From positions 1-60,120 of the IMG/VR virus record IMGVR_UViG_3300020044_003577: 60,120 nucleotides of DNA, one strand, 5' to 3'. The notes under the pieces are model-generated. The model was not told the DNA's origin. It searched no databases and was given only the letters and a program-made list of their open reading frames with translations. Numbering within the stretch: the stretch's first letter is position 1; each line of letters begins with the position of its first letter. Shown piece by piece: positions 1 through 60,120 of this stretch. This stretch comes from a virus. The position numbers were made by a program, and so were the translations under genes.

Positions 1-121
1 CCAGCTGTTAACTAAGTCGAACTCAACGTCACGGCGTAGTTCGGTACCACGCTTTTTAAGTTGATATGCGTATTCGTCAGCAACACCAGCTTGGTCAACA
101 GCACGTTTAGTACCAGTAACA
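1..121. repeat. circular-assembly overlap, identical to 60000..60120
   Basis: Bases 1-121 match 60000-60120 exactly (compared base by base), giving a unit length of 59,999 bp. The repeat lies inside the capsid gene, so it marks a closed contig, not a physical terminal repeat. Confidence 0.9.
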
Positions 122-450
122 GTAACAGTTTTGCTGTTAATCTGAGTGTAGTTACCTAGACGAGTACGATAGGGTTCAGTAACTTGGTTAGTTGCTTGGG
201 TAGCGTAAGATACGCCTTCAGCAACGGGGTTAGATGCAGGAGGTGACAACTCGTCAGTTTGCCATTCGTGGAAGACAGCAGTAGCTTTTGTCTTACCAAT
301 AGATGACATAAAGGGAGTTTCATCTCTAGAAATCATAGAGATAAAGTTAGCGAGGTCTTCACGTTCGCCAGCATTTACTGCATTACCTGTGGATGCAGAG
401 CTACGAGCAGCAGCCTTAGGGCCGCCTGTAGCAAAAGTTTGAATAGCCAT
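1..450 (-). CDS. major capsid protein, N-terminal 150 codons (gene wraps the junction and continues 59999->59334; 371 aa in total)
   Basis: ATG at 450, with the open frame running off the window start. My translation is MAIQTFATGGPKAAARSS..ISRDETPFMSSIGKTKATAVFHEWQTDEL..DLVNSW. It joins in frame with the ORF ending at 59334. It lies directly after the scaffold gene and is followed by a strong terminator. The N-terminal motif resembles HK97-fold capsid families. Confidence 0.8.
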   Translation of the reverse strand, partial: MAIQTFATGGPKAAARSSASTGNAVNAGEREDLANFISMISRDETPFMSSIGKTKATAVFHEWQTDELSPPASNPVAEGVSYATQATNQVTEPYRTRLGNYTQINSKTVTVTGTKRAVDQAGVADEYAYQLKKRGTELRRDVEFDLVNSW

Positions 451-478
451 TATTCATTTCCTTATAGTGAGTTTTGGT

Positions 479-1618
479 TTATAGTTTTTTGCTCACAGAA
501 GAAATACGTTTTAGAAAATCTAATTCGTCTTGTTTTGATCCTTGACCAGAAAGAACTTTGGAACGGTTAGTACTAACATTCTGCTGCTCCTTCTGGGAGT
601 TCGAAGTTCCCTTTTTAGAGGGTATCGACTTTACCGATGGTGCTGCTTTACGTTTCACTTCGCCTGTTTCCTTTGCGGTTTTTAGCTTACGATAATCATT
701 AATAAATTTAACTACTACTGGATCATATACTTGATTCAACAATTCCTCAGGTAAGCCTTCTTTAAGGGCAAACTCTCGGATACTTGTAGCAACTTTTTCA
801 GAATAGTCAGGAATAAAATCCATAATCTTATCTTCATATTCTTTTAGTTGTTGTTGTTGATACTCAATTTGATGAGCCTGTAATTGTTCTACTACTGCTG
901 CTGTTTTGGCTTCACGACTATTGCGTGCTGCCCAATACTTTTCTTGCACTGTTTCTAATTGATCTCGTAATTCACGAGCAGTGTATGAGTCACCGTCTTC
1001 TCGTGCTTTATCAATTTCGGATTTAACCTTATGATACTCTTTGGCAAGATTGGTTTCAACAACAGTTAATTCTTGACTGATTATTGTGCCTAATTGAATT
1101 ACTTCTTGAAGCTTTTCATTTCTTTCTTGTTCGACCTGTTTCTTCAGTTCGCCTAGTTCACGCCCCTTTTGAGATAGATGTTTATCAGTAGAATAACCCT
1201 TACGGATTTCTTCTAAGGTTACGTACTCTGTTTTACCGTCAACGGTTACAGGTACTTTATATTCCCAATCAATATCTTCTTCGGAAGGTAGTTCAGAGTT
1301 TTGGGTAGACGTATCATCCTCATCTTTACTTTCTTCTTCTGAATTTGTTGATTCTTCTTCTTCATCTAGGTCAGTTTCAGACTCCTCATCGTTCTCTTTT
1401 TGGGCTTCTTCTTCCGATGATTCATCTGGATTTGGGACGCCTAAGTCTTCTTCTGGTAGAGATTCTTCTTTCAACCCAAGCATTTTAGCTGCTGGTGAGT
1501 TGCGGAGAATGTCATCAAGACTCTTTGCTTCCAAATCTGCACTATAACTTCCGTCATCAAAGTCCTTGCTACTCACTTCTGAGGCAGGGGTGTTGGTAGA
1601 GAGATGTTGTAGATTCAT
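479..1618 (-). CDS. scaffolding protein (candidate)
   Basis: 379 aa. It has a very acidic Glu/Asp/Ser-rich N-terminal half (EEEESTNSEEESKDEDD), a long coiled-coil-like centre and a basic C-terminus. It sits between the portal side and the capsid gene. Assignment is by composition and synteny only. Confidence 0.6.
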   Translation of the reverse strand: MNLQHLSTNTPASEVSSKDFDDGSYSADLEAKSLDDILRNSPAAKMLGLKEESLPEEDLGVPNPDESSEEEAQKENDEESETDLDEEEESTNSEEESKDEDDTSTQNSELPSEEDIDWEYKVPVTVDGKTEYVTLEEIRKGYSTDKHLSQKGRELGELKKQVEQERNEKLQEVIQLGTIISQELTVVETNLAKEYHKVKSEIDKAREDGDSYTARELRDQLETVQEKYWAARNSREAKTAAVVEQLQAHQIEYQQQQLKEYEDKIMDFIPDYSEKVATSIREFALKEGLPEELLNQVYDPVVVKFINDYRKLKTAKETGEVKRKAAPSVKSIPSKKGTSNSQKEQQNVSTNRSKVLSGQGSKQDELDFLKRISSVSKKL

Positions 1619-1641
1619 AAATTATTTACCTTTGTGTCCAA

Positions 1642-1908
1642 TTAAACTGCAACAGCAGTTTTCTTAGCAGCCTTAGCTGCCGCCATCTTTTTGACAAATG
1701 CTTCTTTGTCTTCAACCTCTGGTTTACTTTTAATAGGTTGATCGTTCATTCGATCAATCACATCAATAGCACCTTGTAGGCTTACTAAGATGGGTGCATA
1801 GCGTTGGGCTAAGCCCGTACCGCCATTTTCTCCTGCTCTAGATAGTTCACGTAGGATCTCTTCTCTAGAACGAATTAATACTTCTTTAACGTTTGAATGT
1901 TTACTCAT
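1642..1908 (-). CDS. hypothetical head-module protein (88 aa)
   Basis: ORF tightly packed between portal and scaffold genes; overlaps the upstream gene by 8 nt. Confidence 0.6.
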   Translation of the reverse strand: MSKHSNVKEVLIRSREEILRELSRAGENGGTGLAQRYAPILVSLQGAIDVIDRMNDQPIKSKPEVEDKEAFVKKMAAAKAAKKTAVAV

Positions 1909-2263
1909 TGCCTTCTTCCCCTTCTTGGGATTCCTGTTTTTGTTTGTTCATAAACTGAACGTTTTTACCGTATCTTTCAATACCGATTAACTTCTCTTTA
2001 ACAGAGCCTAGTGCCATAGCTGTGTGATATAAGAATTCTCTCTCTTTAGAACAATGAGGCTCAGTCTTAAGCCATGTAACAAAGAGATCCGCTAAGATCT
2101 CTCCGTATGCATCACCAAAGAATTGCTCACGCTCTCTTACTGAGAACTCGGCCTTTCCAAGAGCCACTTGAGCATCTCGGAAAGGTTCAACTTTATATTC
2201 ACCAGTTTCATGGTTCATTTTTGGTTTGACTCTTCTTTCAAACCCATCTTTATATTTATCCAT
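1901..2263 (-). CDS. hypothetical head-module protein (120 aa)
   Basis: ORF 9 nt downstream of the portal stop, on the same strand in a compact operon. Confidence 0.6.
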   Translation of the reverse strand: MDKYKDGFERRVKPKMNHETGEYKVEPFRDAQVALGKAEFSVREREQFFGDAYGEILADLFVTWLKTEPHCSKEREFLYHTAMALGSVKEKLIGIERYGKNVQFMNKQKQESQEGEEGNE

Positions 2264-2272
2264 ATCTTACTA

Positions 2273-4543
2273 TTATTGTGGCATTGCTGCCGCTGGTCCT
2301 TGAGGTTGAGGAGTCTCCATACCATTAGCGGGTCTGGAAGCATCTCCATGCGAGTCTGATGTGATAAACTCTTTAGCCATAGCTAAGAGAGCTTTGATAT
2401 CAGGTTGTTTAGGTGGATCAACACCTTCTTTAGCTGCTTGTATGTAGATCTTACCCCATTCTTGATAGGATTTATCTAATGCAACCATTAATTGTTTTGT
2501 GTTATCTTGTAGAGCATTCTTAGCTTGAACATTAGTCAAATCAATAGTAGCTTGTCTTTGAGCCATATCTAACATCTTAACTTGTTCTTCTAATTGTCTA
2601 AGCTTCTCATTAGCTTTCATTTCGCTATCTCTTGACTCTTGAGCCTTTTGCTTAAAGTCAGGAGTCGTATAGTCAACAAGAAAATCTAATGGGTCTAAAT
2701 CCATAGCTTCAAGAGTCTTACACGCAATACGTACAGCTGCCTCTGGATTAACTGCGCCACCAGCACCTGCTTGCATTAATGCGGGTAAAAGCTGTTGACC
2801 AACCATAGTCATCTTTTTAACAACGTTACTATTACCATTCTCACCTACATCCGCATCAATATACATGAGCATATTGTTGGGTAATGTTGATGGATCAACT
2901 GACTTGAAAATATCGTTCTGATCAGTGTATTTAACTACTTTACCACGGAGCTTAGATCTCATGGTACGGTATACACCATCGCATAAACGTTTAAAGCCTG
3001 TTTCAGCAAACCTACGTGCCATAAACTGGATACGTACTTGTGCAGCAGACATAGCCTTCTGCATCTTTTCTTCACTGTTACCTGATACATATAGTGTATC
3101 ATTTAAACCTTGAGCAGCCTTACCCATACCAGTAGCTTGTTCTTTATGAACCTGTAACAACTCTAGGATTGGTACAGTACCAGGACTAATAGTGTCTGGT
3201 GTCATAGCAGATACAGCTGTCATGGGGTTACCATTAGTAGCAATAATCTGTTTAGGCTTCATATTCTGAAGAGCACTAAAGTCTACTACATTAGGGTCAG
3301 CTAATTTAGGTGCATAGTTAGTTAAGTATACATTCTCAACGAAGCCACGAAGAATAGCTGTGGTAGCTAATGTAGATGGACGAACCATATCTGCAACGCT
3401 AATACCAAAGAATTCGTGAGGTACTTCAAAGGGACAAAGAGTTGCCAAGGGAATCATATCACAATCTTCTTCAAGCAGGATTGTTGACCCTGCAATAATG
3501 AAGTGTTTTAATTCTGCAATACCATCTCCGTCTCTATCTACCCTTAACCAACACTCGATAACAGTTAATTGTCTGTTAGCTTCTGAAGGGAATAGCTCCC
3601 TTGAATTTCCCCCTAGCCAGTACTCTTCGCCGACTAAGCGCTTTCGAGCAGCCTGCTCTTCGGTGTACTTGGTGGCCCAATCATATGACCCATCACCAAT
3701 AGCGTCCCAATCAATGTTCTCTGCAATATCGGGGAAAAACTTTCTGACCTCAGAACGGGTCATATCAATCTGAATACCTACGAATGCTGCATCATCTAGT
3801 GAGTGAGCATCCCTTGTAATCCTAAAACATTCTGGATGTACGTTCTTAATAAGAACTCGTGTCTTATTTGTTTTACGTTTTAAACGAACATCCTTGTATA
3901 CTACCTGAAACTCTGAGTTACCATCAGGGTTTGTTGTTAATTCTTGTTCATAATTGAGGTTTCCTATGATTTCTACATCAGAATCTGACAAAATAAGGTC
4001 TAAATTCTCTTGAGAAATAGAGTCATATTCTTCAAAATTATAGTCAAAATCCTCAATAAACTCCCACCGAACAATACTATTCTTCCACAAAAGAGCTGAC
4101 TTAACCCATGTATTAAGGATTTCCCAACCAGGATTCTGTTTAAAGATAGCATAGTTAACTAAATCAGAAGCTACCTTTGCATAATGGTAGTCTGTGGGTG
4201 TTGGTCCAGCAGGAAGAAATCTGGCCAGCTTATTATTGTTAAACATAAGTTCAGCAATAATAGCGGTGTACCCTTCAACAGCCTCTACTGTGTCAGATGA
4301 AACAATCTGAGACACACCTTGAGGGGTCAAGTGGTACTGTGGCATCATACCATATTCGTATGTAGCCTTTTGTCTTTCACGAGCCAAGTCAGAACTGTTT
4401 AAGAAGTCACCAACAGAGTTCATTACACCCTGTTCGATCATAGCTAATAGTTCATTATCACCTACTGGTTCTTTATACCTGTCAGTAAGTCTGATAGGGG
4501 TAGTTGTATTATCTGCCATTGTTAACCTTTCTGGGTTATTCAA
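2273..4543 (-). CDS. portal protein
   Basis: 756 aa, lying between the terminase-side genes and scaffold/capsid. Size and position are typical of podovirus/N4-type portals. The call is by synteny and size, not by a diagnostic motif. Confidence 0.7.
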   Translation of the reverse strand: MNNPERLTMADNTTTPIRLTDRYKEPVGDNELLAMIEQGVMNSVGDFLNSSDLARERQKATYEYGMMPQYHLTPQGVSQIVSSDTVEAVEGYTAIIAELMFNNNKLARFLPAGPTPTDYHYAKVASDLVNYAIFKQNPGWEILNTWVKSALLWKNSIVRWEFIEDFDYNFEEYDSISQENLDLILSDSDVEIIGNLNYEQELTTNPDGNSEFQVVYKDVRLKRKTNKTRVLIKNVHPECFRITRDAHSLDDAAFVGIQIDMTRSEVRKFFPDIAENIDWDAIGDGSYDWATKYTEEQAARKRLVGEEYWLGGNSRELFPSEANRQLTVIECWLRVDRDGDGIAELKHFIIAGSTILLEEDCDMIPLATLCPFEVPHEFFGISVADMVRPSTLATTAILRGFVENVYLTNYAPKLADPNVVDFSALQNMKPKQIIATNGNPMTAVSAMTPDTISPGTVPILELLQVHKEQATGMGKAAQGLNDTLYVSGNSEEKMQKAMSAAQVRIQFMARRFAETGFKRLCDGVYRTMRSKLRGKVVKYTDQNDIFKSVDPSTLPNNMLMYIDADVGENGNSNVVKKMTMVGQQLLPALMQAGAGGAVNPEAAVRIACKTLEAMDLDPLDFLVDYTTPDFKQKAQESRDSEMKANEKLRQLEEQVKMLDMAQRQATIDLTNVQAKNALQDNTKQLMVALDKSYQEWGKIYIQAAKEGVDPPKQPDIKALLAMAKEFITSDSHGDASRPANGMETPQPQGPAAAMPQ

Positions 4544-4578
4544 TCATTCAATCAAGGTCAACAATGACCTAGTATTCT

Positions 4579-5325
4579 TTAACTACAAACTGCGTTAACA
4601 ACGCAGTATTCAATAACCATGTAGTCAGTAGCTGTTGCTAGTTGACCAGTAAAGCTTAATGCTAAATCATTTTTAGTTTCTTCTGTGCCATATACTGCGG
4701 CTGTTGTAGAAGCACCATGACCAAGGGAAGCAAGAGGAGTACATATTTGTCTATTAGTTCTGCCACGATTAACTAAATCTTTAGCAATATTACTACATAA
4801 GGCAGTTGTAATAGCCGCATTGTGGATAGTTGTAGAACCAAACACAATTTTAGGTGTTTTGTTATTAGCATTGTTAGGTGTAGAAATTAATAACTTAATC
4901 ATTAATTCACCAAATGGTCCCATTAAGTTACCAGGGACAATAGCTCTAATTAAAGAAAGATCAGTAGCGGTAGTCTGTGTATATGCACTATTAGAGCCTA
5001 CTACATTGACATGTAGCTCGGGTGCTGGTTCATAAGGAACAAAAGGTGTAGTTGTTACATTATAATACATTGTATATATTTGACCTACAGTAGTACTGGT
5101 AAACCCTGCTAAATATAATCCTGCGGATCCACCTACTACTGCACCAGCGGGTAACCATACCCATGCATCAGGGTAAATTGCTGGTAATGCTGTTGTTAAC
5201 GTAATTGTTCCGTTAGTTGCTACTGTTCCATTAGAAGGAATAATAACAGGAATGTTTGCTCCAATAATGCCTGCTTCGTTTGTTGGTACACTAGTAAATA
5301 CTGTACCTAAATTTAATTGTCCCAT
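4579..5325 (-). CDS. hypothetical virion-module protein (248 aa)
   Basis: Long ORF between terminase and portal, rich in Thr/Gly/Ala/Val. No recognisable motif. Confidence 0.6.
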   Translation of the reverse strand: MGQLNLGTVFTSVPTNEAGIIGANIPVIIPSNGTVATNGTITLTTALPAIYPDAWVWLPAGAVVGGSAGLYLAGFTSTTVGQIYTMYYNVTTTPFVPYEPAPELHVNVVGSNSAYTQTTATDLSLIRAIVPGNLMGPFGELMIKLLISTPNNANNKTPKIVFGSTTIHNAAITTALCSNIAKDLVNRGRTNRQICTPLASLGHGASTTAAVYGTEETKNDLALSFTGQLATATDYMVIEYCVVNAVCS

Positions 5326-5410
5326 GTGTTTATTCCTTTAATAAAGTGCTACTACTTTGTTCCTTCCCCATGAGTAGCCAACAAGGTTGGACACAAGGGA
5401 ACTTTGTTTA

Positions 5411-5566
5411 TTATTTATTCTGTCCTCTGATAGCCAAGTATTGACCATCAGCTTCTTTTAATTTACCATCTTGTTTTGGGTTAACAAGCTTATTAGGCTT
5501 CTGAACTTTAATCAAAGCCTTTAGTTGTTCTTTTTCTTTACCACGTAGGTTTAAATCAATAGCCAT
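5411..5566 (-). CDS. possible small basic protein (51 aa)
   Basis: Hand-translated ATG ORF MAIDLNLRGKEKEQLKALIKVQKPNKLVNPKQDGKLKEADGQYLAIRGQNK. It fills an otherwise empty gap and is below the ORF-track size cutoff. Confidence 0.35.
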   Translation of the reverse strand: MAIDLNLRGKEKEQLKALIKVQKPNKLVNPKQDGKLKEADGQYLAIRGQNK

Positions 5567-5572
5567 ATTCTT

Positions 5573-5854
5573 TTACCACTTTACTTTGTTAGCCCAGTAC
5601 GCCGCTGATAACGGTCCCTTGGCAATATTACTTGCATGTCTGGCTTTAAAGGATTCTCTACGTTTTTTGTATGACTCAGACTCTCCTTCTTTTTTAGGAG
5701 ACCCCTGAGTACCTTGTTCACCAAACCGAATAGTCTTAACAGTGTCACCACTCTTAGCAACTACTACATGACTCTTTGTAGGATGACTAGGTGTCTTTTT
5801 AGGTTTATTAAAACCAGATACACCTGCTCTCTCTAATCTAGGATCTTTTGCCAT
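5573..5854 (-). CDS. conserved-looking basic protein (93 aa), unknown function
   Basis: ORF 7 nt downstream of the TerL stop. The pattern GFNKPKKTPSHPTKSHVVVAK..IRFGEQG..FKARH..AAYWANKVKW resembles a family I recall from marine phages. This is unverified. Confidence 0.65.
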   Translation of the reverse strand: MAKDPRLERAGVSGFNKPKKTPSHPTKSHVVVAKSGDTVKTIRFGEQGTQGSPKKEGESESYKKRRESFKARHASNIAKGPLSAAYWANKVKW

Positions 5855-5861
5855 ATTACAC

Positions 5862-7502
5862 CTATATCCATGTTGTTTCTAATTGTTGAAAGTTCCCCAT
5901 CTTTTGTGTAAAAGGAACATTAGTCGTTGTTAGTCTATCTCCGTGTGTCCTGATCACTTCCAGAGCAATAGCAAGAGCGATAACGGTATCATCATTGTGA
6001 CCAACAATAGCATTTGTCCTACCATTGTCATCAGCCACATAATTCATTAACTCCCCAATAATAGTTCTTGAAGGTATCCATATTTCCTCTTGTTCAATAG
6101 CACTCTTAAGAAATCCAATAATAGCTGGCTTAGAGGATGTTGTTGTTCTCCAACCCATCCTTAATCCCTCATCCTTGGATACATTAGCCATCTTAGTCTG
6201 ATAATACATATTAACATAGCCCATTTGAACTAGTCTATTTAATGTAGCAATACCCATACTATTAGATTCTACCGCCATTAAAGCGTTATTATAGTATCTT
6301 CCTAGATAAAACAATAGATCCCCAAACTTACTGGGATCAATCATATTATTTCTGTATGTAGCACATACCTCTTTATCTGCATTCATAACTACCGCAGCAG
6401 AATGATCTTTACCTACCCCTAAGGATACGTCCGCAGCTATAACAAAAGATTGATCAAAAGATGGATATTTAAATATCTCAATGGAACCCTGCCTAGCATC
6501 CTCCATCATCATACTCTCAAAGTTAAATTCTCTCTGAGCTAATATTGGTTGTGGTATTAAACTATTTAACTTTTCAATATTAAATACATTAGAACCTGAA
6601 ACAATAAAGGCTTCTTCAGGAGTCGCTGGATACTCTTGTTTAAACTTGTCTACCCCACTCTCAGCTATCTTGAGTCTCCTCCAGTATAGTTGATCGTTAT
6701 CTAGGTTAAACCTTGTAACTAATATCTCTTCCTCATCTGTTCTCTCAAACCCCTCAGGTGCCTTCCTACGATATTCAGACATAAGAAACCAAGGTACGAA
6801 TATAGGTATATATTCATTCTTACCAGCTACAGCATCTATCCATAGTCTATGAAATGAATTACCTACCCCATTGGCAGTACTCTCAAGAATAACCTCGGTA
6901 CCGTCTGCTTGGGAAATACCCTGAAATAATCCTGCTAAAATTTTTTCATCATGGAGCCAAAAGGATACTTCTGAAAGATGTGCGATTGTAGGCGTAATAC
7001 CCCTACCCGCCTCAGGAGAACCTGCTGTATAGAGTCTATAACCAGAGTCATTATGTTCAAACATAATCTCTTTTGCGTTAGATCTTTTTAGAGTAGGTGA
7101 GAATGACTCAGGCATATTAGAAATAATATTCCTGGACATAGTAAACAAGGCATCAGATGTTGCGGCATCATGAGCCATAACAACTGACTTGTTGTAAGCA
7201 TTAAAATAAGACTTCCAGAATACTCTACCAGTAGTATAGGTAGAAAGACCCATCTGTCGGGCTTTTAGGATAATAGCCCTGACTTTCCCAGTCTCCTTTA
7301 GTTGACCCTCAATCGCATCATTAACAATCTTTTGTGCATCGTTAAAGTCAAATGGTTGGAATCCTAGTCGGGAGTCTTTGGGTAGAATCTTGATTTGCTC
7401 TTTCGCAAATAATTCAAAGTTATTTTGGTATTCTGCGAGTTTTTCTCTGCGCTTTAGTTCCCTTAAAGCCTCTAGCTTGCGGGTGTTTGAGATAGTTGTC
7501 AT
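5862..7502 (-). CDS. terminase large subunit
   Basis: 546 aa. It has a Walker-A-like KARQMGLST and a C-terminal RNase-H-like nuclease with acidic motifs (AADVSLGVGKDHSAAVVM, GHNDDTVIALAIAL). It is the first gene after late promoter copy P1. Confidence 0.85.
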   Translation of the reverse strand: MTTISNTRKLEALRELKRREKLAEYQNNFELFAKEQIKILPKDSRLGFQPFDFNDAQKIVNDAIEGQLKETGKVRAIILKARQMGLSTYTTGRVFWKSYFNAYNKSVVMAHDAATSDALFTMSRNIISNMPESFSPTLKRSNAKEIMFEHNDSGYRLYTAGSPEAGRGITPTIAHLSEVSFWLHDEKILAGLFQGISQADGTEVILESTANGVGNSFHRLWIDAVAGKNEYIPIFVPWFLMSEYRRKAPEGFERTDEEEILVTRFNLDNDQLYWRRLKIAESGVDKFKQEYPATPEEAFIVSGSNVFNIEKLNSLIPQPILAQREFNFESMMMEDARQGSIEIFKYPSFDQSFVIAADVSLGVGKDHSAAVVMNADKEVCATYRNNMIDPSKFGDLLFYLGRYYNNALMAVESNSMGIATLNRLVQMGYVNMYYQTKMANVSKDEGLRMGWRTTTSSKPAIIGFLKSAIEQEEIWIPSRTIIGELMNYVADDNGRTNAIVGHNDDTVIALAIALEVIRTHGDRLTTTNVPFTQKMGNFQQLETTWI

Positions 7503-7517
7503 GGGGGTTTCGTTATA

Positions 7518-7541
7518 GTTTCTCTATTAGGGGACTACTCT
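7518..7541 (-). promoter_or_regulatory. phage-RNAP promoter motif copy P1 (late arm, upstream of TerL)
   Basis: The minus strand reads AGAGTAGTCCCCTAATAGAGAAAC, with core GTCCCCTAATAG at 7524-7535. It is about 20 nt upstream of the TerL ATG. The TAATAG(G/A) end resembles the T7 class III ..CTATAGGGAGA. Confidence 0.6.
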
Positions 7542-7590
7542 TTATACTTTTTTCTATAGCCCCTTAGTCTTTGTGTGTGAAAAAGAATCA

Positions 7591-7977
7591 TGGGTTTGTT
7601 TGTTCTCCCCTCCCTGTGTCGTGTGACCCCCCTGTCTCGTGGTGGTCGGTCGTGCTGCGGTGTCGGGTCGTTCTTGTCTCTCTTCCTCTGTCGGTGGTGC
7701 TGTGGCGCTGGTGCTGTCGACTTCCTTTGTTAGCGCTGTCTTGGAGTTCATTATGCGTTCTATCCTCTTGTTCGTTTGTCTTCGCCGTGGTTTTGGTTTG
7801 TCCTTCTCTACTGCCTGTGGTCACTTGCTTAATGCTTGGGGTCGTAGTGAGTGGTACAGTGACATGTCTACTGTTGACCTGTTCCTGTTGGCTACTCGTA
7901 AGTCTTAAGGGCTTTCTCGGTTGGCTCCTTGTGGGGCTTTCCGAGAGCGTCTTGCTCTGTTCTAAAAGGGGTTTGTT
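7591..7977 (+). other. adenine-depleted, strand-asymmetric non-coding leader
   Basis: By my count there are 2 A in 7591-7720, 7 A in 7591-7800 and 34 A in 7591-8040. The rest is T/G/C. Because stop codons need A (or T on the other strand), all six frames are open, which explains the four overlapping track ORFs here. Confidence 0.85.
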
Positions 7978-8193
7978 ATGTCTTCTTCTTTTGTTGTCTA
8001 CGCTGTGTCTGCCTCTGCTCCTCAGTGTGTTGTTGCTAGCTTTGATACTGTTGCTGAAGCTAATGCTGCTGCTTGGTTGGCTAACTCTATCGATAATACT
8101 TGTGACTATCGTGTTGATGAGGTCTTGCTTGGTGACTTGCTTTGTTCTGAGTGGAAGACCAAGGAGAGAATGTCAGGATACGAATTACTTTAA
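7978..8193 (+). CDS. first early protein (71 aa, net acidic), unknown function
   Basis: ATG preceded by AAAAGGGG. The composition is protein-like (MSSSFVVYAVSASAPQCVVASFDTVAEANAAAWLANSIDNTCDYRVDEVLLGDLL..) although its codons continue the A-poor bias. Confidence 0.55.
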   Translation: MSSSFVVYAVSASAPQCVVASFDTVAEANAAAWLANSIDNTCDYRVDEVLLGDLLCSEWKTKERMSGYELL

Positions 8194-8205
8194 TAAGATC
8201 TCTGC

Positions 8206-8247
8206 CTATTGGGTGTAACAACCCAATGGAGAGCGATCTTGCTCTGT
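8206..8247 (+). promoter_or_regulatory. early intergenic hairpin module 1
   Basis: Hairpin ATTGGGT/ACCCAAT (8208-8214 with 8221-8227), loop GTAACA. It is followed by hairpin AGAGC-GATCTT-GCTCT (8230-8245). The second hairpin has a near-copy, AGAGC-GTCTT-GCTCT, at 7944-7958. No U-tract follows. Confidence 0.35.
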
Positions 8248-8274
8248 GTCCGTACATAACTCAAGGAGATTAAC

Positions 8275-8472
8275 ATGTACACAACCCTTAACATCCTCAC
8301 TGCATTTCTGTGGTATAGTGCTGCTGCATGGTCTATCGATGCTATCTATGTCGAAGGTCAAGGTGGTTTGCTACCTATCTTCGTATTGCTAGGATCAGGT
8401 GTGCTTGCTGGTATGCAATCAATAGACTTGATTCGTGATCTTAAAGACAAACACAACCAAGGAGAACTGTAA
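8275..8472 (+). CDS. small membrane protein (65 aa)
   Basis: AAGGAG RBS; two hydrophobic segments (ILTAFLWYSAAAW, LLPIFVLLGSGVLAG). Confidence 0.7.
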   Translation: MYTTLNILTAFLWYSAAAWSIDAIYVEGQGGLLPIFVLLGSGVLAGMQSIDLIRDLKDKHNQGEL

Positions 8473-8579
8473 TGTATTTCATCTACCATAGACTCACTAA
8501 GGTATTGATCGCCAAGACTACATCTGTCAAGGTGCTCAATGAGTACGATCCACAATACTATGAAGTAGTAACATACTGA
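8472..8579 (+). CDS. possible 35-aa ORF
   Basis: TAATG stop/start overlap with the previous gene. Hand translation: MYFIYHRLTKVLIAKTTSVKVLNEYDPQYYEVVTY. Confidence 0.3.
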   Translation: MYFIYHRLTKVLIAKTTSVKVLNEYDPQYYEVVTY

Positions 8580-8586
8580 TAGTACA

Positions 8587-8633
8587 CTCTTCACGAGTAT
8601 AAGTGAGACCAGGGCATCAGGGGTAAGTACCTG
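8587..8633 (+). promoter_or_regulatory. early intergenic hairpin module 2
   Basis: CTCTTCAC-GAGTATAA-GTGAGACC (stem 8590-8594 with 8603-8607), then CAGG-GGTAAGTA-CCTG (8618-8633). It has the same layout as module 3, with compensatory stem changes. Confidence 0.4.
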
Positions 8634-8684
8634 CCTATGGGATGGTAACATACCACCTATTCACATTAACTCAAGGAGAACGTT

Positions 8685-8975
8685 ATGTCAGTAGCATCAG
8701 TCAAACCAGCCTTTGCAATCAAGGGCGATACAACAACAACAGCCTACACATCTACACCATCTATCCTGATGGCAGTCTTTGTAGATAAAGAGAACAAATA
8801 CTGGTATGCAGTAGATGACCAACAAACTATCCGTAAGATGTCCATCACAAGAGATGTTGAACATGCTCGTAGAGAGTATAAGATTGCTCGTAACCTTGTA
8901 GGCAAGAAAGTATACTTCGGTGTCACACAAGGATGGGATGGTAATGTATGGTTTAATGAAGTAATCGAAGCATAA
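8685..8975 (+). CDS. hypothetical early protein (96 aa)
   Basis: AAGGAG RBS, clean ORF. Confidence 0.75.
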   Translation: MSVASVKPAFAIKGDTTTTAYTSTPSILMAVFVDKENKYWYAVDDQQTIRKMSITRDVEHARREYKIARNLVGKKVYFGVTQGWDGNVWFNEVIEA

Positions 8976-8984
8976 CTAGCAATG

Positions 8985-9031
8985 CTCTTCTCGGGTAGAT
9001 AACTGAGAGACCTCTTGGGGTAAGTACCAAG
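8985..9031 (+). promoter_or_regulatory. early intergenic hairpin module 3
   Basis: CTCTTCTC-GGGTAGATAACT-GAGAGACC (stem 8988-8992 with 9005-9009), then CTTGG-GGTAAGTA-CCAAG (9014-9031). The loop is identical to module 2 but the stems differ and remain complementary. Confidence 0.4.
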
Positions 9032-9064
9032 GCCACATAACACACTCACCACAAGGGGATAAAC

Positions 9065-9313
9065 ATGCGATACATATTGTTAACACCAGTAACACCAGAT
9101 GACTTCTGCCTAGACACCTTTGAAGAAGTCCAAGAGTCAGCACAAGAGTTTGGTTGTGATATCTTGTTATCAACAAAGATAACAGGAGGAACAGTAGCAT
9201 TCTTCGTAGCTAAAACAAAGGAAGCACTTGAAGGAATGTGCTCTCAGGTAGACTTAGATGGTACCGTATTAGGGTACTCAGAGACCTATGACCAACTAGT
9301 GAGGGTATTATGA
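9065..9313 (+). CDS. hypothetical early protein (82 aa)
   Basis: AAGGGG RBS, clean ORF. Confidence 0.7.
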   Translation: MRYILLTPVTPDDFCLDTFEEVQESAQEFGCDILLSTKITGGTVAFFVAKTKEALEGMCSQVDLDGTVLGYSETYDQLVRVL

Positions 9314-9501
9314 TATACGATACCTATATGACGTTACCATTAGAACAGTTCCTAGAAGAACTTAAACAAGAAAGGGATAGGAGGGTATACCAGAGGACAA
9401 AATCTTTGCAAGAAGCACTACAGGGATATACCCAGACATATACCCAACAGACAACTGAGGGAAGTCATGCAGAGAACGTAGCGAGAGGAGGTTTTTTGTA
9501 G
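9310..9501 (+). CDS. hypothetical early protein (63 aa)
   Basis: ATGA start/stop overlap with the previous gene. Confidence 0.6.
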   Translation: MIYDTYMTLPLEQFLEELKQERDRRVYQRTKSLQEALQGYTQTYTQQTTEGSHAENVARGGFL

Positions 9502-9566
9502 AAAGTATTTTGTGTGTGCTGAAAGTGTAACAAAGTGAATCAAAATGAACATAAAGGAAAGTTCAA

Positions 9567-9878
9567 ATGAGCAAACAACAACTCATAAAAAGTCTCCTAA
9601 AAATAGCAAAAGAATACTTCAACGAACGTAACAAAGCGACTGATGCCTATCATTTTGGTATATGCTATCTATTAAATTATGACGAAGCTCATTCTTTCTC
9701 AGAAAAACTAGACAAACTAAACTTAAACACGGAATCCTCAGGAATAGTCTCAGGGTATCTCAAGAAAACCTACAGATACGCTTTCACAAAAGAGACCGCA
9801 AGAGAATACTTCAAAGACCGTGCCTATTTCTGCCTCGTATTTGCTGAATATCTAAAACAAAAGAAAGGAAAACTCTAA
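9567..9878 (+). CDS. hypothetical early protein (103 aa)
   Basis: AAGGAAAG RBS. The 9-mer GTGTAACAA (9525-9533), shared with the loop region of hairpin 1, lies 34 nt upstream. Confidence 0.7.
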   Translation: MSKQQLIKSLLKIAKEYFNERNKATDAYHFGICYLLNYDEAHSFSEKLDKLNLNTESSGIVSGYLKKTYRYAFTKETAREYFKDRAYFCLVFAEYLKQKKGKL

Positions 9879-10207
9879 TGAAACAACACATCCATCATGA
9901 CGCCATCATAGCATGGGCTAAAGGACAAGAGATAGAATTCTTATCTGACAATGGTAAATGGTTAAAAGCTGACACACCAATGTGGTGGGAGGATATGCAG
10001 TACAGAATCAAACCCACACCAGTCATCCAAGACTTAACCTTCAACCTCTACATTAACAGTGTAGAACAACTAGCCTTAAGATTCGAAGAGAAAGGAGTAG
10101 GTAGAGTACATCCATCCTATAAAGCCATAGGGAAAATAAATGTAACAATGCAAGACAAAGAAATCGTTAACTATTCAGTAGACATCAACAAAGGAACAAC
10201 AATATGA
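9878..10207 (+). CDS. hypothetical protein (109 aa)
   Basis: TAATG coupling. The AWAKGQEIEF..W..P.WW....YRIKP pattern is common in phage ORFans, as I recall. Confidence 0.7.
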   Translation: MKQHIHHDAIIAWAKGQEIEFLSDNGKWLKADTPMWWEDMQYRIKPTPVIQDLTFNLYINSVEQLALRFEEKGVGRVHPSYKAIGKINVTMQDKEIVNYSVDINKGTTI

Positions 10208-10638
10208 ATCCCGAAATCAAACAACTGTGGTTAGAAGCCTTACGTTCAGGTAAATATGAGCAAGGTAAATCTCTACTCAGGCCAGATGATAACAGTTACT
10301 GTTGTCTAGGTGTGCTATGCCAGATAGCAGAAGAAAGAGGTATATGTAAATATGTTCCTTCAGACACGCATAAAGGATTCACAGTAGGATATCCAGATGT
10401 ATTTCAAGATGGTTATGATGACGGAAATCTATACGAAGACTCAGAACTACCTTGGGTAGTAAAGCAATGGGCAGGAGTAGAAAGCGAAAATCCTAAAATA
10501 ACACTAAATGAAAAGAACATTAAAGAATATTTCAAAGGTACAATGCAAGATAATACAAAAGTGTCCTTAGCTGAGTTAAACGACAACTTCGGATATACAT
10601 TCGCAGAACTAGCAGACATCATCGAGGAGCAATTATGA
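10204..10638 (+). CDS. hypothetical protein (144 aa) with W..ALRSGKY..CCLGVLC motif
   Basis: ATGA coupling, clean ORF. The motif is recalled from phage and bacterial hypothetical proteins. Confidence 0.7.
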   Translation: MNPEIKQLWLEALRSGKYEQGKSLLRPDDNSYCCLGVLCQIAEERGICKYVPSDTHKGFTVGYPDVFQDGYDDGNLYEDSELPWVVKQWAGVESENPKITLNEKNIKEYFKGTMQDNTKVSLAELNDNFGYTFAELADIIEEQL

Positions 10639-10874
10639 TTAAGAGAGATAAAAACATGGGTGTATTGTTGACCAAAAACATCACCTATTCACTACACATC
10701 AATCAAGAACAATTAGACCTTCTTACTGAACTTGTAGGGTTTGTAGGTGGTGTAGGTCGTACAAGAGACCTCATTAATGAACTATACGAAGAACTGTCAC
10801 AATACAGCACAAGAGATAATGAAATGTTTGAAACAACATTCTTCAAAGAAGATAGTCTTGTGGTAGTAAAATAA
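10635..10874 (+). CDS. hypothetical protein (79 aa)
   Basis: GAGGAG RBS and ATGA overlap. Confidence 0.7.
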   Translation: MIKRDKNMGVLLTKNITYSLHINQEQLDLLTELVGFVGGVGRTRDLINELYEELSQYSTRDNEMFETTFFKEDSLVVVK

Positions 10875-11086
10875 TGTTAGAAGCATTACTCATCATCCTC
10901 TCAGTAGTCCTTGTAGCATACATTCTGATATTCGTGTCAGACTATATGCTTAATGACTCCGATCAAGAACGTCTCAATCGAGAATATGCAGAGAAAGCTA
11001 AACAACATAATGAGCTTATGGTAAGGAAGGAGTCAGTTCCTTCCTCCTTTAAAAAGGAGAGTCGTAATGGCCCATTCAGCGGCTGA
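10874..11086 (+). CDS. small membrane protein (70 aa)
   Basis: TAATG coupling; N-terminal TM segment LEALLIILSVVLVAYILIFV. Confidence 0.65.
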   Translation: MLEALLIILSVVLVAYILIFVSDYMLNDSDQERLNREYAEKAKQHNELMVRKESVPSSFKKESRNGPFSG

Positions 11087-11249
11087 GATATACTTTGATC
11101 TGATCAAACGTATTAAAGCCAAAGTCAAAGCAGACATATCAATCGTATATGATCCTGAAACTGGTATCCAAAAACATTTTCTTAAAGGTAAATTATTGAA
11201 AGTAAACAAGGTATCCAATGGAACAAAACCTAACAGCAATAATCTATGA
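11067..11249 (+). CDS. hypothetical protein (60 aa)
   Basis: AAGGAGAG RBS 5 nt upstream of the ATG. Confidence 0.55.
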   Translation: MAHSAAEIYFDLIKRIKAKVKADISIVYDPETGIQKHFLKGKLLKVNKVSNGTKPNSNNL

Positions 11250-11526
11250 CAAGAAAGGAAAAATCTTAAGTATAGGTAAAAACAGTTATACCAAGACACA
11301 TCCTTTTCAGGCTTTACATGCTAAAAAGCAGAATATGCCTGAGAGAATCTTTTTACATGCTGAAGTTTCAGCTATTGTGAAATGTTCTGATATAACAAAA
11401 GCACATAAAATGCTCGTTATCAGGACAAACAAAGAAGGTAGACACTTATATGCAAAACCTTGTAATATATGTATGTCTGCTATCGAGTCAGTAAACATTA
11501 AACAAATTGAATGGAGTATAGGCTAG
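11218..11526 (+). CDS. small cytidine/deoxycytidylate-deaminase-fold protein (102 aa)
   Basis: Zinc-deaminase signature HAEVSAI ... PCNICMSAI (HAE..PCxxC) in a roughly 100-aa protein. Confidence 0.6.
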   Translation: MEQNLTAIIYDKKGKILSIGKNSYTKTHPFQALHAKKQNMPERIFLHAEVSAIVKCSDITKAHKMLVIRTNKEGRHLYAKPCNICMSAIESVNIKQIEWSIG

Positions 11527-11717
11527 TAATAGTCTATAATTTTAAAATGTTCTTAGCTATTCTACGTGATGACTTCTCTTTAGTAGGTATCGGTGAATCC
11601 ATTGAAGAAGCCTTTGATGCTCTCCATGACCAAGAGTCAGGTGCAGAAATTGAAGACTGTGACTTCTTTGACCTAGTCAACCCAATGCGATTCACCTACG
11701 TACTCACTCAGAAGTAA
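11511..11717 (+). CDS. hypothetical acidic protein (68 aa; start may be 11547)
   Basis: Last ORF of the early block. The start is uncertain (ATG at 11511 or 11547). Confidence 0.5.
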   Translation: MEYRLVIVYNFKMFLAILRDDFSLVGIGESIEEAFDALHDQESGAEIEDCDFFDLVNPMRFTYVLTQK

Positions 11718-11718
11718 A

Positions 11719-11744
11719 CTCTAGTTGTCCCCTAATAGGGAATT
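11719..11744 (+). promoter_or_regulatory. phage-RNAP promoter motif copy P2
   Basis: CTCTAGTTGTCCCCTAATAGGGAATT, core at 11727-11738. It fires into the AT-rich tract and then antisense through 11845..12225 toward the SSB gene. Confidence 0.55.
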
Positions 11745-11806
11745 CTGAAAAAAATAATATTTATTAATATATTATTAATAAAAGAACTTAATTAAGATAA
11801 ATAAAA
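11739..11806. other. extremely AT-rich tract (candidate replication origin)
   Basis: I count 5 G/C in the 66 nt from 11741 to 11806. It lies immediately downstream of promoter copy P2, an arrangement like the T7 primary origin (phage promoter plus AT-rich segment). Confidence 0.35.
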
Positions 11807-11838
11807 AAGAGAATAATAACAAATGTTACTATTCTCTT
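11801..11838 (-). terminator. intrinsic terminator of the 11845..12225 gene
   Basis: Perfect 9-bp stem AAGAGAATA/TATTCTCTT (11807-11815 with 11830-11838), followed on the minus strand by a T-run. Confidence 0.6.
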
Positions 11839-11844
11839 AATTAC

Positions 11845-12225
11845 TTACTCTGAAAGACCTTCTTCTGAGATTATCTTCTTAAGTTCCTCATCAGTCAGAT
11901 CCACTGTCTTGTTAGTATTAGTCTGTTCAATCCGAGCTAGCTTAGGATTCTCATACTCTGCTATCATATTAGCGTATCTAGCTGCATCTTCATAGTTATC
12001 TTCCTGAAGTGCTTTAAACATAGCCATTCTAAGCACATCAAGTGAAGATACCTGAGGAAGATCATCTAAAGCTCTCTGAAAGGCTTTAGCCGTTATCTTG
12101 AATTCCTCTGCTAACTTGACGTTAAGTGACCTAGATGCTGCACTCTTAAGCTGATTAGCTCGTGCAGTCTCCGAGGTAATAACCTTAAGATTAGCTAAGG
12201 AATTTGGGTGTATTCCTTTTGACAT
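11845..12225 (-). CDS. orphan minus-strand gene in the plus arm (126 aa); helical, possibly DNA-binding, weak small-terminase candidate
   Basis: It has its own promoter copy (P3) and terminator. The N-terminus GIHPNSLANLK..ETARANQLKSAASRS resembles N-termini of some small terminase or DNA-binding proteins, from weak memory-based similarity. No other TerS candidate was seen. Confidence 0.6.
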   Translation of the reverse strand: MSKGIHPNSLANLKVITSETARANQLKSAASRSLNVKLAEEFKITAKAFQRALDDLPQVSSLDVLRMAMFKALQEDNYEDAARYANMIAEYENPKLARIEQTNTNKTVDLTDEELKKIISEEGLSE

Positions 12226-12244
12226 ATTTTTATCCTTCGTTGTA

Positions 12245-12269
12245 GTATCCCTATTAGGGGACTACTCAA
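12245..12269 (-). promoter_or_regulatory. phage-RNAP promoter motif copy P3
   Basis: The minus strand reads TTGAGTAGTCCCCTAATAGGGATAC, with core at 12251-12262. It is 26 nt upstream of the ATG at 12225. Confidence 0.6.
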
Positions 12270-12318
12270 TCAGTTAGTCATAACTGACTAATAACCTTTT
12301 AAATCCATAGGAACAATC

Positions 12319-12828
12319 ATGACAGTAGCAACAAATGACACAGTTAACGTAATCATCAAAGATGTAGAATTACATTGGGCTAAATTAGATAAGCCTGTTG
12401 ATCCATTCGGTACATTACAGTATGAATTACAGATTCAGGCTCCCAAGAAACGTGAAAAAGAGTTAGCTGTTTTCGGTAAAGTTAAAGCCATTGATGGTGG
12501 TAAAATCTCTATCAATCTTAAGAAGAAAGCTCTTAAGGCTGATGGTAGTGATGCTGCTAAAGTACGTGTAGTAGATGCCACTAAAGAAGCCCTTGATCCA
12601 AAGCTTATCGGTAATGGTTCTATCGGTAATGTTATGGTTATGCAGAAACCTTATGAGATCAAAGCTCCTAACGGTAAAGTAACCAAGTCAGGTATCTCCA
12701 ATATGCTCACAGCTGTACAAGTTACTAAGCTTGTTAAATATGAACGTAAAAGTGAAAACTTTGTAGACTTCGATGCTGAAGAGTCTACTGGTGTTACAGC
12801 CGCTTCAGGTGATGATTCACCATTCTAA
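12319..12828 (+). CDS. single-stranded DNA-binding protein, T7 gp2.5-like
   Basis: 169 aa. The acidic C-terminal tail ends in an aromatic residue (..EESTGVTAASGDDSPF), as in gp2.5-type SSBs. It heads the replication block and is followed by a strong terminator. Confidence 0.6.
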   Translation: MTVATNDTVNVIIKDVELHWAKLDKPVDPFGTLQYELQIQAPKKREKELAVFGKVKAIDGGKISINLKKKALKADGSDAAKVRVVDATKEALDPKLIGNGSIGNVMVMQKPYEIKAPNGKVTKSGISNMLTAVQVTKLVKYERKSENFVDFDAEESTGVTAASGDDSPF

Positions 12829-12838
12829 ATATAATTAA

Positions 12839-12871
12839 CCCTTCAAGGAATCCTCTTTGAAGGGTTTTTTA
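12839..12871 (+). terminator. intrinsic terminator after the SSB gene
   Basis: CCCTTCAA..TTGAAGGG 8-bp stem followed by TTTTTT. Confidence 0.75.
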
Positions 12872-12908
12872 TTAACTAGTTATAGCTAACTAATATCAAA
12901 GGTAGTAT

Positions 12909-13127
12909 ATGTACAAATTTAGTTTTAAAAATAAAGACACAAAACACTTAGATTATCCTAACGGAGACCTAATGACAGAACAATCATGTGCATTAATCAC
13001 ATACAAAATTAATGAAAATCACCATGATGTAGTAATAAATGTAGAACATATGCACTTCAGAAAAGAAGATCTAGACGAATTTATTGCTTTCTTAACTGCT
13101 TTAAACAACAAACTCAAAGGACTCTAA
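12909..13127 (+). CDS. hypothetical protein (72 aa)
   Basis: Clean ORF with a weak RBS. Confidence 0.6.
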   Translation: MYKFSFKNKDTKHLDYPNGDLMTEQSCALITYKINENHHDVVINVEHMHFRKEDLDEFIAFLTALNNKLKGL

Positions 13128-13128
13128 A

Positions 13129-13521
13129 ATGGCTAAGCTTAACAAAGATCAAATCAAATATGCTGTTCAACGTGCTAATGCTAAACTAAATGAAAAAGAA
13201 GAATTACAAAAAGAATCTATTCCTGTTGTAACAGACCCACGATACAATGCTCAAGAAGTATACAATGCTATCTACTCAAGCAGATATGAACGTATGCCCT
13301 TTGAAAGATTCCAAAAAGAATTCGATACAGGATACTACTTTGCTAATGGTGTTCGTGATTTAGCATCCTATGATAAAGAATTCACAGCAGAATATGATCG
13401 TTACACTATGCTACTAAAGAAAATCTCTGAAGACATCAATGTACAACGTATTGCTATCCAAGATAAGCTATACCTCTCAGATGATGCTGCTGAAGTATTA
13501 GCTTTAATTGATGCCCTCTAA
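13129..13521 (+). CDS. hypothetical protein (130 aa)
   Basis: Clean ORF starting 1 nt after the previous stop. Confidence 0.7.
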   Translation: MAKLNKDQIKYAVQRANAKLNEKEELQKESIPVVTDPRYNAQEVYNAIYSSRYERMPFERFQKEFDTGYYFANGVRDLASYDKEFTAEYDRYTMLLKKISEDINVQRIAIQDKLYLSDDAAEVLALIDAL

Positions 13522-13717
13522 AGCACGTAGTCTTTTTGTAGCATTCGTATGTATGTGCTTAGGACTCCACATCCTGATACCATCCACTGTAGAACAAAAA
13601 ACAACTAGCCAACTAATGATAAAAGCTAAAACAAGTTCTAAAGAAAAAGTATGTTACAAAAGAAAACTAAAACCTTCTCTCAGAAAACAATGTGAAAGAT
13701 GGGGTATTTATATATGA
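13508..13717 (+). CDS. possible small secreted/membrane protein (69 aa)
   Basis: Non-ATG start in the track; N-terminal hydrophobic segment LFVAFVCMCLGLHILI followed by a basic tail. It overlaps both neighbours. Confidence 0.35.
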   Translation: MMPSKARSLFVAFVCMCLGLHILIPSTVEQKTTSQLMIKAKTSSKEKVCYKRKLKPSLRKQCERWGIYI

Positions 13718-14271
13718 CACAAGAAGCATTGAAGCTAGCGCTTGAGGCGTTGTCCACAATTGCACACAACACAACTGATGACCCAAGAGGTCAAGCATAC
13801 AAAGCAATCACCGCCATAAAAGAAGCCTTGGCACAGACGCAAGAGCCTGTTGGTCAGTTGTTGGAAGAAGCATACGGGCGTGGTCAGGTAATGTGGTTTA
13901 ACAAACCAAAAGACCAATCAATGCTCTACACCGCCCCACCACAGCGTACAGAGCAGGACACAATTCAACGACTAATCGCACTGGTACGCACACATCAAAT
14001 CACTATTGACAAACTAGAGGCACAGCCAGAGCAAGAGCCTGTGGCGTGGATAGATGAATTTGGCAACGTGTTCCCGCTTGGCGCACAACGAGGCCCAAAG
14101 CATCTAAACGAGCCAATGAAACCTCTTTACACCACCCCACCACAGCGCACATGGGTAGGGCTGACCGACAGAGAAAAGTCTAATCTCTGGCTTGAAAGTC
14201 GTGCGGCTATTCCAAGGTTTCACACATACGCCGCTCTGGTTGAAGCCAAACTCAAGGAGAAGAACACATGA
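13699..14271 (+). CDS. hypothetical protein (190 aa; alternative start 13714) with duplicated YT(A/T)PPQRT motif
   Basis: Visibly higher GC than its surroundings. The internal repeat YTAPPQRTEQ / YTTPPQRTWVGLTDRE is recalled from enterobacterial-type phage proteins. Confidence 0.7.
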   Translation: MGYLYMTQEALKLALEALSTIAHNTTDDPRGQAYKAITAIKEALAQTQEPVGQLLEEAYGRGQVMWFNKPKDQSMLYTAPPQRTEQDTIQRLIALVRTHQITIDKLEAQPEQEPVAWIDEFGNVFPLGAQRGPKHLNEPMKPLYTTPPQRTWVGLTDREKSNLWLESRAAIPRFHTYAALVEAKLKEKNT

Positions 14272-14459
14272 CAATATACATAATAGTTTTATACATTTGC
14301 ATAGAAGCTAAGTGTCAATTCTTTCAAGCAGAAGGGTACATAACAGATGAAAAAGAATGCAAAAGAGAAGTTGCAACACAAATAGAAAAAGGAAAACGTG
14401 ATGGTATTAAAGTAGATGGTACATGTATTGACTTAGAAGTTCAAGGAAAAAGAGTATGA
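14268..14459 (+). CDS. hypothetical protein (63 aa)
   Basis: ATGA coupling, AT-rich. Confidence 0.55.
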   Translation: MTIYIIVLYICIEAKCQFFQAEGYITDEKECKREVATQIEKGKRDGIKVDGTCIDLEVQGKRV

Positions 14460-14593
14460 ACGAAGTCCAACAATTCTACGAGGCTATCCGTAAAAAGTGG
14501 CCTACTCCAACTAAACCTTGGGAAGAACTCCATCCACAAGAGCAAATAATGATTATCCAAGCTATAAACATAATCTTACAGGTGTTACAATGA
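14456..14593 (+). CDS. possible 45-aa protein
   Basis: ATGA coupling at both ends. Hand translation: MNEVQQFYEAIRKKWPTPTKPWEELHPQEQIMIIQAINIILQVLQ. Confidence 0.45.
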   Translation: MNEVQQFYEAIRKKWPTPTKPWEELHPQEQIMIIQAINIILQVLQ

Positions 14594-14799
14594 ACAACCC
14601 ACCAGCCTTTCCAAACGAAGGATTCAATGGGTGGGGTGAGCCATTCCAAGGCATGACATTGCGGGACTACTTTGCGGCAAAGGCTATGCAAGGTGCGCTT
14701 TCTGGTTGCGCCTCCAGAGGTGAAGTTGTCATGTATTCAGAAATGGCTAGTCTTGCATATGAAATGGCAGACGCAATGCTGAAAGCGAGGGAAGCATGA
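14590..14799 (+). CDS. hypothetical protein (69 aa), GMTLRDYFAAKAMQG family
   Basis: Internal ATG of track ORF 14518..14799, chosen because of the ATGA coupling. High GC. The motif is recalled from many proteobacterial phages. Confidence 0.6.
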   Translation: MNNPPAFPNEGFNGWGEPFQGMTLRDYFAAKAMQGALSGCASRGEVVMYSEMASLAYEMADAMLKAREA

Positions 14800-15080
14800 A
14801 CGATATCTACGAAGGTGAATTCAATACAGACGTACTATGGGACTTCGACTATACAGACTATGAAGATACCGAAACAATAGTTCTCTATTCTGTTGAACCC
14901 GCAGAACCTTGGGTAGGTCTCATGCATGACGGTTATGAATACCAAGTATTATTGTACCGTAATGACATACTACTAAAAGATATTACTGATGAACTATCTA
15001 ATCTAGATCATGCAGCAATATATCATGCCTGTGTAACCAACTTTGAGGAGATTAAAAATAGTCAATACGAACCCTTCTAA
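14796..15080 (+). CDS. hypothetical acidic protein (94 aa)
   Basis: ATGA coupling, clean ORF. Confidence 0.65.
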   Translation: MNDIYEGEFNTDVLWDFDYTDYEDTETIVLYSVEPAEPWVGLMHDGYEYQVLLYRNDILLKDITDELSNLDHAAIYHACVTNFEEIKNSQYEPF

Positions 15081-15270
15081 TAACTTTCTTTCATCAAAGT
15101 ATTTTGTATATACCCAAGAAAGATTTGACCGTACATACTACGGAGTAGCTGGTCGTGATATCAGCTTAATGAATGCAATTCAATTTTTAACACTTAATGA
15201 GGCACAAAACCATGCAGACAATCTCAATTCCCGTATCACAAATCAAAAAGAAGCGTCCAATGAATCCTGA
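15043..15270 (+). CDS. possible protein (75 aa, TTG start)
   Basis: It fills the gap between neighbours and its C-terminal part is protein-like. The start is uncertain. Confidence 0.4.
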   Translation: MRRLKIVNTNPSNNFLSSKYFVYTQERFDRTYYGVAGRDISLMNAIQFLTLNEAQNHADNLNSRITNQKEASNES

Positions 15271-15520
15271 AGTACAAGCTAAAGGAGTTATTGCTCTTGA
15301 AAAATGGCGTAAAGAAAAAGCCAAAGCACATGCTAAAGGCGGTAAAACACTAGCTAACTGGATTGCTAAAGAAGAAGCTAAAAAAGCATCTCGTACAATC
15401 TCTCCATTAACCGCTATTCGTAACTTCTGTGTTGACTGTGTAGGAGGTAGTACTCAAGAAGTATCTAACTGTTCTAACAAAAAATGTAACTTATACATTC
15501 ATCGTCCTTATCAATTATGA
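15197..15520 (+). CDS. Cys-rich zinc-finger-like protein (start uncertain: 15197, 15212 or 15260)
   Basis: Basic N-terminal part, then the C-terminal motif FCVDCVGGSTQEVSNCSNKKCNLYIHRP (4 Cys). Confidence 0.6.
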   Translation: MRHKTMQTISIPVSQIKKKRPMNPEVQAKGVIALEKWRKEKAKAHAKGGKTLANWIAKEEAKKASRTISPLTAIRNFCVDCVGGSTQEVSNCSNKKCNLYIHRPYQL

Positions 15521-15705
15521 AACTGTATGAGGTAAAACGTAATACACTCTTCACTCTTGTTGATGATGATCGTATTTACAACCTACATAACATTGATGGT
15601 ATGTATTCATATGTCACAGACGCTATGAATAACGTATATCATTTTGCAGCATGGACTGAAGTGGAACCATATGAAAGCAATATTCGCATACAAACTGTTT
15701 CGTAA
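15517..15705 (+). CDS. hypothetical protein (62 aa)
   Basis: ATGA coupling. Confidence 0.55.
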   Translation: MKLYEVKRNTLFTLVDDDRIYNLHNIDGMYSYVTDAMNNVYHFAAWTEVEPYESNIRIQTVS

Positions 15706-15991
15706 ACGTAAAAACGGTACTTATGGTCCATTATTTATTAATCGACCACAAATACTCTTTGTAGGTATAACCTATGATGCTGAAGATCATCCTACCAAAG
15801 GATATGCTCATAGACCAGGTTGGCACTGTTGTTCTTTACCTATAGCGCCACACCTATCTAAAAAAGGTCGTGTATGGTGTGAAGTTAAAATTGAAGGATA
15901 TACAGAACACATAAGACCTTACAGTCAAGGTGGTCTCTGGTTCACAGCAAATAAATTAACTATCCTAAAGGAAATTAATGTTGAGGCATAA
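15671..15991 (+). CDS. conserved hypothetical protein (106 aa)
   Basis: ATG at 15671 within track ORF 15644..15991. The pattern KAIFAYKLFRKRKNGTYGPLFI..GYAHRPGWH..RVWCEV..RP.SQGGLWF is recalled from many phages. Confidence 0.6.
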   Translation: MKAIFAYKLFRKRKNGTYGPLFINRPQILFVGITYDAEDHPTKGYAHRPGWHCCSLPIAPHLSKKGRVWCEVKIEGYTEHIRPYSQGGLWFTANKLTILKEINVEA

Positions 15992-16412
15992 AGAACATAC
16001 CTATCTTGCTGGCCCTATTGAAGGATTAACCAAAGAACAAGCAATGAAATGGAGAACAGAAGCTTCTTTTGAACTAGCTAACTTTGGTGTTGATACGTTA
16101 GACCCAACTCGTAGAACATCTTTCGTTGACAGTAACCATCTGACAAGCAAAAATGCTGCAAGACGAGTATGGAAAGCAGACCTTCAAGATATCGCCTATA
16201 GTACAGTTGTATTAGCTAACTTATCAGACAGTCTACCAGGAAAGAAATGGGGTACTGTATGTGAAATAGCTCATGCACATACTAAAAATAAAATCATTAT
16301 TGTTGTTATGGATAAAGATCAATTCGAACATCCATTCATAACACAATATGCTACTGAAGTACATCATACGTTAGAAGATGCTATTGAAGCTGTAAAGGAG
16401 TATTACCTGTGA
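15978..16412 (+). CDS. nucleoside 2-deoxyribosyltransferase-like protein
   Basis: N-terminal YLAGPIEG..W R and later GTVCEIAHAH..KIIIVV resemble the NDT/DUF4406-type Rossmann-like fold. TTG start. Confidence 0.45.
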   Translation: MLRHKEHTYLAGPIEGLTKEQAMKWRTEASFELANFGVDTLDPTRRTSFVDSNHLTSKNAARRVWKADLQDIAYSTVVLANLSDSLPGKKWGTVCEIAHAHTKNKIIIVVMDKDQFEHPFITQYATEVHHTLEDAIEAVKEYYL

Positions 16413-16582
16413 TTCCTTATAACTACAGAAAATTACTAGCTTTTATGCTAAGCTTAATGTTCGTATTTGCAACAATAGAATTCTGGTTAACTGTGCTAAA
16501 AGTTATCATAATAGGAAGTAGCTTAGGAATCATATATGCAATCCTAACCTATGAATCACCAATCAACATCAACAGGAGATAA
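16409..16582 (+). CDS. possible small membrane protein (57 aa, GTG start)
   Basis: GTGA overlap with the previous stop. Two hydrophobic segments (LLAFMLSLMFVFATIEFWLTVL, IIIGSSLGIIYAIL). It fills a 170-nt gap. Confidence 0.45.
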   Translation: MIPYNYRKLLAFMLSLMFVFATIEFWLTVLKVIIIGSSLGIIYAILTYESPININRR

Positions 16583-16584
16583 CA

Positions 16585-17097
16585 ATGCCTAACTGGACAG
16601 CAAACAGCGTAATCATCACTGCAAATACTGATGAACAAAAAGCTAAAATCAAAGAGCTACATGATAGAATGTTTAATGGTGATGAAACCTTTTTAGATGG
16701 TTTGTTTGAATACTTCGTACCATCCTCTAAAGGTGATGACTGGTATCAATCTAACATTGATAACTGGGGTACTAAATGGGATGCCCATGATGTAACCCTT
16801 GAAGACAGTGATGAAGAAACATTCGTCCAACTAACCTTTGATACAGCATGGAGTCCTCCTGAAGCATTCTACGATAACATGACTAAACAAGGTTATACTA
16901 TCGAAGCTACATTCTGCGAACAAGGTTGTGACTTCATCGGTTACTATCGTGATGGTATGACTACATCAGAAGACTTCTTTGATGACTCATTTCCTGATAG
17001 TGATGCAGATGACTATTATGAAACCCATGATAAACGTATAGAAACATACTTTAAAGAAAATAACTTTACACACTGGCCACTACACTCAGGAGGTTAA
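16585..17097 (+). CDS. DUF1281/Api92-like ferredoxin-fold protein (candidate)
   Basis: MPNWT..VII....NWGTKWDA..V.....F.TAWSPP signature recalled for that family. GGAGA RBS. Confidence 0.45.
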   Translation: MPNWTANSVIITANTDEQKAKIKELHDRMFNGDETFLDGLFEYFVPSSKGDDWYQSNIDNWGTKWDAHDVTLEDSDEETFVQLTFDTAWSPPEAFYDNMTKQGYTIEATFCEQGCDFIGYYRDGMTTSEDFFDDSFPDSDADDYYETHDKRIETYFKENNFTHWPLHSGG

Positions 17098-17098
17098 T

Positions 17099-17362
17099 AT
17101 GCCATACATTCGTAGCATTGATAGAGATCGTTTAGACTATATTACTGATGCAATACTTAATACAGGTATTACATCTGCAGGTGAAATGAACTACCTGTTT
17201 ACAATCATTGCAAATGAATATCTTAATCGTAATGGTAAAAACTACCAATACATTAATGATATCGTAGGTGCTTTAGAAGGTGCTAAACAAGAATTCTATC
17301 GCCGAGTTGCTGCACCCTATGAAGATATTAAAATAACTGAAAATGGAGATGTATATTTATGA
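17099..17362 (+). CDS. conserved hypothetical protein (87 aa)
   Basis: Clean ORF; the ..GALEGAKQEFYRRVAAPYEDIKITENGDVY pattern is recalled from phage hypothetical proteins. Confidence 0.65.
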   Translation: MPYIRSIDRDRLDYITDAILNTGITSAGEMNYLFTIIANEYLNRNGKNYQYINDIVGALEGAKQEFYRRVAAPYEDIKITENGDVYL

Positions 17363-17826
17363 ACATTGATGATGATAAACAATTGTGGAAATCAAAAGAT
17401 CCACGAGATGATTCATTTAAATCAGACTTCTATGATGCATGGGCTAAAAAACAAATATGGCCTTTTCCTATTCCTGAAGAAAAAACATGGAATAACACTT
17501 TTGCAAAATCTTATAATAAAGAAATTGATTATGAGGCAGCTAAAGAAGAAGAATATACTCTAGATGAAAACTTCTTTATTCAATCAAGCATTGATGCAGT
17601 TATTAACCCTAAGCACTACAAAAATGTAGCTGCAGGTAAACAATATATGGAGTTAATGGTTGATATGCTTGATAATAAGTCAGGTGTAGAAGCACACTTG
17701 TTTGGTCAAATCTATAAATACCTCATGCGATGCGGTAATAAAGATGATGAAGTACAGGAGTTAGAAAAAGCTCTATGGTATTTGAATGCTCTTATTAAAT
17801 ACAAGAAAGAAGGTGTTGTACTATGA
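17359..17826 (+). CDS. DUF3310-like protein
   Basis: INPKHYKN....Y.ELM.....G..AHLFGQIYKYLMRCGNKDDEVQELEKALWYLNALI matches the DUF3310 pattern as I recall it. Confidence 0.55.
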   Translation: MNIDDDKQLWKSKDPRDDSFKSDFYDAWAKKQIWPFPIPEEKTWNNTFAKSYNKEIDYEAAKEEEYTLDENFFIQSSIDAVINPKHYKNVAAGKQYMELMVDMLDNKSGVEAHLFGQIYKYLMRCGNKDDEVQELEKALWYLNALIKYKKEGVVL

Positions 17827-18050
17827 AAGTAGAATTAGACCATGAAACCTTTTCAAGAGCAGTAGCTCAAGAACTTAAAGAACAATACCATTCTTTAAAA
17901 CGTGATATTGATAATAATAGACATGTAGGTTTATTTTCTCTTGATAAAGAAGAAGATCAAAAGCAAATGAAAGAATTTTTAAATGCTTTTGAAAAAGTAC
18001 ATAGCTTCTATTCGATTTATGGTATTAATGAATATCCACATGAAAGCTAG
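17823..18050 (+). CDS. hypothetical protein (75 aa)
   Basis: ATGA coupling. Confidence 0.6.
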   Translation: MKVELDHETFSRAVAQELKEQYHSLKRDIDNNRHVGLFSLDKEEDQKQMKEFLNAFEKVHSFYSIYGINEYPHES

Positions 18051-18225
18051 AAACAAAGTAGTCAGAGACAGTATTCGTAATCCTAAACGTAATGCTGGTA
18101 AACATAAAGATAAACGTGAAGATGTACTAAAACAGCTATCTCAACTTGAAGAAGAAATGGCTTTAGTACAATCAAGAATAAAACAATTTGAGGAGATGTA
18201 TAATGATAGTACAGAACGTAGATGA
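18040..18225 (+). CDS. hypothetical basic/coiled-coil protein (61 aa)
   Basis: Internal ATG of track ORF 17983..18225, overlapping the previous stop (MKARNKVVRDS..). Confidence 0.5.
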   Translation: MKARNKVVRDSIRNPKRNAGKHKDKREDVLKQLSQLEEEMALVQSRIKQFEEMYNDSTERR

Positions 18226-18361
18226 ACACGAAGATGGTAGCGCAACTTTAACTATGGAAATGACTAATGAAGAAATACGTACTTTAGTTGAGTATGCTAT
18301 TATAGACTTACTTAAAAAGTTTATTGCAGATACAGGAAAAAATAATCAGTGGACAGACTAA
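18203..18361 (+). CDS. possible 52-aa protein
   Basis: AGGAG RBS 7 nt upstream. Hand translation: MIVQNVDEHEDGSATLTMEMTNEEIRTLVEYAIIDLLKKFIADTGKNNQWTD. Confidence 0.45.
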   Translation: MIVQNVDEHEDGSATLTMEMTNEEIRTLVEYAIIDLLKKFIADTGKNNQWTD

Positions 18362-18519
18362 AAGAAATACGTACTTTCTTTGGTAAACTGTATGGTGACT
18401 ATGGCAGAAAAGAACTTAGAATGGTACAATCAAAAGCATATGAATGTACTAAATGCCGACAAATATTCTTAAACAAACAACAAGGAATACATCATGAGTG
18501 TATTGAATCCATATCGTAA
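18349..18519 (+). CDS. possible 56-aa Cys/His protein (GTG start)
   Basis: Hand-translated open frame ..YECTKCRQIFLNKQQGIHHECIESIS. The start is uncertain (GTG at 18349 or ATG at 18421). Confidence 0.3.
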   Translation: MDRLKEIRTFFGKLYGDYGRKELRMVQSKAYECTKCRQIFLNKQQGIHHECIESIS

Positions 18520-18670
18520 TAACTTATTTGCTTCTAGAGATACTATAGAAGAAGCATTAGACTATTGTACTATGGTAGCTAGTGGATGCGGTGAAAACCA
18601 TGGAGCAGTTCTTACAGCTATGATGGTATTAATAAATACTGTATGTAAATTAGAAGAAACAAGTGAGTAG
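18494..18670 (+). CDS. possible 58-aa protein
   Basis: ATG ORF MSVLNPYRNNLFASRDTIEEALDYCTMVASGCGENHGAVLTAMMVLINTVCKLEETSE, below the track cutoff. Confidence 0.45.
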   Translation: MSVLNPYRNNLFASRDTIEEALDYCTMVASGCGENHGAVLTAMMVLINTVCKLEETSE

Positions 18671-18806
18671 CTGGCTCATTGTAACAATAGGTTTTGTATA
18701 CCTCTATATATCAGTAGAACAACTATACAGAGGTAATACAGGAATGGCAATAACTTACTTTGGATATGCCCTCGGTAACGTGGGTTTATATATGTTAGCA
18801 AAATGA
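18663..18806 (+). CDS. possible 47-aa membrane protein (GTG start)
   Basis: Hydrophobic sequence (SWLIVTIGFVYLYI..MAITYFGYALGNVGLYMLA). It ends in an ATGA overlap with the next gene. Confidence 0.35.
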   Translation: MSSWLIVTIGFVYLYISVEQLYRGNTGMAITYFGYALGNVGLYMLAK

Positions 18807-19012
18807 ATATTGAAGAACAAAAAGCTTTTGTTAAATCTTACTCAAATAATATGGCTTATCTATCTGCAAATGAAGTTGCTGATTTTGTTGCTAAATATGA
18901 AACAGGTGAAGATATAGATTATTCAAGTGAACATACAAGCATTATGGACGCATTAGGTATGTGGCATGATGCTATCAAATGGAAACTAAATGAACTTAAT
19001 AAGAACAGTTAA
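18803..19012 (+). CDS. hypothetical protein (69 aa)
   Basis: Clean ORF. Confidence 0.6.
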   Translation: MNIEEQKAFVKSYSNNMAYLSANEVADFVAKYETGEDIDYSSEHTSIMDALGMWHDAIKWKLNELNKNS

Positions 19013-19595
19013 AAAGTTTGTAAGTGGCACTGATAAATACTTCGATATCTATGAATGTACTGTTGATGAGGTTGAGTCTTATACATCTGACTCAGGTAAA
19101 TCAATGATACGTGTAAAGATAAATGAAGTAGAATACTCAGGCTTGTATAACAAATGGGTGTATGAATATCTATGTGAGAACGAAGGAACACCTTCCTTTG
19201 TTGTCATGTGGAGAGCACCTAAGGGTAAGCCTATGTTAGCATACCTAAAAGAACTATGGACAAACCATATTGAAGGAGTAACAGATGGAGAAGTGTCCAG
19301 TGAATCTGACGCTTATAGCCCAAGCGGTGAGTCATTTTGTTATCTTTGGGTCAATAAAGACACAGACAGAAAGTATATCGGAAAGCACAAGGGAACAGCA
19401 GATGATGGATATGTCTGCAGTTCTGAGTCGATGCTTGCAGAATACAATGATTGTCCCTCACGCTTCATCAGGACGATCTTAGCATATGGTACTGATCAAG
19501 AGATGCATGAGTTAGAAACAATGCTATTGTTACAACTTAAAGCTTCTAAGTCAGAATTGTTTTATAACTTAAGTAACAATTTAAGGAAAGATTAA
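18990..19595 (+). CDS. protein with C-terminal GIY-YIG nuclease domain (201 aa)
   Basis: FCYLWVNKDTDRKYIGKHKG..(R)..E motif order of GIY-YIG in residues ~115-190. The N-terminal ~100 aa are unknown. Confidence 0.6.
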   Translation: MNLIRTVKKFVSGTDKYFDIYECTVDEVESYTSDSGKSMIRVKINEVEYSGLYNKWVYEYLCENEGTPSFVVMWRAPKGKPMLAYLKELWTNHIEGVTDGEVSSESDAYSPSGESFCYLWVNKDTDRKYIGKHKGTADDGYVCSSESMLAEYNDCPSRFIRTILAYGTDQEMHELETMLLLQLKASKSELFYNLSNNLRKD

Positions 19596-19596
19596 T

Positions 19597-19854
19597 ATGT
19601 CTACACAAGAATGGTGTAAAACTTACAATTATAATCAAACAATTAACAGTCGTAACTTTGAAATCTGTATTGATCTTGATGCTAAGTATGGATACTTTGA
19701 ACACAAACTATTAGGTGAAGATTGTGGTGGTGGTTTGTGGTTTGATGAATCCATGTTTCTGCAAGACTACGATGGTGTGTATGAATTACCAGGTGAAGTC
19801 ATCAGAGAGCTTAGTAGCCGCAGCTATATAAATGCTGAAGAGTTTCAACCTTAA
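19597..19854 (+). CDS. hypothetical protein (85 aa)
   Basis: Clean ORF starting 1 nt after the previous stop. Confidence 0.65.
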   Translation: MSTQEWCKTYNYNQTINSRNFEICIDLDAKYGYFEHKLLGEDCGGGLWFDESMFLQDYDGVYELPGEVIRELSSRSYINAEEFQP

Positions 19855-19855
19855 A

Positions 19856-19881
19856 CCGCAGTTGTCCCCTAATAGGAGTGA
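19856..19881 (+). promoter_or_regulatory. phage-RNAP promoter motif copy P4
   Basis: CCGCAGTTGTCCCCTAATAGGAGTGA, core at 19864-19875. The AGGAG inside it doubles as the RBS for the ATG at 19884. Confidence 0.6.
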
Positions 19882-19883
19882 AC

Positions 19884-20036
19884 ATGAAAAAGACAATCGT
19901 AACAGTTGTGTTTGAACTTAGAGATGAACTATCTAAAGATCAAACTTTAAATACAATAGACTGTCTTATTGACAGTGATGGTATGCTCAAAGGAGAAACT
20001 TATAACGTGGTAGATATTGATGTCATCGAAGAATAA
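19884..20036 (+). CDS. possible 50-aa protein
   Basis: First ORF after P4: MKKTIVTVVFELRDELSKDQTLNTIDCLIDSDGMLKGETYNVVDIDVIEE. Confidence 0.5.
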   Translation: MKKTIVTVVFELRDELSKDQTLNTIDCLIDSDGMLKGETYNVVDIDVIEE

Positions 20037-20295
20037 CCTTATAGCACGTATCACACAAGAAGAATGTGCTGAAGTAATACAAGCTATTTCTAAGGCATTA
20101 CGCTTTGGTGTAGACCATGTATCACCTGTTACAAACATAACAAACAAGGCTCATCTTGAAGAAGAAATGGGTCAATTAATTGCTATGATGCAGCTATTAG
20201 CTGATGAATGGAAATTAGAACGTGTTAATGTAACAGCAGCATATAAACAAAAACAAAAGAACTATGACTTATGGGATAAACAATATGCTCATTGA
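20020..20295 (+). CDS. MazG-like nucleotide pyrophosphohydrolase (small, all-alpha)
   Basis: ARITQEECAEVIQAISKALRFG ... EEEMGQLIAMMQLL fits the EExx(E/D) helix pattern of phage MazG-like proteins. ATG at 20020 (the track starts at TTG 20017). Confidence 0.5.
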   Translation: MSSKNNLIARITQEECAEVIQAISKALRFGVDHVSPVTNITNKAHLEEEMGQLIAMMQLLADEWKLERVNVTAAYKQKQKNYDLWDKQYAH

Positions 20296-20482
20296 AGATC
20301 ATGGTGACATAGTAAGTATTTTGTTTTTAGTTAAACCACCTAAAGACCATACTCAACTATGGCACTTAACAGAAGTATGTAAAAAACTACAGGAGCTAGT
20401 GATACAATATGAAGACTCAGAAAGATTGGGATCAGTTTTATCTGAAGATAGCACAGTTAGTAGCCCAGCAAAGCTATGCTAA
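20285..20482 (+). CDS. possible 65-aa protein
   Basis: ATG overlapping the MazG-like stop. It fills the 113-nt gap but runs 74 nt into the dCMP deaminase gene. Confidence 0.35.
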   Translation: MLIEDHGDIVSILFLVKPPKDHTQLWHLTEVCKKLQELVIQYEDSERLGSVLSEDSTVSSPAKLC

Positions 20483-20876
20483 AGACCGTAAAGTAGGTGC
20501 TGTTATCGTTAAGAATGATAACATTATCTCTTTCTCTTATAATGGAACACCACGAGGATGGGATAATGAAACTCAAACAGATGATGGACAAACTAAATCA
20601 ATGGTACTACACGCTGAAGCTCAGGCTATTGCTAAGTTGGCTCGATCAACCTTATCTAGTGATGGCGCTACTCTCTACTGTACCCTTAGTCCTTGTATTG
20701 ATTGTGCAAAGCTTATTAGTGAAGTTGGTATTAAACGGTTAGTCTATATTGATGAATATAAATGTACTGAAGGTATTGATTTTCTAAAAGCTAATAATGT
20801 ATTAGTCAATGAAGAATACTCAACAACAAAATTAGCCTCTAAAGAATGGTTGGCTAGAACAGGACTATTATGGTAG
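20409..20876 (+). CDS. dCMP deaminase
   Basis: W..FYL..A.LVA..S....KVGAVIV, HAEAQAI and PCIDCAKLI zinc-binding motifs at canonical spacing. Confidence 0.85.
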   Translation: MKTQKDWDQFYLKIAQLVAQQSYAKDRKVGAVIVKNDNIISFSYNGTPRGWDNETQTDDGQTKSMVLHAEAQAIAKLARSTLSSDGATLYCTLSPCIDCAKLISEVGIKRLVYIDEYKCTEGIDFLKANNVLVNEEYSTTKLASKEWLARTGLLW

Positions 20877-21055
20877 ATATTTATTTGTTAGTAGCACTTG
20901 TATTATTCCTTGGTGTATATAACTGGAGATTAATAACTCAAGTTAATGATCAAGAAGAACAAATAGAAATGGCTAATGACTTAATTTTAACTATGGCAGA
21001 AGAACTACAAAGTTTAGGTTCACCTAATGTTAAGGTAGTTGAACGTGAAAAATAA
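20870..21055 (+). CDS. small membrane protein (61 aa)
   Basis: N-terminal TM segment IYLLVALVLFLGVYNW. Confidence 0.55.
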   Translation: MVDIYLLVALVLFLGVYNWRLITQVNDQEEQIEMANDLILTMAEELQSLGSPNVKVVEREK

Positions 21056-21521
21056 ACTATTTCCTGGTATTACAGTAGAAGTACTATGCTTACCTGACTG
21101 TGATAGAGAAATAGGTAAATTATTCTTTGATTGTTTAGAAGACTATGTTGAAAGGTTTAATAGACCAATACAATACTCTAGTTTTAAAATACAAATCTGT
21201 GCAATAGAATATCCTATTGGCGCAGAGATGGGTATCACTATGTTTAATGAACAAGATGATCGTATACTTATACAAGTAAAAGATCCATTTGTTTCTGAAT
21301 GTGAGTATAGTGATTGGGCTATGGAGAAATTCATTTGTGTACTATGCCACGAGATCGTTCATGCCTGTCAACATTTAACAGGTAGTACTGGTATTAAGAT
21401 TCCAAAGTATAAGAATGATATGGACAGTATACATGATGAATATTTCTTTGATCCTATTGAAATAGAAGCAAGAATCTTAGAGTCAGTTTATGCTACCTAT
21501 TATGGACAAATTTTATTATGA
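21039..21521 (+). CDS. putative zinc metallopeptidase-like protein (HExxH)
   Basis: 160 aa with CVLCHEIVHACQHLTG (HExxH). Non-ATG start. It sits directly upstream of, and is coupled to, the DNA polymerase gene. Confidence 0.45.
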   Translation: MNVKNKLFPGITVEVLCLPDCDREIGKLFFDCLEDYVERFNRPIQYSSFKIQICAIEYPIGAEMGITMFNEQDDRILIQVKDPFVSECEYSDWAMEKFICVLCHEIVHACQHLTGSTGIKIPKYKNDMDSIHDEYFFDPIEIEARILESVYATYYGQILL

Positions 21522-23377
21522 AAAAACTAAGGCTATGTGTAGACATAGAAACAAACGACCTGATGCCTAAAGTAGATACCATATGGTGTCTAGTAGCGGT
21601 TGATTCAGATACAGGTACTGTGTATTCTTTTTCGGACTATGATAATGAACTACCCTCACTTAAAGAAGGTCTTGATTTCATCAGCACTGCTGATATTTTA
21701 TTCGGTCATAATTTTATTGGTTATGACCTTGTTGTGCTTAAACATTTACTGGGATGGAGTCCACCTGATACAGTAAAGTTAGTAGACACTTGGATACTAT
21801 CTATGCTTAACCAATACAAACGAGATCACAAACATGGTCTTGAAGGTTGGGGTTCTAAATTAGGTTTTCCTAAACTAGAATTTAATGAATTCAATAAGTA
21901 TAGTAAAGAAATGCTTACATATTGTATTCGAGATGTAGAACTTAATGTTAAGGTATACAAGGTACTTGTAGAAGAAGCTACTAAAATTATATCTAAACAT
22001 CCTACATATAAAACAGGTATTGAAGTTGAAATGGAGTTTGCTACTATTGAATCTGAAATCCAATACAAAGGATGGATGTTTGATATGGCGGGTGCTCAGA
22101 CTCTGTTAACTAAAATCAATAATAAGCTTGAAGCTATTGAAGCAGTACTTGAGCCTAAGATTGGTATGCGATGCTTAAAAGTAGATAAAGCAGATGAATA
22201 CAAAGAACCTGCTTGGCGAAAAGATGGATGCTATACAGTAGCAACTGTTAAACACTTTGGACTTACTCAAGAGTCAGGACGAGAAGATAGACCTATTGCT
22301 GGTCCATATTGTCGTATTGCTTTTGAGCAAGGTAAGATTGGTAGTATTGAAGTAGTAAAAGACTGGTTGTATAGTCTTGGATGGGAACCAGATGAATGGA
22401 ACGTTGAAAGAATTAATGGAAAGTTTGTTAATAAAAGTCCTAAGATTACCGAGTCATCTCTTGAACGGCTTGGCCCTGATGCTATGTTGGTTAGTGAATA
22501 CTATACAATCAGATCAAGAAAAGGTATCTTGGAAGGCTGGATTGAAGCTGTTAAAGGATCCCGTGATAATCGTCTTCACGGTCGTATGTGGACTATTGGC
22601 ACTCCAACTTTCCGTTGTCGCCATGAGCTTGTGGCTAATTTGCCTAGTGTGGATTCGGTATACGGAAAAGAGATGCGAAGCCTTCTCATATGCGAACCTG
22701 GAACATCCATTGTTGGAGCTGATTCTGCTGGTAACCAGATGCGGGGTCTATGTCATTACATTAACAATGATTCCTTTACTAATGAAGTAATCAATGGTGA
22801 TGTGCATACAAAGAATGCTGAGATTCTTAGCACAGTATATCCATGCTCTCGTAAGACAGCTAAACCTTGGCTATATGCTTATCTCTTTGGAGCAGGTGCA
22901 GGTAAATCTGGTTTAATCCTTACAGGTAAACGTGATGCTGCTATCGGTAAAGCTTCTCAAGATAAGTTTGAAACAGCTATTCCAGGATTAAAAGAACTTA
23001 AAGATAATCTTAATAGTATGTTTGAAAGAACATCAGGTACATTTGGTAAAGAGAAAGCTTTTATCCGTGGTATTGATGGTAGACTAATCTTTGTTAGCTC
23101 TGGTCATCAAGTATTAAACTATCTGCTTCAGACAGCTGAAGGTGTTACATGTAAGGCAGCTATTGTTTATCTTAAACGTAAACTAATTGAACGTGGTATA
23201 CACTTTTACTTTGCTATTCATTATCATGATGAATTAGCTGTGGTAGTTAAAGATGAATACGCTGAAGAAGTAAAAGAGTTAGCCATTGAAGCATTCACTG
23301 AAGCACCTAAATGGTTTGGAGTTAATTGTATGGGTGGTGACGCTCACATTGGAAAAACATATGCAGAAGTACATTAA
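21518..23377 (+). CDS. DNA polymerase, family A (with 3'-5' exonuclease domain)
   Basis: ExoI DIETNDL; motif A GADSAGNQMRGL; motif B RKTAKPWLYAYLFGAG; motif C HYHDELAVVV. Confidence 0.9.
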   Translation: MKKLRLCVDIETNDLMPKVDTIWCLVAVDSDTGTVYSFSDYDNELPSLKEGLDFISTADILFGHNFIGYDLVVLKHLLGWSPPDTVKLVDTWILSMLNQYKRDHKHGLEGWGSKLGFPKLEFNEFNKYSKEMLTYCIRDVELNVKVYKVLVEEATKIISKHPTYKTGIEVEMEFATIESEIQYKGWMFDMAGAQTLLTKINNKLEAIEAVLEPKIGMRCLKVDKADEYKEPAWRKDGCYTVATVKHFGLTQESGREDRPIAGPYCRIAFEQGKIGSIEVVKDWLYSLGWEPDEWNVERINGKFVNKSPKITESSLERLGPDAMLVSEYYTIRSRKGILEGWIEAVKGSRDNRLHGRMWTIGTPTFRCRHELVANLPSVDSVYGKEMRSLLICEPGTSIVGADSAGNQMRGLCHYINNDSFTNEVINGDVHTKNAEILSTVYPCSRKTAKPWLYAYLFGAGAGKSGLILTGKRDAAIGKASQDKFETAIPGLKELKDNLNSMFERTSGTFGKEKAFIRGIDGRLIFVSSGHQVLNYLLQTAEGVTCKAAIVYLKRKLIERGIHFYFAIHYHDELAVVVKDEYAEEVKELAIEAFTEAPKWFGVNCMGGDAHIGKTYAEVH

Positions 23378-23522
23378 ACATAGTATTGGAATAACATACA
23401 TAACATTATTATCACCATTTATTTTATTAGGGTTTATCCTTAATGAAATAATAGATGCTATTAAAGGTGGTATTCAGCTATCTGATTACGTAGGTAATTT
23501 AATTGCTAGGTGGATGGAATGA
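23361..23522 (+). CDS. possible small membrane protein (53 aa)
   Basis: Internal ATG of track ORF 23286..23522. TM segment ITYITLLSPFILLGFILNEII. ATGA coupling to the exonuclease gene. Confidence 0.4.
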   Translation: MQKYIKHSIGITYITLLSPFILLGFILNEIIDAIKGGIQLSDYVGNLIARWME

Positions 23523-24358
23523 ATGATATTGAATTTGATTTAGCAATTATAGATGCAGACAGTATCATGTATCAAATTGCTTTTGTTGAACCCTCTCCTG
23601 CTAAATGCAAGAAGGGTCTTGACAATAAACTAAAAGAAATTATGGAGAACACTAACGCCTCTAATGGTGTTGTGTTCATTAAAGGTAGTAACAACTTTAG
23701 GTATGAGGTTGATATTGCTTATAAGGGTAATCGTAAAGATACTATTGAACCAGAAGTAAAAGATCGTATTGAAATGCTATATGAATACGCTAAAGACTTT
23801 TGTGTATTAAGCGATAAAGGTGAGGCAGATGATCTCTGTGGTATCACTGCCCGTAAAGCTCTTGATGAAGGTAAACTATATATTGTATCTCACATAGACA
23901 AAGATCTTAATGCTATCACAGGATGGCATCATAACTTTAGGACAGGTGAGATATACCATATGGATGACTCACAGGCTTATCGTTTCTTGATGACTCAAAT
24001 CCTTACAGGAGATGCTACAGATAACATCCAAGGGTTACGTGGAGTAGGAACTAAGACAGCTGAAAAGCTTATTAAAGACACTCCCAATAACCTCTTGTGG
24101 GATAAGGTTATCGAGCTGTGGAAAGCAAAACAGGGAGACCTGTGGTATAATAACTTTTTGAAATGTGCTAACTGCATTTACATCAGGGAGTTTGAGGAAG
24201 ATCTCAGACCACTAACTTTTGAAGAGATAAAAGAAAGATTATTATGGACTACGGACATTGGCATCCTCTCACAGACAGACCAGAAGGAGCCTTTGGATTT
24301 ATCTACTATGTCGAAAACCTCCAGTCAGGAAGACGATACATTGGAAGAAAGCAATTAA
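23519..24358 (+). CDS. 5'-3' exonuclease / flap endonuclease (T7 gp6-like)
   Basis: PIN-like acidic motifs IIDADSIMYQ, GEADD and SHIDKDL, plus H3TH GDATDNIQGLRGVGTKTAEKLI. ATG at 23519 in an ATGA overlap. Confidence 0.85.
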   Translation: MNDIEFDLAIIDADSIMYQIAFVEPSPAKCKKGLDNKLKEIMENTNASNGVVFIKGSNNFRYEVDIAYKGNRKDTIEPEVKDRIEMLYEYAKDFCVLSDKGEADDLCGITARKALDEGKLYIVSHIDKDLNAITGWHHNFRTGEIYHMDDSQAYRFLMTQILTGDATDNIQGLRGVGTKTAEKLIKDTPNNLLWDKVIELWKAKQGDLWYNNFLKCANCIYIREFEEDLRPLTFEEIKERLLWTTDIGILSQTDQKEPLDLSTMSKTSSQEDDTLEESN

Positions 24359-24660
24359 TCAGTGAATCAAAACGACTACTACCAGGAGCTAAACGAAGAA
24401 CCATCACTCGAAAAGAAAGTGATTGGAGAGATTATAAATCCTCGTGCAGAGAACTCTTGGATGATATTGACTACTACGGACTTGATTCATTTACTTTTGT
24501 TATCTACGAATGGGTATTCGGAAAAGGAATGCTTACGTATCGGGAAGTCCAAGAGCAGTGGGAATGTGAAGTCCTTTCGAGAGTTGAAACACCTGATGGA
24601 GAACGCCTCTATTACAATGGGAATATTGGGGCAGTAAAATTTCTTAAACCAAAGCTATGA
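24244..24660 (+). CDS. free-standing GIY-YIG endonuclease (138 aa)
   Basis: GFIYYVENLQSGRRYIGRKQ at residues 17-36. It overlaps the last 115 nt of the exonuclease gene in another frame. Confidence 0.7.
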   Translation: MDYGHWHPLTDRPEGAFGFIYYVENLQSGRRYIGRKQLISESKRLLPGAKRRTITRKESDWRDYKSSCRELLDDIDYYGLDSFTFVIYEWVFGKGMLTYREVQEQWECEVLSRVETPDGERLYYNGNIGAVKFLKPKL

Positions 24661-24809
24661 AAAATAAAAAACCTGAACCTTTAAAAGAATATATTAGTCT
24701 TAAGGATGAATTTAAAAATCAATTCCAAAAGAAAAAGTCTACTCAACAAGAGGCTAGACAGCGTAGAAAAGAAATTAGAGATATGAAGGAACAAAGGGAG
24801 TGGAATTAA
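24657..24809 (+). CDS. possible basic 50-aa protein
   Basis: ATGA coupling: MKNKKPEPLKEYISLKDEFKNQFQKKKSTQQEARQRRKEIRDMKEQREWN. Confidence 0.4.
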   Translation: MKNKKPEPLKEYISLKDEFKNQFQKKKSTQQEARQRRKEIRDMKEQREWN

Positions 24810-24810
24810 T

Positions 24811-26415
24811 ATGTCCCGCTGGATACATGCACCATGCCCTAAATGTAGTTCATCAGACGCATTTAGCTACAAGGAAGATGATAGCCATGGCTTCTGCTTT
24901 AGCTGTCAGAAGTCTTCACCTGTAGACCCTAACTTTAAACCAACTGTATATCACAAAGAGAATTACGACATGCATACCTTAGAGGAAATTAAAGATTATG
25001 ACACTAGAGGATTTCAAGAAAGAGCTATCACAAAAGTGGTTGCATCTCATTATGGAGTTAAAGTATCGTATGCAGAAGATGGTACAATCAGTAGTCACTT
25101 CTACCCATATACTCGTGGCGGTATCGTTGTTGCCTATAAGGAACGTAAACTACCTAAAACATTCCTTATACATGGTGACTTTAAAGACACTGAGTTATTT
25201 GGCCAGAATGTTTCCTCAGGTGGTAAGCGCATTGTTATTACTGAAGGAGAACTGGATGCGCTTGCCGTGGCACAGGCCCAACACGATAAATATTCTAAGT
25301 TCTATCCGTCAGTCGCAATTCCTTCGGCATCAGCAATGGCTCTAATTCTTAATCAACGTGAGTACCTTCGTAGCTTTGATGAAGTAGTACTTATGTTTGA
25401 TATGGATGAGCCAGGTAAGAAAGCTACTCAACAAGCAGCTAAGATTATTGGTTACGATAAGATTAAGGTAGCAGACTTACCTGAGAAAGATCCATGTGAT
25501 GTATTAATTAAACATGGTTCAGCAGAGTTAATGAAGTGTATCTTTAATGCTCGTACATACAGTCCTGCTGGTGTAGTTAAAGGTGAAGAGATCTGGGAAC
25601 AATACCAGCGTAGACAGTCTACTGTATCTGTACCTTATCCTCATTGTTTAAATGGCTTAAATGAAAAGCTATATGGCATGAGACAAGGTGAGATTGTATT
25701 GTTTACTTCAGGTACTGGCTCAGGTAAATCAACTGTTATTAAAGAAATTGTATTTGAAATCTTAAGTAAAACTACTGACATGGTAGGTATGGTTTCCCTT
25801 GAGGAATCTGTAGGTGATACTGCTCAGAAGTTTATTAGTATGCAACTTAAAAAGAATCTTAATGTTGATGTTGTATCTGAACAAGAACAATATCAAGCTT
25901 TCCAAACAGTATTTGGTGATGAACGATTAATCTTATTAGACCATCAAGGTTCTGTTAGTGATGAGTCACTTATTGATAAGATGGAACACTTAGCATTGAT
26001 GGGTTGTAAGTATATTATCCTTGATCACATCACTATTGCTGTATCTGAAGGTGCTAAGGGTAAGACAGGTAATGAGGCAGTTGACTCTGTTATGTCTGAC
26101 TTACTTAAGATAGCTAAGAAACATAACGTATGGTTAGGTGTTGTATCTCACCTACGTAAAGGTGAAAAGCCTTTTGAAGAAGGTAACTTACCTACTATTG
26201 ATGACATCAAAGGTTCTGGTTCTATCAAACAAATTTCATTTGATATTATCGCCTTTGCACGTAATATGATTGCTGAAACAGAAGCAATGCGTAATACTAT
26301 TCGTCTTCGTGTTCTTAAGTCTCGCTTTACTGGTCTCACAGGTGACTGTGGTACTACTAAGTATGATGCTGGTACAGGACGACTACAACAAAATACATTC
26401 GTAGACTTTCAATAA
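24811..26415 (+). CDS. bifunctional primase-helicase (T7 gp4-like)
   Basis: Zn ribbon CPKCSSSD..CFSCQ; TOPRIM ITEGELDALA and FDMDEPGKKA; DnaB-type Walker A SGTGSGKST; ILDHIT; SHLRK. Confidence 0.9.
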   Translation: MSRWIHAPCPKCSSSDAFSYKEDDSHGFCFSCQKSSPVDPNFKPTVYHKENYDMHTLEEIKDYDTRGFQERAITKVVASHYGVKVSYAEDGTISSHFYPYTRGGIVVAYKERKLPKTFLIHGDFKDTELFGQNVSSGGKRIVITEGELDALAVAQAQHDKYSKFYPSVAIPSASAMALILNQREYLRSFDEVVLMFDMDEPGKKATQQAAKIIGYDKIKVADLPEKDPCDVLIKHGSAELMKCIFNARTYSPAGVVKGEEIWEQYQRRQSTVSVPYPHCLNGLNEKLYGMRQGEIVLFTSGTGSGKSTVIKEIVFEILSKTTDMVGMVSLEESVGDTAQKFISMQLKKNLNVDVVSEQEQYQAFQTVFGDERLILLDHQGSVSDESLIDKMEHLALMGCKYIILDHITIAVSEGAKGKTGNEAVDSVMSDLLKIAKKHNVWLGVVSHLRKGEKPFEEGNLPTIDDIKGSGSIKQISFDIIAFARNMIAETEAMRNTIRLRVLKSRFTGLTGDCGTTKYDAGTGRLQQNTFVDFQ

Positions 26416-26424
26416 AAGGAATAC

Positions 26425-28626
26425 ATGAATCCAGTACAATATCTATCTGAAAGAGTAGCCAAAGTCGTGGTCAACTCAGATAAGATTTATAATGAGGGTG
26501 CTCGACTACTAGCACATCATCCAACATGGGAATATGACTTAGAAAGGTTTGTAAATGAATCGTGGGACACACTTCTCCGCTACTGTATTCGCAACAAGAA
26601 TGCAACTCATAGCGCATCAGTTAAACTTACTTTTGCAAGTGACCTTATCGGAAAACGAATCGCAAGAGCTATTGGAACTGATGAAAGCAACATCAAATCA
26701 ACTCTCGCTCTTGGAGACATTCTACTCGAAACATTTCTCCAAGATAGCTTAATAGATATCTTCAGAGAGTATGATGGATTTAAGGCTCCATATATGGTAC
26801 GTATTGTCAATATGCCTGACAATATTAAGCCTACATTAATAGGTACTTCATTTGAACCTTTGTTACCTATAGCTGGTCTATATAGTAACCTTACTAAAGA
26901 GCCATTCATTAAGGGATGGACTAACAGTAAACTGTTTCATGAGTACTTAGATAAACCTTTTGTACGTGCATTAGAAACATTACGCCAACAACCTTGGGTA
27001 TTAAATCAGGGTGTGTTAGAAGGTATGAGGAATTATAAGCCAACTGAAATACTAGAGTTGGTTGATGATGATGGTGTGCTATATAACTACAACATTCATT
27101 ATGAAAATTTAGAACTACCAAAGAAACTTAAGCACCTAGATGGTACTTCTTTCCTTGGTAAGAAAGACCCTAAGCTACAACGTATGCTTAGTAAGTTCTT
27201 TGAATACAATCAAGTAGTAAAGAAAGCTGAATTGATTGGTGATAGATCATTCTATCAAGAAGTATCCTGTGACTATCGTGGTCGAGTATACTATGCTGAA
27301 TCCTTCTTAGAGTTTCAGGGTAGTGACTTAGCTCGTAGTCTCTTTTTATTTCAGAATAAAAAAGAGATGGATGATCGTGGTTACTTCTGGCTTAAGGTTC
27401 ATACAGCAGGATGCTATAATGAATCCTTTAATGTTAATAAATTACCACATTATTTTACTACTGACTATAAGACCTATTTAAAAGGAGAAGGTTTAGATAC
27501 TATTTCTCTTGATAAGATGACCCTTGAAGACAGAGCTATATGGGTAGATAATAACCTAGCTAAGATAGCTAGTATTGCTAATCATTATTATATAGATACC
27601 TCTGCTGAAAAGCCATATAGCTTACTAGCTTGTTGTCTTGAAATTAAAGCATATACACAGGCTAGATCTAAAAGTAAGAAGCATATGTCTGGTCTTCCTA
27701 TCCCTATCGATGGTAGTAATAATGGATGGCAACATCTGGCAGCTATGTCTAGAGATACCCAGGCAGCTACATTAGTGTCATTAGTACCTACACCTATACA
27801 GAAAGACTTCTATGTAGCTGTGGCTAAAGAACTAATTAACATCATGCCTGACTACTTTAAGCAAAAGAATATGCCTATGAAAGATATCCGTAAAGGTATT
27901 GCTAAACGAGGCTCCATGACTCGTGCGTACTCAGCAGGTAAACAGCGTATTGCTAAAAATATGTATGATGACTGCCATGTAGAAGGATTCACTGTTAAGT
28001 ATAATATCACAGAAAAAGAATGTGGAGATCTAGCAGGTAACTTAATTAAAGCTATCAATGCAGTATGCTCTGGTCCATTAAAGACAACTAAGTTTTTACA
28101 AAAAATTGCTGAACATGAACTTAACTCTGGTCGTAATCAGCTATCATGGCATACACCCTCAGGATTTCCTGTAGTATATAAAGCATTTCTCCAACATGAA
28201 CGTAAACATAGAGGTACTATCAGGGGTATACCTGGAAACCCCAAAGGAAGGATTAGACATGTTATTAAAGTGGATGTACTCAACAAAGACACAGGTGAAA
28301 AAGTTCCTTGTAGGCGCTCCTTTGCCTCTGGTATCAGTCCTAACGTTGTCCACAGTTACGATGCTGCTCATATGGCTAACGTTATCTCTATCTTTAATGG
28401 AAATTTTGGTGCTGTCCATGATAGTTTCAGTACTCATGCCAGCGAGGTAGACTTCTTACAGGAAGTAACTAAGATGACCTTTGTAGCACAGTATGATATA
28501 GACAATTTCTTTAGTAATCTTATGAATACATTAATGCTTAACAAAGATACATTCACCTATCCTCCACCAGAAGAAGGTACATTAGATTTAAAACAAGTCT
28601 ATGAATCTAAATACTTTTTCTGCTAG
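26425..28626 (+). CDS. T7-like single-subunit DNA-dependent RNA polymerase (733 aa)
   Basis: CDYRGRVYY (T/DxxGR); motif A PIDGSNNGWQHLAAM; motif B AKRGSMTRAYSAG; SPNVVHSYDAAHM; motif C AVHDSFSTH. Confidence 0.9.
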   Translation: MNPVQYLSERVAKVVVNSDKIYNEGARLLAHHPTWEYDLERFVNESWDTLLRYCIRNKNATHSASVKLTFASDLIGKRIARAIGTDESNIKSTLALGDILLETFLQDSLIDIFREYDGFKAPYMVRIVNMPDNIKPTLIGTSFEPLLPIAGLYSNLTKEPFIKGWTNSKLFHEYLDKPFVRALETLRQQPWVLNQGVLEGMRNYKPTEILELVDDDGVLYNYNIHYENLELPKKLKHLDGTSFLGKKDPKLQRMLSKFFEYNQVVKKAELIGDRSFYQEVSCDYRGRVYYAESFLEFQGSDLARSLFLFQNKKEMDDRGYFWLKVHTAGCYNESFNVNKLPHYFTTDYKTYLKGEGLDTISLDKMTLEDRAIWVDNNLAKIASIANHYYIDTSAEKPYSLLACCLEIKAYTQARSKSKKHMSGLPIPIDGSNNGWQHLAAMSRDTQAATLVSLVPTPIQKDFYVAVAKELINIMPDYFKQKNMPMKDIRKGIAKRGSMTRAYSAGKQRIAKNMYDDCHVEGFTVKYNITEKECGDLAGNLIKAINAVCSGPLKTTKFLQKIAEHELNSGRNQLSWHTPSGFPVVYKAFLQHERKHRGTIRGIPGNPKGRIRHVIKVDVLNKDTGEKVPCRRSFASGISPNVVHSYDAAHMANVISIFNGNFGAVHDSFSTHASEVDFLQEVTKMTFVAQYDIDNFFSNLMNTLMLNKDTFTYPPPEEGTLDLKQVYESKYFFC

Positions 28627-28646
28627 TTGTCCCCTAATACCGAAGA
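28621..28646 (+). promoter_or_regulatory. phage-RNAP promoter motif copy P5 (variant ..TAATAC)
   Basis: TGCTAGTTGTCCCCTAATACCGAAGA, core at 28629-28640. It overlaps the RNAP stop codon and is 25 nt upstream of the RNR ATG. Confidence 0.5.
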
Positions 28647-28664
28647 ATAAAACAAAAGGAACTC

Positions 28665-30542
28665 ATGAACTCTTATCAACAACTTATTGCTAAATCCCGT
28701 TATGCCCGTTACTTACCTGAAAAGAAACGTAGGGAAAATTGGAATGAAACCTCTGAACGTTGGGTAACCTTCTTTAAAAGAGAACTAAAGAATAAAATTA
28801 AACCAGATGACAGTATTTGGGATATCTTAGGTAATGAAATTAATAATTTGTCTACATTACCTTCAATGCGTTCTATCATGACAGCTGGTGAGGCTCTTCG
28901 CCGCACTAATGTAGCCGCATATAATTGTTCTTATTTACCTATAGATAATCCTCGTTGTTTTGATGAGGCCATGTACATCCTATTATGTGGTACTGGAGTG
29001 GGCTTCTCGGCTGAACAACAATATACGGGTCTATTACCCCAGGTACCTTCCCTTGTAAATGATCACAATGTTACCATCAAAGTACAGGACAGCAAAGAGG
29101 GTTGGTGTGATGCCTATCGTATCCTTATTAATATGCTATACCAAGGTACTATCCCTACATGGGATGTATCCTTAGTACGTCCTGCAGGTGCTCCACTTAA
29201 AACCTTTGGTGGTCGTGCTTCGGGTCCTGGTCCATTGATTGACTTGTTTAGTTATACAGTTAATAAGTTTATGATTGCCCAAGGACGTCAGCTAAAGCCT
29301 ATCGAGTGCCATGATATCATGTGTAAGATTGGTGAGGTAGTTGTTGTAGGTGGTGTACGCCGTAGTGCTATGATTAGCTTAGGTGACTTAGGAGACTATG
29401 ACCATGCTACCGCTAAGACAGGTACATGGTGGGAACAACATGGTGAACGTGCTCTGGCTAATAACTCAGCTGTATACAATAGTAAACCTTCTGTAGGTGA
29501 GTTCATGAAGGAGTGGTTAGATATCTATAACAGTCATTCAGGTGAACGAGGAATCTTTAATCGTGAAGCATCACAAAAACAAGCAGCAAAATGGGGTCGT
29601 CGTGATAGTACCACAGAGTATGGAACAAACCCTTGCTCAGAAATTATCCTCAAGCCCTACCAATTCTGTAATCTATCTACCGTTGTTGTATCTCCCGAAG
29701 ATACTTTGGAGTCACTCAAACATAAGGTAAGAATTGCTACTATCATGGGTACCATGCAATCAACCTTAACTTACTTCCCTTACCTACGTGATATCTGGCG
29801 TACTAATACTGAGTCAGAACGCCTACTAGGTGTGTCTATGACTGGTATTCTAGACAATCAGCTACTACGTGGTCAAGGTAATATGAACCTAGAAGAAGTC
29901 TTATCTATTCTTCGTAATGTATCTCGTGAGACTAATGAAGAATGGGCTGAGATCTTGGGTATCTCTGCTTCAACAGCTATTACCTGTGTTAAGCCTGAAG
30001 GTACTGTATCTCAGTTAACACAGACAAGTAGTGGTATCCATGCTGGGCATGCTCCCTACTATATTCGCCGTATTCGTCAGGATAAAAAGGATCCCTTAAC
30101 ACAGTTCTTAATTGAACAAGGTGTTCCTCATGAAGACTGTGTAATGAAACCTGACCAAACATCTGTGTTTAGTTTCCCACAACGTTCACCAGGATTTACC
30201 CGCAAAGACTTAACCGCTATTGATCACTTAAATATCTGGTTAATGTATCAGCGTTACTGGTGCGAACACAAACCATCTGTCACTATCTCTGTTAAAGAAC
30301 ATGAGTGGATGGAGGTAGGTTCATGGGTATATGAACACTTTGATGAATGTACTGGTATCAGCTTCTTACCTGATGATGGTGGTACTTATCGTCAGGCTCC
30401 ATACGAGGATATTGACTTGTCAGTATATCATCGTTTAAAAGATACACAACCCACTATTGATTGGGAAAACTTTATTGAAGATCGTGATAATGTTGAGGGT
30501 GCTCAAACATTAGCATGTGCAGCAGGAGGATGTGAGATTTGA
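28665..30542 (+). CDS. ribonucleotide reductase, single large chain (class II / NrdJ-like suspected)
   Basis: Catalytic NPCSEI..FCNLS. The C-terminal redox pair is CAAGGCEI. No NrdB-like gene is present in the genome, so a B12-dependent class II enzyme is suspected. The class assignment is unverified. Confidence 0.75.
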   Translation: MNSYQQLIAKSRYARYLPEKKRRENWNETSERWVTFFKRELKNKIKPDDSIWDILGNEINNLSTLPSMRSIMTAGEALRRTNVAAYNCSYLPIDNPRCFDEAMYILLCGTGVGFSAEQQYTGLLPQVPSLVNDHNVTIKVQDSKEGWCDAYRILINMLYQGTIPTWDVSLVRPAGAPLKTFGGRASGPGPLIDLFSYTVNKFMIAQGRQLKPIECHDIMCKIGEVVVVGGVRRSAMISLGDLGDYDHATAKTGTWWEQHGERALANNSAVYNSKPSVGEFMKEWLDIYNSHSGERGIFNREASQKQAAKWGRRDSTTEYGTNPCSEIILKPYQFCNLSTVVVSPEDTLESLKHKVRIATIMGTMQSTLTYFPYLRDIWRTNTESERLLGVSMTGILDNQLLRGQGNMNLEEVLSILRNVSRETNEEWAEILGISASTAITCVKPEGTVSQLTQTSSGIHAGHAPYYIRRIRQDKKDPLTQFLIEQGVPHEDCVMKPDQTSVFSFPQRSPGFTRKDLTAIDHLNIWLMYQRYWCEHKPSVTISVKEHEWMEVGSWVYEHFDECTGISFLPDDGGTYRQAPYEDIDLSVYHRLKDTQPTIDWENFIEDRDNVEGAQTLACAAGGCEI

Positions 30543-30808
30543 ACTTATATAAATTTTATACAGAAACATGTGTACCATGTAGACAGATGAATGAACGTAT
30601 TAAGGATGTAGACTTTATGCTGGACTATGGTGTAGTATTTAATAGTATTAATGCACATATTTATCCAGATAAAACTAAGCTGTATGACGTCAAGACAGTA
30701 CCTACGTTTGTATTGACTGATGATAACGATAACTTAATCAGAAAGATTAATGGTGCAATTTCATTACAACAACTAGATACTTTTATTACAGGAACAGCCG
30801 TCCCCTAA
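30539..30808 (+). CDS. thioredoxin/glutaredoxin-fold redoxin (NrdC/NrdH-like)
   Basis: 89 aa with a CVPC active site near the N-terminus and ..VPTFV.. downstream. TTG start overlapping the RNR stop. Confidence 0.65.
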   Translation: MNLYKFYTETCVPCRQMNERIKDVDFMLDYGVVFNSINAHIYPDKTKLYDVKTVPTFVLTDDNDNLIRKINGAISLQQLDTFITGTAVP

Positions 30809-30817
30809 TAGGGAACA
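30792..30817 (+). promoter_or_regulatory. phage-RNAP promoter motif copy P6 (tRNA operon)
   Basis: GAACAGCCGTCCCCTAATAGGGAACA, core at 30800-30811. It spans the redoxin stop codon (TAA 30806-30808) and ends 8 nt before tRNA 1. Confidence 0.6.
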
Positions 30818-30818
30818 A

Positions 30819-30893
30819 TGCGGAGTAGCTCAATGGTAGAGCAGGGGACTCATAATCCCTTGGTCACTGGTTCGATCCCAGTTTCCGCAACCA
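30819..30893 (+). tRNA. tRNA with CAT anticodon (Met, fMet or Ile2; undecided), CCA encoded
   Basis: Hand-folded cloverleaf. Acceptor TGCGGAG/TTCCGCA; D arm GCTC-AATGGTA-GAGC; anticodon arm GGGGA-CTCATAA-TCCCT; T arm ACTGG-TTCGATC-CCAGT; discriminator A plus CCA. Confidence 0.85.
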
Positions 30894-30904
30894 TTCAAGA
30901 ATAT

Positions 30905-30979
30905 AGCGGGATAGCTCAGTAGGAGAGCGCTGGACTCATAATCCAGAGGTCGGTGGTGCGAATCCACTTTCCGCAACCA
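30905..30979 (+). tRNA. second tRNA with CAT anticodon, A1xA72 mismatch, CCA encoded
   Basis: Acceptor AGCGGGA/TTCCGCA (positions 1-72 unpaired); D arm GCTC-AGTAGGA-GAGC; anticodon arm CTGGA-CTCATAA-TCCAG; T arm GGTGG-TGCGAAT-CCACT. Confidence 0.8.
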
Positions 30980-30987
30980 ATTAATTC

Positions 30988-31040
30988 CCCACAAGATCGT
31001 ATCTGTGGGCCGACACCCTCTTTATGGGGGTGTTTCTTTT
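30988..31040 (+). terminator. double hairpin; the second has a T-run (intrinsic terminator candidate after the tRNA pair)
   Basis: Hairpin CCCACA..TGTGGG (30988-31009), then ACACCC..GGGTGT (31013-31033) followed by TTTCTTTT. Confidence 0.5.
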
Positions 31041-31049
31041 AACACCAAG

Positions 31050-31212
31050 ACGCATGGAGATTGTCCTCTGCTTAGGGCTTATAAGCGTTCGAACGGGCAA
31101 GTCAGTCTCCAGCCGTGTTGGTGTCGAGGTTCTAGTCAAACACCTGTCTGCAACAGGAGCGTAAGCAGTAAAACGCCCCAAATCAGATGACAACTGGTTC
31201 ACCAACAACTAA
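31050..31212 (+). ncRNA. structured non-coding unit 1 (unknown class)
   Basis: No credible ORF and GC-rich. It has a 5' box ACGCATGG and stem P1 GGAGATTG/CAGTCTCC (31056-31063 with 31103-31110). A 15-nt box CCAGCCGTGTTGGTG is shared with unit 2. Stem P2 pairs 31116-31123 with 31200-31207, and the unit ends in the box CACCAACAACTAA. Confidence 0.4.
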
Positions 31213-31213
31213 C

Positions 31214-31347
31214 ACGCATGGGAACTGCCAGCAATCGTTAGCCATATGGGGCTTTCAATCGTTGGACAAACAGTTCCCAGCCGTGTTGGTGGTTCCATTG
31301 CAGACTGCGGTGGTAAATTGACTGGGCCAGTAGCCACCAACAACTAA
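31214..31347 (+). ncRNA. structured non-coding unit 2 (paralogue of unit 1)
   Basis: It has the same boxes as unit 1. P1 is GGGAACTG/CAGTTCCC (31220-31227 with 31271-31278), with two compensatory pair changes relative to unit 1. P2 pairs 31284-31292 with 31334-31342. It ends 7 nt before tRNA-Arg. Confidence 0.4.
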
Positions 31348-31354
31348 ACAACAA

Positions 31355-31429
31355 GGGTCATTAGTTCAATGGATAGAACAGTGATCTTCTAAGTCACGAG
31401 TGCATGTTCGATTCATGCATGACCCACCA
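31355..31429 (+). tRNA. tRNA-Arg (anticodon TCT), CCA encoded
   Basis: Acceptor GGGTCAT/ATGACCC; D arm GTTC-AATGGATA-GAAC; anticodon arm GTGAT-CTTCTAA-GTCAC; T arm GCATG-TTCGATT-CATGC; discriminator A plus CCA. Confidence 0.85.
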
Positions 31430-31439
31430 TAGGATACAT

Positions 31440-31793
31440 ATGAAATCTAAAAAACATAACTCAAGAAAATTCCTTAACAGCAAACATGGACTAGCAGCTA
31501 TTGAAACTAGTTGTGATATTTCTGGTTGGTCTATGGATACTAGTGTTACTATCTCTGACTGTAACAGGAATATTACATTAGACTTTAGTGTATACCGAGA
31601 AAAAGATTATGCTGAGAAGGCTAAGAAATTAGCTTTAATTATTAATGAGCTAGTAACAGTACAAGAATTTATGGAAGCAAATCTAGATACCTTTATTGAG
31701 GCTAAAAAGAAAGCAGACCTAGAAAGAAAAGATTCTTTGAGTAAAAGAAAATCAACACCACTTTCACAATTATTAGGGGAATTAGATGATTAA
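31440..31793 (+). CDS. hypothetical protein (117 aa)
   Basis: ATG at 31440. The track start at 31404 lies inside tRNA-Arg and is rejected. Confidence 0.65.
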   Translation: MKSKKHNSRKFLNSKHGLAAIETSCDISGWSMDTSVTISDCNRNITLDFSVYREKDYAEKAKKLALIINELVTVQEFMEANLDTFIEAKKKADLERKDSLSKRKSTPLSQLLGELDD

Positions 31794-32025
31794 TGAATAT
31801 GATATCCGAGATATGCGTGATGACAGCATTATCTTTGAATGTAAACACAGTAACCCTAAGCTAATTACTCGTATGGAAATGTCTGCTCACTCTCATATTA
31901 CTGAGGTAGTAGAACAGTTTGAAAGATTCCTACGAGGTATGGGATACTTTCCTCCATTAGGTTCTCATCTAGACTTTGTGGATGATTATACAGCTACATA
32001 TGATTGGGCAGAAGCTAATGAGTAA
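31786..32025 (+). CDS. hypothetical protein (79 aa)
   Basis: Overlaps the previous gene by 8 nt; clean ORF. Confidence 0.65.
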   Translation: MINEYDIRDMRDDSIIFECKHSNPKLITRMEMSAHSHITEVVEQFERFLRGMGYFPPLGSHLDFVDDYTATYDWAEANE

Positions 32026-32131
32026 GGGTAGTAATCGTAGACCTACTGATGAGAAGAAATACAAAGATAACTACGACCAGATCTTTGGTAAAAACAAACA
32101 ACCAGTTAAGGAACAATCTAATGGTAAATAA
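32018..32131 (+). CDS. small basic protein (37 aa) with KYKDNYDQIFGK motif
   Basis: Hand-translated MSKGSNRRPTDEKKYKDNYDQIFGKNKQPVKEQSNGK. A Y.DN(Y/W)D.IFGK motif is recalled from small ORFs of many phages. Confidence 0.5.
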   Translation: MSKGSNRRPTDEKKYKDNYDQIFGKNKQPVKEQSNGK

Positions 32132-32582
32132 TATTTCTGTAGTACTATTACCTCTACGTAATCTTTTTGCAGATAACTTTACTGTATACTACAAGTCACA
32201 TGGTTACCACTTTAATGTTGAAGGACCAACATTTGCTCAAGATCACGAGTTATTAAACGAGATTTATGATTTCCTTTGGGCGCAACATGATGGTTTAGGT
32301 GAACAATTACGTCAGTTAGATAAGCCAGCATTACCTTCTCTTAAAGCTATCTTAGATACTACAGAGATTCTTGAGTGTAATAAACTAGGTGAGTCTAGCA
32401 AAACTATGTTTACTGAGTTATGTAATGACTTTGAAATACTAATTCAAAATGCTCAATCATTATTTGAGGTAGCTGATAAAGCTTGTTATGGTGGTTTGAA
32501 TACTTTTATTGGTGACTACCTTAGAGACCTAAGTAAACTACATTGGAAAGTAAAAGCAACTATTGGAAAGAGTTTTAAATGA
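32121..32582 (+). CDS. Dps / ferritin-like protein
   Basis: LRNLFADNFTVYYKSHGYHFNVEGPTFAQDHELLNEIY......D.LGEQLRQL matches the Dps helix A/B pattern. ATG at 32121 with an AAGGA RBS (the track start at 32049 is rejected). Confidence 0.6.
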   Translation: MVNNISVVLLPLRNLFADNFTVYYKSHGYHFNVEGPTFAQDHELLNEIYDFLWAQHDGLGEQLRQLDKPALPSLKAILDTTEILECNKLGESSKTMFTELCNDFEILIQNAQSLFEVADKACYGGLNTFIGDYLRDLSKLHWKVKATIGKSFK

Positions 32583-32833
32583 AACAATATCAGAACTATA
32601 ACATCTTTGCTTTAAGAGGTGATCGAGAGACATCTGACATGGATGTATGTACAAATCTAGGGTTAGACCCTAAACTAGCTGGTACGCCAGATATTAATGA
32701 AGCTGCTATCCGAAAGATGCACAAAGAAAATTATGAAGGATACCTTACAAAAGGTTATTCTCCAGATGAAGCATTATCTTTGGCTGATACAAATGCAGAT
32801 AGTGTTCGTAAAGAAATTAAAAGACTGATTTAA
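32579..32833 (+). CDS. hypothetical protein (84 aa), last gene of the plus arm
   Basis: ATGA coupling, clean ORF. Confidence 0.65.
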   Translation: MKQYQNYNIFALRGDRETSDMDVCTNLGLDPKLAGTPDINEAAIRKMHKENYEGYLTKGYSPDEALSLADTNADSVRKEIKRLI

Positions 32834-32880
32834 AAAAAAATAGCCCTTCAAGGAATTATCCTTGAGGGGCTTTTTATTTT
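32832..32880. terminator. bidirectional intrinsic terminator at the convergence of the two arms
   Basis: 12-bp stem GCCCTTCAAGGA/TCCTTGAGGGGC (32843-32854 with 32859-32870), loop ATTA. It is flanked by an A-run upstream and a T-run downstream. Confidence 0.8.
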
Positions 32881-32881
32881 G

Positions 32882-35800
32882 TTATGCGTGAGTCATTTGA
32901 GCAATACCATATTTTATTACATTATTGTTTGTACGTAATGCTTTAAAACCTTGATCTACTTTTCCTTCAAATTCATTTGCAAAAATCTTAAACATATTTT
33001 CTGCACCACCTAATTGCTGGTAAGATTCAATCATATTAAATAAGTCTCTAAATTGTGAACCAGATACTGTTAGATTAGGTATACCATCAATCCAACCTGC
33101 TTTCTTAGCTTTATCTAATAGTTGATTGTTTTTTGCTTTAAGATCTTCCCAACTTTTAATTGGATCTTTTGATCTATTTTTAATATAGGTTTCATACTCT
33201 GGACTATGATTAGTCTTCTTATTTAAGTCATCAAAGAAAGCCCCTAATGCAGGAAAGTCTCCTTTAGTACCTATACCTACATCTGATGCACCAGCTGTTC
33301 TTCTAAACACTTCATCTTTAGCTTTGATATAAGCATTCTCTAATTGTTTAGCAAACTTCTTAATTTCAGGTATTGCCTGAGGAATTGCTACGTTATTATA
33401 AGTATTACGATAAAGATGCATTGTATCCATTGTTGTGATCAATGAATCGTGAACAGTTGCTACAGGCAAAGGTATCTTTCTATCTGCATTTAAATCTAGC
33501 ATCATTAACTTAAGTAGGTCAGCATCAGTAGATTGAATAGGCATAACACCTAATAATCTAGATAACGCAGAACCAAGAGCATTCTCAAATAAGTCAAACT
33601 TATTTTTAGCTTTATTCCAGAATGATTGGTTGGGTTTAGCAGCAGAAGCATTGTACATTCTTCTTGCTGCCTGTACTTCTACAATACCTTCAGGAGCTAA
33701 ATAGGTATTTGTTTGAACACCTTTGTCAACAGTAGTATAAGCTTGTCCTTCAGGAGTCATACCAGTACCTTCTACATCTCTGAATTGATCTGGGATAAAA
33801 CCTAAGTCAACAGATGAGTATACTGTGTCATCTCCTGTAATACCTTTTAATATAGGTATCGAGTTAATGACAGCAAACATACGACCAACCTTCTTTAGCA
33901 TACGAGTAAAGCTTGGATCAATCACTTTTCTTAAAGTTGTATCTAGTGCATTAGCTAAATCTTGAGCTGCTTCAGTTGAACTATTATAGTTAGGTAAAAC
34001 ATTTTCAGCAAATATAGCATTGTATTCTTGTGAATCTTCTAAAAAGGATAACACATGATCAAAGAACATACCAGAATCTTTACCATAAGAATTCTGCATT
34101 AAAGGTGCTTTAAATAAATCTGATGCTAACTTTTCATTTAATGCTTCACTAAAGAAAGTTTTCCAACCATCAAGTCTAGCCTTATTATCAGGAATTAAAT
34201 TAGATAAATTATCACCAATAATATTAAGAGCATAACCACGCATGTCAGATAGATTAGGGTTATAAGAACCTAATCTAATTGCAACAGTAGGTTTACTTGC
34301 ATACAATGATTGAATAAAGATACCATTTTGGTTTCCATCATCATAGTTTAAAGCACTAAGTTTAATATGACGGTTAGCCATTGCAGGATCCATTGCTGCC
34401 ATACCTAATTGAGAAAAGTCATCCCAAAGATTTTGATATGCTTGTGCTTCACCTCTAGGCATATTAGCAAGTAAGCTAACAATGTTTGATCCTTCAGATA
34501 CTTTTCCTGCTAACCAGTCATTATATTCTTTTCCTAACATACCTAGATGTTTACCAATATCAGAATTATACATTCTAATTAATTGTATTTCAGGTTGCTT
34601 TTTAATATCTTTATTTTGTACAGAAGGATCACCACTAAAGCTATAGTAATTAACTACAGCACATTCCATAAGACCAAGAGCAGTTCTTTCAGATGGTGTT
34701 AATGCCATTAAAGCTTTGTTACGAGCTTTACCTGACTTGCTAAATATACCCATTGCTTTGTCTTGTAAGTTTTTAATTTTTACAGGATCAAAGAAATGAT
34801 TAGCGTAAGTTAAACCTTGGATACCAAAGTTAAGCATCTCACGAGTAGCATTTTTAGACGCTAGTATGTCAGTACCAGCATTATTTCTGAAGAAACGTTG
34901 ATTAGCCATTGAATGAGAATAGCCTGTGTACACTACACCTTTAATTTTTTGAGCATTTTCTAAATCATATTCCATATAGTGAATAGCATTTGTTATAACC
35001 GATTTAGCGTGTTGATTTTGTAGCTCAACAAACTTAGCTCTAGATACTGGGTTATTAATATCATAATCACTAGGTGGTTTAACTCTTTGTTTAAGTTTAT
35101 TATAGTCTGATAAAGATACTTTATGACGTTTAGCAAAAGGGCTAGTAGAATAAAAACCTTCTGGACCATCTACAATATTTCTTTTGATATCTTCTAATTG
35201 CATACTAGTAGATAACATAGTCTTTGGTAAAAAGATTTCACCAATAGAACCAAACATATCTTTAACTGTTTCAGCTACAGTTTGTTTAGCACCTTCCATA
35301 GGTAAAGAATTCTTTGTACCTTGTGAACCAGGCTTAATAAAATTAGACCCAGCTATTTGTGGTACTTTAGAAGGTAAAGATCTACGTTCGTCACCTGCTA
35401 GTGCTGCTGACATATAACTTAATTCAGCTGCTAAGTCTTTTAATTCTTTAGAAGAACCATACACCCAATTATTATTTTTATCTAGCATAGGTACATGACG
35501 TTGTTGAGCAATTTCTGCTTCAACTTTAGCTTCTGCTAATTGCCTTACTGCTTCAGCAGGAATTTCCATACCTAAATTAGATAACGCATTGTGCATTGAA
35601 GCAATAGTAGAGTTAACTAAGTTTGTCTTTGGTTGGGCATCCATAAGGTTACCATTATGGTCTCTTACTTCAGCAACGTCATCAAATGAATCTGTCTTAA
35701 TACCATTTTTAAATAACCGTGATTGCTCAGTAGCTCGTGCATGTGCAATACCTAACACTGTAGATATTGGTCTGGCATATTCTAAAGGAATATTATTAGT

Positions 35801-36496
35801 ATTTAAAATTTCTAAACCAGCAGGAACACCATAGTATCCTTCAGCAGTACTTCGAATAACAGAGTCAGGACTAAACAAATCAGCTGCAGTAGCATCTGAC
35901 ACCATACCTAAGGCAGGTGCAGCAGAGTCAGCCCAACGTTTGATAAGCTCATCATCCATATTCATGAACTGAGATGTACCCGCTGGCATACTTTCTGCTT
36001 GAGATACTTCTGCTCTTGCTCTAAGAATAGCTCTACCTGCTTCTACTGGATCTTCAGTCATCAAGGCAGGAGCCATATTAGGTCTGGTAGATAAGTCAGC
36101 TTCTTGTTGTTTACTATAATCTTCCATTGTTACAGGTTGAGTTATATACTCACCAGTCTCAGGATTAAACTCAGGCATACCTTGTTCATCTTCTACTTGA
36201 CTAAGTCTTTCTCGACCAGCAAGAGATGATTGAGTAGCCTGAGCCAAATCTTCAGGAGTTGATTGTGCAGATAACCTATCTATATTAACTGGACCAGCAA
36301 TACCCCCAGCGGGTAGGGGTACTACAGGAATAGGCTGTGGATTATATACATCCATAGCTTGTTTAACTGCTTCTGTCCCAGGTATTTCTACCTGAGGTGC
36401 AGCACCAGTACCAAAGGCTTGGTTAGAGAATGCTTGCAATTGCTCTGCACTTAAAGGTGCTCTGCCTTGCGTATTTACATTTACATTAATTGCCAT
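32882..36496 (-). CDS. diverged T7/N4-type single-subunit RNA polymerase homologue in the virion module (candidate virion RNAP, 1204 aa)
   Basis: Motifs occur in canonical order: SMANQRFFRNNAGTDIL (R534); motif A LNYDDGNQNGIFIQ (D719/D720); motif B FKAPLMQNSYGK (K796, Y804-G805); GVMPIQSTDADLL; motif C ATVHDSLI (D1017). It is the last gene of the late operon, after the giant internal proteins. Confidence 0.65.
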   Translation of the reverse strand: MAINVNVNTQGRAPLSAEQLQAFSNQAFGTGAAPQVEIPGTEAVKQAMDVYNPQPIPVVPLPAGGIAGPVNIDRLSAQSTPEDLAQATQSSLAGRERLSQVEDEQGMPEFNPETGEYITQPVTMEDYSKQQEADLSTRPNMAPALMTEDPVEAGRAILRARAEVSQAESMPAGTSQFMNMDDELIKRWADSAAPALGMVSDATAADLFSPDSVIRSTAEGYYGVPAGLEILNTNNIPLEYARPISTVLGIAHARATEQSRLFKNGIKTDSFDDVAEVRDHNGNLMDAQPKTNLVNSTIASMHNALSNLGMEIPAEAVRQLAEAKVEAEIAQQRHVPMLDKNNNWVYGSSKELKDLAAELSYMSAALAGDERRSLPSKVPQIAGSNFIKPGSQGTKNSLPMEGAKQTVAETVKDMFGSIGEIFLPKTMLSTSMQLEDIKRNIVDGPEGFYSTSPFAKRHKVSLSDYNKLKQRVKPPSDYDINNPVSRAKFVELQNQHAKSVITNAIHYMEYDLENAQKIKGVVYTGYSHSMANQRFFRNNAGTDILASKNATREMLNFGIQGLTYANHFFDPVKIKNLQDKAMGIFSKSGKARNKALMALTPSERTALGLMECAVVNYYSFSGDPSVQNKDIKKQPEIQLIRMYNSDIGKHLGMLGKEYNDWLAGKVSEGSNIVSLLANMPRGEAQAYQNLWDDFSQLGMAAMDPAMANRHIKLSALNYDDGNQNGIFIQSLYASKPTVAIRLGSYNPNLSDMRGYALNIIGDNLSNLIPDNKARLDGWKTFFSEALNEKLASDLFKAPLMQNSYGKDSGMFFDHVLSFLEDSQEYNAIFAENVLPNYNSSTEAAQDLANALDTTLRKVIDPSFTRMLKKVGRMFAVINSIPILKGITGDDTVYSSVDLGFIPDQFRDVEGTGMTPEGQAYTTVDKGVQTNTYLAPEGIVEVQAARRMYNASAAKPNQSFWNKAKNKFDLFENALGSALSRLLGVMPIQSTDADLLKLMMLDLNADRKIPLPVATVHDSLITTMDTMHLYRNTYNNVAIPQAIPEIKKFAKQLENAYIKAKDEVFRRTAGASDVGIGTKGDFPALGAFFDDLNKKTNHSPEYETYIKNRSKDPIKSWEDLKAKNNQLLDKAKKAGWIDGIPNLTVSGSQFRDLFNMIESYQQLGGAENMFKIFANEFEGKVDQGFKALRTNNNVIKYGIAQMTHA

Positions 36497-39400
36497 TTAT
36501 TTTCCTTTAAAAGCATTTACAAGTTCTTCTGCCGTATAGTTACTTACTACAGGGAAACTACCAATAACAGGCATAGCTCTCATTATCTTTTTAGCGCCCT
36601 TCATTTCTTTTCCTTCAGCTATATTGTATGCACCTTCAATAGGTTTAGCTACCCATGATGCAACAGGTGAAGCACCCTTAGCTTTATCTACAGCCCATTC
36701 TAAAGGTCTTTCTGTAAATTTAGCACTACTAAATTCAATAGTAGGTGATATAGCTTCAGTTATCTTTTCTGCTTGACCAATTAAACCTGATGAATTTAAA
36801 ATACGTTGAGCTTTCTTTGCTCTACTTTTTACATAAGGGCTATCTTCACCATAAGATAATTGATCTTTAAACATATTAACAAAAGCACTCATGATTAATG
36901 TCATACCCATAGTAGCAAAAGCATCATACCTCATACCAACACTACCATTAAGAATGTGTTGCTTGTATAGTCTGGGTAGTAAAACTGCTGTAGCTGTGCC
37001 CATAAACTTTTGCATAGTAGTAATTATTTTAAACCTTGGATCATTATAAATCTTTGGTGTGTTAAATGGTTGTGGATTAACAATACGAGAATCAACAAAG
37101 TTAATTAATGCAGTATAAATATTGTCTTGTATACCTTCATACATAGGAAATTCTTGTTCTGTATTTAGAAATCCACCTTCAAAAGGAGACATACTAAATT
37201 GACTTCCCATAACATCTATTGCATTAAGCATATGAGGTACGTTTAAACCATATTGTTGTAACTGAATTAAAGCCTGTTGTTGCTCTACAGTTAAACCTTT
37301 ACCAGTAGCAAATGCAACATCACGAATAGCAGGATCAACCCCACTAAGTGTGTTAAGTTGAGTCATCATAATATCACCAGCAACACTAAGAACAGCCATA
37401 CGGTTAGCATCTGTCTGCGCTCTTAAAGAAATAGCAGAAACAAACACACCCATAATCTTACGTAGTTTGTTAGTATCAGTACCACCAAAGTCATATTTGT
37501 TAGATGCATCAAAACCAGCTTCATGAAAACCTAATCTACTAAAAGTTTTTCTATTGTAATATCTTTTATGTAAATTATCTATTTCTTTTTGAATTGCATC
37601 AAGAGATGCTTGAGAAGCATTAGGTGCATTTAATTTAGAATTTAACTCATCTAACCTTTCCTGTAAACTTACATCAGGTACTTGTCTTAAATGCTTAATA
37701 CCAAATAATGAGGCAGCAAATGATGCACCCTTAGCCATATCAGTAGCATATTCAGTAGCATATTCTTGCGCATAAGTAGAAAATTGTTTTCCTAATAATT
37801 TAGCAGGAGTACCTAAGCTTGCTAAAGTTGCTTCAGCCTGAGAAGAAATAGCTGCTTTAGATAATGAAGATAACAATGCTGCTGTAACTAAATAATTTTG
37901 TAAGGAAGATATAAAAGGACTTTCAATATTATTGTAGTCGTTATTAGTAATATCATACCATGCTCTTACTTCTGTTGTTGCAGCTTTAAAGGCTTTTTCA
38001 TCAACCACACCATTAGCATCATCAAATTCACCAGCATCTTTAGCTGCTAATAAAAGTTTACCCAGGATATTACCATCTTTTCCAAGATAAGTTGCATGCA
38101 TCACTTGATGAGCTGTTCTTTCTTTCATATGCTCAATACTATCAAGAATATTACTATGAAATATATGTTGTAAATTAGGGTTAGTAAAGAAGCCATATTG
38201 GGATAAATAGTCTACTGCAGCACTTGCTTTTGCTCTATTAGAGATATTAAGGTTATTAACAGCAGTAGTAGCCTCTGATCTTGTTGCTCCACTATTAACC
38301 ATTTCATTTACAATAAGTGGTTTATTATTATTAAGCTTAGGAACATCAATACGAGATGATTGAAATAAAGCATTTTCATCTAGCAAATGATTAAATGGTA
38401 ACCCAGCATCAATAGCAGATTGTGCCATTGATTTTCTAGTATTATCTAATTTTTCTTTCCAATTTTGAAGAATAACATTTTGTTCTGTATTAAGTGGAAG
38501 TTGTAAACCCTGAGACCAATAATTGTTATAAGCCTCTTTTACCATTTCATTAACAGACTGTTTGTTAACACCAAAACCCATTATACCAGTTAACCTAGAA
38601 GCTAAATCATATGCTCCACCATCAGACCATTTACCCATAAGTTTTTGCTGAAATACAGAAGCAGAGTCTCCTGGTAATATACCAAAACCTCCCATTATAG
38701 CTTTAAGGTAAGCTGAATTATATTTAAAGTTACCATTGCTATCTGTAATAGATGGAATAGCAGTGTGACTTAATTGTCTCCATAAAGATAATGGATCAGA
38801 TATTGTTTGTTTAATACCTTCAAACCAACCTTTGTTTGTAGCTAAACTAGCTAAAGAAGTATCAGGATATTTTGAACCTTGATTAGCTACATGCTTAGCT
38901 AATGAAGTAATATCAGCATGACCCCCAGGTTGTTTATTATCTAATAATTTTGCTTTTATTTTTTCTTGATTATCAGCTTGAAAAGCCTGTGAATCAGAAA
39001 CTGTTTTATCATAAAGTCTTTGGGCATCTACAGCTGAATGCCATCCAGCCATATCAAATGCCCCACGTGCTCCATGAAAACCAGCACCCATAACAGCACC
39101 ACCAACAAAGGCATCTTCTAGCTGGTCTTTGTAACTTAAATCATATTTATAATTACGATTCCATTGACCTGCTTGACCCAGCATTTGTAGTTCTTGCTGC
39201 ATTAATTCAGTACCACCTTCACCACCAGCAGCTATAACTGCTCTACCACCTGCTTTAGCAGCACCTTCCATAGATAACAATTGTCTTGTAGCAAATTCTT
39301 TTCCAAAGCCTGTTAATGCTAATATTTCTTGTTTAGTAGCATTTTGTAAAAGATTTTCAGCTTCTAATCTAGTTGCTGCTTTACCGTTTTGAATCATAGC

Positions 39401-40816
39401 ATTAATGACTTCTTCTTTACCTGTAACAGTAAATAATCCAGCACCTAATTTGCCTGATAAAAATTCAAGACCTACTCTATCTAATACACCTGAACCAATA
39501 CCAGCAGTAATAGCTAATGTAGCATTCTTTTTATCATCAGGTTGATCAGCATAAAATTGTCCTGTATAAAAGAAAGAACCAGGAATTGTAGACAAAGCTA
39601 TACCTAAAGAAGATCCACCAGAAGCATAAGCAGAACCCATCATAGTAACCATTTGAGGTAATGTACCTGCAAATAAATTACCTGTATAGGTTAATGTATC
39701 TTTAGCAGTATTCCACCAACCTGAATCAGTATTAATATCTCTAAATGAAGATAATGTTGCTGGTAAATCTGCCTGGGTCATCTTAATACCATTAACATGC
39801 GCTTTGGCATTGTCCTTTAGTTCATCCCAACCAGTTTTCTCACCAACCATTTCTACGTTACCCCAAAAACCTTTAGACATATCTTTAATAGCACTATAAA
39901 AGCTAGTACTCATTTGATCATGGGCTTGGTTCATTATAGTTCTGTCATTACTACGGAACTGTACACCACCTACTACATCAGGTAAATAAGAAGCATAAAA
40001 CATCTGTTGTTGTGCTGCTTCTTTTTGCTTTAATAGTTTAGCTTTAATTTCAGGAGGTATTTGTTGACCACCACCTGTTGTGTAAGACATAGCACCTTCA
40101 AAGCCTACTGCATTAAAGTCAGGTATTAATTCAGGTCTACCTTCACTGGCTAATATAGCATCAATCTTTTTGATAGTATCTCTGGCATTATTAATACCTC
40201 TGATACCTGTACTGTTTTTATATGCAGCATATTGTTCTTCGTTAAAAGCATTTATCTTAGGGACATACTGGCGTCTTCCAGCTTCAGCAAATTCTTTGTC
40301 TCTACGTTCATTTTCTTTAACTACTTCTGCTAATATAGGATCTCGTTTAGCTCTTTCAGGAAAAGCTTTTATGATAGCTTGTGTATTGTAATACTCCTCA
40401 GCAGAATCTTTATCAGTAAATTGGTTAGGTGCTACTATACCTGTTCTTGATAAGAAGTTAGCAGCATTTTCACCAGTAGTAGGATTAACAAGTTTAGCTA
40501 CTCCACGATCATAACTTTTTTTACCAGTAGGTTGTAAGTCAGTAAATTCTGCTTGGTTAAGTATCTTAGGTATTTGAGGTGATACCCCTTGCTCTTGTGG
40601 AGGAAGGAATATACCATCATATCTATGTGCAACCTCAGGTGCATTGTAACCTTCAATACGATAATCTTTATTATTTACTTTAACAGTATCAGGATCAACC
40701 CACTTCTGAGGGCCTTGAACCTTTTTACTGTTAATAGTTAAAGCAGAGCCTGAAGAAGGGGCTATAGCTGCATTATCAGCAAGTACATCATTAACATAGT
40801 CATCTAACGATTTCAT
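36497..40816 (-). CDS. giant internal virion/ejection protein (1439 aa) with N-terminal SNase-like nuclease domain
   Basis: Residues ~30-135 read VDPDTVKV..YRIEGYNAPEV..SYDRGVAKLVNPTTGENAANFLSRTGIVA. These parallel staphylococcal nuclease DGDTVKL / FRLLLVDTPE / [19 protein letters not shown]. The rest contains Gly/Ala-rich hydrophobic segments typical of ejection proteins. Confidence 0.6.
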   Translation of the reverse strand: MKSLDDYVNDVLADNAAIAPSSGSALTINSKKVQGPQKWVDPDTVKVNNKDYRIEGYNAPEVAHRYDGIFLPPQEQGVSPQIPKILNQAEFTDLQPTGKKSYDRGVAKLVNPTTGENAANFLSRTGIVAPNQFTDKDSAEEYYNTQAIIKAFPERAKRDPILAEVVKENERRDKEFAEAGRRQYVPKINAFNEEQYAAYKNSTGIRGINNARDTIKKIDAILASEGRPELIPDFNAVGFEGAMSYTTGGGQQIPPEIKAKLLKQKEAAQQQMFYASYLPDVVGGVQFRSNDRTIMNQAHDQMSTSFYSAIKDMSKGFWGNVEMVGEKTGWDELKDNAKAHVNGIKMTQADLPATLSSFRDINTDSGWWNTAKDTLTYTGNLFAGTLPQMVTMMGSAYASGGSSLGIALSTIPGSFFYTGQFYADQPDDKKNATLAITAGIGSGVLDRVGLEFLSGKLGAGLFTVTGKEEVINAMIQNGKAATRLEAENLLQNATKQEILALTGFGKEFATRQLLSMEGAAKAGGRAVIAAGGEGGTELMQQELQMLGQAGQWNRNYKYDLSYKDQLEDAFVGGAVMGAGFHGARGAFDMAGWHSAVDAQRLYDKTVSDSQAFQADNQEKIKAKLLDNKQPGGHADITSLAKHVANQGSKYPDTSLASLATNKGWFEGIKQTISDPLSLWRQLSHTAIPSITDSNGNFKYNSAYLKAIMGGFGILPGDSASVFQQKLMGKWSDGGAYDLASRLTGIMGFGVNKQSVNEMVKEAYNNYWSQGLQLPLNTEQNVILQNWKEKLDNTRKSMAQSAIDAGLPFNHLLDENALFQSSRIDVPKLNNNKPLIVNEMVNSGATRSEATTAVNNLNISNRAKASAAVDYLSQYGFFTNPNLQHIFHSNILDSIEHMKERTAHQVMHATYLGKDGNILGKLLLAAKDAGEFDDANGVVDEKAFKAATTEVRAWYDITNNDYNNIESPFISSLQNYLVTAALLSSLSKAAISSQAEATLASLGTPAKLLGKQFSTYAQEYATEYATDMAKGASFAASLFGIKHLRQVPDVSLQERLDELNSKLNAPNASQASLDAIQKEIDNLHKRYYNRKTFSRLGFHEAGFDASNKYDFGGTDTNKLRKIMGVFVSAISLRAQTDANRMAVLSVAGDIMMTQLNTLSGVDPAIRDVAFATGKGLTVEQQQALIQLQQYGLNVPHMLNAIDVMGSQFSMSPFEGGFLNTEQEFPMYEGIQDNIYTALINFVDSRIVNPQPFNTPKIYNDPRFKIITTMQKFMGTATAVLLPRLYKQHILNGSVGMRYDAFATMGMTLIMSAFVNMFKDQLSYGEDSPYVKSRAKKAQRILNSSGLIGQAEKITEAISPTIEFSSAKFTERPLEWAVDKAKGASPVASWVAKPIEGAYNIAEGKEMKGAKKIMRAMPVIGSFPVVSNYTAEELVNAFKGK

Positions 40817-40833
40817 AATAACCCCTTTTCAGT

Positions 40834-43494
40834 TTATTTTGTTTTAGGTTCAGTGTAGGCTTTCCATTTATTAGGATTTCCTGTGGTTGTTGATATAGCC
40901 CAATCTTGGAATGTACTATAACCTTTTTGAGTAAGATTAGATTTTTCCATTTTAGCTCTAACATCTGCTGGTATAGAATTAAATTGTCTTTTCAAAGCTT
41001 CATACGCAGTTTGGTCATCTATTACTTGATTCCTTGAAGCAGCATTATTTATAACTGTATCTAAAGCACCAGTGAATTCAGTCATAGATTGTGCAGATAA
41101 ACTTTTACCATTAGGCTTCCACAAATTTGAATCAGAAGGGCTACTAGTTTTGGCAATGTTACCACGAATAACTTGTCTAATAGCTTTGGGGTCTTGAACT
41201 CCAGATTCTACAAGTTGGGGAATAGATAAATTCATAACATCTGCTTTATTATCAATAGTTAATCCTCCAGGAATACTAGCAAGTATCCTATTAGAATTAT
41301 TAGCTATTGCTTTAGCATTAATTGGTTTTCCATCTTTATCCTTAGCACCCTCGGGTATTAAAGCTTCAACTTTTTTAGTAACAGTATCTTCTTCATATCG
41401 ATGAGCTTCAATAGTTTTAACAGCATTAAATGGAATTGTTCTACCATCCATAGTTTGATATTGACCTTTATGATATTGAACTGGCATAAGTTCACCATTT
41501 ACAATCATCATATCTGGTTTCTTAGGATACTTACCTTTACCACTACCTTCACCATCATCATCACCGCCACTACCACCTTTACGACCATATCCAGGAGGAT
41601 AATGTTGAACGTTAGCTGCTAAATATGTAGTAGCATTACGCATATTATTTAACCAATCTTGAGGTGTTTTAGCTTCTGCAAACGCCATACTTAAACCTTT
41701 TGATCTTACTGCAGGAGGAACATCCATAGCTAAATATTGTTGTAGCTTATCGTTAAGGTGTTGTTGCTCTGCTCTGGCATCTTTAGATTGAGTATGATTC
41801 CATCTATTATCTTCTTTTAATATTTCAAATCTTCTATCAGCTTCTCTAGCAGCTTGGATAGCCTCTTCTTTTCTTTCTTGTAAAGATAATCTTTTCTCAG
41901 TAAGCTTTCTATCAGCTTCTGCTTTCTTATCAGCTTTAGCTTGTCCAGCTAATGTAATAGCAGTACGCATATCTTCACGTTCAGCTTGAGCAGCTAATTG
42001 CTTATCTTGACGCTTGTTAGCTTCTTCTTGAGCCTGTCTACGTAAAGAAGTTTCAAATGCTTGTCTACCACCATAAGATAATGCACGAGCAGTGCTATAA
42101 CCCAAAGCACGACCACCTACAGTAGCTACAGCTAATCGAGCAACTTCCTGATCATTTAAACCTAAGACACTCTTAATACCTTTGTACGTAAATAAATCCT
42201 TAAGCGAATTAATAGCAGATTCATCGTCTTTATTAGCCATAGCTTTATCAACATCTTTTTGAGAACCTCTTAAATGCTTAATCCAATATTCAGGTCTGGT
42301 ATCATCATCTTCTGGCTTTAATGAAGGAACAATTTTACCCTCATTAACATCTATTACTGCTTGCATCTCAGCATCTGATGCTTGTTTAGCATTTGGATCA
42401 GGGATAAATGCAACTGGTTCTACAGGCATATCAATAGTGCTATTGTTACCACCAACAGACTTAGCTACAATAGGAGAAGGTACAGGAAAACGATCTTTAC
42501 CTTCAACAACTACTTTAGGTTTAGCAGCAAGCATTGGTAAAGGTTCAATTACTTCCATACCTACATTTTTAAAAGGTCTTTCTTTAATATCAAACTCTGA
42601 GCTAACACTACCATTAATCATTGCTTGTACATCTTTTAGCTTTATGTCTGCAGTTACATCTGGATAAGCAGAACGAGGAACCGCATTTTCTATTTTTTCT
42701 TCTGTTGTAGGAATCTTAATTAGATTTTCAGGGATTACATTTTGATAATGTACTACTGGGCTAGCAACTACTGTTGGTTCAAGTATAGGCCTAGGCTCAG
42801 GTACATCTTCAACACCATCTTCATAATGATAACTAGCTGAACTACCTCTATTAAAGTCATATACTCTTTCAGTACCGTCTTCAAAAGAAGATCCAGGTAC
42901 ATCAGAATGCTCATATGCTAATGATGGTACAGGTACTTGAATAGTACCTTCATTATATCCAGCAGCTTGTTGTACTCTACTAGGAATAACATCTGAGTTA
43001 GCAATGTTAATAGAACCATCACGAAATCCTAAAAATCCCTTTTTAGTTTTGTTAGCTTTTCTACCCTCTTGAACCATACGTTTAATAATAGGTTTATTCT
43101 TAGGGTTTTGAGCAGCAGGCTCAGGGATAACAGCCTCACCAGGAGTTAACATAGCGGGTACTGTATCTGTATTTTGTTTAGCAGTTTTCCTAGCTTTAGC
43201 AGCATCTTCTACTTGGTATGGTAACATATGTTGACCACGCTTAAAAATTTCAGCGCCTGCTAGCGGGTTAGGTGTCTTAGGTTTTAATGGAGCACCTAAT
43301 GTACCCATCTTATATTTGTGAACTTCTTCTTTATGACCTAATGTTTGTCCAGCTTTACCAGCAGCTTCTACAAGTTTAATTTCATGTAGTTGTTGTTTAC
43401 GGGCTTCTTCCCGTTCCATCTTAGCTGTTTCTCTGGCTTCTTGTGCAGAAAACTTTAAGTACTCTCTGTGTTGTTTAGCAGATAGTGGTCCCAT
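40834..43494 (-). CDS. large internal virion protein (886 aa), coiled-coil rich
   Basis: Size, charged coiled-coil stretches and its position before the 1439-aa gene. No enzymatic motif seen. Confidence 0.55.
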   Translation of the reverse strand: MGPLSAKQHREYLKFSAQEARETAKMEREEARKQQLHEIKLVEAAGKAGQTLGHKEEVHKYKMGTLGAPLKPKTPNPLAGAEIFKRGQHMLPYQVEDAAKARKTAKQNTDTVPAMLTPGEAVIPEPAAQNPKNKPIIKRMVQEGRKANKTKKGFLGFRDGSINIANSDVIPSRVQQAAGYNEGTIQVPVPSLAYEHSDVPGSSFEDGTERVYDFNRGSSASYHYEDGVEDVPEPRPILEPTVVASPVVHYQNVIPENLIKIPTTEEKIENAVPRSAYPDVTADIKLKDVQAMINGSVSSEFDIKERPFKNVGMEVIEPLPMLAAKPKVVVEGKDRFPVPSPIVAKSVGGNNSTIDMPVEPVAFIPDPNAKQASDAEMQAVIDVNEGKIVPSLKPEDDDTRPEYWIKHLRGSQKDVDKAMANKDDESAINSLKDLFTYKGIKSVLGLNDQEVARLAVATVGGRALGYSTARALSYGGRQAFETSLRRQAQEEANKRQDKQLAAQAEREDMRTAITLAGQAKADKKAEADRKLTEKRLSLQERKEEAIQAAREADRRFEILKEDNRWNHTQSKDARAEQQHLNDKLQQYLAMDVPPAVRSKGLSMAFAEAKTPQDWLNNMRNATTYLAANVQHYPPGYGRKGGSGGDDDGEGSGKGKYPKKPDMMIVNGELMPVQYHKGQYQTMDGRTIPFNAVKTIEAHRYEEDTVTKKVEALIPEGAKDKDGKPINAKAIANNSNRILASIPGGLTIDNKADVMNLSIPQLVESGVQDPKAIRQVIRGNIAKTSSPSDSNLWKPNGKSLSAQSMTEFTGALDTVINNAASRNQVIDDQTAYEALKRQFNSIPADVRAKMEKSNLTQKGYSTFQDWAISTTTGNPNKWKAYTEPKTK

Positions 43495-43495
43495 T

Positions 43496-43987
43496 TTAAA
43501 TCCATTTCATTGACTTGGCTAACATTAATGCGCCTATACCCCAACCAACTGGGTTACTAGCTAATGTAGTAGCTAACCCTGCTTCGGTACCTGCTGCAGC
43601 AAGAGGAGCAGCAGAAGCTTCTACAGCCATAGGAGCAATAGTTTGAGAACCTACTCCTGCTAAACCACTAGCAGATGTAGCAACTGTAGGATAAGAAGCT
43701 AATACACTTTGCTCTACTACAGGTGCAGGAGTAGCTAATGGTGGTTGCATTTTTTTAGATAAATAGTTACCACCTGAGTGTATTCCCTTATCAATACCTA
43801 TACCACGAAGTTGTTGCATATCTCTTTGATTCTGCAATTCTTCTGGAGTAGGTTGTAGAGGAATAACTTGAGTAGGGTTACCTTGCTCATTACTAGCAAT
43901 TATAGGTGTAATTGTATTTGATAATGGTGCGACTATCTGTGTTTGTTGTTGTTCTTTTTCAGTCCAGTTCCATGGGTCATTAATCAT
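43496..43987 (-). CDS. internal virion protein candidate (163 aa)
   Basis: Ala/Gly/Thr-rich C-terminal hydrophobic region ending NPVGWGIGALMLAKSMKWI. ATGA coupling. Confidence 0.5.
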   Translation of the reverse strand: MINDPWNWTEKEQQQTQIVAPLSNTITPIIASNEQGNPTQVIPLQPTPEELQNQRDMQQLRGIGIDKGIHSGGNYLSKKMQPPLATPAPVVEQSVLASYPTVATSASGLAGVGSQTIAPMAVEASAAPLAAAGTEAGLATTLASNPVGWGIGALMLAKSMKWI

Positions 43988-44634
43988 TTTCCACCTCCAC
44001 CACCAAGATTATTTTGAACTACTTGAGTAGATTGTCTTGCAGGATTGCCAAATACAGTAGAAGCATAACGTTGTAAGCCTTGCCATGCTGCATCTAAACC
44101 TTGTTGTTCAACACCTCTTTGTTGGCTACCACTTGACTCTAATGTCTTAACTAAATTACTTGCATCAGCAGACATACCAGAAGCATTATCAACAAGAGCT
44201 TTTTCTGCAGCAGATTTATTTGTAATTACTTGTTGAGCAAATTTAGCTTTAGCAGCATCTTCAGAGGTAGCACTAGCTAAGTTTTGTCTATATGACCCTA
44301 ATGTGCCTGATGCACCATATTGATTACCAATAGTAGCATTACCCATACCAATATCTAAAGCTAGAGCATCTTGAAGCTCACTGGCTCCACCTGTCTTAGC
44401 CATCTCTTGTAGTCTGGCACGTTGTTCTTCTAATGTTTCTTTATTACCTGTAACAGTACTTTCAAGACCAGATATGCCTGATCCCCAAGCTTTCTTTTGC
44501 AGATCGCTTACACCTGCTACTTTGCTTAATGCGCCACTATTATAAACACTTTCTGCAGTATCTATTGTCTTTTTTATATACGGTTTAAATTCGTCTGGAA
44601 TATTCCCTGTTGTAACTGTATCATAATTTGCCAT
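43984..44634 (-). CDS. hypothetical virion-module protein (216 aa)
   Basis: Clean ORF in the compact late operon. Confidence 0.6.
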   Translation of the reverse strand: MANYDTVTTGNIPDEFKPYIKKTIDTAESVYNSGALSKVAGVSDLQKKAWGSGISGLESTVTGNKETLEEQRARLQEMAKTGGASELQDALALDIGMGNATIGNQYGASGTLGSYRQNLASATSEDAAKAKFAQQVITNKSAAEKALVDNASGMSADASNLVKTLESSGSQQRGVEQQGLDAAWQGLQRYASTVFGNPARQSTQVVQNNLGGGGGK

Positions 44635-44644
44635 TATATGTTCC

Positions 44645-45061
44645 TTATAAATCTTTTTTCATAACTACGTATGCTTGTTTAAAACCAGGAACATACTTGG
44701 GTAATTCTTTTGCCCATCCTGGTCTTCCCCATTGTTCAATAGCTTTACATCCTATTTGTCGTGCAAACTCTTCCACAGTGGGAAATACTTTAGATTGCTC
44801 TTCAAGATTATTGCCTGAAAAAGCTATAATATGAAGTGTTTTATATTGCGTATACTGAATTATTTTTGTTAAACCAGCACCAACAATATTATGTTTATCG
44901 TCACCTATTACCCAACAATGTGTATTATTGTTAAGTATATTACGCATATGGTCAGTCAAAGTGGTTTCACCTTGACCTTTGTCTAATGCCTTTTCTAATA
45001 GACTGGAAATAGTAAACCAGTGTTTTAGAACTAGTTCTGGTGGTAACATTACTATTTCCAT
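44645..45061 (-). CDS. hypothetical protein (138 aa), weak GNAT-like impression
   Basis: The pattern ..HIIAFSGNNLEE....VEEFARQIGCKAIEQWGRPGW.. is reminiscent of acetyltransferase-fold proteins. No clear CoA-binding motif. Confidence 0.55.
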   Translation of the reverse strand: MEIVMLPPELVLKHWFTISSLLEKALDKGQGETTLTDHMRNILNNNTHCWVIGDDKHNIVGAGLTKIIQYTQYKTLHIIAFSGNNLEEQSKVFPTVEEFARQIGCKAIEQWGRPGWAKELPKYVPGFKQAYVVMKKDL

Positions 45062-45069
45062 ATTTGTCC

Positions 45070-46188
45070 TTATTTAAAAAACTTACCTACCATCCAACAT
45101 ACTACTGAGTATCTTGTTCCTTCTTCTACATCTTCTACCCCATGCATGATAAAGCTTGGGAATACTAAAACTGTACCTTTAGATTGTGGAGGATAAAATC
45201 TTTCATAACCATTTTGTAAATAAAATTTTCCACCTTTAAAATCGTCATTAAGGAAAGCTAACACAGTAAGCTTACGGCAATTATCCCCATGAGCTAAAAA
45301 AGTATCTACATGAGACTTATAACGACCGCCAGCAGGATAAATTAAAAATTCAGCTTGATTAGCATGTGTAATATCAAATTTCCATGCTTCATGGTTTGCT
45401 AATAATCCTGCTGCAGCCAATCGACCACCAATATCTTTATAAGTAGGTAGCATAACTCTTTTTACATTACGAATAGAAGTATCAACAACACCATTACCTC
45501 TACCAATAACGGGTAATTCTTTAGGTACTTCATCTTTTGTATACAATTTAATTAAAGAATCGCAGGCTTCTTTAGTAAGAATGTCTGTGTAAACAAAATG
45601 TTGAAGCTCTTGGTTTGCTTGACTGGGCAAATTTAAACTTTGACGTTTGTCAAATTTCCATTCTGCATGTGGACCATCAGCATCTACATAATGCAAAAAC
45701 ACTTGTGCTTGCCAATTACCTTTAAATTTTTTACGCCAATGATGTTTCTCCATACCACGATAAAGAACAACATCACCTACGCCCATAATAATTTTAGAAG
45801 CGTTTTTTTCGTTTTCATCGCCCATGTATATAGGCCATGCTTCACCATCAAAACCTAAAGTAATAGTTGCACTAATTTCGCAAGACTCTCTATCAGTATG
45901 GATCTTTAACTTTTCTCCAGTTTTGTATAATCGAGCATAACTGTAAGTAGGGTAAAGTTGTTTACCTAATACTTTTTCAAAGTGCGGCAAAAGGTCAACT
46001 AACAATTTATCAAACGCCATAGCACCATGAATTGCTTCTGATGTTGGACATTGATCATCTTTGTGAGTTGCTTTTCCGTCAACTAACCGTTTTAACTCGG
46101 CAGTAAATTCATTACAATTATTGATATCTAAAAAGTTTTTCAAATGCACATACTTCTCTTGTGCAAACTGAATTAAGGGTGTATTCAT
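45070..46188 (-). CDS. tandem 2OG-Fe(II) oxygenase domains (C-terminal one prolyl-4-hydroxylase-like)
   Basis: N-terminal domain: KIHTDRE ... GMEKHHW. C-terminal domain: YKSHVDTF...RKLTVLAFLNDDFKGGKFYL...VLVFPSFIMHGVEDV..GTRYSVVCW (HxD...H...R). Confidence 0.75.
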   Translation of the reverse strand: MNTPLIQFAQEKYVHLKNFLDINNCNEFTAELKRLVDGKATHKDDQCPTSEAIHGAMAFDKLLVDLLPHFEKVLGKQLYPTYSYARLYKTGEKLKIHTDRESCEISATITLGFDGEAWPIYMGDENEKNASKIIMGVGDVVLYRGMEKHHWRKKFKGNWQAQVFLHYVDADGPHAEWKFDKRQSLNLPSQANQELQHFVYTDILTKEACDSLIKLYTKDEVPKELPVIGRGNGVVDTSIRNVKRVMLPTYKDIGGRLAAAGLLANHEAWKFDITHANQAEFLIYPAGGRYKSHVDTFLAHGDNCRKLTVLAFLNDDFKGGKFYLQNGYERFYPPQSKGTVLVFPSFIMHGVEDVEEGTRYSVVCWMVGKFFK

Positions 46189-46217
46189 AAATCTCCGATT
46201 TATTTGATTGTATTTGT

Positions 46218-46403
46218 CTATTCGTTTATTGTTATAGGTTTTATTGTTTCATCAGATGGGTCATACCAAAATTGATCTGCAACAATATTATCTGCACATT
46301 CAACCCAAAATAATGGTAATGCAACTTCAAATTCTTGTGCTTCAACTTGGGCTACACGATAGCCAGTTTCTTTTGTTTCGTTAGGCGAAATAAGTGCTCT
46401 CAT
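46218..46403 (-). CDS. hypothetical protein (61 aa)
   Basis: ATGA-type coupling to the upstream Gly-rich gene. Confidence 0.55.
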   Translation of the reverse strand: MRALISPNETKETGYRVAQVEAQEFEVALPLFWVECADNIVADQFWYDPSDETIKPITINE

Positions 46404-47071
46404 TAATAAAACTCCTCAACAAGTACAAATCCTGCTTTTCCCGCACCACCAGCGTAAGGCGTTGCTGTAGGGTCAGGGCCACTAACTCCACCACCGCCTG
46501 ATCCATAGCCTGTTCCAGTAGAACCAGTTCCACCACCAGATCCACCAAAACCCCAGTTTTGGAAAGCGTCACCTCCCGCTGGGTTGGTTGTTGATTCTCC
46601 TTGAAAACCAACACCTTGTGGAGTTGATGTAAATGTGCCACTCGCACCACCTGCTGGCCCACCACCAGCTCCTCCAGTTGCACTTATTAAAGCACCAAAG
46701 CTTGATGTGCCGCCTGGTGATCCTGCTGTACGGCTAGCTACAGTTCCTGGAGCAGGCCCACCTGCACCACCAGCACCAACGGTTATTGTTAAAGGGCTTG
46801 GTATTGTTGGCGCTTGAGCACCTCCAAAACCACCTGCACCACCACCACCACCTACAGAACCAGGGAATGAAGCTGGACCTCCTCTATAGCCACCCCCTCC
46901 ACCTCCACCACCTAAAAGAGTTACTCTTACAGCTTTTAAATCTGCTGGTTTTGTCCAAGGTGCAGGTGATGTGTAAAGTGTTGTAACTACGTTGCCAGGA
47001 CTTGCTTTTGAAGCTTGCGTAGTTCCATCAGGAAAAGTTACACCACCTGAACCAATACTTGTTGTTGCCAT
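46403..47071 (-). CDS. glycine-rich fibre-like protein (222 aa)
   Basis: Runs such as LLGGGGGGGGYRGGPASFPGSVGGGGGAGGFGG and GGPAPGTVASRTAGSPGGTS. The low complexity explains the shadow ORFs in other frames. Confidence 0.65.
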   Translation of the reverse strand: MATTSIGSGGVTFPDGTTQASKASPGNVVTTLYTSPAPWTKPADLKAVRVTLLGGGGGGGGYRGGPASFPGSVGGGGGAGGFGGAQAPTIPSPLTITVGAGGAGGPAPGTVASRTAGSPGGTSSFGALISATGGAGGGPAGGASGTFTSTPQGVGFQGESTTNPAGGDAFQNWGFGGSGGGTGSTGTGYGSGGGGVSGPDPTATPYAGGAGKAGFVLVEEFY

Positions 47072-47086
47072 ATTATTTCTCCTTAA

Positions 47087-47431
47087 TTACCCAGCACTAA
47101 TAGTACCAGTAGATGATATTGTTACAATAGTTGTTGTACCATATTTAATTAAAAGGTTACCACCTGATTCAACTATTGAAAAATTTGTTGTTATTAAACT
47201 TGGTGCTGAACCCGTAATATTAATTCCCCATGTACCTGATGCACCAGTACCCGTAGGGCTAGGTATATTAGTACCTATTACTAAACCTAAACCTGTTTGT
47301 GCAGTTCCTTGAGTTGTACCACCAGTACCACCTTTAGATACAGGCACAAAAGTATTCAATACAGTAGGAGGTATTTGACCTGAAGTATCAACTGAATTAG
47401 CAAAGTTTGCTAAATTAACTGCTTGTGTCAT
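47087..47431 (-). CDS. tail-fibre-like protein (114 aa)
   Basis: LANFANSVDTSGQIP..VSKGGTGGTTQGTAQTGLGL is a motif typical of fibre N-termini. Confidence 0.6.
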   Translation of the reverse strand: MTQAVNLANFANSVDTSGQIPPTVLNTFVPVSKGGTGGTTQGTAQTGLGLVIGTNIPSPTGTGASGTWGINITGSAPSLITTNFSIVESGGNLLIKYGTTTIVTISSTGTISAG

Positions 47432-49571
47432 TTGTTTGACCTTTCACTTGTAAACGTAGTTCATCTATCTGATCTTGCATAACTTTAAACATATCTGCTA
47501 TTGTTGGTTTTTTATCTATTACAACTGGCATATCCATACCTAATACACCTGCAGCACTTACAGAAGATGCTGATGCTTCACCATATTTATTAAATGAGCA
47601 ATATTGATAAGGTTGTCCTGCAATATTTAGTGTACCTATTTCAGTTAAATTGTATGATGTTGATAATGACCCAGGAATTGAATAATCTGAGGTAGGTCTC
47701 AACAATACTCCATTAAGAAACATTAAATGAGAATTTCTATAATAAGGGGTTGGAAACACTACATTATCAGAAGATATAACTGTTTCAGTAATATTTTCAC
47801 CAAATATAAGAACATTAGAAGTATTAAAAGAAAAAGAAACTATATTACAGTTACCACCTTTAGATGCTGTTTTTAATGTATATCCTTGTGCTGTTCCAAA
47901 ATAATCATAATCATTATCAACAATTAAAGTGCCATTTATAAATAGTAATTCAGAACCATTAGCAGAAGTTGATGATATGTAAGTTTGTCCATTTGTTAAT
48001 GTAGAACTAGTTACTATAAAAGGAACTTTATCAGCAGAAGTAGCACCATCAATTAAACGAATATAATATATTGCTATTTTATCGCCTACCACACAAGCGT
48101 TTGTAAATGTTACTGTAGTAGAAGTCCTTGTATAGTCTGTTCCTGGTTTAAGAAATGCACCATTTCTAAATACTAATATTTGATTTGGCTGCGCATTAGA
48201 AAAACTAAATGCTGTTTGTCCTGATGTCGCAGTAGTCAGCATTGAGCTAAATAGCACTTGATCAGAAGCACCTGTTCGATAAACTCTACCAAATTGATCT
48301 ACACCAATAGTTGCTGTTGTGGTAATATCAATATCAAATCCACTAGTATCTGCTCCTTGCCCATATGGTGATAAATTAACATTAGTAATACCGCCAGTAT
48401 TAGTATAGTATGAAATGTTACCATCAGTAGGACTTGTAATACCCGTAACAACAGAACCTGTTCTTTGATACATATCAATGTAATCAATTAAATCAGATTG
48501 CTCACATATATTTTGCCAACCAGAGCTGTCTGGAGCATTTTGGGTTAAACTAAATTGAACTACATTAGATGAATTAGTTCTTACCCATAAATTAACCTCA
48601 GTTAAAAATGTCCCATTAGCTGAAAACCATGTATAGTCAGCAGGATTATTATCTACTGTTAATACGTCAGATGCTTGTAAACCATAATAAGTTTTACCTG
48701 AAGGATTATTACTAATACTTGTTCCTGTAATACTAGTGGCATATTGTACTAATAAATATCTGTAAGGTGACTCAATAATAAGAGGTTCTTCAGATATAAT
48801 ACCAATAGTATCTACTGTACCTAAGGTCGATACATCTAAATTAAGTACATCACCCTTGTACTCAAGATAGCCTAGTGGTCTTGTTTGTGCAGGTAACAGA
48901 TCAATATTACGCCCACCATAAGACCTATAATATAGTTCGTAGGTAGTTCCAAAAGTAAAAGGGGACCATTCAAACAATATTGGATCTATTGAAGTAGAAC
49001 CATCAGTACTTGTGTATATACCATAGTAAGTTTTATTTGTGGGTGTTGTAGATAAACCTGTACCTATAGAATCATTTGCATATCTAATAATCAAATATTG
49101 ATTAAATACTGCAGATGGGTTATCTAAATCAATAGATCTTTGAGGTACAATTCTCCATTGTCTACTATCGTCAGGAGCCTCTGTAGATACTGCAAATGTT
49201 GCAAATCGTCCACCAGTAGTGGCTACCCATAATACTCTGCTAATACCAAACCCACCATCAGCTACTTCAAACCATGTGTATGCTGCTGGGTTAACACTTT
49301 CAACAACAGTATCATCATTCCTTACACCAAACCATGTTCTTAAATAAGGATTATCAGATATGTTTGTACCTATTGCATCATCGGCATACTTAACATCAAG
49401 GTATCTATATAAGTAACCAACAAGATTTCCTGAATTATCTGCTACTGAACCAGTATTAGTATTAGTTGATACTACTGAATTTGATGTACCAGAGTTATTT
49501 TGGTAATCTAGAAATACCTGAGTTAAAAAGGAATTTAGATCTGTGTTATCCGTGATAGGTGGATTAAGCAT
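47415..49571 (-). CDS. tail/host-specificity protein (718 aa) with three internal ~95-aa repeats
   Basis: YLDVKYADDAIGTNISDNPYLRTWFGV..NPAAYTWFEV / YLIIRYANDSIGTGLSTTPTNKTYYGI..DPILFEWSPF / YLLVQYATSITGTSISNNPSGKTYYGL..NPADYTWFSA. Confidence 0.6.
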   Translation of the reverse strand: MLNPPITDNTDLNSFLTQVFLDYQNNSGTSNSVVSTNTNTGSVADNSGNLVGYLYRYLDVKYADDAIGTNISDNPYLRTWFGVRNDDTVVESVNPAAYTWFEVADGGFGISRVLWVATTGGRFATFAVSTEAPDDSRQWRIVPQRSIDLDNPSAVFNQYLIIRYANDSIGTGLSTTPTNKTYYGIYTSTDGSTSIDPILFEWSPFTFGTTYELYYRSYGGRNIDLLPAQTRPLGYLEYKGDVLNLDVSTLGTVDTIGIISEEPLIIESPYRYLLVQYATSITGTSISNNPSGKTYYGLQASDVLTVDNNPADYTWFSANGTFLTEVNLWVRTNSSNVVQFSLTQNAPDSSGWQNICEQSDLIDYIDMYQRTGSVVTGITSPTDGNISYYTNTGGITNVNLSPYGQGADTSGFDIDITTTATIGVDQFGRVYRTGASDQVLFSSMLTTATSGQTAFSFSNAQPNQILVFRNGAFLKPGTDYTRTSTTVTFTNACVVGDKIAIYYIRLIDGATSADKVPFIVTSSTLTNGQTYISSTSANGSELLFINGTLIVDNDYDYFGTAQGYTLKTASKGGNCNIVSFSFNTSNVLIFGENITETVISSDNVVFPTPYYRNSHLMFLNGVLLRPTSDYSIPGSLSTSYNLTEIGTLNIAGQPYQYCSFNKYGEASASSVSAAGVLGMDMPVVIDKKPTIADMFKVMQDQIDELRLQVKGQTNDTSS

Positions 49572-49572
49572 T

Positions 49573-51114
49573 TTATCTCCTATCTATTTGTTTAGAGTCA
49601 AGTGCCATAGTAGCTAGTCGCCAATAGCCTGTAGTTGTTATTCTGTAATTCATTACACGACCATATACTCTTGGGTCAACTTTATAGCCTTGAGATTTTT
49701 CGTTATTAGGTAAAAATGTAAATGTGTCTTTTAAATCAGGATCATCTGTAGATAAATCTACATTATCTACATAATTGTTTTGTCCTACTACTCTAACTGT
49801 AATACTTGCATCACTTGGTACTTGGTCAAATATAGGATACACAGCACTAATCATTGTGCTACCCGTTACATCACCTGTGTTTAATTTTTTCTTTTCTATA
49901 TACGATGTATATGATGCTAATGCTGAACCATTCCACATTAAATAATTACTATCTGTTACTAATGTTTGAGTTGAATTAGTACACATATACAATACCTCAG
50001 TACCATATTGAAACGCATTGGATACGTTAGCAGGACCAGGAAATGAATAAGTTAAAGAAGGTAATGTTCTTTTAGACCATGTATTATTTTTGTAGTTAAA
50101 CACTAAAGCTTCATTACATACTGTAGAAGAACCTTTAGGATAGTTAATCCAGATTTCTTTATAATAAGAGTTTTTAACTACATGAACCTTGTTAATATAA
50201 CTTTTATTTAAATTACTAAAAAAATATTTTTTAATTCTAAAGTCAGCAATAGACTCAATAGCTCCCGAACCATTATGTGTGTATATATCATTACGATCAA
50301 CAACAAAATGTTTACCATCAACTTCAATAACACAATCAGTATTTAAGATACCATATGATTTGCTGTAAGGAGAAACTCTAGTATTAGCTCCAATAGAAAG
50401 TATGTTAATACAATCAGAAGAATAGATATACATGTTTCCTCTTAACTCACACATATCTAAAATAGGTGAAGTAGAACTTATTTCAAATTCATCTGCTGTG
50501 TCTGTTGTATATCCTGGTTGCCATACTGAAGGTACTGCTCCTGTAGCTGCCTGAACAGAAATTCTAATAGTGCTAGGTGCATAGGTTAAAATACCGCTTT
50601 GACTTAAAGTTAAATTAGCTGCAACTAAAGAGTATCCTAGTGATCTAATTACTTTAGCTGTTACTGTTAATCCTGATACATAATTCCATCCTGGTAAAGG
50701 TTGAAAAGTATTGTCTGCTGTAAGGCTACCATATAAACAATATAATGGAGTAGTAGTGCCATTATTTAAAATAACAGCATATCCACCATTAAATAAAGTA
50801 CCTTGCCAATCACTATTTGTATATGATCCAGACCCACTAGAAAACATAGATGAAGTATTTCCAGCAGAATCTACTCTAACTATGTTTCCATTTTTAGCAA
50901 AAATATTGTAGCCTGTATCTGGTCTTCTCCAATGAATTCCATAATCAGGTGAAATAGCAACAGTTCTGGAAGTGGTTTCCCCAGTAGTTGCTTGTACAGA
51001 CTCGTCATCAAATCTTATATTTAATACGTCTGTAAAAGTATTCATTGGCAGGATCATAGGAGGCATATCTGCATTCCACCCACCCCTACCAAATTGTTCT
51101 ATAGGTGTAGCCAT
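49573..51114 (-). CDS. tail structural protein (513 aa; tubular/nozzle candidate)
   Basis: First gene after promoter copy P7, with an AAGGAAG RBS. The call rests on position next to the other tail genes only. Confidence 0.5.
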   Translation of the reverse strand: MATPIEQFGRGGWNADMPPMILPMNTFTDVLNIRFDDESVQATTGETTSRTVAISPDYGIHWRRPDTGYNIFAKNGNIVRVDSAGNTSSMFSSGSGSYTNSDWQGTLFNGGYAVILNNGTTTPLYCLYGSLTADNTFQPLPGWNYVSGLTVTAKVIRSLGYSLVAANLTLSQSGILTYAPSTIRISVQAATGAVPSVWQPGYTTDTADEFEISSTSPILDMCELRGNMYIYSSDCINILSIGANTRVSPYSKSYGILNTDCVIEVDGKHFVVDRNDIYTHNGSGAIESIADFRIKKYFFSNLNKSYINKVHVVKNSYYKEIWINYPKGSSTVCNEALVFNYKNNTWSKRTLPSLTYSFPGPANVSNAFQYGTEVLYMCTNSTQTLVTDSNYLMWNGSALASYTSYIEKKKLNTGDVTGSTMISAVYPIFDQVPSDASITVRVVGQNNYVDNVDLSTDDPDLKDTFTFLPNNEKSQGYKVDPRVYGRVMNYRITTTGYWRLATMALDSKQIDRR

Positions 51115-51132
51115 TAGGTTCTTCCTTTGTTT

Positions 51133-51156
51133 TGTTTCCTATTAGGGGTCTTCTAC
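51133..51156 (-). promoter_or_regulatory. phage-RNAP promoter motif copy P7 (variant GACCCCTAATAG)
   Basis: The minus strand reads GTAGAAGACCCCTAATAGGAAACA, with core at 51139-51148. It overlaps the endolysin stop codon. Confidence 0.5.
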
Positions 51157-51617
51157 GGTTGTAAACCTTTAAGGTAAACTGTTTTACCATTTTGTTTTAC
51201 AGCAGTTAAACACTCACATTTAAGGTTATTAGGGTCATATGATACGTGTACCCATCCCGAGTCAGGTATCCCTTGTGTATAAAATTCAAGAATTAATTGT
51301 GTAAACTTAAAGTTGTCTTTAACATATTGAGCTAAGTCACCATTAGCTACACCTACAACTTCAATATCCGCAGCCATACCCTTACAATGGTCTGATGTTT
51401 TTGACCCGCCTACTGCGGCATTAGACTCAGGTGAACGATAAGCACTATTAACAGTTACTTTACCATAGTGATCTCTTACAGGCTGTAATACTTTTTCGCA
51501 TAATACTTTTAAATTATTTAATGCAGTATCATCAGGAGTATTATCCAAGCCTAATCTTGTGGCTGTCTCTGATTTAGTTAATTCTTTTAAAGAAAAGTTA
51601 GTGCTTAACTGGGTCAT
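51153..51617 (-). CDS. endolysin, peptidase M15 (zinc D-Ala-D-Ala carboxypeptidase/L-Ala-D-Glu peptidase fold)
   Basis: FSLKELTKSETA..NSAYRSPESNAAVGGSKTSDHCKGMAADIE..GWVHVS (H..D..H zinc-site pattern). Confidence 0.8.
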   Translation of the reverse strand: MTQLSTNFSLKELTKSETATRLGLDNTPDDTALNNLKVLCEKVLQPVRDHYGKVTVNSAYRSPESNAAVGGSKTSDHCKGMAADIEVVGVANGDLAQYVKDNFKFTQLILEFYTQGIPDSGWVHVSYDPNNLKCECLTAVKQNGKTVYLKGLQP

Positions 51618-52080
51618 TTAATTTATCCTTAATTTCATTATATTGACTTATACAAACATTTAATTTACGAATAGCAGTGTCACCCTCAGCCACTATTGAG
51701 ATAAGATCTTGAGCAACCTGTCCGTCAAGTTCGGCTCGTGTTTCTCCTGAGTTACTTCCACTGGGAGTGGAGGCATCTGAGGTGGTTGATACACTACAGT
51801 CGGGGGCTTTGGTGGAGATAGGAAGGAACAACTTGCGTTCACCATTAGCAACGGCAATACGAAGATCAGCAATTTTCTTTTCAGCATTCTTTTCTTTCTT
51901 TCTTAATACAGTAGCGTATGTTGTTGCTACTTCACCCATTTGTTTTTCTTTTTCTCTGGCAACATCATTTGCGGCAGATACCTGTAATGCTGTCTCTACT
52001 CCTGCATCATAGCTACCTTTCCAGTACCCTAATCCAAGGGCTACTAAGATAGCTATAATACATGCTAATATTGTTTTCAT
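51598..52080 (-). CDS. i-spanin (Rz-like)
   Basis: ATG at 52080 in an ATGA overlap (the track start at 52155 is rejected). N-terminal TM segment ILACIIAILVALGLGYW, a coiled-coil periplasmic part, and DLRIAVANGERKLFL. Confidence 0.7.
   Translation of the reverse strand: MKTILACIIAILVALGLGYWKGSYDAGVETALQVSAANDVAREKEKQMGEVATTYATVLRKKEKNAEKKIADLRIAVANGERKLFLPISTKAPDCSVSTTSDASTPSGSNSGETRAELDGQVAQDLISIVAEGDTAIRKLNVCISQYNEIKDKLNDPVKH
51693..51887 (-). CDS. o-spanin (Rz1-like), embedded in the +1 frame of the i-spanin gene
   Basis: Signal-like MLKRKLLIFVLPLLMVNAS-C followed by proline-rich SPPKPPTVVYQPPQMPPLPVE. The lipobox is imperfect. Confidence 0.55.
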   Translation of the reverse strand: MLKRKLLIFVLPLLMVNASCSFLSPPKPPTVVYQPPQMPPLPVEVTQEKHEPNLTDRLLKILSQ

Positions 52081-52403
52081 TCTCCGTGCATCTTTCCTCT
52101 GGTATATGCTTGAGCAGCCATAAAAGCAACAACAATAGTAGTCATACCAGCACAATATGTTGTTAATAGTCCTGTCAATGCAGATACTTTATCTAACATA
52201 AATAAACTAGAACCAAATAAAATAGTAAGTACAACAGGCAGTCCTAAAGCAAACCATGCCATAATACGCTGTTGATCAGCCATCTTATCCATGTTCTCAA
52301 TCATCATCATTCGTTCTGAACGAGACAATTCTTCATCACTTACAATACCATCTTTGTCACTGTCAAATTGGTTGTATACTGAATCTTTTTCTAGTTGTTT
52401 CAT
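52077..52403 (-). CDS. membrane protein with N-terminal EF-hand-like loop (108 aa; holin-class candidate)
   Basis: DSDKDGIVSDEE fits the 12-residue EF-hand loop (D1, D3, D5, G6, hydrophobic 8, E12). Two TM segments follow (WFALGLPVVLTILFGSSLFML, LLTTYCAGMTTIVVAFMAA). Confidence 0.6.
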   Translation of the reverse strand: MKQLEKDSVYNQFDSDKDGIVSDEELSRSERMMMIENMDKMADQQRIMAWFALGLPVVLTILFGSSLFMLDKVSALTGLLTTYCAGMTTIVVAFMAAQAYTRGKMHGE

Positions 52404-52579
52404 TAATCATCCTTTGATTTTGATTGTTTACGTTCTATTTGTTTTTGTATCTGTTCTGTCTTTTGAAGAAGTGCCTGAGCCTTAAGTTCTGTTTCATATG
52501 CCCTAGAAAACAATAAAGCACCTATAGGCAATAATATAGTAACTAATACACAAGCAGCAACCCAGCCTAAATACCACAT
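52403..52579 (-). CDS. small membrane protein (58 aa; the track version starts at 52702)
   Basis: The internal ATG at 52579 has a GAGGAG RBS and removes a 112-nt overlap with the upstream gene. TM segment WYLGWVAACVLVTILLPIGALLF. Confidence 0.55.
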   Translation of the reverse strand: MWYLGWVAACVLVTILLPIGALLFSRAYETELKAQALLQKTEQIQKQIERKQSKSKDD

Positions 52580-52590
52580 TGGAGACTCCT

Positions 52591-53241
52591 CTAAAGGGTT
52601 AGGTACAGGAACCACAGGTGGAGGTATCCAGCTAGGAATATCACTGCTAGTACCCATGCTATTGTTATTTTTGTTTGTTTTTCTAACTGCCTTTGTTGCC
52701 ATAGCTCTTGTCTCTTTTTGGCCTCTTCCTTTAGCCTTGCTTGAGTTTGTTCCTCTTCAATCTTTTCTCTCATGCCAAACACTTCAGAGTATAGCGCTCC
52801 CATTTCTGGTGGGCTTTGGTATACCATGCACTCTCTGATTTGAATAACTAAACTATCCATTTCTTGCTGTGCCATCACTCGGTTAAGTGCTGACTCCATT
52901 AAGTTCTGGTCAGGATCATAGACATTTTTTGACTTCTCTTCTTCTTCCCTGATGTGTGCTGCTAACTGTTCTTGAAGCTTGAAGAATTCTGTGAGGTTTT
53001 TAACAATATCAATTTTGACTTGAGTCTCATCAACAGCGACATAGTCAGATTTTTTACTTTTAGTAACAGGCTTTGCAACTTGGGTTTTAGGCTTGTTGTT
53101 AAAGAACCCAATAATTGTTCCCCAGATTCCTTTAACCTCTTTACCAATAGCAACAACCTCATCAGCAGTTCTTTTGATCTCAACAAAAGATTCTTTAGCT
53201 TGTTTGTAAAGTTCACAGCCAGCTTGGATGTTCTTGACCAA
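52591..53241 (-). CDS. coiled-coil protein with C-terminal TM anchor (216 aa, TTG start)
   Basis: Long balanced ORF. The start is uncertain. The C-terminus is ITIAWVLAVIFLAGYLHLWFLYL. Confidence 0.55.
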   Translation of the reverse strand: MVKNIQAGCELYKQAKESFVEIKRTADEVVAIGKEVKGIWGTIIGFFNNKPKTQVAKPVTKSKKSDYVAVDETQVKIDIVKNLTEFFKLQEQLAAHIREEEEKSKNVYDPDQNLMESALNRVMAQQEMDSLVIQIRECMVYQSPPEMGALYSEVFGMREKIEEEQTQARLKEEAKKRQELWQQRQLEKQTKITIAWVLAVIFLAGYLHLWFLYLTL

Positions 53242-53278
53242 GCCAGCCGCAAGGAGGCAGATACTAATAGGATCAATT

Positions 53279-53488
53279 TCATACTCCTATTAAATGTTTA
53301 ATAAAATCTGCTGCAGTACCTGGACCTAATAATACACATAGCATTACGCCATAAAGTAAATATTCAATCTTAGTCATACGAGCAGCGCCATCAGAAAGAC
53401 TTTTAGATATATTAGCATATCGTTCTGCACACACTTGTTCGTGTGTCATTAATTTAGCTTCTGTTAAAGTTACAGTATTATCTGTCAT
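53279..53488 (-). CDS. small membrane protein (69 aa; holin/antiholin candidate)
   Basis: Single C-terminal TM segment IEYLLYGVMLCVLLGPG. ATGA coupling to the fibre gene stop. Confidence 0.55.
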   Translation of the reverse strand: MTDNTVTLTEAKLMTHEQVCAERYANISKSLSDGAARMTKIEYLLYGVMLCVLLGPGTAADFIKHLIGV

Positions 53489-56400
53489 TATCTTGATTCC
53501 TTTAATTTTTTAATTTCTTCTTCAAGAGATAATACTCTTTGGGCTAATTGAACACACGCTACTAAAGCAGCATTTCCATATGCAACAGATAAGTCTCCAT
53601 TATTATCTTCTAACACTGCATGTTCAAGCACCAAACGAAGTGATTGAGCAGACACACCAACTTGTGTAGCACCATTATCTATACGATCATATACACCATG
53701 CTTAACTTGTGATAGTTGTTCAACAAAGTCAGTAGGTAAATCTTGCCAATTAGTTTTCTTACGTTCATCAGAAGATGCTGATACAGTGCCTGTTGCAGTT
53801 AAATTTACAACAGTATAGCTGTTTGCAGTATTCAAAGCATCAGCAGTAGCAGCAGTTGTTGCTGTAGTTGCTGTAGTTGCAGTGGTAGCTGTAGTTGCTG
53901 TAGCAGCATTACCTGTACAAGAACCTGAAGAACCATCAATATTAATACCTGTTAATGATTGCGTAGCACTTGCTCTATTAACTGCAATACTTGTTGTACC
54001 TAAATTAAAAGAGGATGTAGTATAAAAGCCATTAGTTACCGTAGCCGCATTACCTGTGCATGAAGCAGATGAACCTGTTGTGTTTTGATTAAGCGTTGGA
54101 AATGTACAGTTAGTCAAAGTGCCGCTTGATGGTGTACCAAGTGCGCCCCCACTAACCAGATTCCCGCTTGCAGTACCAGTTAAAGCTGCGGTAATAGTTC
54201 CTGCACTAAAATTACCTGATGCATCTCTAGCAACAATAGTACTTGCTGTATTTGCATTTGTTGCGTTAGATGTAACTGTAAATGTAGCTGCGGTAGATTG
54301 ATTTGCAGTAAATGTTTGTGAACCAGATAACCCTGTTCCTGATACTGCTAATGTTAATGTACCGTTGTTTACATTACTTGCTGTAGTTGCTGTAGCAGCA
54401 TTACCTGTACAAGAACCTGAAGAACCAGTTGTATTTTGATTTAATGTAGGTATATCAGCAGCAACAATAGCCCTAAATGTAGCATTACCAGCTGTTCCAT
54501 TAGGTGCGGCATAAAAATAATTAGCTATTTGAGAACCAGATAAACCAGCAGCAGTGCCTGTTGTGTTTTGATTTAAAGTAGGAAATGTACAGTTGGTTAA
54601 AGTGCCGCTTGATGGAGTACCTAATGCACCACCTTGAACAACAATAGTTGAACTTGCGTCAGGTAATGTATAAGTTTTTTCTGCTGTTGTTGCACCAGTA
54701 AACTTAGTAAATCCATTACCAGTACCACCATAAGTAGATGAAATAATGTTTGTTACATCTGCTGAACCATTAAATGAGCCACCATGAATTGATCTTGATG
54801 TTGTTAATGTAGCTGCAGAACCTGTTGTATTTTGATTTAATGTAGGAAATGTACAGTTGGTTAATGTACCACTAGCAGGTGTACCTAATGCAGGTGTAAC
54901 TAAAGTAGGTGATGTAGATAATACAACATTACCACTACCCGTAGTACTATAAGAAATACCCCAAGCACTACCTGTAGAATTTACAATACCTGCACCTGGA
55001 TAAGTAAAAGTACTTGGTGCAGCAAATTGAGTAAATATAATACCAGTAGTTCCTATTGTAATAGGTAGTAATGTTTGTTGTACCCAAGAAGTATTTGTGT
55101 TAATTGTACCTGACAATATTAAAAGAAAGTCACCAGCATCAACTTCATTAGTACCTGTACCTGAAGTATCATAGTCTGTTGCACGAGTTAATACCCATCC
55201 AGCAACCCCTGATCCAACACTAGTAACAGTATACACACCATTTTGTGAGGTAGTTGTTTGATTTTTAACTAATATACGTTGACCTACAGAAGGAGATGCA
55301 CTATCAATAGATAATGCTGCAAATGTAGTTATTTTAGTTAATGTAGCTCCTACGCCTGATGTGCCATTATTATAGGATACTGTGCCTAAATCTGCAGTTG
55401 TAGCATAGTTGCATGCTGCATGAAAGTTAATACCTGAGACAACAGAATCAACATAAAGTTTATTAGCAATATCAGTATTTGCAGAAGGAGCGGTTGATAT
55501 TGTACCTGTTGTTAAAGCAACAGAAGTAATATCTGTATTTGCACCTGATTTAGCAGCACTTAAATTTGTTCTTGCAGTGGCTGTATTAATTACATCAGAT
55601 AAGTTATTAGCAGCAAGCAACACACCTGCAGCAGATACATAAGCTACCAACCATACAGAACCTGTATACACCTTCATAACAGAATCAGTTGTATTAAAAT
55701 ATAATGCACCTGTTAATAAAGCATTACCATCATTATCTAATGTAGGATTAGAAGCTTTTGCCCCAAGATACCTGTCATCAAAAGAATCATATGAAGCGGC
55801 AGCAGCTAAAGCAGAGGTATTAGCATTGCTAGCTGAAGTAGAAGCAGATGATGCGCTAGATGCCGCATTAGTTGCTTGAGTAGTTGCAATACCTGCTTGT
55901 GTTGTAGCCGTTGTTGCACTTGTTGTTGCACTACTTGCTTGGGTAGTGGCTATACCTGCCTGAGTAGTTGCGGTTGATGCACTAGTGGAAGCAGATGATG
56001 CACTAGATGCCGCATTAGTTGCAGAAGTCCCAGCAGAAGTAGCTGATGCACTTGCTGATGTAGCACTATTAGAAGCATTAGTAGCATTTGTTGAGGCAGA
56101 AGATGCACTACTAGCTGAATTAGAAGCATAAGTACTTGCAGATGTTGCCGATGATGCTGCATTAGTTGCCTGAGTAGTAGCGGTACTTGCTTGGGTAGTG
56201 GCTATACCTGCTTGAGTAGTTGCTGTAGTTGCACTAGTAGAAGCTGAAGAAGCACTAGCAGAGGCGTTAGAGGCTTGAGTAGTAGCTATACCCGCTTGAG
56301 TAGTTGCTGTTGTTGCTGAACCAGAGGCTGATGTAGCACTACTAGCAGCATTAGTTGCTGATGTAGAAGCTTCACTTGCTTTTGTGGTAGCTGTTGTTGC

Positions 56401-57015
56401 TGATGTGCTTGCAGAAGTAGCTGAACTAGCAGCATTAGTTGCTGAAGTAGAAGCACTGCTTGCAGATGTTGCTGCATTAGTTGCACTTGTAGAAGCACCA
56501 CTAGCAGATGTTGCAGCATTAGTTGCGCTAGTTGCAGCAGCAGTAGCTCTAGTAGTAGCTAAAGCTGCTTGAGTAGTAGCGGTATTTGCTTGAGTAGTAG
56601 CAGTTGTTGCGCTAGTAGAAGCATTTGATGCAGATGTTGCAGCATTAGATGCACTTGTAGAAGCGTTAGATGCAGATGTTCCTGCAGATGTAGATGAGGT
56701 AGATGCGCTACTTGCAGAACTTGCAGCAGCAGTAGCGCTAGCCGCCGCCGCTATAGCACTTGCAGCAGCATCATTAGCATCTTCAGCAGCAATATTTGCG
56801 TATTGTACTGCGGTTACTGTATCAATATTATCGTATTCACCACCAGCAGAGACACTTCCCGTCATGCCTGGGGCTTGCTGATAACCTGATGTATTTGTAG
56901 GTGCGTCAGAAGCAACAGTATTAACTGTTTGTTCAGCACTAGTTTGTGCTAAATCTCCATACTCACCACCAGCAGCCATACCTGCAGTAACCCCAGCTGT
57001 TTGTTGGTATCCCAT
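53488..57015 (-). CDS. tail fibre (1175 aa) with Ala/Ser/Thr heptad array, repeated modules and C-terminal intramolecular-chaperone (peptidase S74-like) domain
   Basis: Fibre motif DDRYLGAKASNPTLDNDGNALLTGALYFNTTDSVMKVYTGSVW. GGALGTPSSGTLTNCTFPTLNQNTTG is repeated. The C-terminal SASSDERKKTNW...LSLEEEIKKLK resembles self-cleaving chaperone domains. Confidence 0.8.
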   Translation of the reverse strand: MGYQQTAGVTAGMAAGGEYGDLAQTSAEQTVNTVASDAPTNTSGYQQAPGMTGSVSAGGEYDNIDTVTAVQYANIAAEDANDAAASAIAAAASATAAASSASSASTSSTSAGTSASNASTSASNAATSASNASTSATTATTQANTATTQAALATTRATAAATSATNAATSASGASTSATNAATSASSASTSATNAASSATSASTSATTATTKASEASTSATNAASSATSASGSATTATTQAGIATTQASNASASASSASTSATTATTQAGIATTQASTATTQATNAASSATSASTYASNSASSASSASTNATNASNSATSASASATSAGTSATNAASSASSASTSASTATTQAGIATTQASSATTSATTATTQAGIATTQATNAASSASSASTSASNANTSALAAAASYDSFDDRYLGAKASNPTLDNDGNALLTGALYFNTTDSVMKVYTGSVWLVAYVSAAGVLLAANNLSDVINTATARTNLSAAKSGANTDITSVALTTGTISTAPSANTDIANKLYVDSVVSGINFHAACNYATTADLGTVSYNNGTSGVGATLTKITTFAALSIDSASPSVGQRILVKNQTTTSQNGVYTVTSVGSGVAGWVLTRATDYDTSGTGTNEVDAGDFLLILSGTINTNTSWVQQTLLPITIGTTGIIFTQFAAPSTFTYPGAGIVNSTGSAWGISYSTTGSGNVVLSTSPTLVTPALGTPASGTLTNCTFPTLNQNTTGSAATLTTSRSIHGGSFNGSADVTNIISSTYGGTGNGFTKFTGATTAEKTYTLPDASSTIVVQGGALGTPSSGTLTNCTFPTLNQNTTGTAAGLSGSQIANYFYAAPNGTAGNATFRAIVAADIPTLNQNTTGSSGSCTGNAATATTASNVNNGTLTLAVSGTGLSGSQTFTANQSTAATFTVTSNATNANTASTIVARDASGNFSAGTITAALTGTASGNLVSGGALGTPSSGTLTNCTFPTLNQNTTGSSASCTGNAATVTNGFYTTSSFNLGTTSIAVNRASATQSLTGINIDGSSGSCTGNAATATTATTATTATTATTAATADALNTANSYTVVNLTATGTVSASSDERKKTNWQDLPTDFVEQLSQVKHGVYDRIDNGATQVGVSAQSLRLVLEHAVLEDNNGDLSVAYGNAALVACVQLAQRVLSLEEEIKKLKESR
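55792..56790 (-). repeat. intragenic low-complexity array encoding about 45 heptads (A-x-x-S-A-x-x)
   Basis: Fibre residues ~76-408 (ASTSATN AATSASS ASTSATT ATTQAGI ..). This generates the shadow ORFs 55950..56162, 56286..56519 and 56384..56572. Confidence 0.85.
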
Positions 57016-57026
57016 TTGGTGTCTCC

Positions 57027-57941
57027 TTAAATCAATCCGTTAGTATTAAAGTTAACTTGTACGTTACCACCAGATGCTCTACGCCATTTTTCTTCTTTAT
57101 TGAGTGAGAACACATTTTCATTAAATCGTTTCTCATAACGTTGTTCCATTATATGGTCAAACATGTATGCACCTAAGTTATATAAAGCACCCCATACAAC
57201 TAGTCTTTCATTATTATCTCTTAACCAATTAGATACTTCTTTACCAATATAGTATTTAGTTGTTACTGTAGCATTGTATGCAGCAGCCTCTGCGTATGTT
57301 GCAAAACATCTTGTAACAGAAGATGCAGTAGAAAAATATAGTGGAGTGTCAGTAGTTATACCTGTAAGTGTTAAATAGGGTTGATCAGCATCTGACAAAG
57401 CAATTAAATAGTTAATTGGTATAACACTATAAAGAGCATTTAATGCAGGTAATCTACGATAATAATGTATCTCTACTTCTGCACCTACTGCTAGCTGAGG
57501 ATGAATATAGATTTTACCGTCTTTCCACATCCAGTTATATACAGAATATTTTTCTGAATATAAGTCAAAGAAGGTACGTGTGTCAGTAACCTCATTAAAT
57601 ACCTTACTTACATTAGAAGGGTAGGTAGAGTATGCTGTACCAATATTATCTTGTGCTAAAGTTCTAATATAAATAAATTGGGTTAAGTCTTCAGGAATAG
57701 CAAAAGAAGTATAAGCATTACCATAAGGCATACCTAAACTATTTTCTCCTGAATTATCTGCAGTTGCAACTGTATATACAACAGTAGCTTCTAATGGAGG
57801 AATACGTAGTTGTCTGTAGCATTCGTCAGCAGAATAAGATAAGCAATCCTGAATAACAACATCTGGAATATTGTTGATATCTTGTCTACCAGACCATGTT
57901 CTAACTTTTGCAATAAGTTGGTCATATTTAGGTGTGCTCAT
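57027..57941 (-). CDS. virion protein, paralogue A (304 aa; head-tail adaptor region)
   Basis: The N-terminus MSTPKYDQLIAKVRTWSGRQDINNIPDVVIQDCLSYSADECYRQLRIP is clearly homologous to the next gene upstream. Confidence 0.65.
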   Translation of the reverse strand: MSTPKYDQLIAKVRTWSGRQDINNIPDVVIQDCLSYSADECYRQLRIPPLEATVVYTVATADNSGENSLGMPYGNAYTSFAIPEDLTQFIYIRTLAQDNIGTAYSTYPSNVSKVFNEVTDTRTFFDLYSEKYSVYNWMWKDGKIYIHPQLAVGAEVEIHYYRRLPALNALYSVIPINYLIALSDADQPYLTLTGITTDTPLYFSTASSVTRCFATYAEAAAYNATVTTKYYIGKEVSNWLRDNNERLVVWGALYNLGAYMFDHIMEQRYEKRFNENVFSLNKEEKWRRASGGNVQVNFNTNGLI

Positions 57942-58636
57942 ACTGTTACCTTTCTAGTGTTCTGTGCAGCAATAGCTTGCTTAATATCCAATGGTAACAA
58001 CGAACGAGCTTTATCTTCTTTAAGATTCAGCATATCAATGTTCTCAAGCGCCATTTCTTTATAACGCATTTTAGATGTATCATCAAATAAATACGCAAAC
58101 AAATAAGATAAAGAACCCCATAACAAAATGTATTCTTTATCGTCACGTAGCCAATTGTAAGTTTCAACTCCACCATTGTCCGATGAATCTAATGCACCAA
58201 GTTTACGATAAAATGTGCTTTCAATAACTGTTCCAACAGGAAGCTGTGGGTAAATATAAATATATTCGTCACGCCACATCCAACTATAAGTATTATCTAA
58301 CGGCTTATACTGTTCAAAGAAACCCTTTTTATCTAGTGTTTCTACAAATCGGTAATTATTATTAGTAGGTGACACACAACGTATTGAAAGAAATTCAATT
58401 AAACTAGTTGGTACAGCAAATTGTGTGTATGGTTTACTTGTGTTAATATTATCACCAGAAATAACAGTGTGGTTTTCTGTGTGTTCTAATTGAGGCGTAC
58501 GAAGTTTTTGATAACAGAAATCAGCAGAATAGTTTAAACAATCCTGAATGACGCTGTCGGGTATAGTTGCTACTTCGGGTTTATTACTCCAGTCTCTTAC
58601 TTTAGCGACTAAAGCGTCAAATCTAGGTGTTGCCAT
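57938..58636 (-). CDS. virion protein, paralogue B (232 aa)
   Basis: MATPRFDALVAKVRDWSNKPEVATIPDSVIQDCLNYSADFCYQKLRTP. The motifs YSWMWRDEYIYIYPQLPVG versus YNWMWKDGKIYIHPQLAVG and NWLRD are also shared. Confidence 0.65.
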   Translation of the reverse strand: MATPRFDALVAKVRDWSNKPEVATIPDSVIQDCLNYSADFCYQKLRTPQLEHTENHTVISGDNINTSKPYTQFAVPTSLIEFLSIRCVSPTNNNYRFVETLDKKGFFEQYKPLDNTYSWMWRDEYIYIYPQLPVGTVIESTFYRKLGALDSSDNGGVETYNWLRDDKEYILLWGSLSYLFAYLFDDTSKMRYKEMALENIDMLNLKEDKARSLLPLDIKQAIAAQNTRKVTV

Positions 58637-58645
58637 TTAAATTCC

Positions 58646-58969
58646 TTATAAAGCTTTTACATTACTTGTTTTTAGTAATGGATAATCTGATTCAATAACT
58701 TGTCTTAATTTTCTTAAGTTAGTTGGATCCTGCATAAAGTCAGGAGCATGTACATCTAACCCATGTTTAGTTAACATATCAATAGCAACAATGTCAGGAA
58801 TAATAGCAAATGATCTATATGTTCTGCCATTACGAGAAATAGAATCTAGTTCTCGTTGTTGAGAAGCATAGTCCTTATAGTCCTGAACATTTTGTTCTAA
58901 TTGAAAATTCTTTTCGTCTGTCTTAACAACAAAGCTCTTAGCATTGTTTTCTTGTGATAAAAATCCCAT
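58646..58969 (-). CDS. hypothetical head-module protein (107 aa)
   Basis: Clean ORF in the compact operon. Confidence 0.6.
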   Translation of the reverse strand: MGFLSQENNAKSFVVKTDEKNFQLEQNVQDYKDYASQQRELDSISRNGRTYRSFAIIPDIVAIDMLTKHGLDVHAPDFMQDPTNLRKLRQVIESDYPLLKTSNVKAL

Positions 58970-58981
58970 GTGTCCTCTTAA

Positions 58982-59269
58982 TTAATTCCGTAATGCTACT
59001 GAAAAAGCACCATCAATAGTAAAGCAACCATATTCATAAAGAATACCACCTGCTGCATATGCGCTTACTGATGTCACTACTAAAGCACCTGCTGTAGCAT
59101 TAGCACCATCGTAATATTTAACTTGGCTAATACGCCCACGAACTACGTTAGGTGCTCTATAGTCTGAACCAGCATCTAGGCTGTCAGCAGTAGTTGCAAT
59201 ATTAGCTACATAGTTATCAGGAATATATTGGCGAGTACCATCTGTTGCTGTAATTCTTAGAAATTCCAT
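58982..59269 (-). CDS. hypothetical head-module protein (95 aa; decoration candidate)
   Basis: First ORF after the capsid-gene terminator. Confidence 0.55.
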   Translation of the reverse strand: MEFLRITATDGTRQYIPDNYVANIATTADSLDAGSDYRAPNVVRGRISQVKYYDGANATAGALVVTSVSAYAAGGILYEYGCFTIDGAFSVALRN

Positions 59270-59282
59270 TTGTGTTCCTTAT

Positions 59283-59316
59283 AATAAAAAAGGAGGAAGA
59301 TTTCTCTCCCTCCTTG
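59283..59316 (-). terminator. intrinsic terminator after the capsid gene
   Basis: The minus strand has AAGGAGGGAGA-GAAA-TCTTCCTCCTT (11-bp stem with one G.U pair, GNRA loop), followed by TTTTTTATT. It starts 18 nt after the MCP stop. Confidence 0.75.
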
Positions 59317-59333
59317 TTTAGGTTATATAACGA

Positions 59334-60120
59334 TCAAGCGCCAGATAAACCGAAGATCATACCACAACCCTTGGGGTTACGGCATTCTAATGTACCTTCT
59401 TCAACGATTTGACCGATGATAGAGTCACCTAATTGACCTAAGTCAACTTCTTGTAGAGGACGTAAAGAAGCATAGCTGAACCACATTGGATCATATAAGA
59501 ACGCAGTGAAGTTAGCTGTGTCGTTTAGACCAGAAACAGTAGTATTAGAAATACCCATAACATAGTTAGGAACAACCATGATATCGCCGAAGTCGGACAT
59601 GTAAATCTCAACTGACTGACGGAGTTTGCCGTCTTGGTCAATGTTACGGCGAACGTTACCGTCACCAGCATTGCTTGAGCTAGAGCCAGCAGACTGTGCC
59701 TTAGCAGAGAATACACGGCGGTTAGCAGGAGACAACATTAGTTTAGTAGCTTTACCACCGTTTTCGTAAATAGCTTGCATAACAGTGTCAACATGTGACA
59801 AAGCTAAACTGTTTTTATCAGCGCCAGTAACAGTAGTGAAAGTACCAGCAATACCACCGCCTGGATTAGTAGGAGCAGTATACTCGCCTGGAGTGGTTAA
59901 CACATTAAGTGCTGTGGCAGGAGTAGTAGTAGCTGCAGTGTAGTTAACCCATGCTTGGTAACCACCAAAGGTACGAGTACCAGAGCCGTTAGAGCTGTCC
60001 CAGCTGTTAACTAAGTCGAACTCAACGTCACGGCGTAGTTCGGTACCACGCTTTTTAAGTTGATATGCGTATTCGTCAGCAACACCAGCTTGGTCAACAG
60101 CACGTTTAGTACCAGTAACA
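59334..60120 (-). CDS. major capsid protein, C-terminal part (the frame runs off the window end; 60000..60120 duplicates 1..121)
   Basis: The frame stays open upstream of the track start (59903) all the way to 60120 and is continuous with 1..450. Total length is 1116 nt (371 aa). Confidence 0.8.
   Translation of the reverse strand, partial: VTGTKRAVDQAGVADEYAYQLKKRGTELRRDVEFDLVNSWDSSNGSGTRTFGGYQAWVNYTAATTTPATALNVLTTPGEYTAPTNPGGGIAGTFTTVTGADKNSLALSHVDTVMQAIYENGGKATKLMLSPANRRVFSAKAQSAGSSSSNAGDGNVRRNIDQDGKLRQSVEIYMSDFGDIMVVPNYVMGISNTTVSGLNDTANFTAFLYDPMWFSYASLRPLQEVDLGQLGDSIIGQIVEEGTLECRNPKGCGMIFGLSGA
60000..60120. repeat. second copy of the circular-assembly overlap
   Basis: Identical to 1..121. 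Confidence 0.9.

Follow-up and report, generated by a model that had tools for sequence, protein, structure and literature searches.

The window analysed here is a 60,120-nt stretch of viral DNA in its entirety (IMG/VR record IMGVR_UViG_3300020044_003577), with a mean A content of 31.4%. A late and an early arm diverge in this window, with the terminase gene on the minus strand and the early genes on the plus strand, and the position noted earlier for an adenine-poor stretch does coincide with this divergence (Table 1). The large terminase subunit (TerL) is 57% identical to that of Roseobacter phage CRP-7, and its nearest solved structure is that of T4/RB49 gp17. The motif in front of the terminase gene has seven copies in the window (plus strand 11729, 19866, 28631 and 30802; minus strand 51148, 12260 and 7533), each upstream of genes in its own orientation. 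From this position and its likeness to T7-type promoters we infer that the motif serves as a promoter. On the side of the early genes, the block at 7568-7591 contains AAGAAT (7583-7588) as a possible -10 element, and the final A before the A-free zone is at position 7590. A consensus sigma-70 scan made no call at this block, which is a putative early promoter.

Table 1. Features of the divergence region and the adenine-poor module (window coordinates)
Feature	Position	Strand	Remarks
Terminase large subunit gene	5862..7502	-	Pfam Terminase_6N/6C and PHROG 2; first gene of the leftward late operon; left boundary
Putative phage-RNA-polymerase-type promoter motif (A/T)GT(T/A)GTCCCCTAATAG	7522..7537	-	Points left toward the terminase gene
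Conserved block TCTTTGTGTGTGAAAAAGAATCAT	7568..7591	+	Putative core of the rightward early promoter; single copy in the window
Strict A-free non-coding 5' leader	7591..7752	+	5 A in 162 nt; 58% G+C versus 37% for the genome
Terminator-like hairpin with G.T-rich stem, then TTCCTTTGTT	7690..7731	+	From a consensus scan; end of the strict leader; low confidence
ORF1, 51 codons	7753..7908	+	19 A in 156 nt; 2% A at third codon positions; GGAG ribosome-binding site
46-nt RNA stem-loop closing the A-less cassette	7908..7953	+	-30.4 kcal/mol, z = -4.1
ORF2, 71 codons	7978..8193	+	Acidic (10 D/E versus 4 K/R); ribosome-binding site GGGG
Two adjoining stem-loops, 8206-8229 and AGAGCGATCTTGCTCT 8230-8245	8206..8245	+	Mark the end of the A-poor module
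First conserved early gene of normal composition, 65 codons	8275..8472	+	Right boundary of the module

The first ~55 nt of the leader are conserved in sequence among relatives. A coding role for the leader was rejected, since it shows no 3-nt periodicity (p = 0.28), carries frameshifting indels in relatives and has an ATG (7590) that is not conserved. Its fold is no more stable than that of shuffled sequences (z = +0.3), and a search of Rfam 15 gave only a chance match (E = 0.9). The hairpin near the end of the leader is kept in close relatives, with a folding energy equal to that of shuffles (z = 0.0). ORF1 is conserved in relatives L004, L007, L013, L014 and L015 and has no PHROG match. For the stem-loop that follows it, 98.5% of the aligned cells pair in 15 distinct relatives, three pairs show compensatory changes, and five G.U pairs are invariant or nearly so; because of these G.U pairs, the element folds only as sense-strand RNA. 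ORF2, in which the A content climbs from 6% in the first quarter to 33% in the last, has only four homologues among 5.8 billion proteins, none of them annotated, and no Pfam or PHROG match. Downstream of it, the segment 8194-8274 folds with -27.2 kcal/mol (z = -3.9), and an AGAGCG...GCTCT element is present at each cassette boundary in relatives. The gene to the right of the module contains 24-29% A at all codon positions and is present in every close relative, L009 with its lack of A-less cassettes included.

Extent of the adenine depletion

The plus-strand counts given in the earlier note, 2 A in 130 nt (7591-7720), 7 in 210 nt (7591-7800) and 34 in 450 nt (7591-8040), are exact, and the corresponding binomial tails are 9e-19, 6e-25 and 1e-34. 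A composition scan over the whole window placed all eight of the lowest-A 200-nt windows within 7501-7851, while a comparable depletion of C, G or T occurs nowhere in the 60 kb. The longest run without A measures 93 nt (7627-7719), and no run free of any other base exceeds 50 nt. Since C (27%), G (32%) and T (38%) are all abundant here, the pattern is not a GC or purine skew, in agreement with what had been claimed, and ORFs are indeed open on both strands. The depletion at 7591-8040 extends beyond the limit first set, with its true end at ~8145 (52 A in 555 nt). These results confirm that the depletion in the window is real and stronger than first reported.

As had been noted, the bias carries over into the first genes, including the A-poor frame 7978-8193 (ORF2). 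This frame is acidic as described; it is not the first ORF, however, because the conserved ORF1 with its GGAG ribosome-binding site precedes it. The proposed analogy to Ocr of T7 found no support, as none of the zone proteins gave a match to Ocr or to a Pfam or PHROG family. The exclusion of A/T-containing palindromes fails at the edge of the strict zone, where GTCGAC (7716) and AGCGCT (7732) occur. The Chi-like 7/8 match pointed out before, GCTGGTGC, is present at 7707. A Chi hotspot was rejected, as the plus strand of the window has no exact GCTGGTGG; GCTGGTG is enriched in the zones (17 versus 6.6 expected), where it is part of strings of GCT-GGT codons in homologous ORFs. Enrichment of T7-type primase sites was likewise rejected for GTC, GGTC and GTGTC.

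Conservation of the zone and the proteins it encodes

Normal composition of homologous phages at this place had been named in the earlier note as an argument against a special role of the stretch, but an equivalent A-poor zone was found in 74 related loci. These belong to two clades with 57% identity in TerL and include the isolate CRP-7, which originates from surface seawater (PMC6918029). The zone is 90-800 nt long in these loci, lies on the strand of the early genes and contains zero-A runs of up to 259 nt. It always starts downstream of the conserved promoter-like block, at a distance of 0-25 nt, and in the clade of the window this block is kept in every relative. Among isolated phages we found no near-identical DNA, and the zone was not found in the more distant TerL relative MW202692. 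A full-text literature search that included the CRP-7 papers returned no description of adenine-free or A-less phage sequence, and an adenine-free early module has apparently not been described previously.

Although 42% of the aligned zone columns vary, changes to A of every kind are 7-9 times rarer than expected (G<->A 26 versus C<->T 302). Fast divergence combined with rare changes to A indicates, from the alignments, that the exclusion of A from the sense strand is maintained by ongoing selection. The depletion is graded, being stricter in the leader than in gene 1 and in gene 1 than in gene 2, and stricter at the 5' end of each gene than at its 3' end. Ribosome-binding sites in the zone read GGGG in place of AAGGAG. 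The constraint acts at the level of the nucleic acid, as leaders (non-coding and aperiodic), ribosome-binding sites and synonymous positions are all purged. For the same reason, namely that the purging is equal at such positions, we rejected a cause at the protein level, such as a hydrophobic or signal-peptide-like composition. The content of the cassettes differs even among relatives with a TerL identity of at least 96%. L009 and L125 are without A-less genes, the leader is just 100-130 nt long in some relatives, and non-coding leaders reach up to 400 nt in others.

The zones of relatives hold complete genes of 117-212 codons (354-639 nt) with only 7-18 A. These ORFs are strongly periodic (p 1e-5 to 1e-24), with the third codon positions purged most, and 95-97% of their residues belong to the 10 amino acids that can be encoded without A. 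Essential adenines are kept, in ATG, stop codons and a few GAC/TAC codons. The most conserved zone protein belongs to an Arg-rich, not acidic, family of 56 homologues in which W, G, C, R and F residues are invariant. It is conserved in both clades under purifying selection and is still A-less. A confident structure model (core pLDDT above 90) is OB-fold-like, with weak OB-fold similarity to PDB and BFVD structures. Judging from this conservation and the model, the products of the A-less ORFs are real proteins, one of them predicted to be OB-fold-like; for the A-less proteins of relatives we found no PHROG or Pfam match, no likeness to known counter-defence proteins and only 52 relatives among 1.8 billion representative proteins. 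Whatever the mechanism, natural, conserved and foldable proteins that are encoded without A and essentially use F, L, S, C, W, P, R, V, A and G are relevant to the evolution of proteins with a reduced alphabet. Gene callers over-extend N-termini here because the zone lacks stop codons, and CRP-7 'gp72' has been annotated on the wrong strand.

These data bear on the idea that the zone is a by-product, either of an A-specific mutational process (similar to that of diversity-generating retroelements (DGRs) or deaminases) or of the repeated creation of stop-free sequence beside the promoter. A-less DNA would then normalise slowly while ageing and moving downstream, and the zone would be a gene nursery. 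Such an origin would fit a zone composition (C 0.28, G 0.30, T 0.41) close to that of the genome with each A swapped randomly for C, G or T, the rapid turnover of length and content between close relatives, the rise in A content away from the start, and the openness of all frames, which favours the birth of ORFs. It is difficult to reconcile with the OB-fold-like family, which has stayed A-less under purifying selection in both clades, and with the retention of essential adenines. There is also no reverse transcriptase, no template/variable repeat pair and no tandem repeat, a dCMP deaminase of the ComEB type is the sole clear deaminase, and the enrichment of G that A-to-I editing would produce is missing. 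We regard a by-product as highly improbable. More specific variants were rejected outright: an ordinary deamination skew, because C is not depleted, G is not enriched and all changes to A are equally rare; a phage TadA-like adenosine deaminase, because the deaminase is of the ComEB/dCMP type; and a DGR or repeat origin, because the scanned ORFs contain no reverse-transcriptase domain and the window no second copy of the zone.

RNA, template strand or DNA end as the object of selection

The start of the zone, its GGGG ribosome-binding sites and its G.U-containing stem-loops implicate RNA or transcription no less than duplex DNA. Our best explanation, which we put forward tentatively as possible rather than probable, is an adenine-free immediate-early RNA module that evades adenine-dependent host enzymes. 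The block at 7568-7591 would fire rightward, the sense strand would be A-free from about the first transcribed base, and the stretch would form the 5' part of the first (immediate-early) transcription unit. The A-free span would consist of the non-coding leader and then accessory small genes, becoming looser with distance from the start; each cassette would end in an RNA stem-loop, with normal early genes thereafter. Acting mainly on the RNA, the constraint would yield a transcript of G, C and U only, which would be no target for enzymes that need single-stranded adenine. Candidate threats are the toxins MazF (ACA), ToxN (AAAU) and the HigB/YafQ types, together with A-specific HEPN RNases, AU-directed RNase E, the mRNA ADP-ribosyltransferase CmdT (GA) and RADAR deaminases. 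The 3' stem-loops would block exonucleases once the RNA is cut further downstream, and the first, strain-variable proteins (probably for counter-defence) would still be produced in a hostile cell. A duplex without any site that needs adenine on both strands would arise as a by-product. The data show the anatomy of the module, its conservation, the selection against A, the coding status and the structures in sense RNA; where transcription starts, whether the proteins serve counter-defence and which adenine-dependent threat is at work are matters that we infer.

This RNA-based explanation agrees with a zone that is tied to the transcript, starting a short distance past the promoter-like block. 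It agrees as well with cassette-closing stem-loops that have compensatory changes and near-invariant G.U pairs and so can arise only in sense RNA, and with a module that is accessory and variable, as is typical of counter-defence loci. The zone mRNA lacks every A-containing motif, but trivially so (leader 5 A in 162 nt), and a single A is an incomplete target for most of the named toxins. Zero tolerance would consequently require an enzyme with true specificity for A, or else weak selection that acts in huge populations. Further points against the explanation are that U-rich RNase E-type sites (G-N-U-U-U) are still in the leader, that the existence of non-coding leaders as long as 400 nt is left unexplained, that the sigma-70 consensus scan found no promoter and that the zone proteins resemble no known counter-defence protein. 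Moreover, the weaker A-poor top strands at the ends of phiKMV, LKA1, KP34 and SP6 hint at a DNA-level, end-related cause in other podophages that encode an RNA polymerase. Expression independent of ATP was rejected as unlikely, since the ATG, the stop codon and translation require A or ATP.

The same promoter-proximal position could serve transcription as such, by keeping early transcription one-way and uninterrupted, with neither antisense initiation nor premature termination. A -10 element needs A (-11) and T (-7) on the non-template strand, so that a duplex with an A-less and a T-less strand holds no promoter or sigma-dependent pause site in either direction; its sense RNA would be without AUG, stop codon or AGGAGG, and avoidance of TTTT would remove terminators. 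In line with this, the zone begins at the promoter-like block, TTTT is strongly avoided (77 versus 162 expected), no promoter-like hits fall within the zone, and opposing transcription is nearby, from the putative leftward phage promoter at 12260 and that of the terminase gene at 7533. A stretch free of promoters and pauses does not, however, need zero A, as most single A create no -10 element, and there would be no reason to recode whole genes at the cost of a 10-letter amino-acid alphabet. In addition, L125 and L088 lack the leader and still transcribe these early genes, which makes the leader dispensable for early transcription as such. A role of this kind therefore seems improbable.

A sense strand without A also means a transcribed strand without T, and lesions that need thymine (or its uracil replacement) could then not block RNA polymerase on the first genes. 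The lesions in question are T-containing pyrimidine dimers caused by sunlight, excision at dU or modified T, and thymidine ADP-ribosylation of the DarT type. Damage on the T-rich non-template strand would be tolerated, and no double-strand breaks would result from excision on two strands. UV lesions block the E. coli and T7 RNA polymerases only when on the transcribed strand (PMC6042481), and blocks of this type would halt a genome entry that is driven by transcription. On the template of the zone, T-containing dipyrimidine steps occupy 1.5% of positions instead of 25.8%, and dipyrimidine steps of any kind 9.4% instead of 29.6%. The phages come from sunlit surface water, and protection of the template would account both for the choice of A on the sense strand and for the weight of each single A. 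Genes for a dCMP deaminase, a second deaminase-like protein and a nucleoside deoxyribosyltransferase-like protein, with no thymidylate synthase, are compatible with altered pyrimidines but are no evidence for them. We found no modified-base biosynthesis genes, and no suitably sized unannotated ORF is left in the early arm; a hydroxymethylase, PurZ, DpdA, Ugi-like or repair gene was not found either. There is no avoidance of GG, the source of CC dimers on the template (odds ratio 0.90), and its frequency in the zone is double that elsewhere; 100-900 nt are negligible compared with the ~19 kb of normal template ahead of the RNA polymerase gene. As these two observations weaken the idea of a UV-proof template, and as the GGGG ribosome-binding sites and the RNA stem-loops would be left without explanation, we give a thymine-free template little credence.

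The earlier note had suggested a restriction-proof end that enters the cell first. The zone would be the first DNA in and would be alone while transcription slowly pulls in the rest, and the DNA for the first anti-restriction proteins would be uncuttable before those are made, as an A-less strand has no A/T palindromes and no Type I, BREX or MmeI-like sites, and Type III sites in one orientation only. What stands of this suggestion is the position at the divergence and the site avoidance throughout the lineage. Outside the zone, the observed/expected counts are 0/29 for CCGG, 0/17 for CGCG and 25/72 for GGCC. Inside 36 non-redundant zones they are 9/52 for GGCC, 10/43 for CCGG, 10/32 for CGCG and 7/36 for CCTGG, so that palindromes still possible on an A-less strand are 3-5 times under-represented; GGCC, CCGG and CGCG are the most avoided G/C-only 4-mers there too. 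The lineage is thus clearly under strong selection against restriction sites, and palindromes are avoided within the zones as well. A first-entering end would also fit the gradient of strictness along the zone, as time-of-entry exposure, the T7-like RNA polymerase encoded by the phage, several large virion proteins without a family match, the small and acidic ORF2, and the A-poor top strands, if weaker, at the mapped first-entering ends of phiKMV, LKA1, KP34 and SP6.

What finds no support is the end itself. The window is a circular assembly whose 121-nt end overlap is located away from the zone, the contig ends of relatives are scattered, and the terminase is closest to those of T4 (gp17) and a P22-like phage, both headful packagers, and not to that of T7. 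With permuted ends the logic of a protected first segment fails, and as no genome end can be demonstrated here, purely entry-based explanations are weakened. GCGC, like GATC, is not avoided, A/T palindromes occur in the promoter block and the terminase promoter besides those in the zone, leaders of 100-130 nt gain very little in site avoidance, and neither Ocr nor ArdA has a homologue here. Exclusion of C would avoid the same sites at a far lower coding cost, keeping start and stop codons, ribosome-binding sites and 15 amino acids, and restriction avoidance alone therefore fails to explain why adenine is the excluded base, and why always on the sense strand. On balance, we consider a restriction-proof end unlikely, although immunity to restriction at the DNA level is the chief competitor of our explanation.

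Likeness to known systems

The early region of T7 resembles the module in that its early operon starts beside host-type promoter sequences, putative ones in the window, with a long untranslated leader, has stem-loops between early cistrons, encodes a small acidic early protein and belongs to a phage with a single-subunit RNA polymerase. It differs in that the first 3 kb of T7 are of normal composition (15-45 A per 100 nt), the zone proteins are not Ocr-like, the terminase is T4/P22-like and no physical end is seen at the zone. Phages are known to avoid restriction sites; the first-step-transfer DNA of T5 is poor in sites, and the EcoP15I sites of T7 are in a single orientation. This is likewise immunity through what a sequence lacks, and the genome of the window is itself without CCGG and CGCG, but the module drops a whole nucleotide locally, always on the sense strand and from the putative promoter onwards, ribosome-binding sites and codons included, and site avoidance by itself calls for none of this.

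At the RNA level, ACA-less mRNAs can be translated under active MazF in the 'single protein production' system, while other messages are destroyed. As could hold for the phage transcript, an mRNA without the letters required by a nuclease escapes cleavage; that system is engineered, however, and concerns one trinucleotide in coding sequence, whereas the zone is natural, concerns every A and includes the leader. The G-less and A-less cassettes used for transcription in vitro are similar in that one base is missing from the template and the corresponding NTP can be left out. They are laboratory constructs, and since the ATG of the first A-less gene requires ATP, the zone does not achieve ATP-free expression. 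Proteins encoded without A, as in the zone, are also of interest for the design of nuclease-resistant or restriction-proof expression cassettes. DGRs share with it that adenine is the sole base affected, but the result here is the absence of A and not diversification at A positions.

The left ends of phiKMV-like and SP6-like phages come close in composition, with a T/G/C-rich top strand that has 2-13 A per 100 nt in its first 300-800 nt. They adjoin the early promoters of podophages that encode an RNA polymerase, and some of their words, such as CTGTCCTGTCTGCT and GGTGGTCTGTGGTCC, closely resemble those of the zone. Unlike the zone, these regions lie at mapped physical ends and in the terminal repeat, non-coding and upstream of the annotated promoters, and they are looser (5-10% A versus at most 1.5% in the zone). 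To our knowledge, A-poor left ends of these Autographiviridae have not been described.

Taken more broadly, the module may belong to an aquatic phage family with a 'stealth' immediate-early module that excludes A and whose functional proteins, a conserved OB-fold protein among them, would be spelled in an adenine-free code of 10 amino acids; the exclusion of a single nucleotide would be a new general principle of counter-defence. Adenine would be the handle for much of the nucleic-acid immunity of bacteria, both through self-marking of DNA by m6A and through A-dependent RNases and RNA-modifying enzymes, and the A-poor leading ends of phiKMV-like and SP6-like phages would be weaker echoes. We consider this joint proposal a serious possibility, though still short of an even chance. 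If the exclusion is evasion, the principle would be new and simple, a letter being deleted instead of sites being avoided singly, and whole classes of host enzymes would be defeated together. It would also imply that abundant bacteria of the sea and of fresh water pose a threat that depends on adenine, and would make the variable genes behind the leader candidates for counter-defence. CRP-7 on Rhodobacteraceae FZCC0042 provides a cultured system for a direct test.

Adenine exclusion in the window and its relatives

Recounting of the plus strand gave 2 adenines in 7591-7720, 7 in 7591-7800 and 34 in 7591-8040, exactly the numbers of the earlier note, and in a genome with 31.4% A the binomial tails for these counts are 9e-19 to 1e-34. 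Sliding composition over the genome, as suggested in that note, placed all eight lowest-A 200-nt windows in this stretch, while no other base is depleted to a comparable degree anywhere. The zone has the genome composition minus A (C 0.27, G 0.32, T 0.38), and a weaker depletion persists to ∼8145.

The window represents a phage genome of 59,999 bp that assembled as a circle, with its first 121 nt repeated at the end. It has more than 200 relatives in IMG/VR, and the only isolated one is Roseobacter phage CRP-7 (identity of the terminase large subunit, TerL, 57%; of the RNA polymerase, 33%). The relatives' loci (L-numbers) were oriented on TerL, and depletion was read as the T count upstream of TerL, which equals A on the early-gene strand. 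In nearly every relative with enough flank, the sequence immediately before TerL has 0-5 T per 130 nt and is thus A-free on the early-gene strand. With a threshold of at least 90 nt with no more than 2 A per 50 nt, 74 loci have a zone, and its composition is near-constant among them (C 0.28, G 0.30, T 0.41). The shortest zones measure ∼100 nt (L009, L024) and the longest, that of L042, covers 796 nt and contains 9 adenines; A-free runs of up to 259 nt occur. In CRP-7 the zone spans ∼600 nt with 8 adenines (L001 9365-9966), and the marine contigs L095, L113, L116 and L084 of the CRP-7 clade also carry it. It was lost in L125 and L088, and it is absent from MW202692, a more distant podophage with a terminase lineage in common. 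The adenine-poor zone is a family trait, of which we found no earlier description in the literature, CRP-7 papers included.

The GenBank annotation of CRP-7 has a minus-strand 'gp72' overlying the zone (L001 9272-9967 = MK613349 57271-57966), where both strands are stop-free. This ORF is almost certainly spurious and was called because stop codons are missing in the zone; the real zone gene of CRP-7 is a plus-strand A-less ORF of 128 codons (L001 9609-9995). In metagenome homologues of the latter, gene callers over-extend the N-termini.

Selection, genes and RNA structure in the zone

Among the aligned zones, 531 of 1251 columns vary, and an A allele occurs in only 51 of the variable ones. Differences are dominated by C<->T (302), G<->T (204) and G<->C (104), with few G<->A (26), T<->A (18) and C<->A (9). 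Each route to adenine is 7-9 times under-used, while transitions at the other base pair are common. The adenine scarcity reflects selection, not history. Where genes are partly relaxed, A is scarcest at third codon positions (2-11% versus 30% in core genes) and in the first gene quarter, and some homologues of the OB-fold protein described below have a C-terminal extension that is normal and acidic. Hence it is the nucleic acid, on its sense strand, that is constrained, and the constraint fades with distance from the start.

The 88 nt from the terminase start codon to the zone are highly conserved and end in an early block (see table below) that may be an early promoter core with AAGAAT as its -10 element; a consensus scan called no promoter there. 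The leader that follows is non-coding, since it lacks codon periodicity, is interrupted by frameshifting indels in relatives, and the ATG at 7590 is missing in relatives. Runs of C (CCCCTCCC, CCCCCC) lie ∼20-50 nt into the leader (7608-7640 and equivalent sites) and are conserved in both clades; CCCC occurs 127 times in zones versus 46 expected. These runs include the anti-Shine-Dalgarno core CCUCC and might pair with downstream GGGG ribosome-binding sites.

Coordinates of features in the window and of repeat arrays in relatives
Feature	Position	Strand	Remarks
Late arm		-	includes scaffold and large virion proteins
SU10-type portal	2273-4543	-	late arm
TerL	5862-7502	-	late arm
Early block TCTTTGTGTGTGAAAAAGAATCAT	7568-7591	+	unique; directly before the zone in all window-clade relatives
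Non-coding leader	7591-7752	+	5 A
ORF1	7753-7908	+	51 codons, 19 A
Stem-loop	7908-7953	+ (RNA)	46 nt
ORF2	7978-8193	+	71 codons, acidic
Two further stem-loops	8206-8245	+	
Early arm	∼7.6-32.8 kb	+	family-A DNA polymerase, primase-helicase, class II ribonucleotide reductase
Second short deaminase-like ORF	11218-11526		early arm
Lone gene	11845-12225	-	inside early arm
Nucleoside 2-deoxyribosyltransferase-like gene	15978-16412		early arm
ComEB-type dCMP deaminase gene	20409-20876		early arm
T7-like single-subunit RNA polymerase	26425-28626	+	early arm
tRNA-Met (CAT), two copies	30819-30893, 30905-30979		
tRNA-Arg (TCT)	31355-31429		
Dps/ferritin-like gene	32049-32582		early arm
Ferrochelatase/2OG-Fe(II) oxygenase-like gene	45070-46188	-	late arm
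Tail-fibre gene	53488-57015	-	late arm; 1175 codons
Promoter-like motif	11729, 19866, 28631, 30802	+	
Promoter-like motif	51148, 12260, 7533	-	
G/T-rich repeat arrays of relatives	∼150-330 nt upstream of TerL (L076, L080); ∼560-700 (L130); ∼270-363 (L131)		early orientation; also in L017, L022, L025, L081

The zone holds real genes, and the first conserved early gene of normal composition starts at 8275. In long zones the leftover adenines belong to the ATG, the stop codon and a few GAC, TAC or GAG codons. The A-less ORFs of relatives have 117-212 codons with 7-18 adenines and show 3-periodicity (p 1e-5 to 1e-24; leaders, p 0.28-0.9). Ten amino acids with A-free codons supply 95-97% of their residues, versus 50% in core genes, and in their ribosome-binding sites GGGG replaces the AAGGAG found elsewhere. 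One A-less protein family occurs in both clades (CRP-7, L095, L042, L071). Its 56 homologues all come from metagenomes and lack annotation; W, G, C, R and F positions are invariant among them, and an exhaustive profile search returned only 52 representative proteins. Its AlphaFold model has a confident core of 85 residues (pLDDT >90), with strands and helix in the order typical of an OB fold. Among PDB structures the model best matches the OB-fold B subunits of AB5 toxins (E ∼0.02, TM 0.45-0.5), a likeness in fold and not in function. No zone protein matched Pfam or PHROGs. Cassette content varies even among relatives with terminases at least 96% identical, which means that the module is accessory and fast-evolving.

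The stem-loop that follows the A-less cassette has a predicted energy of -30.4 kcal/mol (z = -4.1); for the second boundary element, too, the fold is significant (z = -3.9). When the stem-loop is compared across 15 distinct relatives, 98.5% of its positions pair, compensatory double changes are seen at three pairs, and five are G.U pairs in every sequence or in most. Since G.U pairs become C-A mismatches on the opposite strand, the stem-loop is an RNA structure of the plus-strand transcript. From these alignments, the zone appears to be transcribed as sense RNA. The stem-loop is comparable in position to the processing and stabilising hairpins that separate the early cistrons of T7.

Restriction, genome ends and other explanations

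The locus combines two features: adenine is excluded from the 5' leader and the first accessory early genes, an exclusion that is conserved, selected and specific to the sense strand, and RNA stem-loops close the cassettes. Tentatively, we favour a role at the RNA level, in which the immediate-early message would be beyond the reach of adenine-dependent RNases and RNA-modifying defence enzymes. An A-free first message would allow the variable, probably counter-defence, proteins to be made first, and immunity of the DNA to adenine-dependent restriction would come as a by-product.

The main alternative, proposed in the earlier note after T7 slow entry and Ocr, is a restriction-proof DNA leader coupled to genome entry, which we consider unlikely. 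Restriction avoidance itself fits: in 36 non-redundant zones GGCC, CCGG, CGCG and CCTGG, the only palindromes still possible on an A-less strand, are depleted 3-5 times and are the most avoided G/C-only words. However, this avoidance is genome-wide and hence not zone-specific. Outside the zone (window minus 7500-8300), CCGG occurs 0 times versus 29 expected, CGCG 0 versus 17 and GGCC 25 versus 72, with GCGC and GATC at expectation, a pattern that points to hosts with HpaII/MspI-, BstUI- and HaeIII-like enzymes. Moreover, excluding C would be a cheaper way of avoiding sites, as ATG, stop codons, AGGAGG and 15 amino acids would all remain available, so that the invariable choice of sense-strand A needs another reason.

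As to entry, we saw no indication of a genome end at the zone: the assembly closes into a circle, and the contigs of relatives end at scattered positions. The nearest solved structure to TerL is T4/RB49 gp17, and over its N-terminal half TerL shares 46% identity with the terminase of a P22-like phage. T4 and P22-like phages are headful packagers, and this kinship is suggestive of headful packaging; if the ends are permuted, there would be no first-entering segment. Control of recombination by Chi-like words, also raised in the earlier note, finds no exact Chi on the window plus strand.

An A-poor top strand, T/G/C-rich with 2-13 A per 100 nt, does occur at the mapped left ends of some Autographiviridae. 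In phiKMV (L147, NC_005045; ends mapped) the first 800 nt contain 4-11 A per 100 nt, against 20-34 further on; LKA1 (L149) has a weaker version (2-15 over 1-500), as have KP34 (L150, 100-400) and SP6 (L151, 1-300), and T7, N4 and Syn5 have none. We know of no description or explanation of these left ends. The T/G/C words of these stretches strikingly resemble those of the zone. The stretches occupy the physical left end and precede the annotated promoters. In LUZ19, host promoters near the left end have been confirmed (PMC10914365). A-poor top strands may therefore have a DNA-level, end-related role in RNA-polymerase-encoding podophages.

Further explanations were weighed. A thymine-free template would escape T-containing UV dimers, which stop RNA polymerases only on the transcribed strand (PMC6042481), and T-containing dipyrimidine steps on the template are indeed down 17-fold; yet GG shows no avoidance, and the stretch protected is trivial in length compared with the 19 kb still to be transcribed. 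No modified-base genes were found in the phage. A clearway free of promoters, pauses and terminators would fit the avoidance of TTTT but does not account for the zero tolerance for A, and L125, which has no leader, indicates that the leader is dispensable for early transcription. A DGR-like or deaminase origin was excluded, there being no reverse transcriptase, repeat pair or G excess.

Promoter motifs and other features of the genome

The motif (A/T)GT(T/A)GTCCCCTAATAG(G) has seven copies in the window, each upstream of genes in its own orientation. It resembles T7-type promoters, and the copies are probably promoters for the phage's T7-like RNA polymerase. The copy at 7533, within the conserved 88 nt, is directed left, at the terminase, and another directly precedes the two tRNA-Met genes. 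The lone minus-strand gene of the early arm has its own motif copy (12260), and its transcripts would run antisense through early genes and the zone towards the terminase. In some relatives the conserved early block is closely preceded by G/T-rich arrays of short direct repeats, such as GTCTnTGGGG(A) iterons, tandem AGAGAGTGTTTTAAT, TTCTTGGTGAG repeated ∼10 times or a 19-nt GT-rich unit. These could be binding sites of a regulator, an origin or the terminase (pac); the window has no array of this kind.

No thymidylate synthase was found in the window, the early arm of which encodes the two deaminase-like proteins and the deoxyribosyltransferase- and Dps/ferritin-like proteins listed in the table. 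The CRP-7 paper also reports a tRNA-Arg(TCT) in that phage. An auxiliary gene, unexpected amid structural genes, sits in the late arm; the PHROG families that it matches carry the labels ferrochelatase and 2OG-Fe(II) oxygenase. Many short repeats are scattered through the tail-fibre gene, especially at 55865-56600 (GCATTAGTTGC occurs seven times and GCTTGAGTAGT six), and suggest a region of repetitive structure that may be collagen-like or beta-helical.

Follow-up and report, generated by a model that had tools for sequence, protein, structure and literature searches.

In phage T7, the early genes lie near the left genome end, and the logic of this arrangement is that the first-entering segment must survive host restriction until anti-restriction proteins have been made, with Ocr (gene 0.3) following immediately. 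The T7 left end itself has a normal composition, each base occurring at least 11 times per 130 bp, and carries the E. coli promoters A1-A3. The pac, cos and DTR regions (for instance the pac sites of P22 and SPP1 inside terS, and the T7 concatemer junction) occupy the terminase-adjacent late/early junction and consist of sequence motifs and TerS-binding repeats. Restriction-site avoidance by phages, in turn, removes specific words such as GATC or CCGG. Here, we analyzed a window of 60,120 bp, comprising a whole IMG/VR virus genome, in which a segment at this same junction has lost nearly all of one base from one strand.

The phage belongs to the CRP-7-type Roseobacter podoviruses; its replication module and RNA polymerase (RNAP) are T7-like, and its TerL is of the T4 family. 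The terL gene (5862-7502, minus strand; Terminase_6N/6C, phrog_2) is the first of the late block, and its product is 57% identical to TerL of Roseobacter phage CRP-7, a cultured podovirus of the RCA lineage. Portal and scaffold genes are present, the MCP and adaptor are SU10-like, and the T7-like module comprises a gp2.5-like SSB, a family-A DNA polymerase, a 5'-3' exonuclease, a primase-helicase and a single-subunit RNAP; a B12-dependent RNR is encoded as well. A small terminase (TerS) was found nowhere in the genome with PHROGs or Pfam, and a T4-family TerL, a T7-like replication and RNAP module and an SU10-like capsid are thus combined in one genome in which no TerS is detectable. Auxiliary genes include a 2OG-Fe(II) oxygenase/ferrochelatase-like gene at 45070-46188 (minus strand; phrog_2954/phrog_61) and a gene for a ferritin-like protein at 32049-32582.

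An adenine-depleted element between the late and early blocks

On the minus strand, the late block begins with TerL (ATG at 7502) and continues through the portal, scaffold, capsid and tail genes and around the record end; the early block extends rightward from about 8275. Exactly where the two diverge, about 85 bp from the TerL start codon, lies an element at 7588-8056 (plus strand) with 37 A in 469 bp (7.9%), compared with 31.4% A over the whole window; its strict core, 7591-7749 (plus strand), holds 4 A in 159 bp. In other words, the early-sense strand is A-free and the late-sense strand T-free, apart from these few residues. The initial annotation had placed the depletion at the early/late divergence, where the end of a T7-like genome is to be expected, and this position is borne out; its counts of 2 A in 7591-7720, 7 in 7591-7800 and 34 in 7591-8040 are exact. 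It was also right that the other three bases are abundant (107 C, 127 G and 182 T in 7591-8040, i.e., 24%, 28% and 40%) and that the early arm to the right of the element is rich in A (0.33-0.41). We scanned the base composition of each strand over the whole window, as the initial annotation had proposed, and the depletion in 7591-8040 is unmatched elsewhere: all other 130-bp windows contain at least 14 A each, and the lowest count of any other base per 130-bp window is 8. The depletion at 7588-8056 is real and far beyond chance, the binomial probability being 9.5e-19 for 2 or fewer A in 130 positions and 1.1e-34 for 34 or fewer in 450. All six reading frames had been described as open, which holds strictly in the core only, scattered A giving rise to a few stops in the wider region.

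Contig breaks are frequent near the element, as an artefact of assembly or sequencing might produce. We rejected this explanation as next to impossible, since 73 independent IMG/VR contigs carry the element, as do Logan contigs from 4 public runs and the genome of the isolate CRP-7.

A strand without A cannot contain any word with both A and T, in either orientation, and therefore neither sigma-70 -10/-35 boxes nor a phage promoter core can occur inside the element. It has no TpA or ApT steps, its TG/GT steps are doubled, and its GC content is 51% versus 37% for the genome; its duplex stability is close to the top of the genome (rank 4 of 597 windows). Folding is weak for its late strand, and its A-free strand can fold. 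These properties would suit a structural element, either one that insulates the divergent promoter clusters from each other or one on which a strand-specific SSB or primase lands: the GC-rich, TpA-free duplex would be stable, and the late strand, once melted, would offer an unstructured A/C-rich single strand. However, insulation could be had from many simpler sequences, we identified no protein that might bind, and the primase-like words GTC and GGTC occur in the element at compositional expectation; we regard a structural role as unlikely. A cluster of primase sites was rejected on the same GTC/GGTC counts. No GC-skew switch, and hence no replication-origin signature by skew, was found at the element, and it matched no Rfam family (e-value mode).

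The loss of A was also expected, in the initial annotation, to exclude all palindromic sites containing A/T. The density of 4-bp palindromes in the element is indeed the lowest in the genome (21/kb versus 57/kb; rank 0 of 597), but this shortage is fully explained by the exclusion of A together with the genome-wide absence of CCGG and CGCG, and no site-specific selection beyond these two was detected in it. As a pattern of the whole window, CCGG and CGCG are missing altogether (0 each), although a first-order Markov model predicts 31 and 17 occurrences; GGCC is scarce (o/e 0.32), and TCGA has an o/e of 0.26 relative to base composition, with GATC near 0.74-1.0. These figures suggest genome-wide selection against certain GC-only restriction sites. 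The Chi-like word GCTGGTGC noted at 7707-7714 is present as described, but such octamers occur in the element at the compositional rate (1 observed versus 0.6 expected), and recombination control by Chi was rejected on this count, which refers to the E. coli word; the host is an alphaproteobacterium. The exact octamer GCTGGTGG of E. coli is in excess when the window is taken as a whole, with 8 occurrences versus 0.5 expected from composition, and near-Chi words are 3.5 times commoner on the minus strand; this is probably codon-driven.

Composition and sequence of the element among relatives

For the comparison with close relatives, we considered 80 loci with a TerL identity of 80-98%, of which the 73 with enough flanking sequence were scored. 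All 73 carry a T-free stretch on the TerL strand, located 85-1300 bp upstream of TerL and measuring 129-1303 bp (median 418), with a pooled TerL-strand composition of 40% A, 28% C, 24% G and 8% T. The close relatives therefore keep the depletion rather than showing a normal composition at this locus, which was the second part of the composition check that the initial annotation had called for. The stretches consist of degenerate short direct repeats rich in A, C and G, and alignments among them are poor, many indels having a length not divisible by three. Indeed, the element evolves much faster than TerL, with identities of 52-69% and frequent indels versus identities of 77-96% for TerL. On the late strand, differences involving T make up 18.5% of the substitutions in the element versus 60% in TerL, where C-T transitions dominate; those in the element are mostly interchanges among A, C and G. 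Because the sequence changes fast and T-involving differences are nevertheless rare, we reasoned that selection acts on composition and not on sequence. On the substitution pattern, it is the composition that persists, through selection or some lasting strand-specific process, as the sequence itself drifts.

A few short motifs are shared at the edges. Just below the element, at 7521-7538 (minus strand), lies the promoter-like motif GTAGTCCCCTAATAGAGA, a putative phage-RNAP promoter for TerL, which is conserved; the genome has GTNGTCCCCTAATAG at 7 sites, this one included. The motif is followed by a conserved boundary block at 7567-7589 (minus strand), reading GATTCTTTTTCACACACAAAGAC on the late strand, at which the T-free stretch of relatives has its proximal edge; the boundary motifs on their TerL-promoter side are AGGGGGG and this same block. 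A further motif at the proximal edge, AGGGGGGTCACAC on the late strand (7620-7635, minus strand), occurs in 72/73 segments from relatives. At the distal edge, a hairpin-like motif CAGAGCAAGACGCTCTCGG (7941-7959, minus strand) recurs in relatives, in the form CAGAGCAAGA(C/T)CGCTCTC. Beyond it, a 20-bp inverted repeat at 8195-8240 includes a second copy of AGAGCAAGATCGCTCTC (8229-8245, minus strand).

The element takes a different form in the lineage of CRP-7 (TerL 88-100% identical to that of CRP-7). In CRP-7 itself, an A-free stretch spans 57350-58106, with 0-2 A per 100 bp on the strand opposite the late genes. In this lineage, 2.3-3.7 kb of DNA with gp63-gp71 separate TerL from the T-free stretch upstream of it, which is the 5' part of gp72 and encodes a disordered N-terminus there. 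As an explanation for the window's element, we considered a gene that uses T-excluding codons to encode a charged, disordered protein, and for gp72 and its homologues this is true: their substitutions are enriched at the third position (41 versus 23/24 and 40 versus 20/22), indels among them restore the frame, and the charged, disordered N-terminus is nearly identical (P0004:1-40). Even in gp72, however, the absence of T at synonymous sites is left unexplained by coding, these sites still avoiding T (7 T in 450 nt). In the window's lineage, a gp72 homologue is absent, and in a comparison with five relatives, substitutions favored no codon position in any frame and indels of 1 bp and 10 bp were numerous; the T-less ORFs there also have differing amino-acid profiles. 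Considering that codon-position bias is lacking and indels are not in triplets, the element of the window's lineage is non-coding, and we rejected the protein-coding explanation, which holds only for CRP-7 gp72 and is very improbable here.

The distribution of the element has limits in both directions. In one CRP-7 relative (IMG/VR contigs L153/L172; TerL 94% identical), gp01, gp72 and the T-free stretch are all missing from the 8 kb scanned upstream of TerL, so that some genomes can do without the element. Ordinary sequence of about 650 bp stands at the late/early junction there in place of gp72, gp01 and the T-free element, and the junction is a hotspot of gene turnover. No similar stretch was found in distant TerL relatives (34-46% identity), T7, P-SSP7 or the RCA phage CRP-6; the element is thus frequent in the group, not universal. 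A C-poor 130-bp window (4 C) does occur in Prochlorococcus phage P-SSP7 (NC_006882) at about 28939, inside the internal core protein gene gp15, which makes it a coding low-complexity case of a different kind. In both lineages that carry it, the element directly adjoins the beginning of the early block, on its late side, irrespective of which genes separate it from TerL.

Genome ends, packaging and transcription

In a linear genome of the T7 type, the ends would fall between the TerL-first late block and the early block, and from this position we infer a genome end at the element, which we regard as plausible if somewhat short of probable. Contig ends are in part consistent with this: 4 IMG/VR contigs stop 0-20 bp short of the TerL ATG, others end inside the element, and the linear CRP-7 record ends inside its own A-free stretch. 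The Logan contigs of the 4 public runs break at several positions in the element and none spans it completely, though contigs cannot show the ends of molecules. In about a dozen complete relatives (58-64 kb, 98-100% complete and labeled as linear in IMG/VR), the assembly crosses the element without a break, and the records end at arbitrary positions away from it. No terminal or direct repeat flanking the element was found. The window does have an exact end overlap of 121 bp (1-121 and 60000-60120), on which its IMG/VR label as DTR is based; this overlap falls between the scaffold and MCP genes, in their spacer, and its most likely origin is circularization by the assembler, not real termini.

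The contigs that end just before the TerL ATG could also result from read-start pile-ups at a pac-like signal, i.e., a composition-defined site next to TerL that the terminase would read on the concatemer to initiate packaging. In the window's lineage the element does abut the TerL promoter and start codon, and since no TerS was found, recognition by the terminase might be unusual; the same result leaves the site without the adjacent TerS gene (PHROGs, Pfam) by which headful pac sites are known. Against such a signal, the element of the CRP-7 lineage is separated from TerL by gp63-gp72, it is absent in L153 and L172, and no known terminase recognizes DNA by the absence of one base. On balance, we consider a packaging signal unlikely.

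We also considered a requirement at the level of RNA, in which a transcript must lack U (in the late direction) or A (in the early direction), with escape from U- or A-specific ribonucleases (e.g., HEPN-type defence RNases) or avoidance of termination as the possible gain. The gp72 mRNA of the CRP-7 lineage is U-poor, as the T-free stretch of the late strand there opens the gp72 coding sequence; moreover, a leftward RNA without U cannot form intrinsic terminators, which is why the terminator-like GC hairpin within the window's element (7690-7721, plus strand) is terminator-like rightward only. In the window's lineage, however, nothing obviously transcribes the element: no promoter is possible inside it, the TerL promoter points away from it, and an RNA made rightward, with the sequence of the A-free strand, would be U-rich and hairpin-capable. 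The distal leftward promoter-like motif at 12251 (minus strand) is followed just downstream by a strong terminator-like hairpin at 11838-11807 (minus strand), and we therefore found no plausible transcript through the element in this lineage, which leaves a requirement of the RNA as an improbable explanation. As an observation in its own right, the motif at 12251 faces a second one at 11724 (plus strand), both of the conserved phage-RNAP type, and this facing pair is also present in two relatives (G001 and G002) at a spacing of about 525-566 bp; together with the hairpin, the motif at 12251 suggests a short regulatory or antisense transcript.

The description with the best support is that of a non-coding junction element whose composition is constrained. 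The explanation of its role that we favor, tentatively and as a possibility well short of probable, is a genome-end or junction segment that is free of every recognition motif containing A and T and is thereby inert and uncleavable at entry or packaging. Selection keeps the early-sense strand A-free, and the late-sense strand T-free, and lets the sequence inside slide and mutate. The outcome is a 'motif-free' zone in both orientations, with no promoter, TpA step or A/T restriction or modification site, in the form of a GC-rich and very stable duplex. A terminal segment would be the first to be handled during genome entry or packaging, and would have to stay inert and uncleavable at that stage. 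This, our best guess at why the element is selected, generalizes the restriction-proof leader of the initial annotation. Speaking against the motif-free segment are the ends of complete relatives, which lie elsewhere, the lack of a DTR at the element and of a TerS gene, the lack of a conserved anti-restriction gene beside it, and its absence from L153/L172.

The more specific analogy with T7 and Ocr in the initial annotation did not hold up. The 71-aa ORF that it named as a small acidic first gene exists (P0001; 7978-8193, plus strand), but it is only mildly acidic (net -6), is restricted to the closest relatives and is not Ocr-like. The first conserved early ORF (8275-8472, plus strand) instead encodes a 65-aa hydrophobic protein of a MYT(I/T)LN... 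family, and the gene adjacent to the element varies among relatives, an acidic 57-aa ORF lying there in some of them only; no anti-restriction gene next to the element is conserved among the relatives. The T7 leading end, for its part, has an ordinary composition and promoters, as described above.

The selective agent that we infer could also be base-specific. One strand, as single-stranded DNA or RNA, would then escape machinery acting at individual A (or T/U) residues, such as a host-defence nuclease, deaminase or modification enzyme, or an enzyme injected by the phage itself. We give this only a small chance; if true, the element would be a base-specific immunity zone at the genome end, and as such a new counter-defence or end-protection element.

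Relation to known systems

A literature search for A-free or T-free phage regions returned nothing relevant, and we found no earlier description of a phage element in which one strand excludes one base and it is this composition that is conserved. The elements known from site avoidance and from termini act through specific words; the present one would be categorically new if the agent is base-specific. If it is a genome-end element, phage termini could be protected or specified by composition alone, which would offer a route to evade sequence-specific defences or to meet a requirement of end processing. In addition, the junction that the element marks is hypervariable, and its fragments break metagenomic assemblies, a point of relevance to completing the genomes of this abundant group of marine phages. 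The question is directly testable with the cultured relative CRP-7.

With the T7 left end, the locus shares a T7-like replication module and RNAP and early genes that would lie near a genome end, but promoters such as A1-A3 are impossible in an A-free strand, and no conserved acidic gene adjoins the element in the place of Ocr. As in phage restriction-site avoidance, the element has no A/T palindromes, and CCGG and CGCG are absent genome-wide; here, however, a whole base is lost from one strand over hundreds of bp and at one locus only, far beyond what a list of sites would call for, and restriction avoidance alone would need only the particular sites of the host to be removed. The pac, cos and DTR regions occupy the same junction and differ in that they are made of motifs and repeats, the element showing single-base exclusion with little sequence conservation. 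Diversity-generating retroelements likewise bring about A-specific change, but they randomize A positions, whereas A is eliminated here over hundreds of bp; mutagenesis of this kind was rejected, as the genome has no reverse transcriptase (RVT_1 domain) and no TR/VR repeat pair. Telomeric G-strands (yeast TG1-3, Tetrahymena TTGGGG) are A-free, G/T-rich strands at a chromosome end, but they lack C and form regular tandem repeats with dedicated proteins, whereas the A-free strand of the element is 24% C and irregular. Finally, the stretch in CRP-7 gp72 (MK613349) differs from the window's in coding for a disordered N-terminus, the window's stretch being non-coding and its genome without gp72; both have in common the same strand-specific exclusion of T at the late/early junction, beside the early block.

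Follow-up and report, generated by a model that had tools for sequence, protein, structure and literature searches.

A deeply conserved adenine-poor tract opens the early operon of a CRP-7-like podovirus

Precedents for sheltering the first viral nucleic acid in a cell come from well-studied phages. T7 combines slow genome entry with the Ocr protein and carries its EcoP15I sites in one orientation, and the first-step-transfer DNA of T5 is site-free in that it lacks EcoRI sites. At the RNA level, mRNAs devoid of ACA or of another recognition motif escape MazF-type mRNA interferases. The nearest described phenomenon to the one reported here is, however, found in the signal-sequence coding regions of vertebrates: no-A tracts of 35-40 nt (the ALREX export signal), in which L is used over I and R over K, and which constitute an RNA signal tied to nuclear export and were reported to be missing from bacteria (PMC2100149). 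Full-text searches of the phage literature returned no description of a comparable adenine-free region, the CRP-7 paper is silent on it, and an adenine-free phage early leader with its genes is apparently undescribed so far. The adenine-poor tract presented below is real, extreme and deeply conserved.

The tract and its genomic setting

The stretch analyzed (the window) is an entire viral contig of 60,120 nt, whose 121-nt end repeat falls inside a gene and thus reflects a circular assembly overlap. A leftward block starts with the gene for the terminase large subunit (TerL) and runs round the circle through portal and tail genes; the rightward block, from ~7590 to 32.8 kb, encodes a gp2.5-like SSB, dCMP deaminase, DNA polymerase, exonuclease, primase/helicase, a T7-type RNA polymerase and ribonucleotide reductase. 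The phage single-subunit RNA polymerase (26425-28626) matches PHROG 414 (E 5e-95) and Pfam RNA_pol (E 4e-56), and large internal virion proteins are encoded as well. TerL has T4 gp17 as its nearest solved structure (E 1e-15) and shares 63% nucleotide identity with the terminase of Roseobacter phage CRP-7, the nearest cultured relative, which is distantly related and has the same gene layout. That the phage is a CRP-7-like podovirus encoding its own T7-type RNA polymerase is well supported, as is the assignment of the tract to the 5′ end of the rightward early operon, i.e., an A-rich box followed by a leader, a cassette of small genes and ordinary early genes. The early/late divergence point recognized in a preliminary description of this DNA is confirmed by the leftward orientation of TerL (5862-7502) and the rightward orientation of the early/replication block. 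The features of the region are as follows.

5862-7502, minus strand: terminase large subunit (TerL; Pfam Terminase_6N/6C), the first gene of the leftward structural block, marking the divergence
7503-7566, no strand assigned: short AT-rich region between the divergent genes, containing an AGGGG...CCCCT inverted repeat
7567-7590, plus strand: conserved box GTCTTTGTGTGTG-AAAAAGAATCA, present in a single copy in the genome and holding the last adenines before the zone
7591-7752, plus strand: non-coding A-free leader of ~160 nt (4 A in 162 nt), its A-free run starting at 7591
7753-7908, plus strand: first cassette gene, encoding a conserved, basic protein of 51 aa (pI 9.5); 11% A
7908-7959, plus strand: three-tier intergenic hairpin (7908-7953) followed by CTTGCTCTG; MFE -30.4 kcal/mol, z -3.9
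7978-8193, plus strand: second cassette gene, encoding an acidic protein of 71 aa (pI 4.1; 10 D/E vs 4 K/R); 18.5% A
8194-8246, plus strand: second copy of the three-tier hairpin (8194-8241) plus CTTGCTCTG; MFE -25.5 kcal/mol, z -5.4
8275-8472, plus strand: small membrane protein gene with a strong AAGGAG Shine-Dalgarno site, the first conserved early gene of normal composition

The adenine counts first given for the tract (2 in 7591-7720, 7 in 7591-7800 and 34 in 7591-8040) are exact, and the other three bases are indeed plentiful, with T/G/C at 48/44/36 in the first 130 nt (7591-7720). A sliding-window analysis of composition placed the genome minimum for A in the leader, and relatives carry the depletion too. 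Across all 60,120 nt, 7591-7720 is the 130-nt minimum, its 2 A standing against a mean of 40.8 (SD 8.0); the corresponding minima of the other bases (C 8, G 9, T 17) come nowhere near this depletion. All of the four longest A-free runs in the genome (93, 47, 35 and 35 nt) lie inside 7591-7945, and the fifth-longest run measures 31 nt. Calculated at 31% A, a run of 93 nt is expected by chance at ~6e-16 per position, and a chance origin of these runs is out of the question.

Several corollaries drawn from the bare composition hold in part. Six open frames had been described; five of the six lack stops in 7591-7720, but only two of six do over 7591-8040. Palindromes containing A/T are excluded inside the A-free runs, yet GTCGAC, AGCGCT, ACATGT, CTTAAG and GCTAGC persist in 7591-8040. 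The term "leader" fits the non-coding part of the tract, whereas in relatives the tract is mostly protein-coding. Moreover, 7978-8193 had been taken for the first real ORF; it is preceded by the conserved 51-codon ORF 7753-7908 with its GGAG Shine-Dalgarno site.

Conservation of the zone and recoding of its genes

A TerL search of IMG/VR yielded 205 relatives, of which 80 loci were fetched. The zone was found in almost every fetched locus with enough upstream flank, always on the same strand and usually stronger than in the window, and it is kept in about 60 related upstream regions. Homologous phages, for which a normal composition had been considered, instead show an A-poor zone, relatives and CRP-7 alike. 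A-free runs in relatives reach 156, 227, 242 and 259 nt, and zones extend up to ~850 nt. Averaged over 41 semi-non-redundant lineages, A content in successive 50-nt bins after the box is 7.0, 0.3, 3.7, 4.2, 6.1, 11.3 and 13.8%, rising to 28% at ~950 nt; the purge is deepest 50-100 nt past the box and takes between 150 and 850 nt to fade in different lineages. In CRP-7, A-free runs of 224, 168 and 104 nt occupy 57384-58106, directly before gp01. Since nine small genes separate TerL from the zone in that phage, the zone goes with the early operon and not with the terminase. The annotated CRP-7 gp72 is probably spurious, an open frame on the opposite strand, which is free of stops, while the real A-free gene there is unannotated. 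Marine contigs of the CRP-7 type carry the zone as well, and no such zone was found in CRP-6 (same host, different lineage), T7 or Syn5.

In relatives, the box follows the consensus TGTGTG(T..)AAA(A)GAATCA, and a regular expression matched it in 57 of 65 related upstream regions, each time immediately 5′ of the zone. At the position of 7503-7566, relatives have GGGG-tract repeats or a GGGGTACCCC palindrome. A simple scan for the sigma-70 consensus found no promoter in 7503-7566 or at the box, where an AAGAAT-like hexamer is present, and none of the repeats obtained in a genome-wide search for phage-polymerase promoters involves the box. We infer that 7567-7590 may comprise the early promoter, or its -10 element, and the start region.

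The non-coding stretch makes up the first 130-160 nt of the zone. Close relatives lack the ATG at 7590, and ORF 7590-7733 is therefore not conserved. Besides a C6 run (7627-7632) and the GGAG Shine-Dalgarno site (7743-7746), the leader contains a stem-loop (7690-7721) of 13 pairs (5 G-C) with an invariant UGGCGC loop (7703-7708), followed by a U-rich tail, TTCCTTTGTT. A scan called this structure terminator-like, the tail being only moderately U-rich, and one RNA contig terminates at 7729. Alignment of 51 leaders revealed UGGCGC and CUGCGCU as invariant motifs, and the stem arms covary via G-C, G.U and A-U pairs, with one pair adopting five canonical types in 18 distinct sequences. A GCGCU(C/G)UUU motif lies 3′ of the leader hairpin; more generally, GCGCUCUUU and UUGCUCUGU are located 3′ of conserved hairpins, and GCGCTGTCTT at 7733-7742 is presumably boxA-like, a likeness that we take only as a lead. 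Over all lineages, little consensus structure emerged: RNAalifold returned a single invariant 5-bp helix across 28 leaders, and Rfam covariance models run over 7000-9000 gave only a chance IRES match (E = 1). Single-sequence folding was mixed (z of 0.24 for the window leader, -2.8 to -4.6 in relatives), and the antisense of one relative's leader folds as well as the sense strand. Leader adenines are not enriched in stems, as the 11 of 13 that are paired do not exceed expectation. Metatranscriptome contigs from two studies span 7505-7784, with DNA carry-over being possible, for which reason they weigh only weakly toward an explanation at the RNA level.

The first cassette protein (7753-7908) is conserved in the related loci L002, L005, L010 and L011 and in the more distant L014, and a PHROGs search with it gave no match. 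Homologues of the second (7978-8193) occur in L002 and L011, with remoter, unconfirmed look-alikes in L014 and L070; Pfam and PHROG searches had no match and Protein Atlas gave sub-threshold matches only. The compositional bias was described as continuing into the first genes through A-poor codons, and it does so at synonymous sites: four-fold codons ending in A number 0 of 12 in 7753-7908 and 1 of 24 in 7978-8193, compared with fractions of 0.3-0.7 elsewhere. Residues that need an A-containing codon account for 25-35% in these two zone genes of the window versus ~50% in later genes. Within 7978-8193, A content climbs toward the 3′ end. A small acidic first gene had also been proposed; 7978-8193 is small and acidic but second in order, the first gene being basic. 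The hairpin element at 7908-7953, whose adenines sit in base-paired positions, recurs in L001 and L050, and 7908-7959 is possibly a processing site, a 3′ stabilizer or a nut-like element. The 8194-8246 copy marks the end of the variable cassette, a hypervariable recombination hot spot in which the small genes differ between lineages. The gene behind it (8275-8472) follows the cassette in most relatives compared; with an A3 of 0.28 and 43% of residues requiring A, the zone is over here.

In many lineages, the first gene encodes an OB-fold protein with 2.3-3.8% A and, in some cases, a GTG start; this gene is absent from the window. The family folds confidently (AF2 model, pLDDT 88), and the model weakly suggests the OB-fold likeness: top Foldseek matches were all OB-folds (Stn1/Ten1, RPA, the LysRS anticodon domain, toxin B subunits), at E 3e-3 or weaker and TM 0.4-0.5. 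Pfam and PHROGs searches gave no match for this family, and a word-index homology search retrieved only close hypothetical relatives. L076 has a homologue of the family at a distance of ~720 nt from the leader, with 27.6% A as opposed to 2.6% A for the form beside the leader (BLASTP E 7e-14). Over 109 aligned columns, A-requiring residues occupy 51 in the normal form versus 9 in the A-free form, with T replaced by S/A/V, I by V/L, K by R/A/G, and Q/N/E by S/A; an invariant C-S-D motif and one Tyr are kept in both. Because a single protein family differs in this way with distance from the leader, the purge is positional and acts on the nucleic acid, not on the protein.

Similar habits pervade the genes of the zone, with R for K, V/L for I, S for T, GTG starts and GGGG Shine-Dalgarno sites; start regions hold one adenine only, combining either GGAG(G) with GTG or GGGG with ATG. 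In an extreme relative, an ORF of 212 codons contains 6 adenines, and surviving adenines are mostly found in GAC, GAG, TAC and ATG. Judged from these sequence patterns, the view that sense-strand adenine is purged by selection on the nucleic acid, and that whichever gene sits there becomes recoded, appears well supported. The purge looks deliberate, and its purpose is what we infer in the following.

Possible reasons for the adenine purge

As a tentative best explanation, we propose that the first message may be shielded at the RNA level from adenine-dependent attack. The selected object would be the transcript, a first message nearly free of unpaired adenines, with helices built from G-C and G.U pairs, translation starts provided by GGGG Shine-Dalgarno sites or GUG codons, and A-less codons throughout. 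Attack on single-stranded RNA that depends on adenine, be it by HEPN-, MazF- or ToxN-type endoribonucleases or by adenine-modifying enzymes, would be left without a target. The naked leader, with its boxB/boxA-like hairpin and motif, and the first cistrons could then survive until the first proteins, probably host-takeover or counter-defense factors, have been made; later genes would be past the need of a shield.

The RNA level is suggested by the zone always lying on the sense strand, its A-free runs beginning right after the A-rich box, i.e., the putative start. It is further suggested by the covariation of the leader hairpin with G.U pairs, which only RNA can form, around an invariant loop; by the strong structure of the intergenic hairpins; and by the purge being deepest in the untranslated leader, which would have no ribosome cover. 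For shielding in particular argue the conservation of the zone in related upstream regions, in CRP-7 and in its marine relatives, the gradient of A after the box, the positional nature of the purge, the purged synonymous sites and the A-sparing starts. Each adenine removed would have to be worth about as much as a good start codon or Shine-Dalgarno site, and with such a gain, a hazard at every adenine fits better than the risk from rare recognition sites.

On the other side, we know of no specific adenine-dependent RNase that is universal in the hosts. U-rich RNA stays open to RNase E-type cleavage, the first 45 nt retain a few adenines (7%), and cuts in the leader need not abolish coding capacity. 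A-rich early genes (A3 up to 0.69) also follow just downstream on what is presumed to be the same transcript. Selection at the DNA level acts in the zone too, as GC-only and W-centered palindromes are the most avoided words there, and the A-poor left end of phiKMV and LUZ19, lying upstream of promoters, likewise hints at a DNA-level phenomenon.

A broader form of protection can be contemplated, if with some doubt: exclusion of a whole base might be a general immunity trick, in which the first message and its DNA are written in three letters. Conceivably, though again doubtfully, any host or rival RNase that requires adenine, any such RNA- or DNA-modifying enzyme, and any restriction-modification system based on adenine methylation would be blinded at once. 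The price, if this is true, would be natural proteins of a 10-13-letter amino-acid alphabet. Such zones may exist for other bases and in other phages, with phiKMV and its A-poor left end as a possible case.

That the shield operates on the DNA, as the preliminary description had it, strikes us as rather unlikely, and an RNA-level reason, whether shielding or a positive signal, is favored over it. The zone would be the first DNA exposed in the cell, its A-less strand carrying no Type I target; equally, it would offer no head-to-head Type III pair and no A/T palindrome, and the cassette genes, possibly anti-restriction in function, would be expressed before restriction takes hold. Site avoidance speaks for this reading. 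The 60-kb genome is heavily depleted of restriction sites (CCGG 0, CGCG 0, CpG O/E 0.46), GGCC, CCGG and CGCG are the lowest by O/E among 4-mers in the zones (3 of 81), CGTCG, CGGCG and CCTGG are the lowest among 5-mers (3 of 198), and palindromic 4-mers number 9 in the window zone against a mean of 25.7. However, in absolute terms CCGG and GGCC sites are about as dense within the zone as elsewhere, A/T palindromes show no special avoidance in the transition region (GATC O/E 1.18), and five 6-bp palindromes are kept in the window zone.

The postulated parallel to T7, with slow entry and Ocr, is matched by the location at the head of the early operon, by the T7-type RNA polymerase with large internal virion proteins, and by the small, acidic second gene (7978-8193), but not by the zone proteins themselves, of which the acidic one matches no Ocr or ArdA family and the first is basic. 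In favor of the DNA level are also phiKMV and LUZ19, where the first 700-800 bp of the known left ends have 2-11% A. Here, in contrast, no fixed terminus is apparent from the assembled contigs: ends of related contigs are scattered, breaks occur within the variable cassette, TerL is T4-like, and nothing in the circular assembly, whose end repeat lies inside a gene, points to the zone as first to enter. On neither strand is the DNA 5′ of the box poor in A, and in the window only 88 nt lie between the zone and TerL. Finally, the universally A-free core of about 100-150 nt is a negligible space for restriction targets. The risk from restriction per adenine is tiny (~1e-4 or less by our estimate), compared with a price paid in ATG starts, in GGAGG sites and in some 40 residues of each protein.

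An alternative at the RNA level, which we regard as improbable, is a positive signal: the A-free U/G/C tract or its fold might be read by an RNA-binding factor. Cold-shock or S1-type OB-fold proteins, the proximal face of Hfq, or Nus factors would be candidate readers, acting in antitermination, localization or translation control. Conserved leader sequence and structure, including the invariant UGGCGC and CUGCGCU, are consistent with such a signal, as are the resemblance of hairpin and GCUCUUU to boxB/boxA (a lead only), the OB-fold protein in first position in many lineages, and the functional RNA signal represented by adenine depletion in vertebrate signal sequences (PMC2100149). Yet zone length varies five-fold, sequence conservation does not extend to the coding part, no Rfam match was obtained, and RNAalifold consensus structure across lineages is slight; moreover, no known bacterial factor reads an absence of A.

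Still less probable is a mutational by-product, i.e., strand-specific removal of A near the promoter by DGR-like adenine mutagenesis or by damage to the displaced non-template strand. The gradient does start at a fixed point, any gene placed in the zone is affected, and A persists solely at places that selection could plausibly maintain (Asp, Glu, Tyr, ATG, Shine-Dalgarno sites and stems). The pooled zone (T 40.4, G 29.5, C 27.9%) has the composition of the genome with its A spread equally over the other three bases; this composition fits selection against A and an A-specific mutator alike. Deamination, however, would deplete C and skew GC, and C is instead enriched, with G about equal to C. 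No mechanism is known to eliminate A alone, the amino-acid replacements are conservative, and the feature is kept in two deeply diverged clades with different hosts. The genome encodes no reverse transcriptase; a diversity-generating retroelement was rejected on the grounds that no RVT_1 match was found in it (control genomes matched) and that no repeat pair involves the zone.

A packaging site, terminal repeat, replication origin or Chi-like recombination control is very improbable: the zone adjoins TerL in this clade, the cassette is a recombination hot spot, and GT-rich words occur, including GCTGGTGC at 7707-7714, but in CRP-7 the zone is nine small genes away from TerL, contig ends show no fixed terminus, and the zone contains translated, conserved genes. 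The 7/8 match of GCTGGTGC to Chi is present as had been described; it is confined to one subgroup and replaced in others, and we rejected a Chi hotspot as the octamer, which lies in a hairpin arm, is not conserved among relatives. Also rejected were base modification (U- or hmU-DNA, a T-free template strand), only ordinary T7-like nucleotide-metabolism genes having been found; Rho avoidance, as C is enriched rather than depleted; and, by reasoning that they are not A-specific or their effect is too small, a UV-dimer-free template, sigma-70 pausing, H-NS avoidance and primase-site or origin models.

Should the tract be a shield, it would represent a principle of evasion independent of the enemy's recognition sequence, and the genes behind it would be the most time-critical products, probably counter-defense, so that the composition could serve as a flag in metagenomes. 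In the two forms of one protein, with A-requiring residues and without, nature offers matched pairs that amount to a ready-made experiment on reduced amino-acid alphabets. Such regions are mis-annotated by gene callers, as CRP-7 gp72 probably exemplifies. CRP-7 and its host are in culture, which makes direct testing possible.

Comparison with known systems

The antitermination sites of rrn and lambda (boxB plus boxA) bear a possible likeness to the leader, in which a hairpin with an invariant loop and then a GCUCUUU-like motif lie just behind a putative early promoter; hairpin plus UUGCUCUGU recurs here between cistrons. Such a likeness would account for the conserved motifs of the leader but leave its lack of adenine unexplained.

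The left terminal 700-800 bp of phiKMV and LUZ19, whose A-poor character we did not find described, resemble the zone in being strand-specifically A-poor (2-11% versus about 25%) at the early end of podoviruses that encode an RNA polymerase. Unlike here, that tract is milder and non-coding, includes the terminal repeat and lies upstream of host promoters, and it may be unrelated.

With the leading end of T7 (host promoters A1-A3, gene 0.3/Ocr, genome entry driven by transcription), the locus shares its setting in a podovirus that has its own single-subunit RNA polymerase, small accessory genes behind the first promoters (the promoter being a putative one here) and early intercistronic hairpins, comparable to RNase III sites. 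In contrast, the T7 left end is not A-depleted (26, 15, 41, 37 ... A per 100 nt), and the present phage has no Ocr homologue and its late genes are inverted.

Like ACA-less mRNAs, the early message is proposed here to gain immunity to a sequence-specific RNase through silent recoding. ACA-less messages lose one trinucleotide; in the zone adenine is dropped altogether, the choice of amino acids changes with it, and there is no known cognate nuclease. The vertebrate ALREX tracts are likewise 5′ regions depleted of adenine by nucleotide-level selection and written in A-less synonymous codons, but the phage runs are longer (93-259 nt) and include a non-coding leader. Lastly, as in the T5 and T7 cases, the bias would make early-exposed DNA a poor substrate for restriction, and strand asymmetry would serve as a means of evasion. 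Whereas T5 and T7 lack certain sites, one strand of the zone dispenses with an entire base, straight through genes, over only 150-850 nt.

The leader and its first genes

The metatranscriptomes of two freshwater studies contain short contigs that cover window 7505-7784, a stretch spanning the conserved A-rich box (7567-7590) and the non-coding leader of the adenine-depleted zone behind it:

7505-7729: metatranscriptome contig
7519-7784: metatranscriptome contig

One of them stops at the U-rich tail behind the stem-loop of the leader (7690-7721), an end compatible with an attenuated leader RNA, while DNA carry-over into the RNA libraries is a possible alternative source of these contigs.

At the corresponding zone of the cultured roseophage CRP-7, two reading frames oppose each other:

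L081:9694-10077 (about 57608-57991 of the CRP-7 record), plus strand: unannotated 128-codon ORF within the A-free zone, 1.8% A, with a GGGG Shine-Dalgarno site
57271-57966 of the CRP-7 record, strand opposite to the 128-codon ORF: annotated gp72

Annotated gp72 is probably a phantom ORF whose frame stays open only because its T-free strand offers no stop codons. The 128-codon product and the otherwise differing first-gene proteins of L001, L029 and L040 have the peptide MS(F/S)S(S)F.S.LPV(L/V)G in common at their N-termini, which points to conservation of a 5′ coding module or to a recombination joint where leader and gene meet. A C-terminal motif, G.(W/Y)FCAVS, is found in both the CRP-7 protein and the 212-aa protein of L040 (BLASTP E-value of only 0.04).

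Repeats and hairpins

Upstream of the box, the divergent intergenic region of relatives such as L029, L030, L040, L062 and L078 carries phased GGGG-tract repeats (TTTTGGGGGA-like), as does that of CRP-7 (L081:9380-9440). A GGGGTACCCC palindrome is often present there too, and L078 has TTTAATAGAGAGTGT in a tandem array upstream of the box. Elsewhere in the window, the following elements were noted:

12826-12873: hairpin with T-run (AGCCCTTCAAGGAAT..CTTGAAGGGTTTTTTATT), after the SSB gene
32831-32878: near-identical hairpin with T-run, at the convergent junction between both gene blocks
55849-56673: long repeat array of 21-nt periodicity (17 overlapping copies, 111-nt unit), within a tail-fibre-like gene (53488-57015; 1175 aa)

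The two hairpins are probably intrinsic terminators.

Word avoidance, codon bias and tRNAs

Restriction-site avoidance in this genome is strong and selective. Neither CCGG nor CGCG occurs in window 1-60120 (zero-order expectation ~70 each), at a CpG O/E of 0.46; GGCC has an O/E of 0.63, and no avoidance of GCGC was found across the same span. Relatives avoid the same words less strongly (O/E ~0.45-0.5). In the window genome, the most under-represented 6-bp palindrome is GGTACC (6 versus 19.8).

Just behind the zone, the early genes (8685-10638) have unusually A-rich synonymous sites, a bias opposite in direction to that of the zone. Four-fold codons end in A at a frequency of 0.57-0.69 in four of these five genes and 0.32 in 9567-9878, the polymerase genes ranging from 0.30 to 0.39. 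Three tRNA genes were located:

30819-30979: two tRNA-Met(CAT) genes, side by side
31355-31429: tRNA-Arg(TCT)

The latter, also present in CRP-7, decodes AGA, a codon class absent from the zone by exclusion.

A-poor left ends of other phages

The left ends of T7 and Syn5 showed no A depletion, and SP6 has a mild form of it in its first 300 nt. In phiKMV (L146:1-800) and LUZ19 (L147:1-700), the top strand contains 2-11% A versus ~25% just downstream; this tract is the physical left end, comprising the terminal repeat and a further ~300-400 bp, and lies upstream of the annotated sigma-70 promoters.
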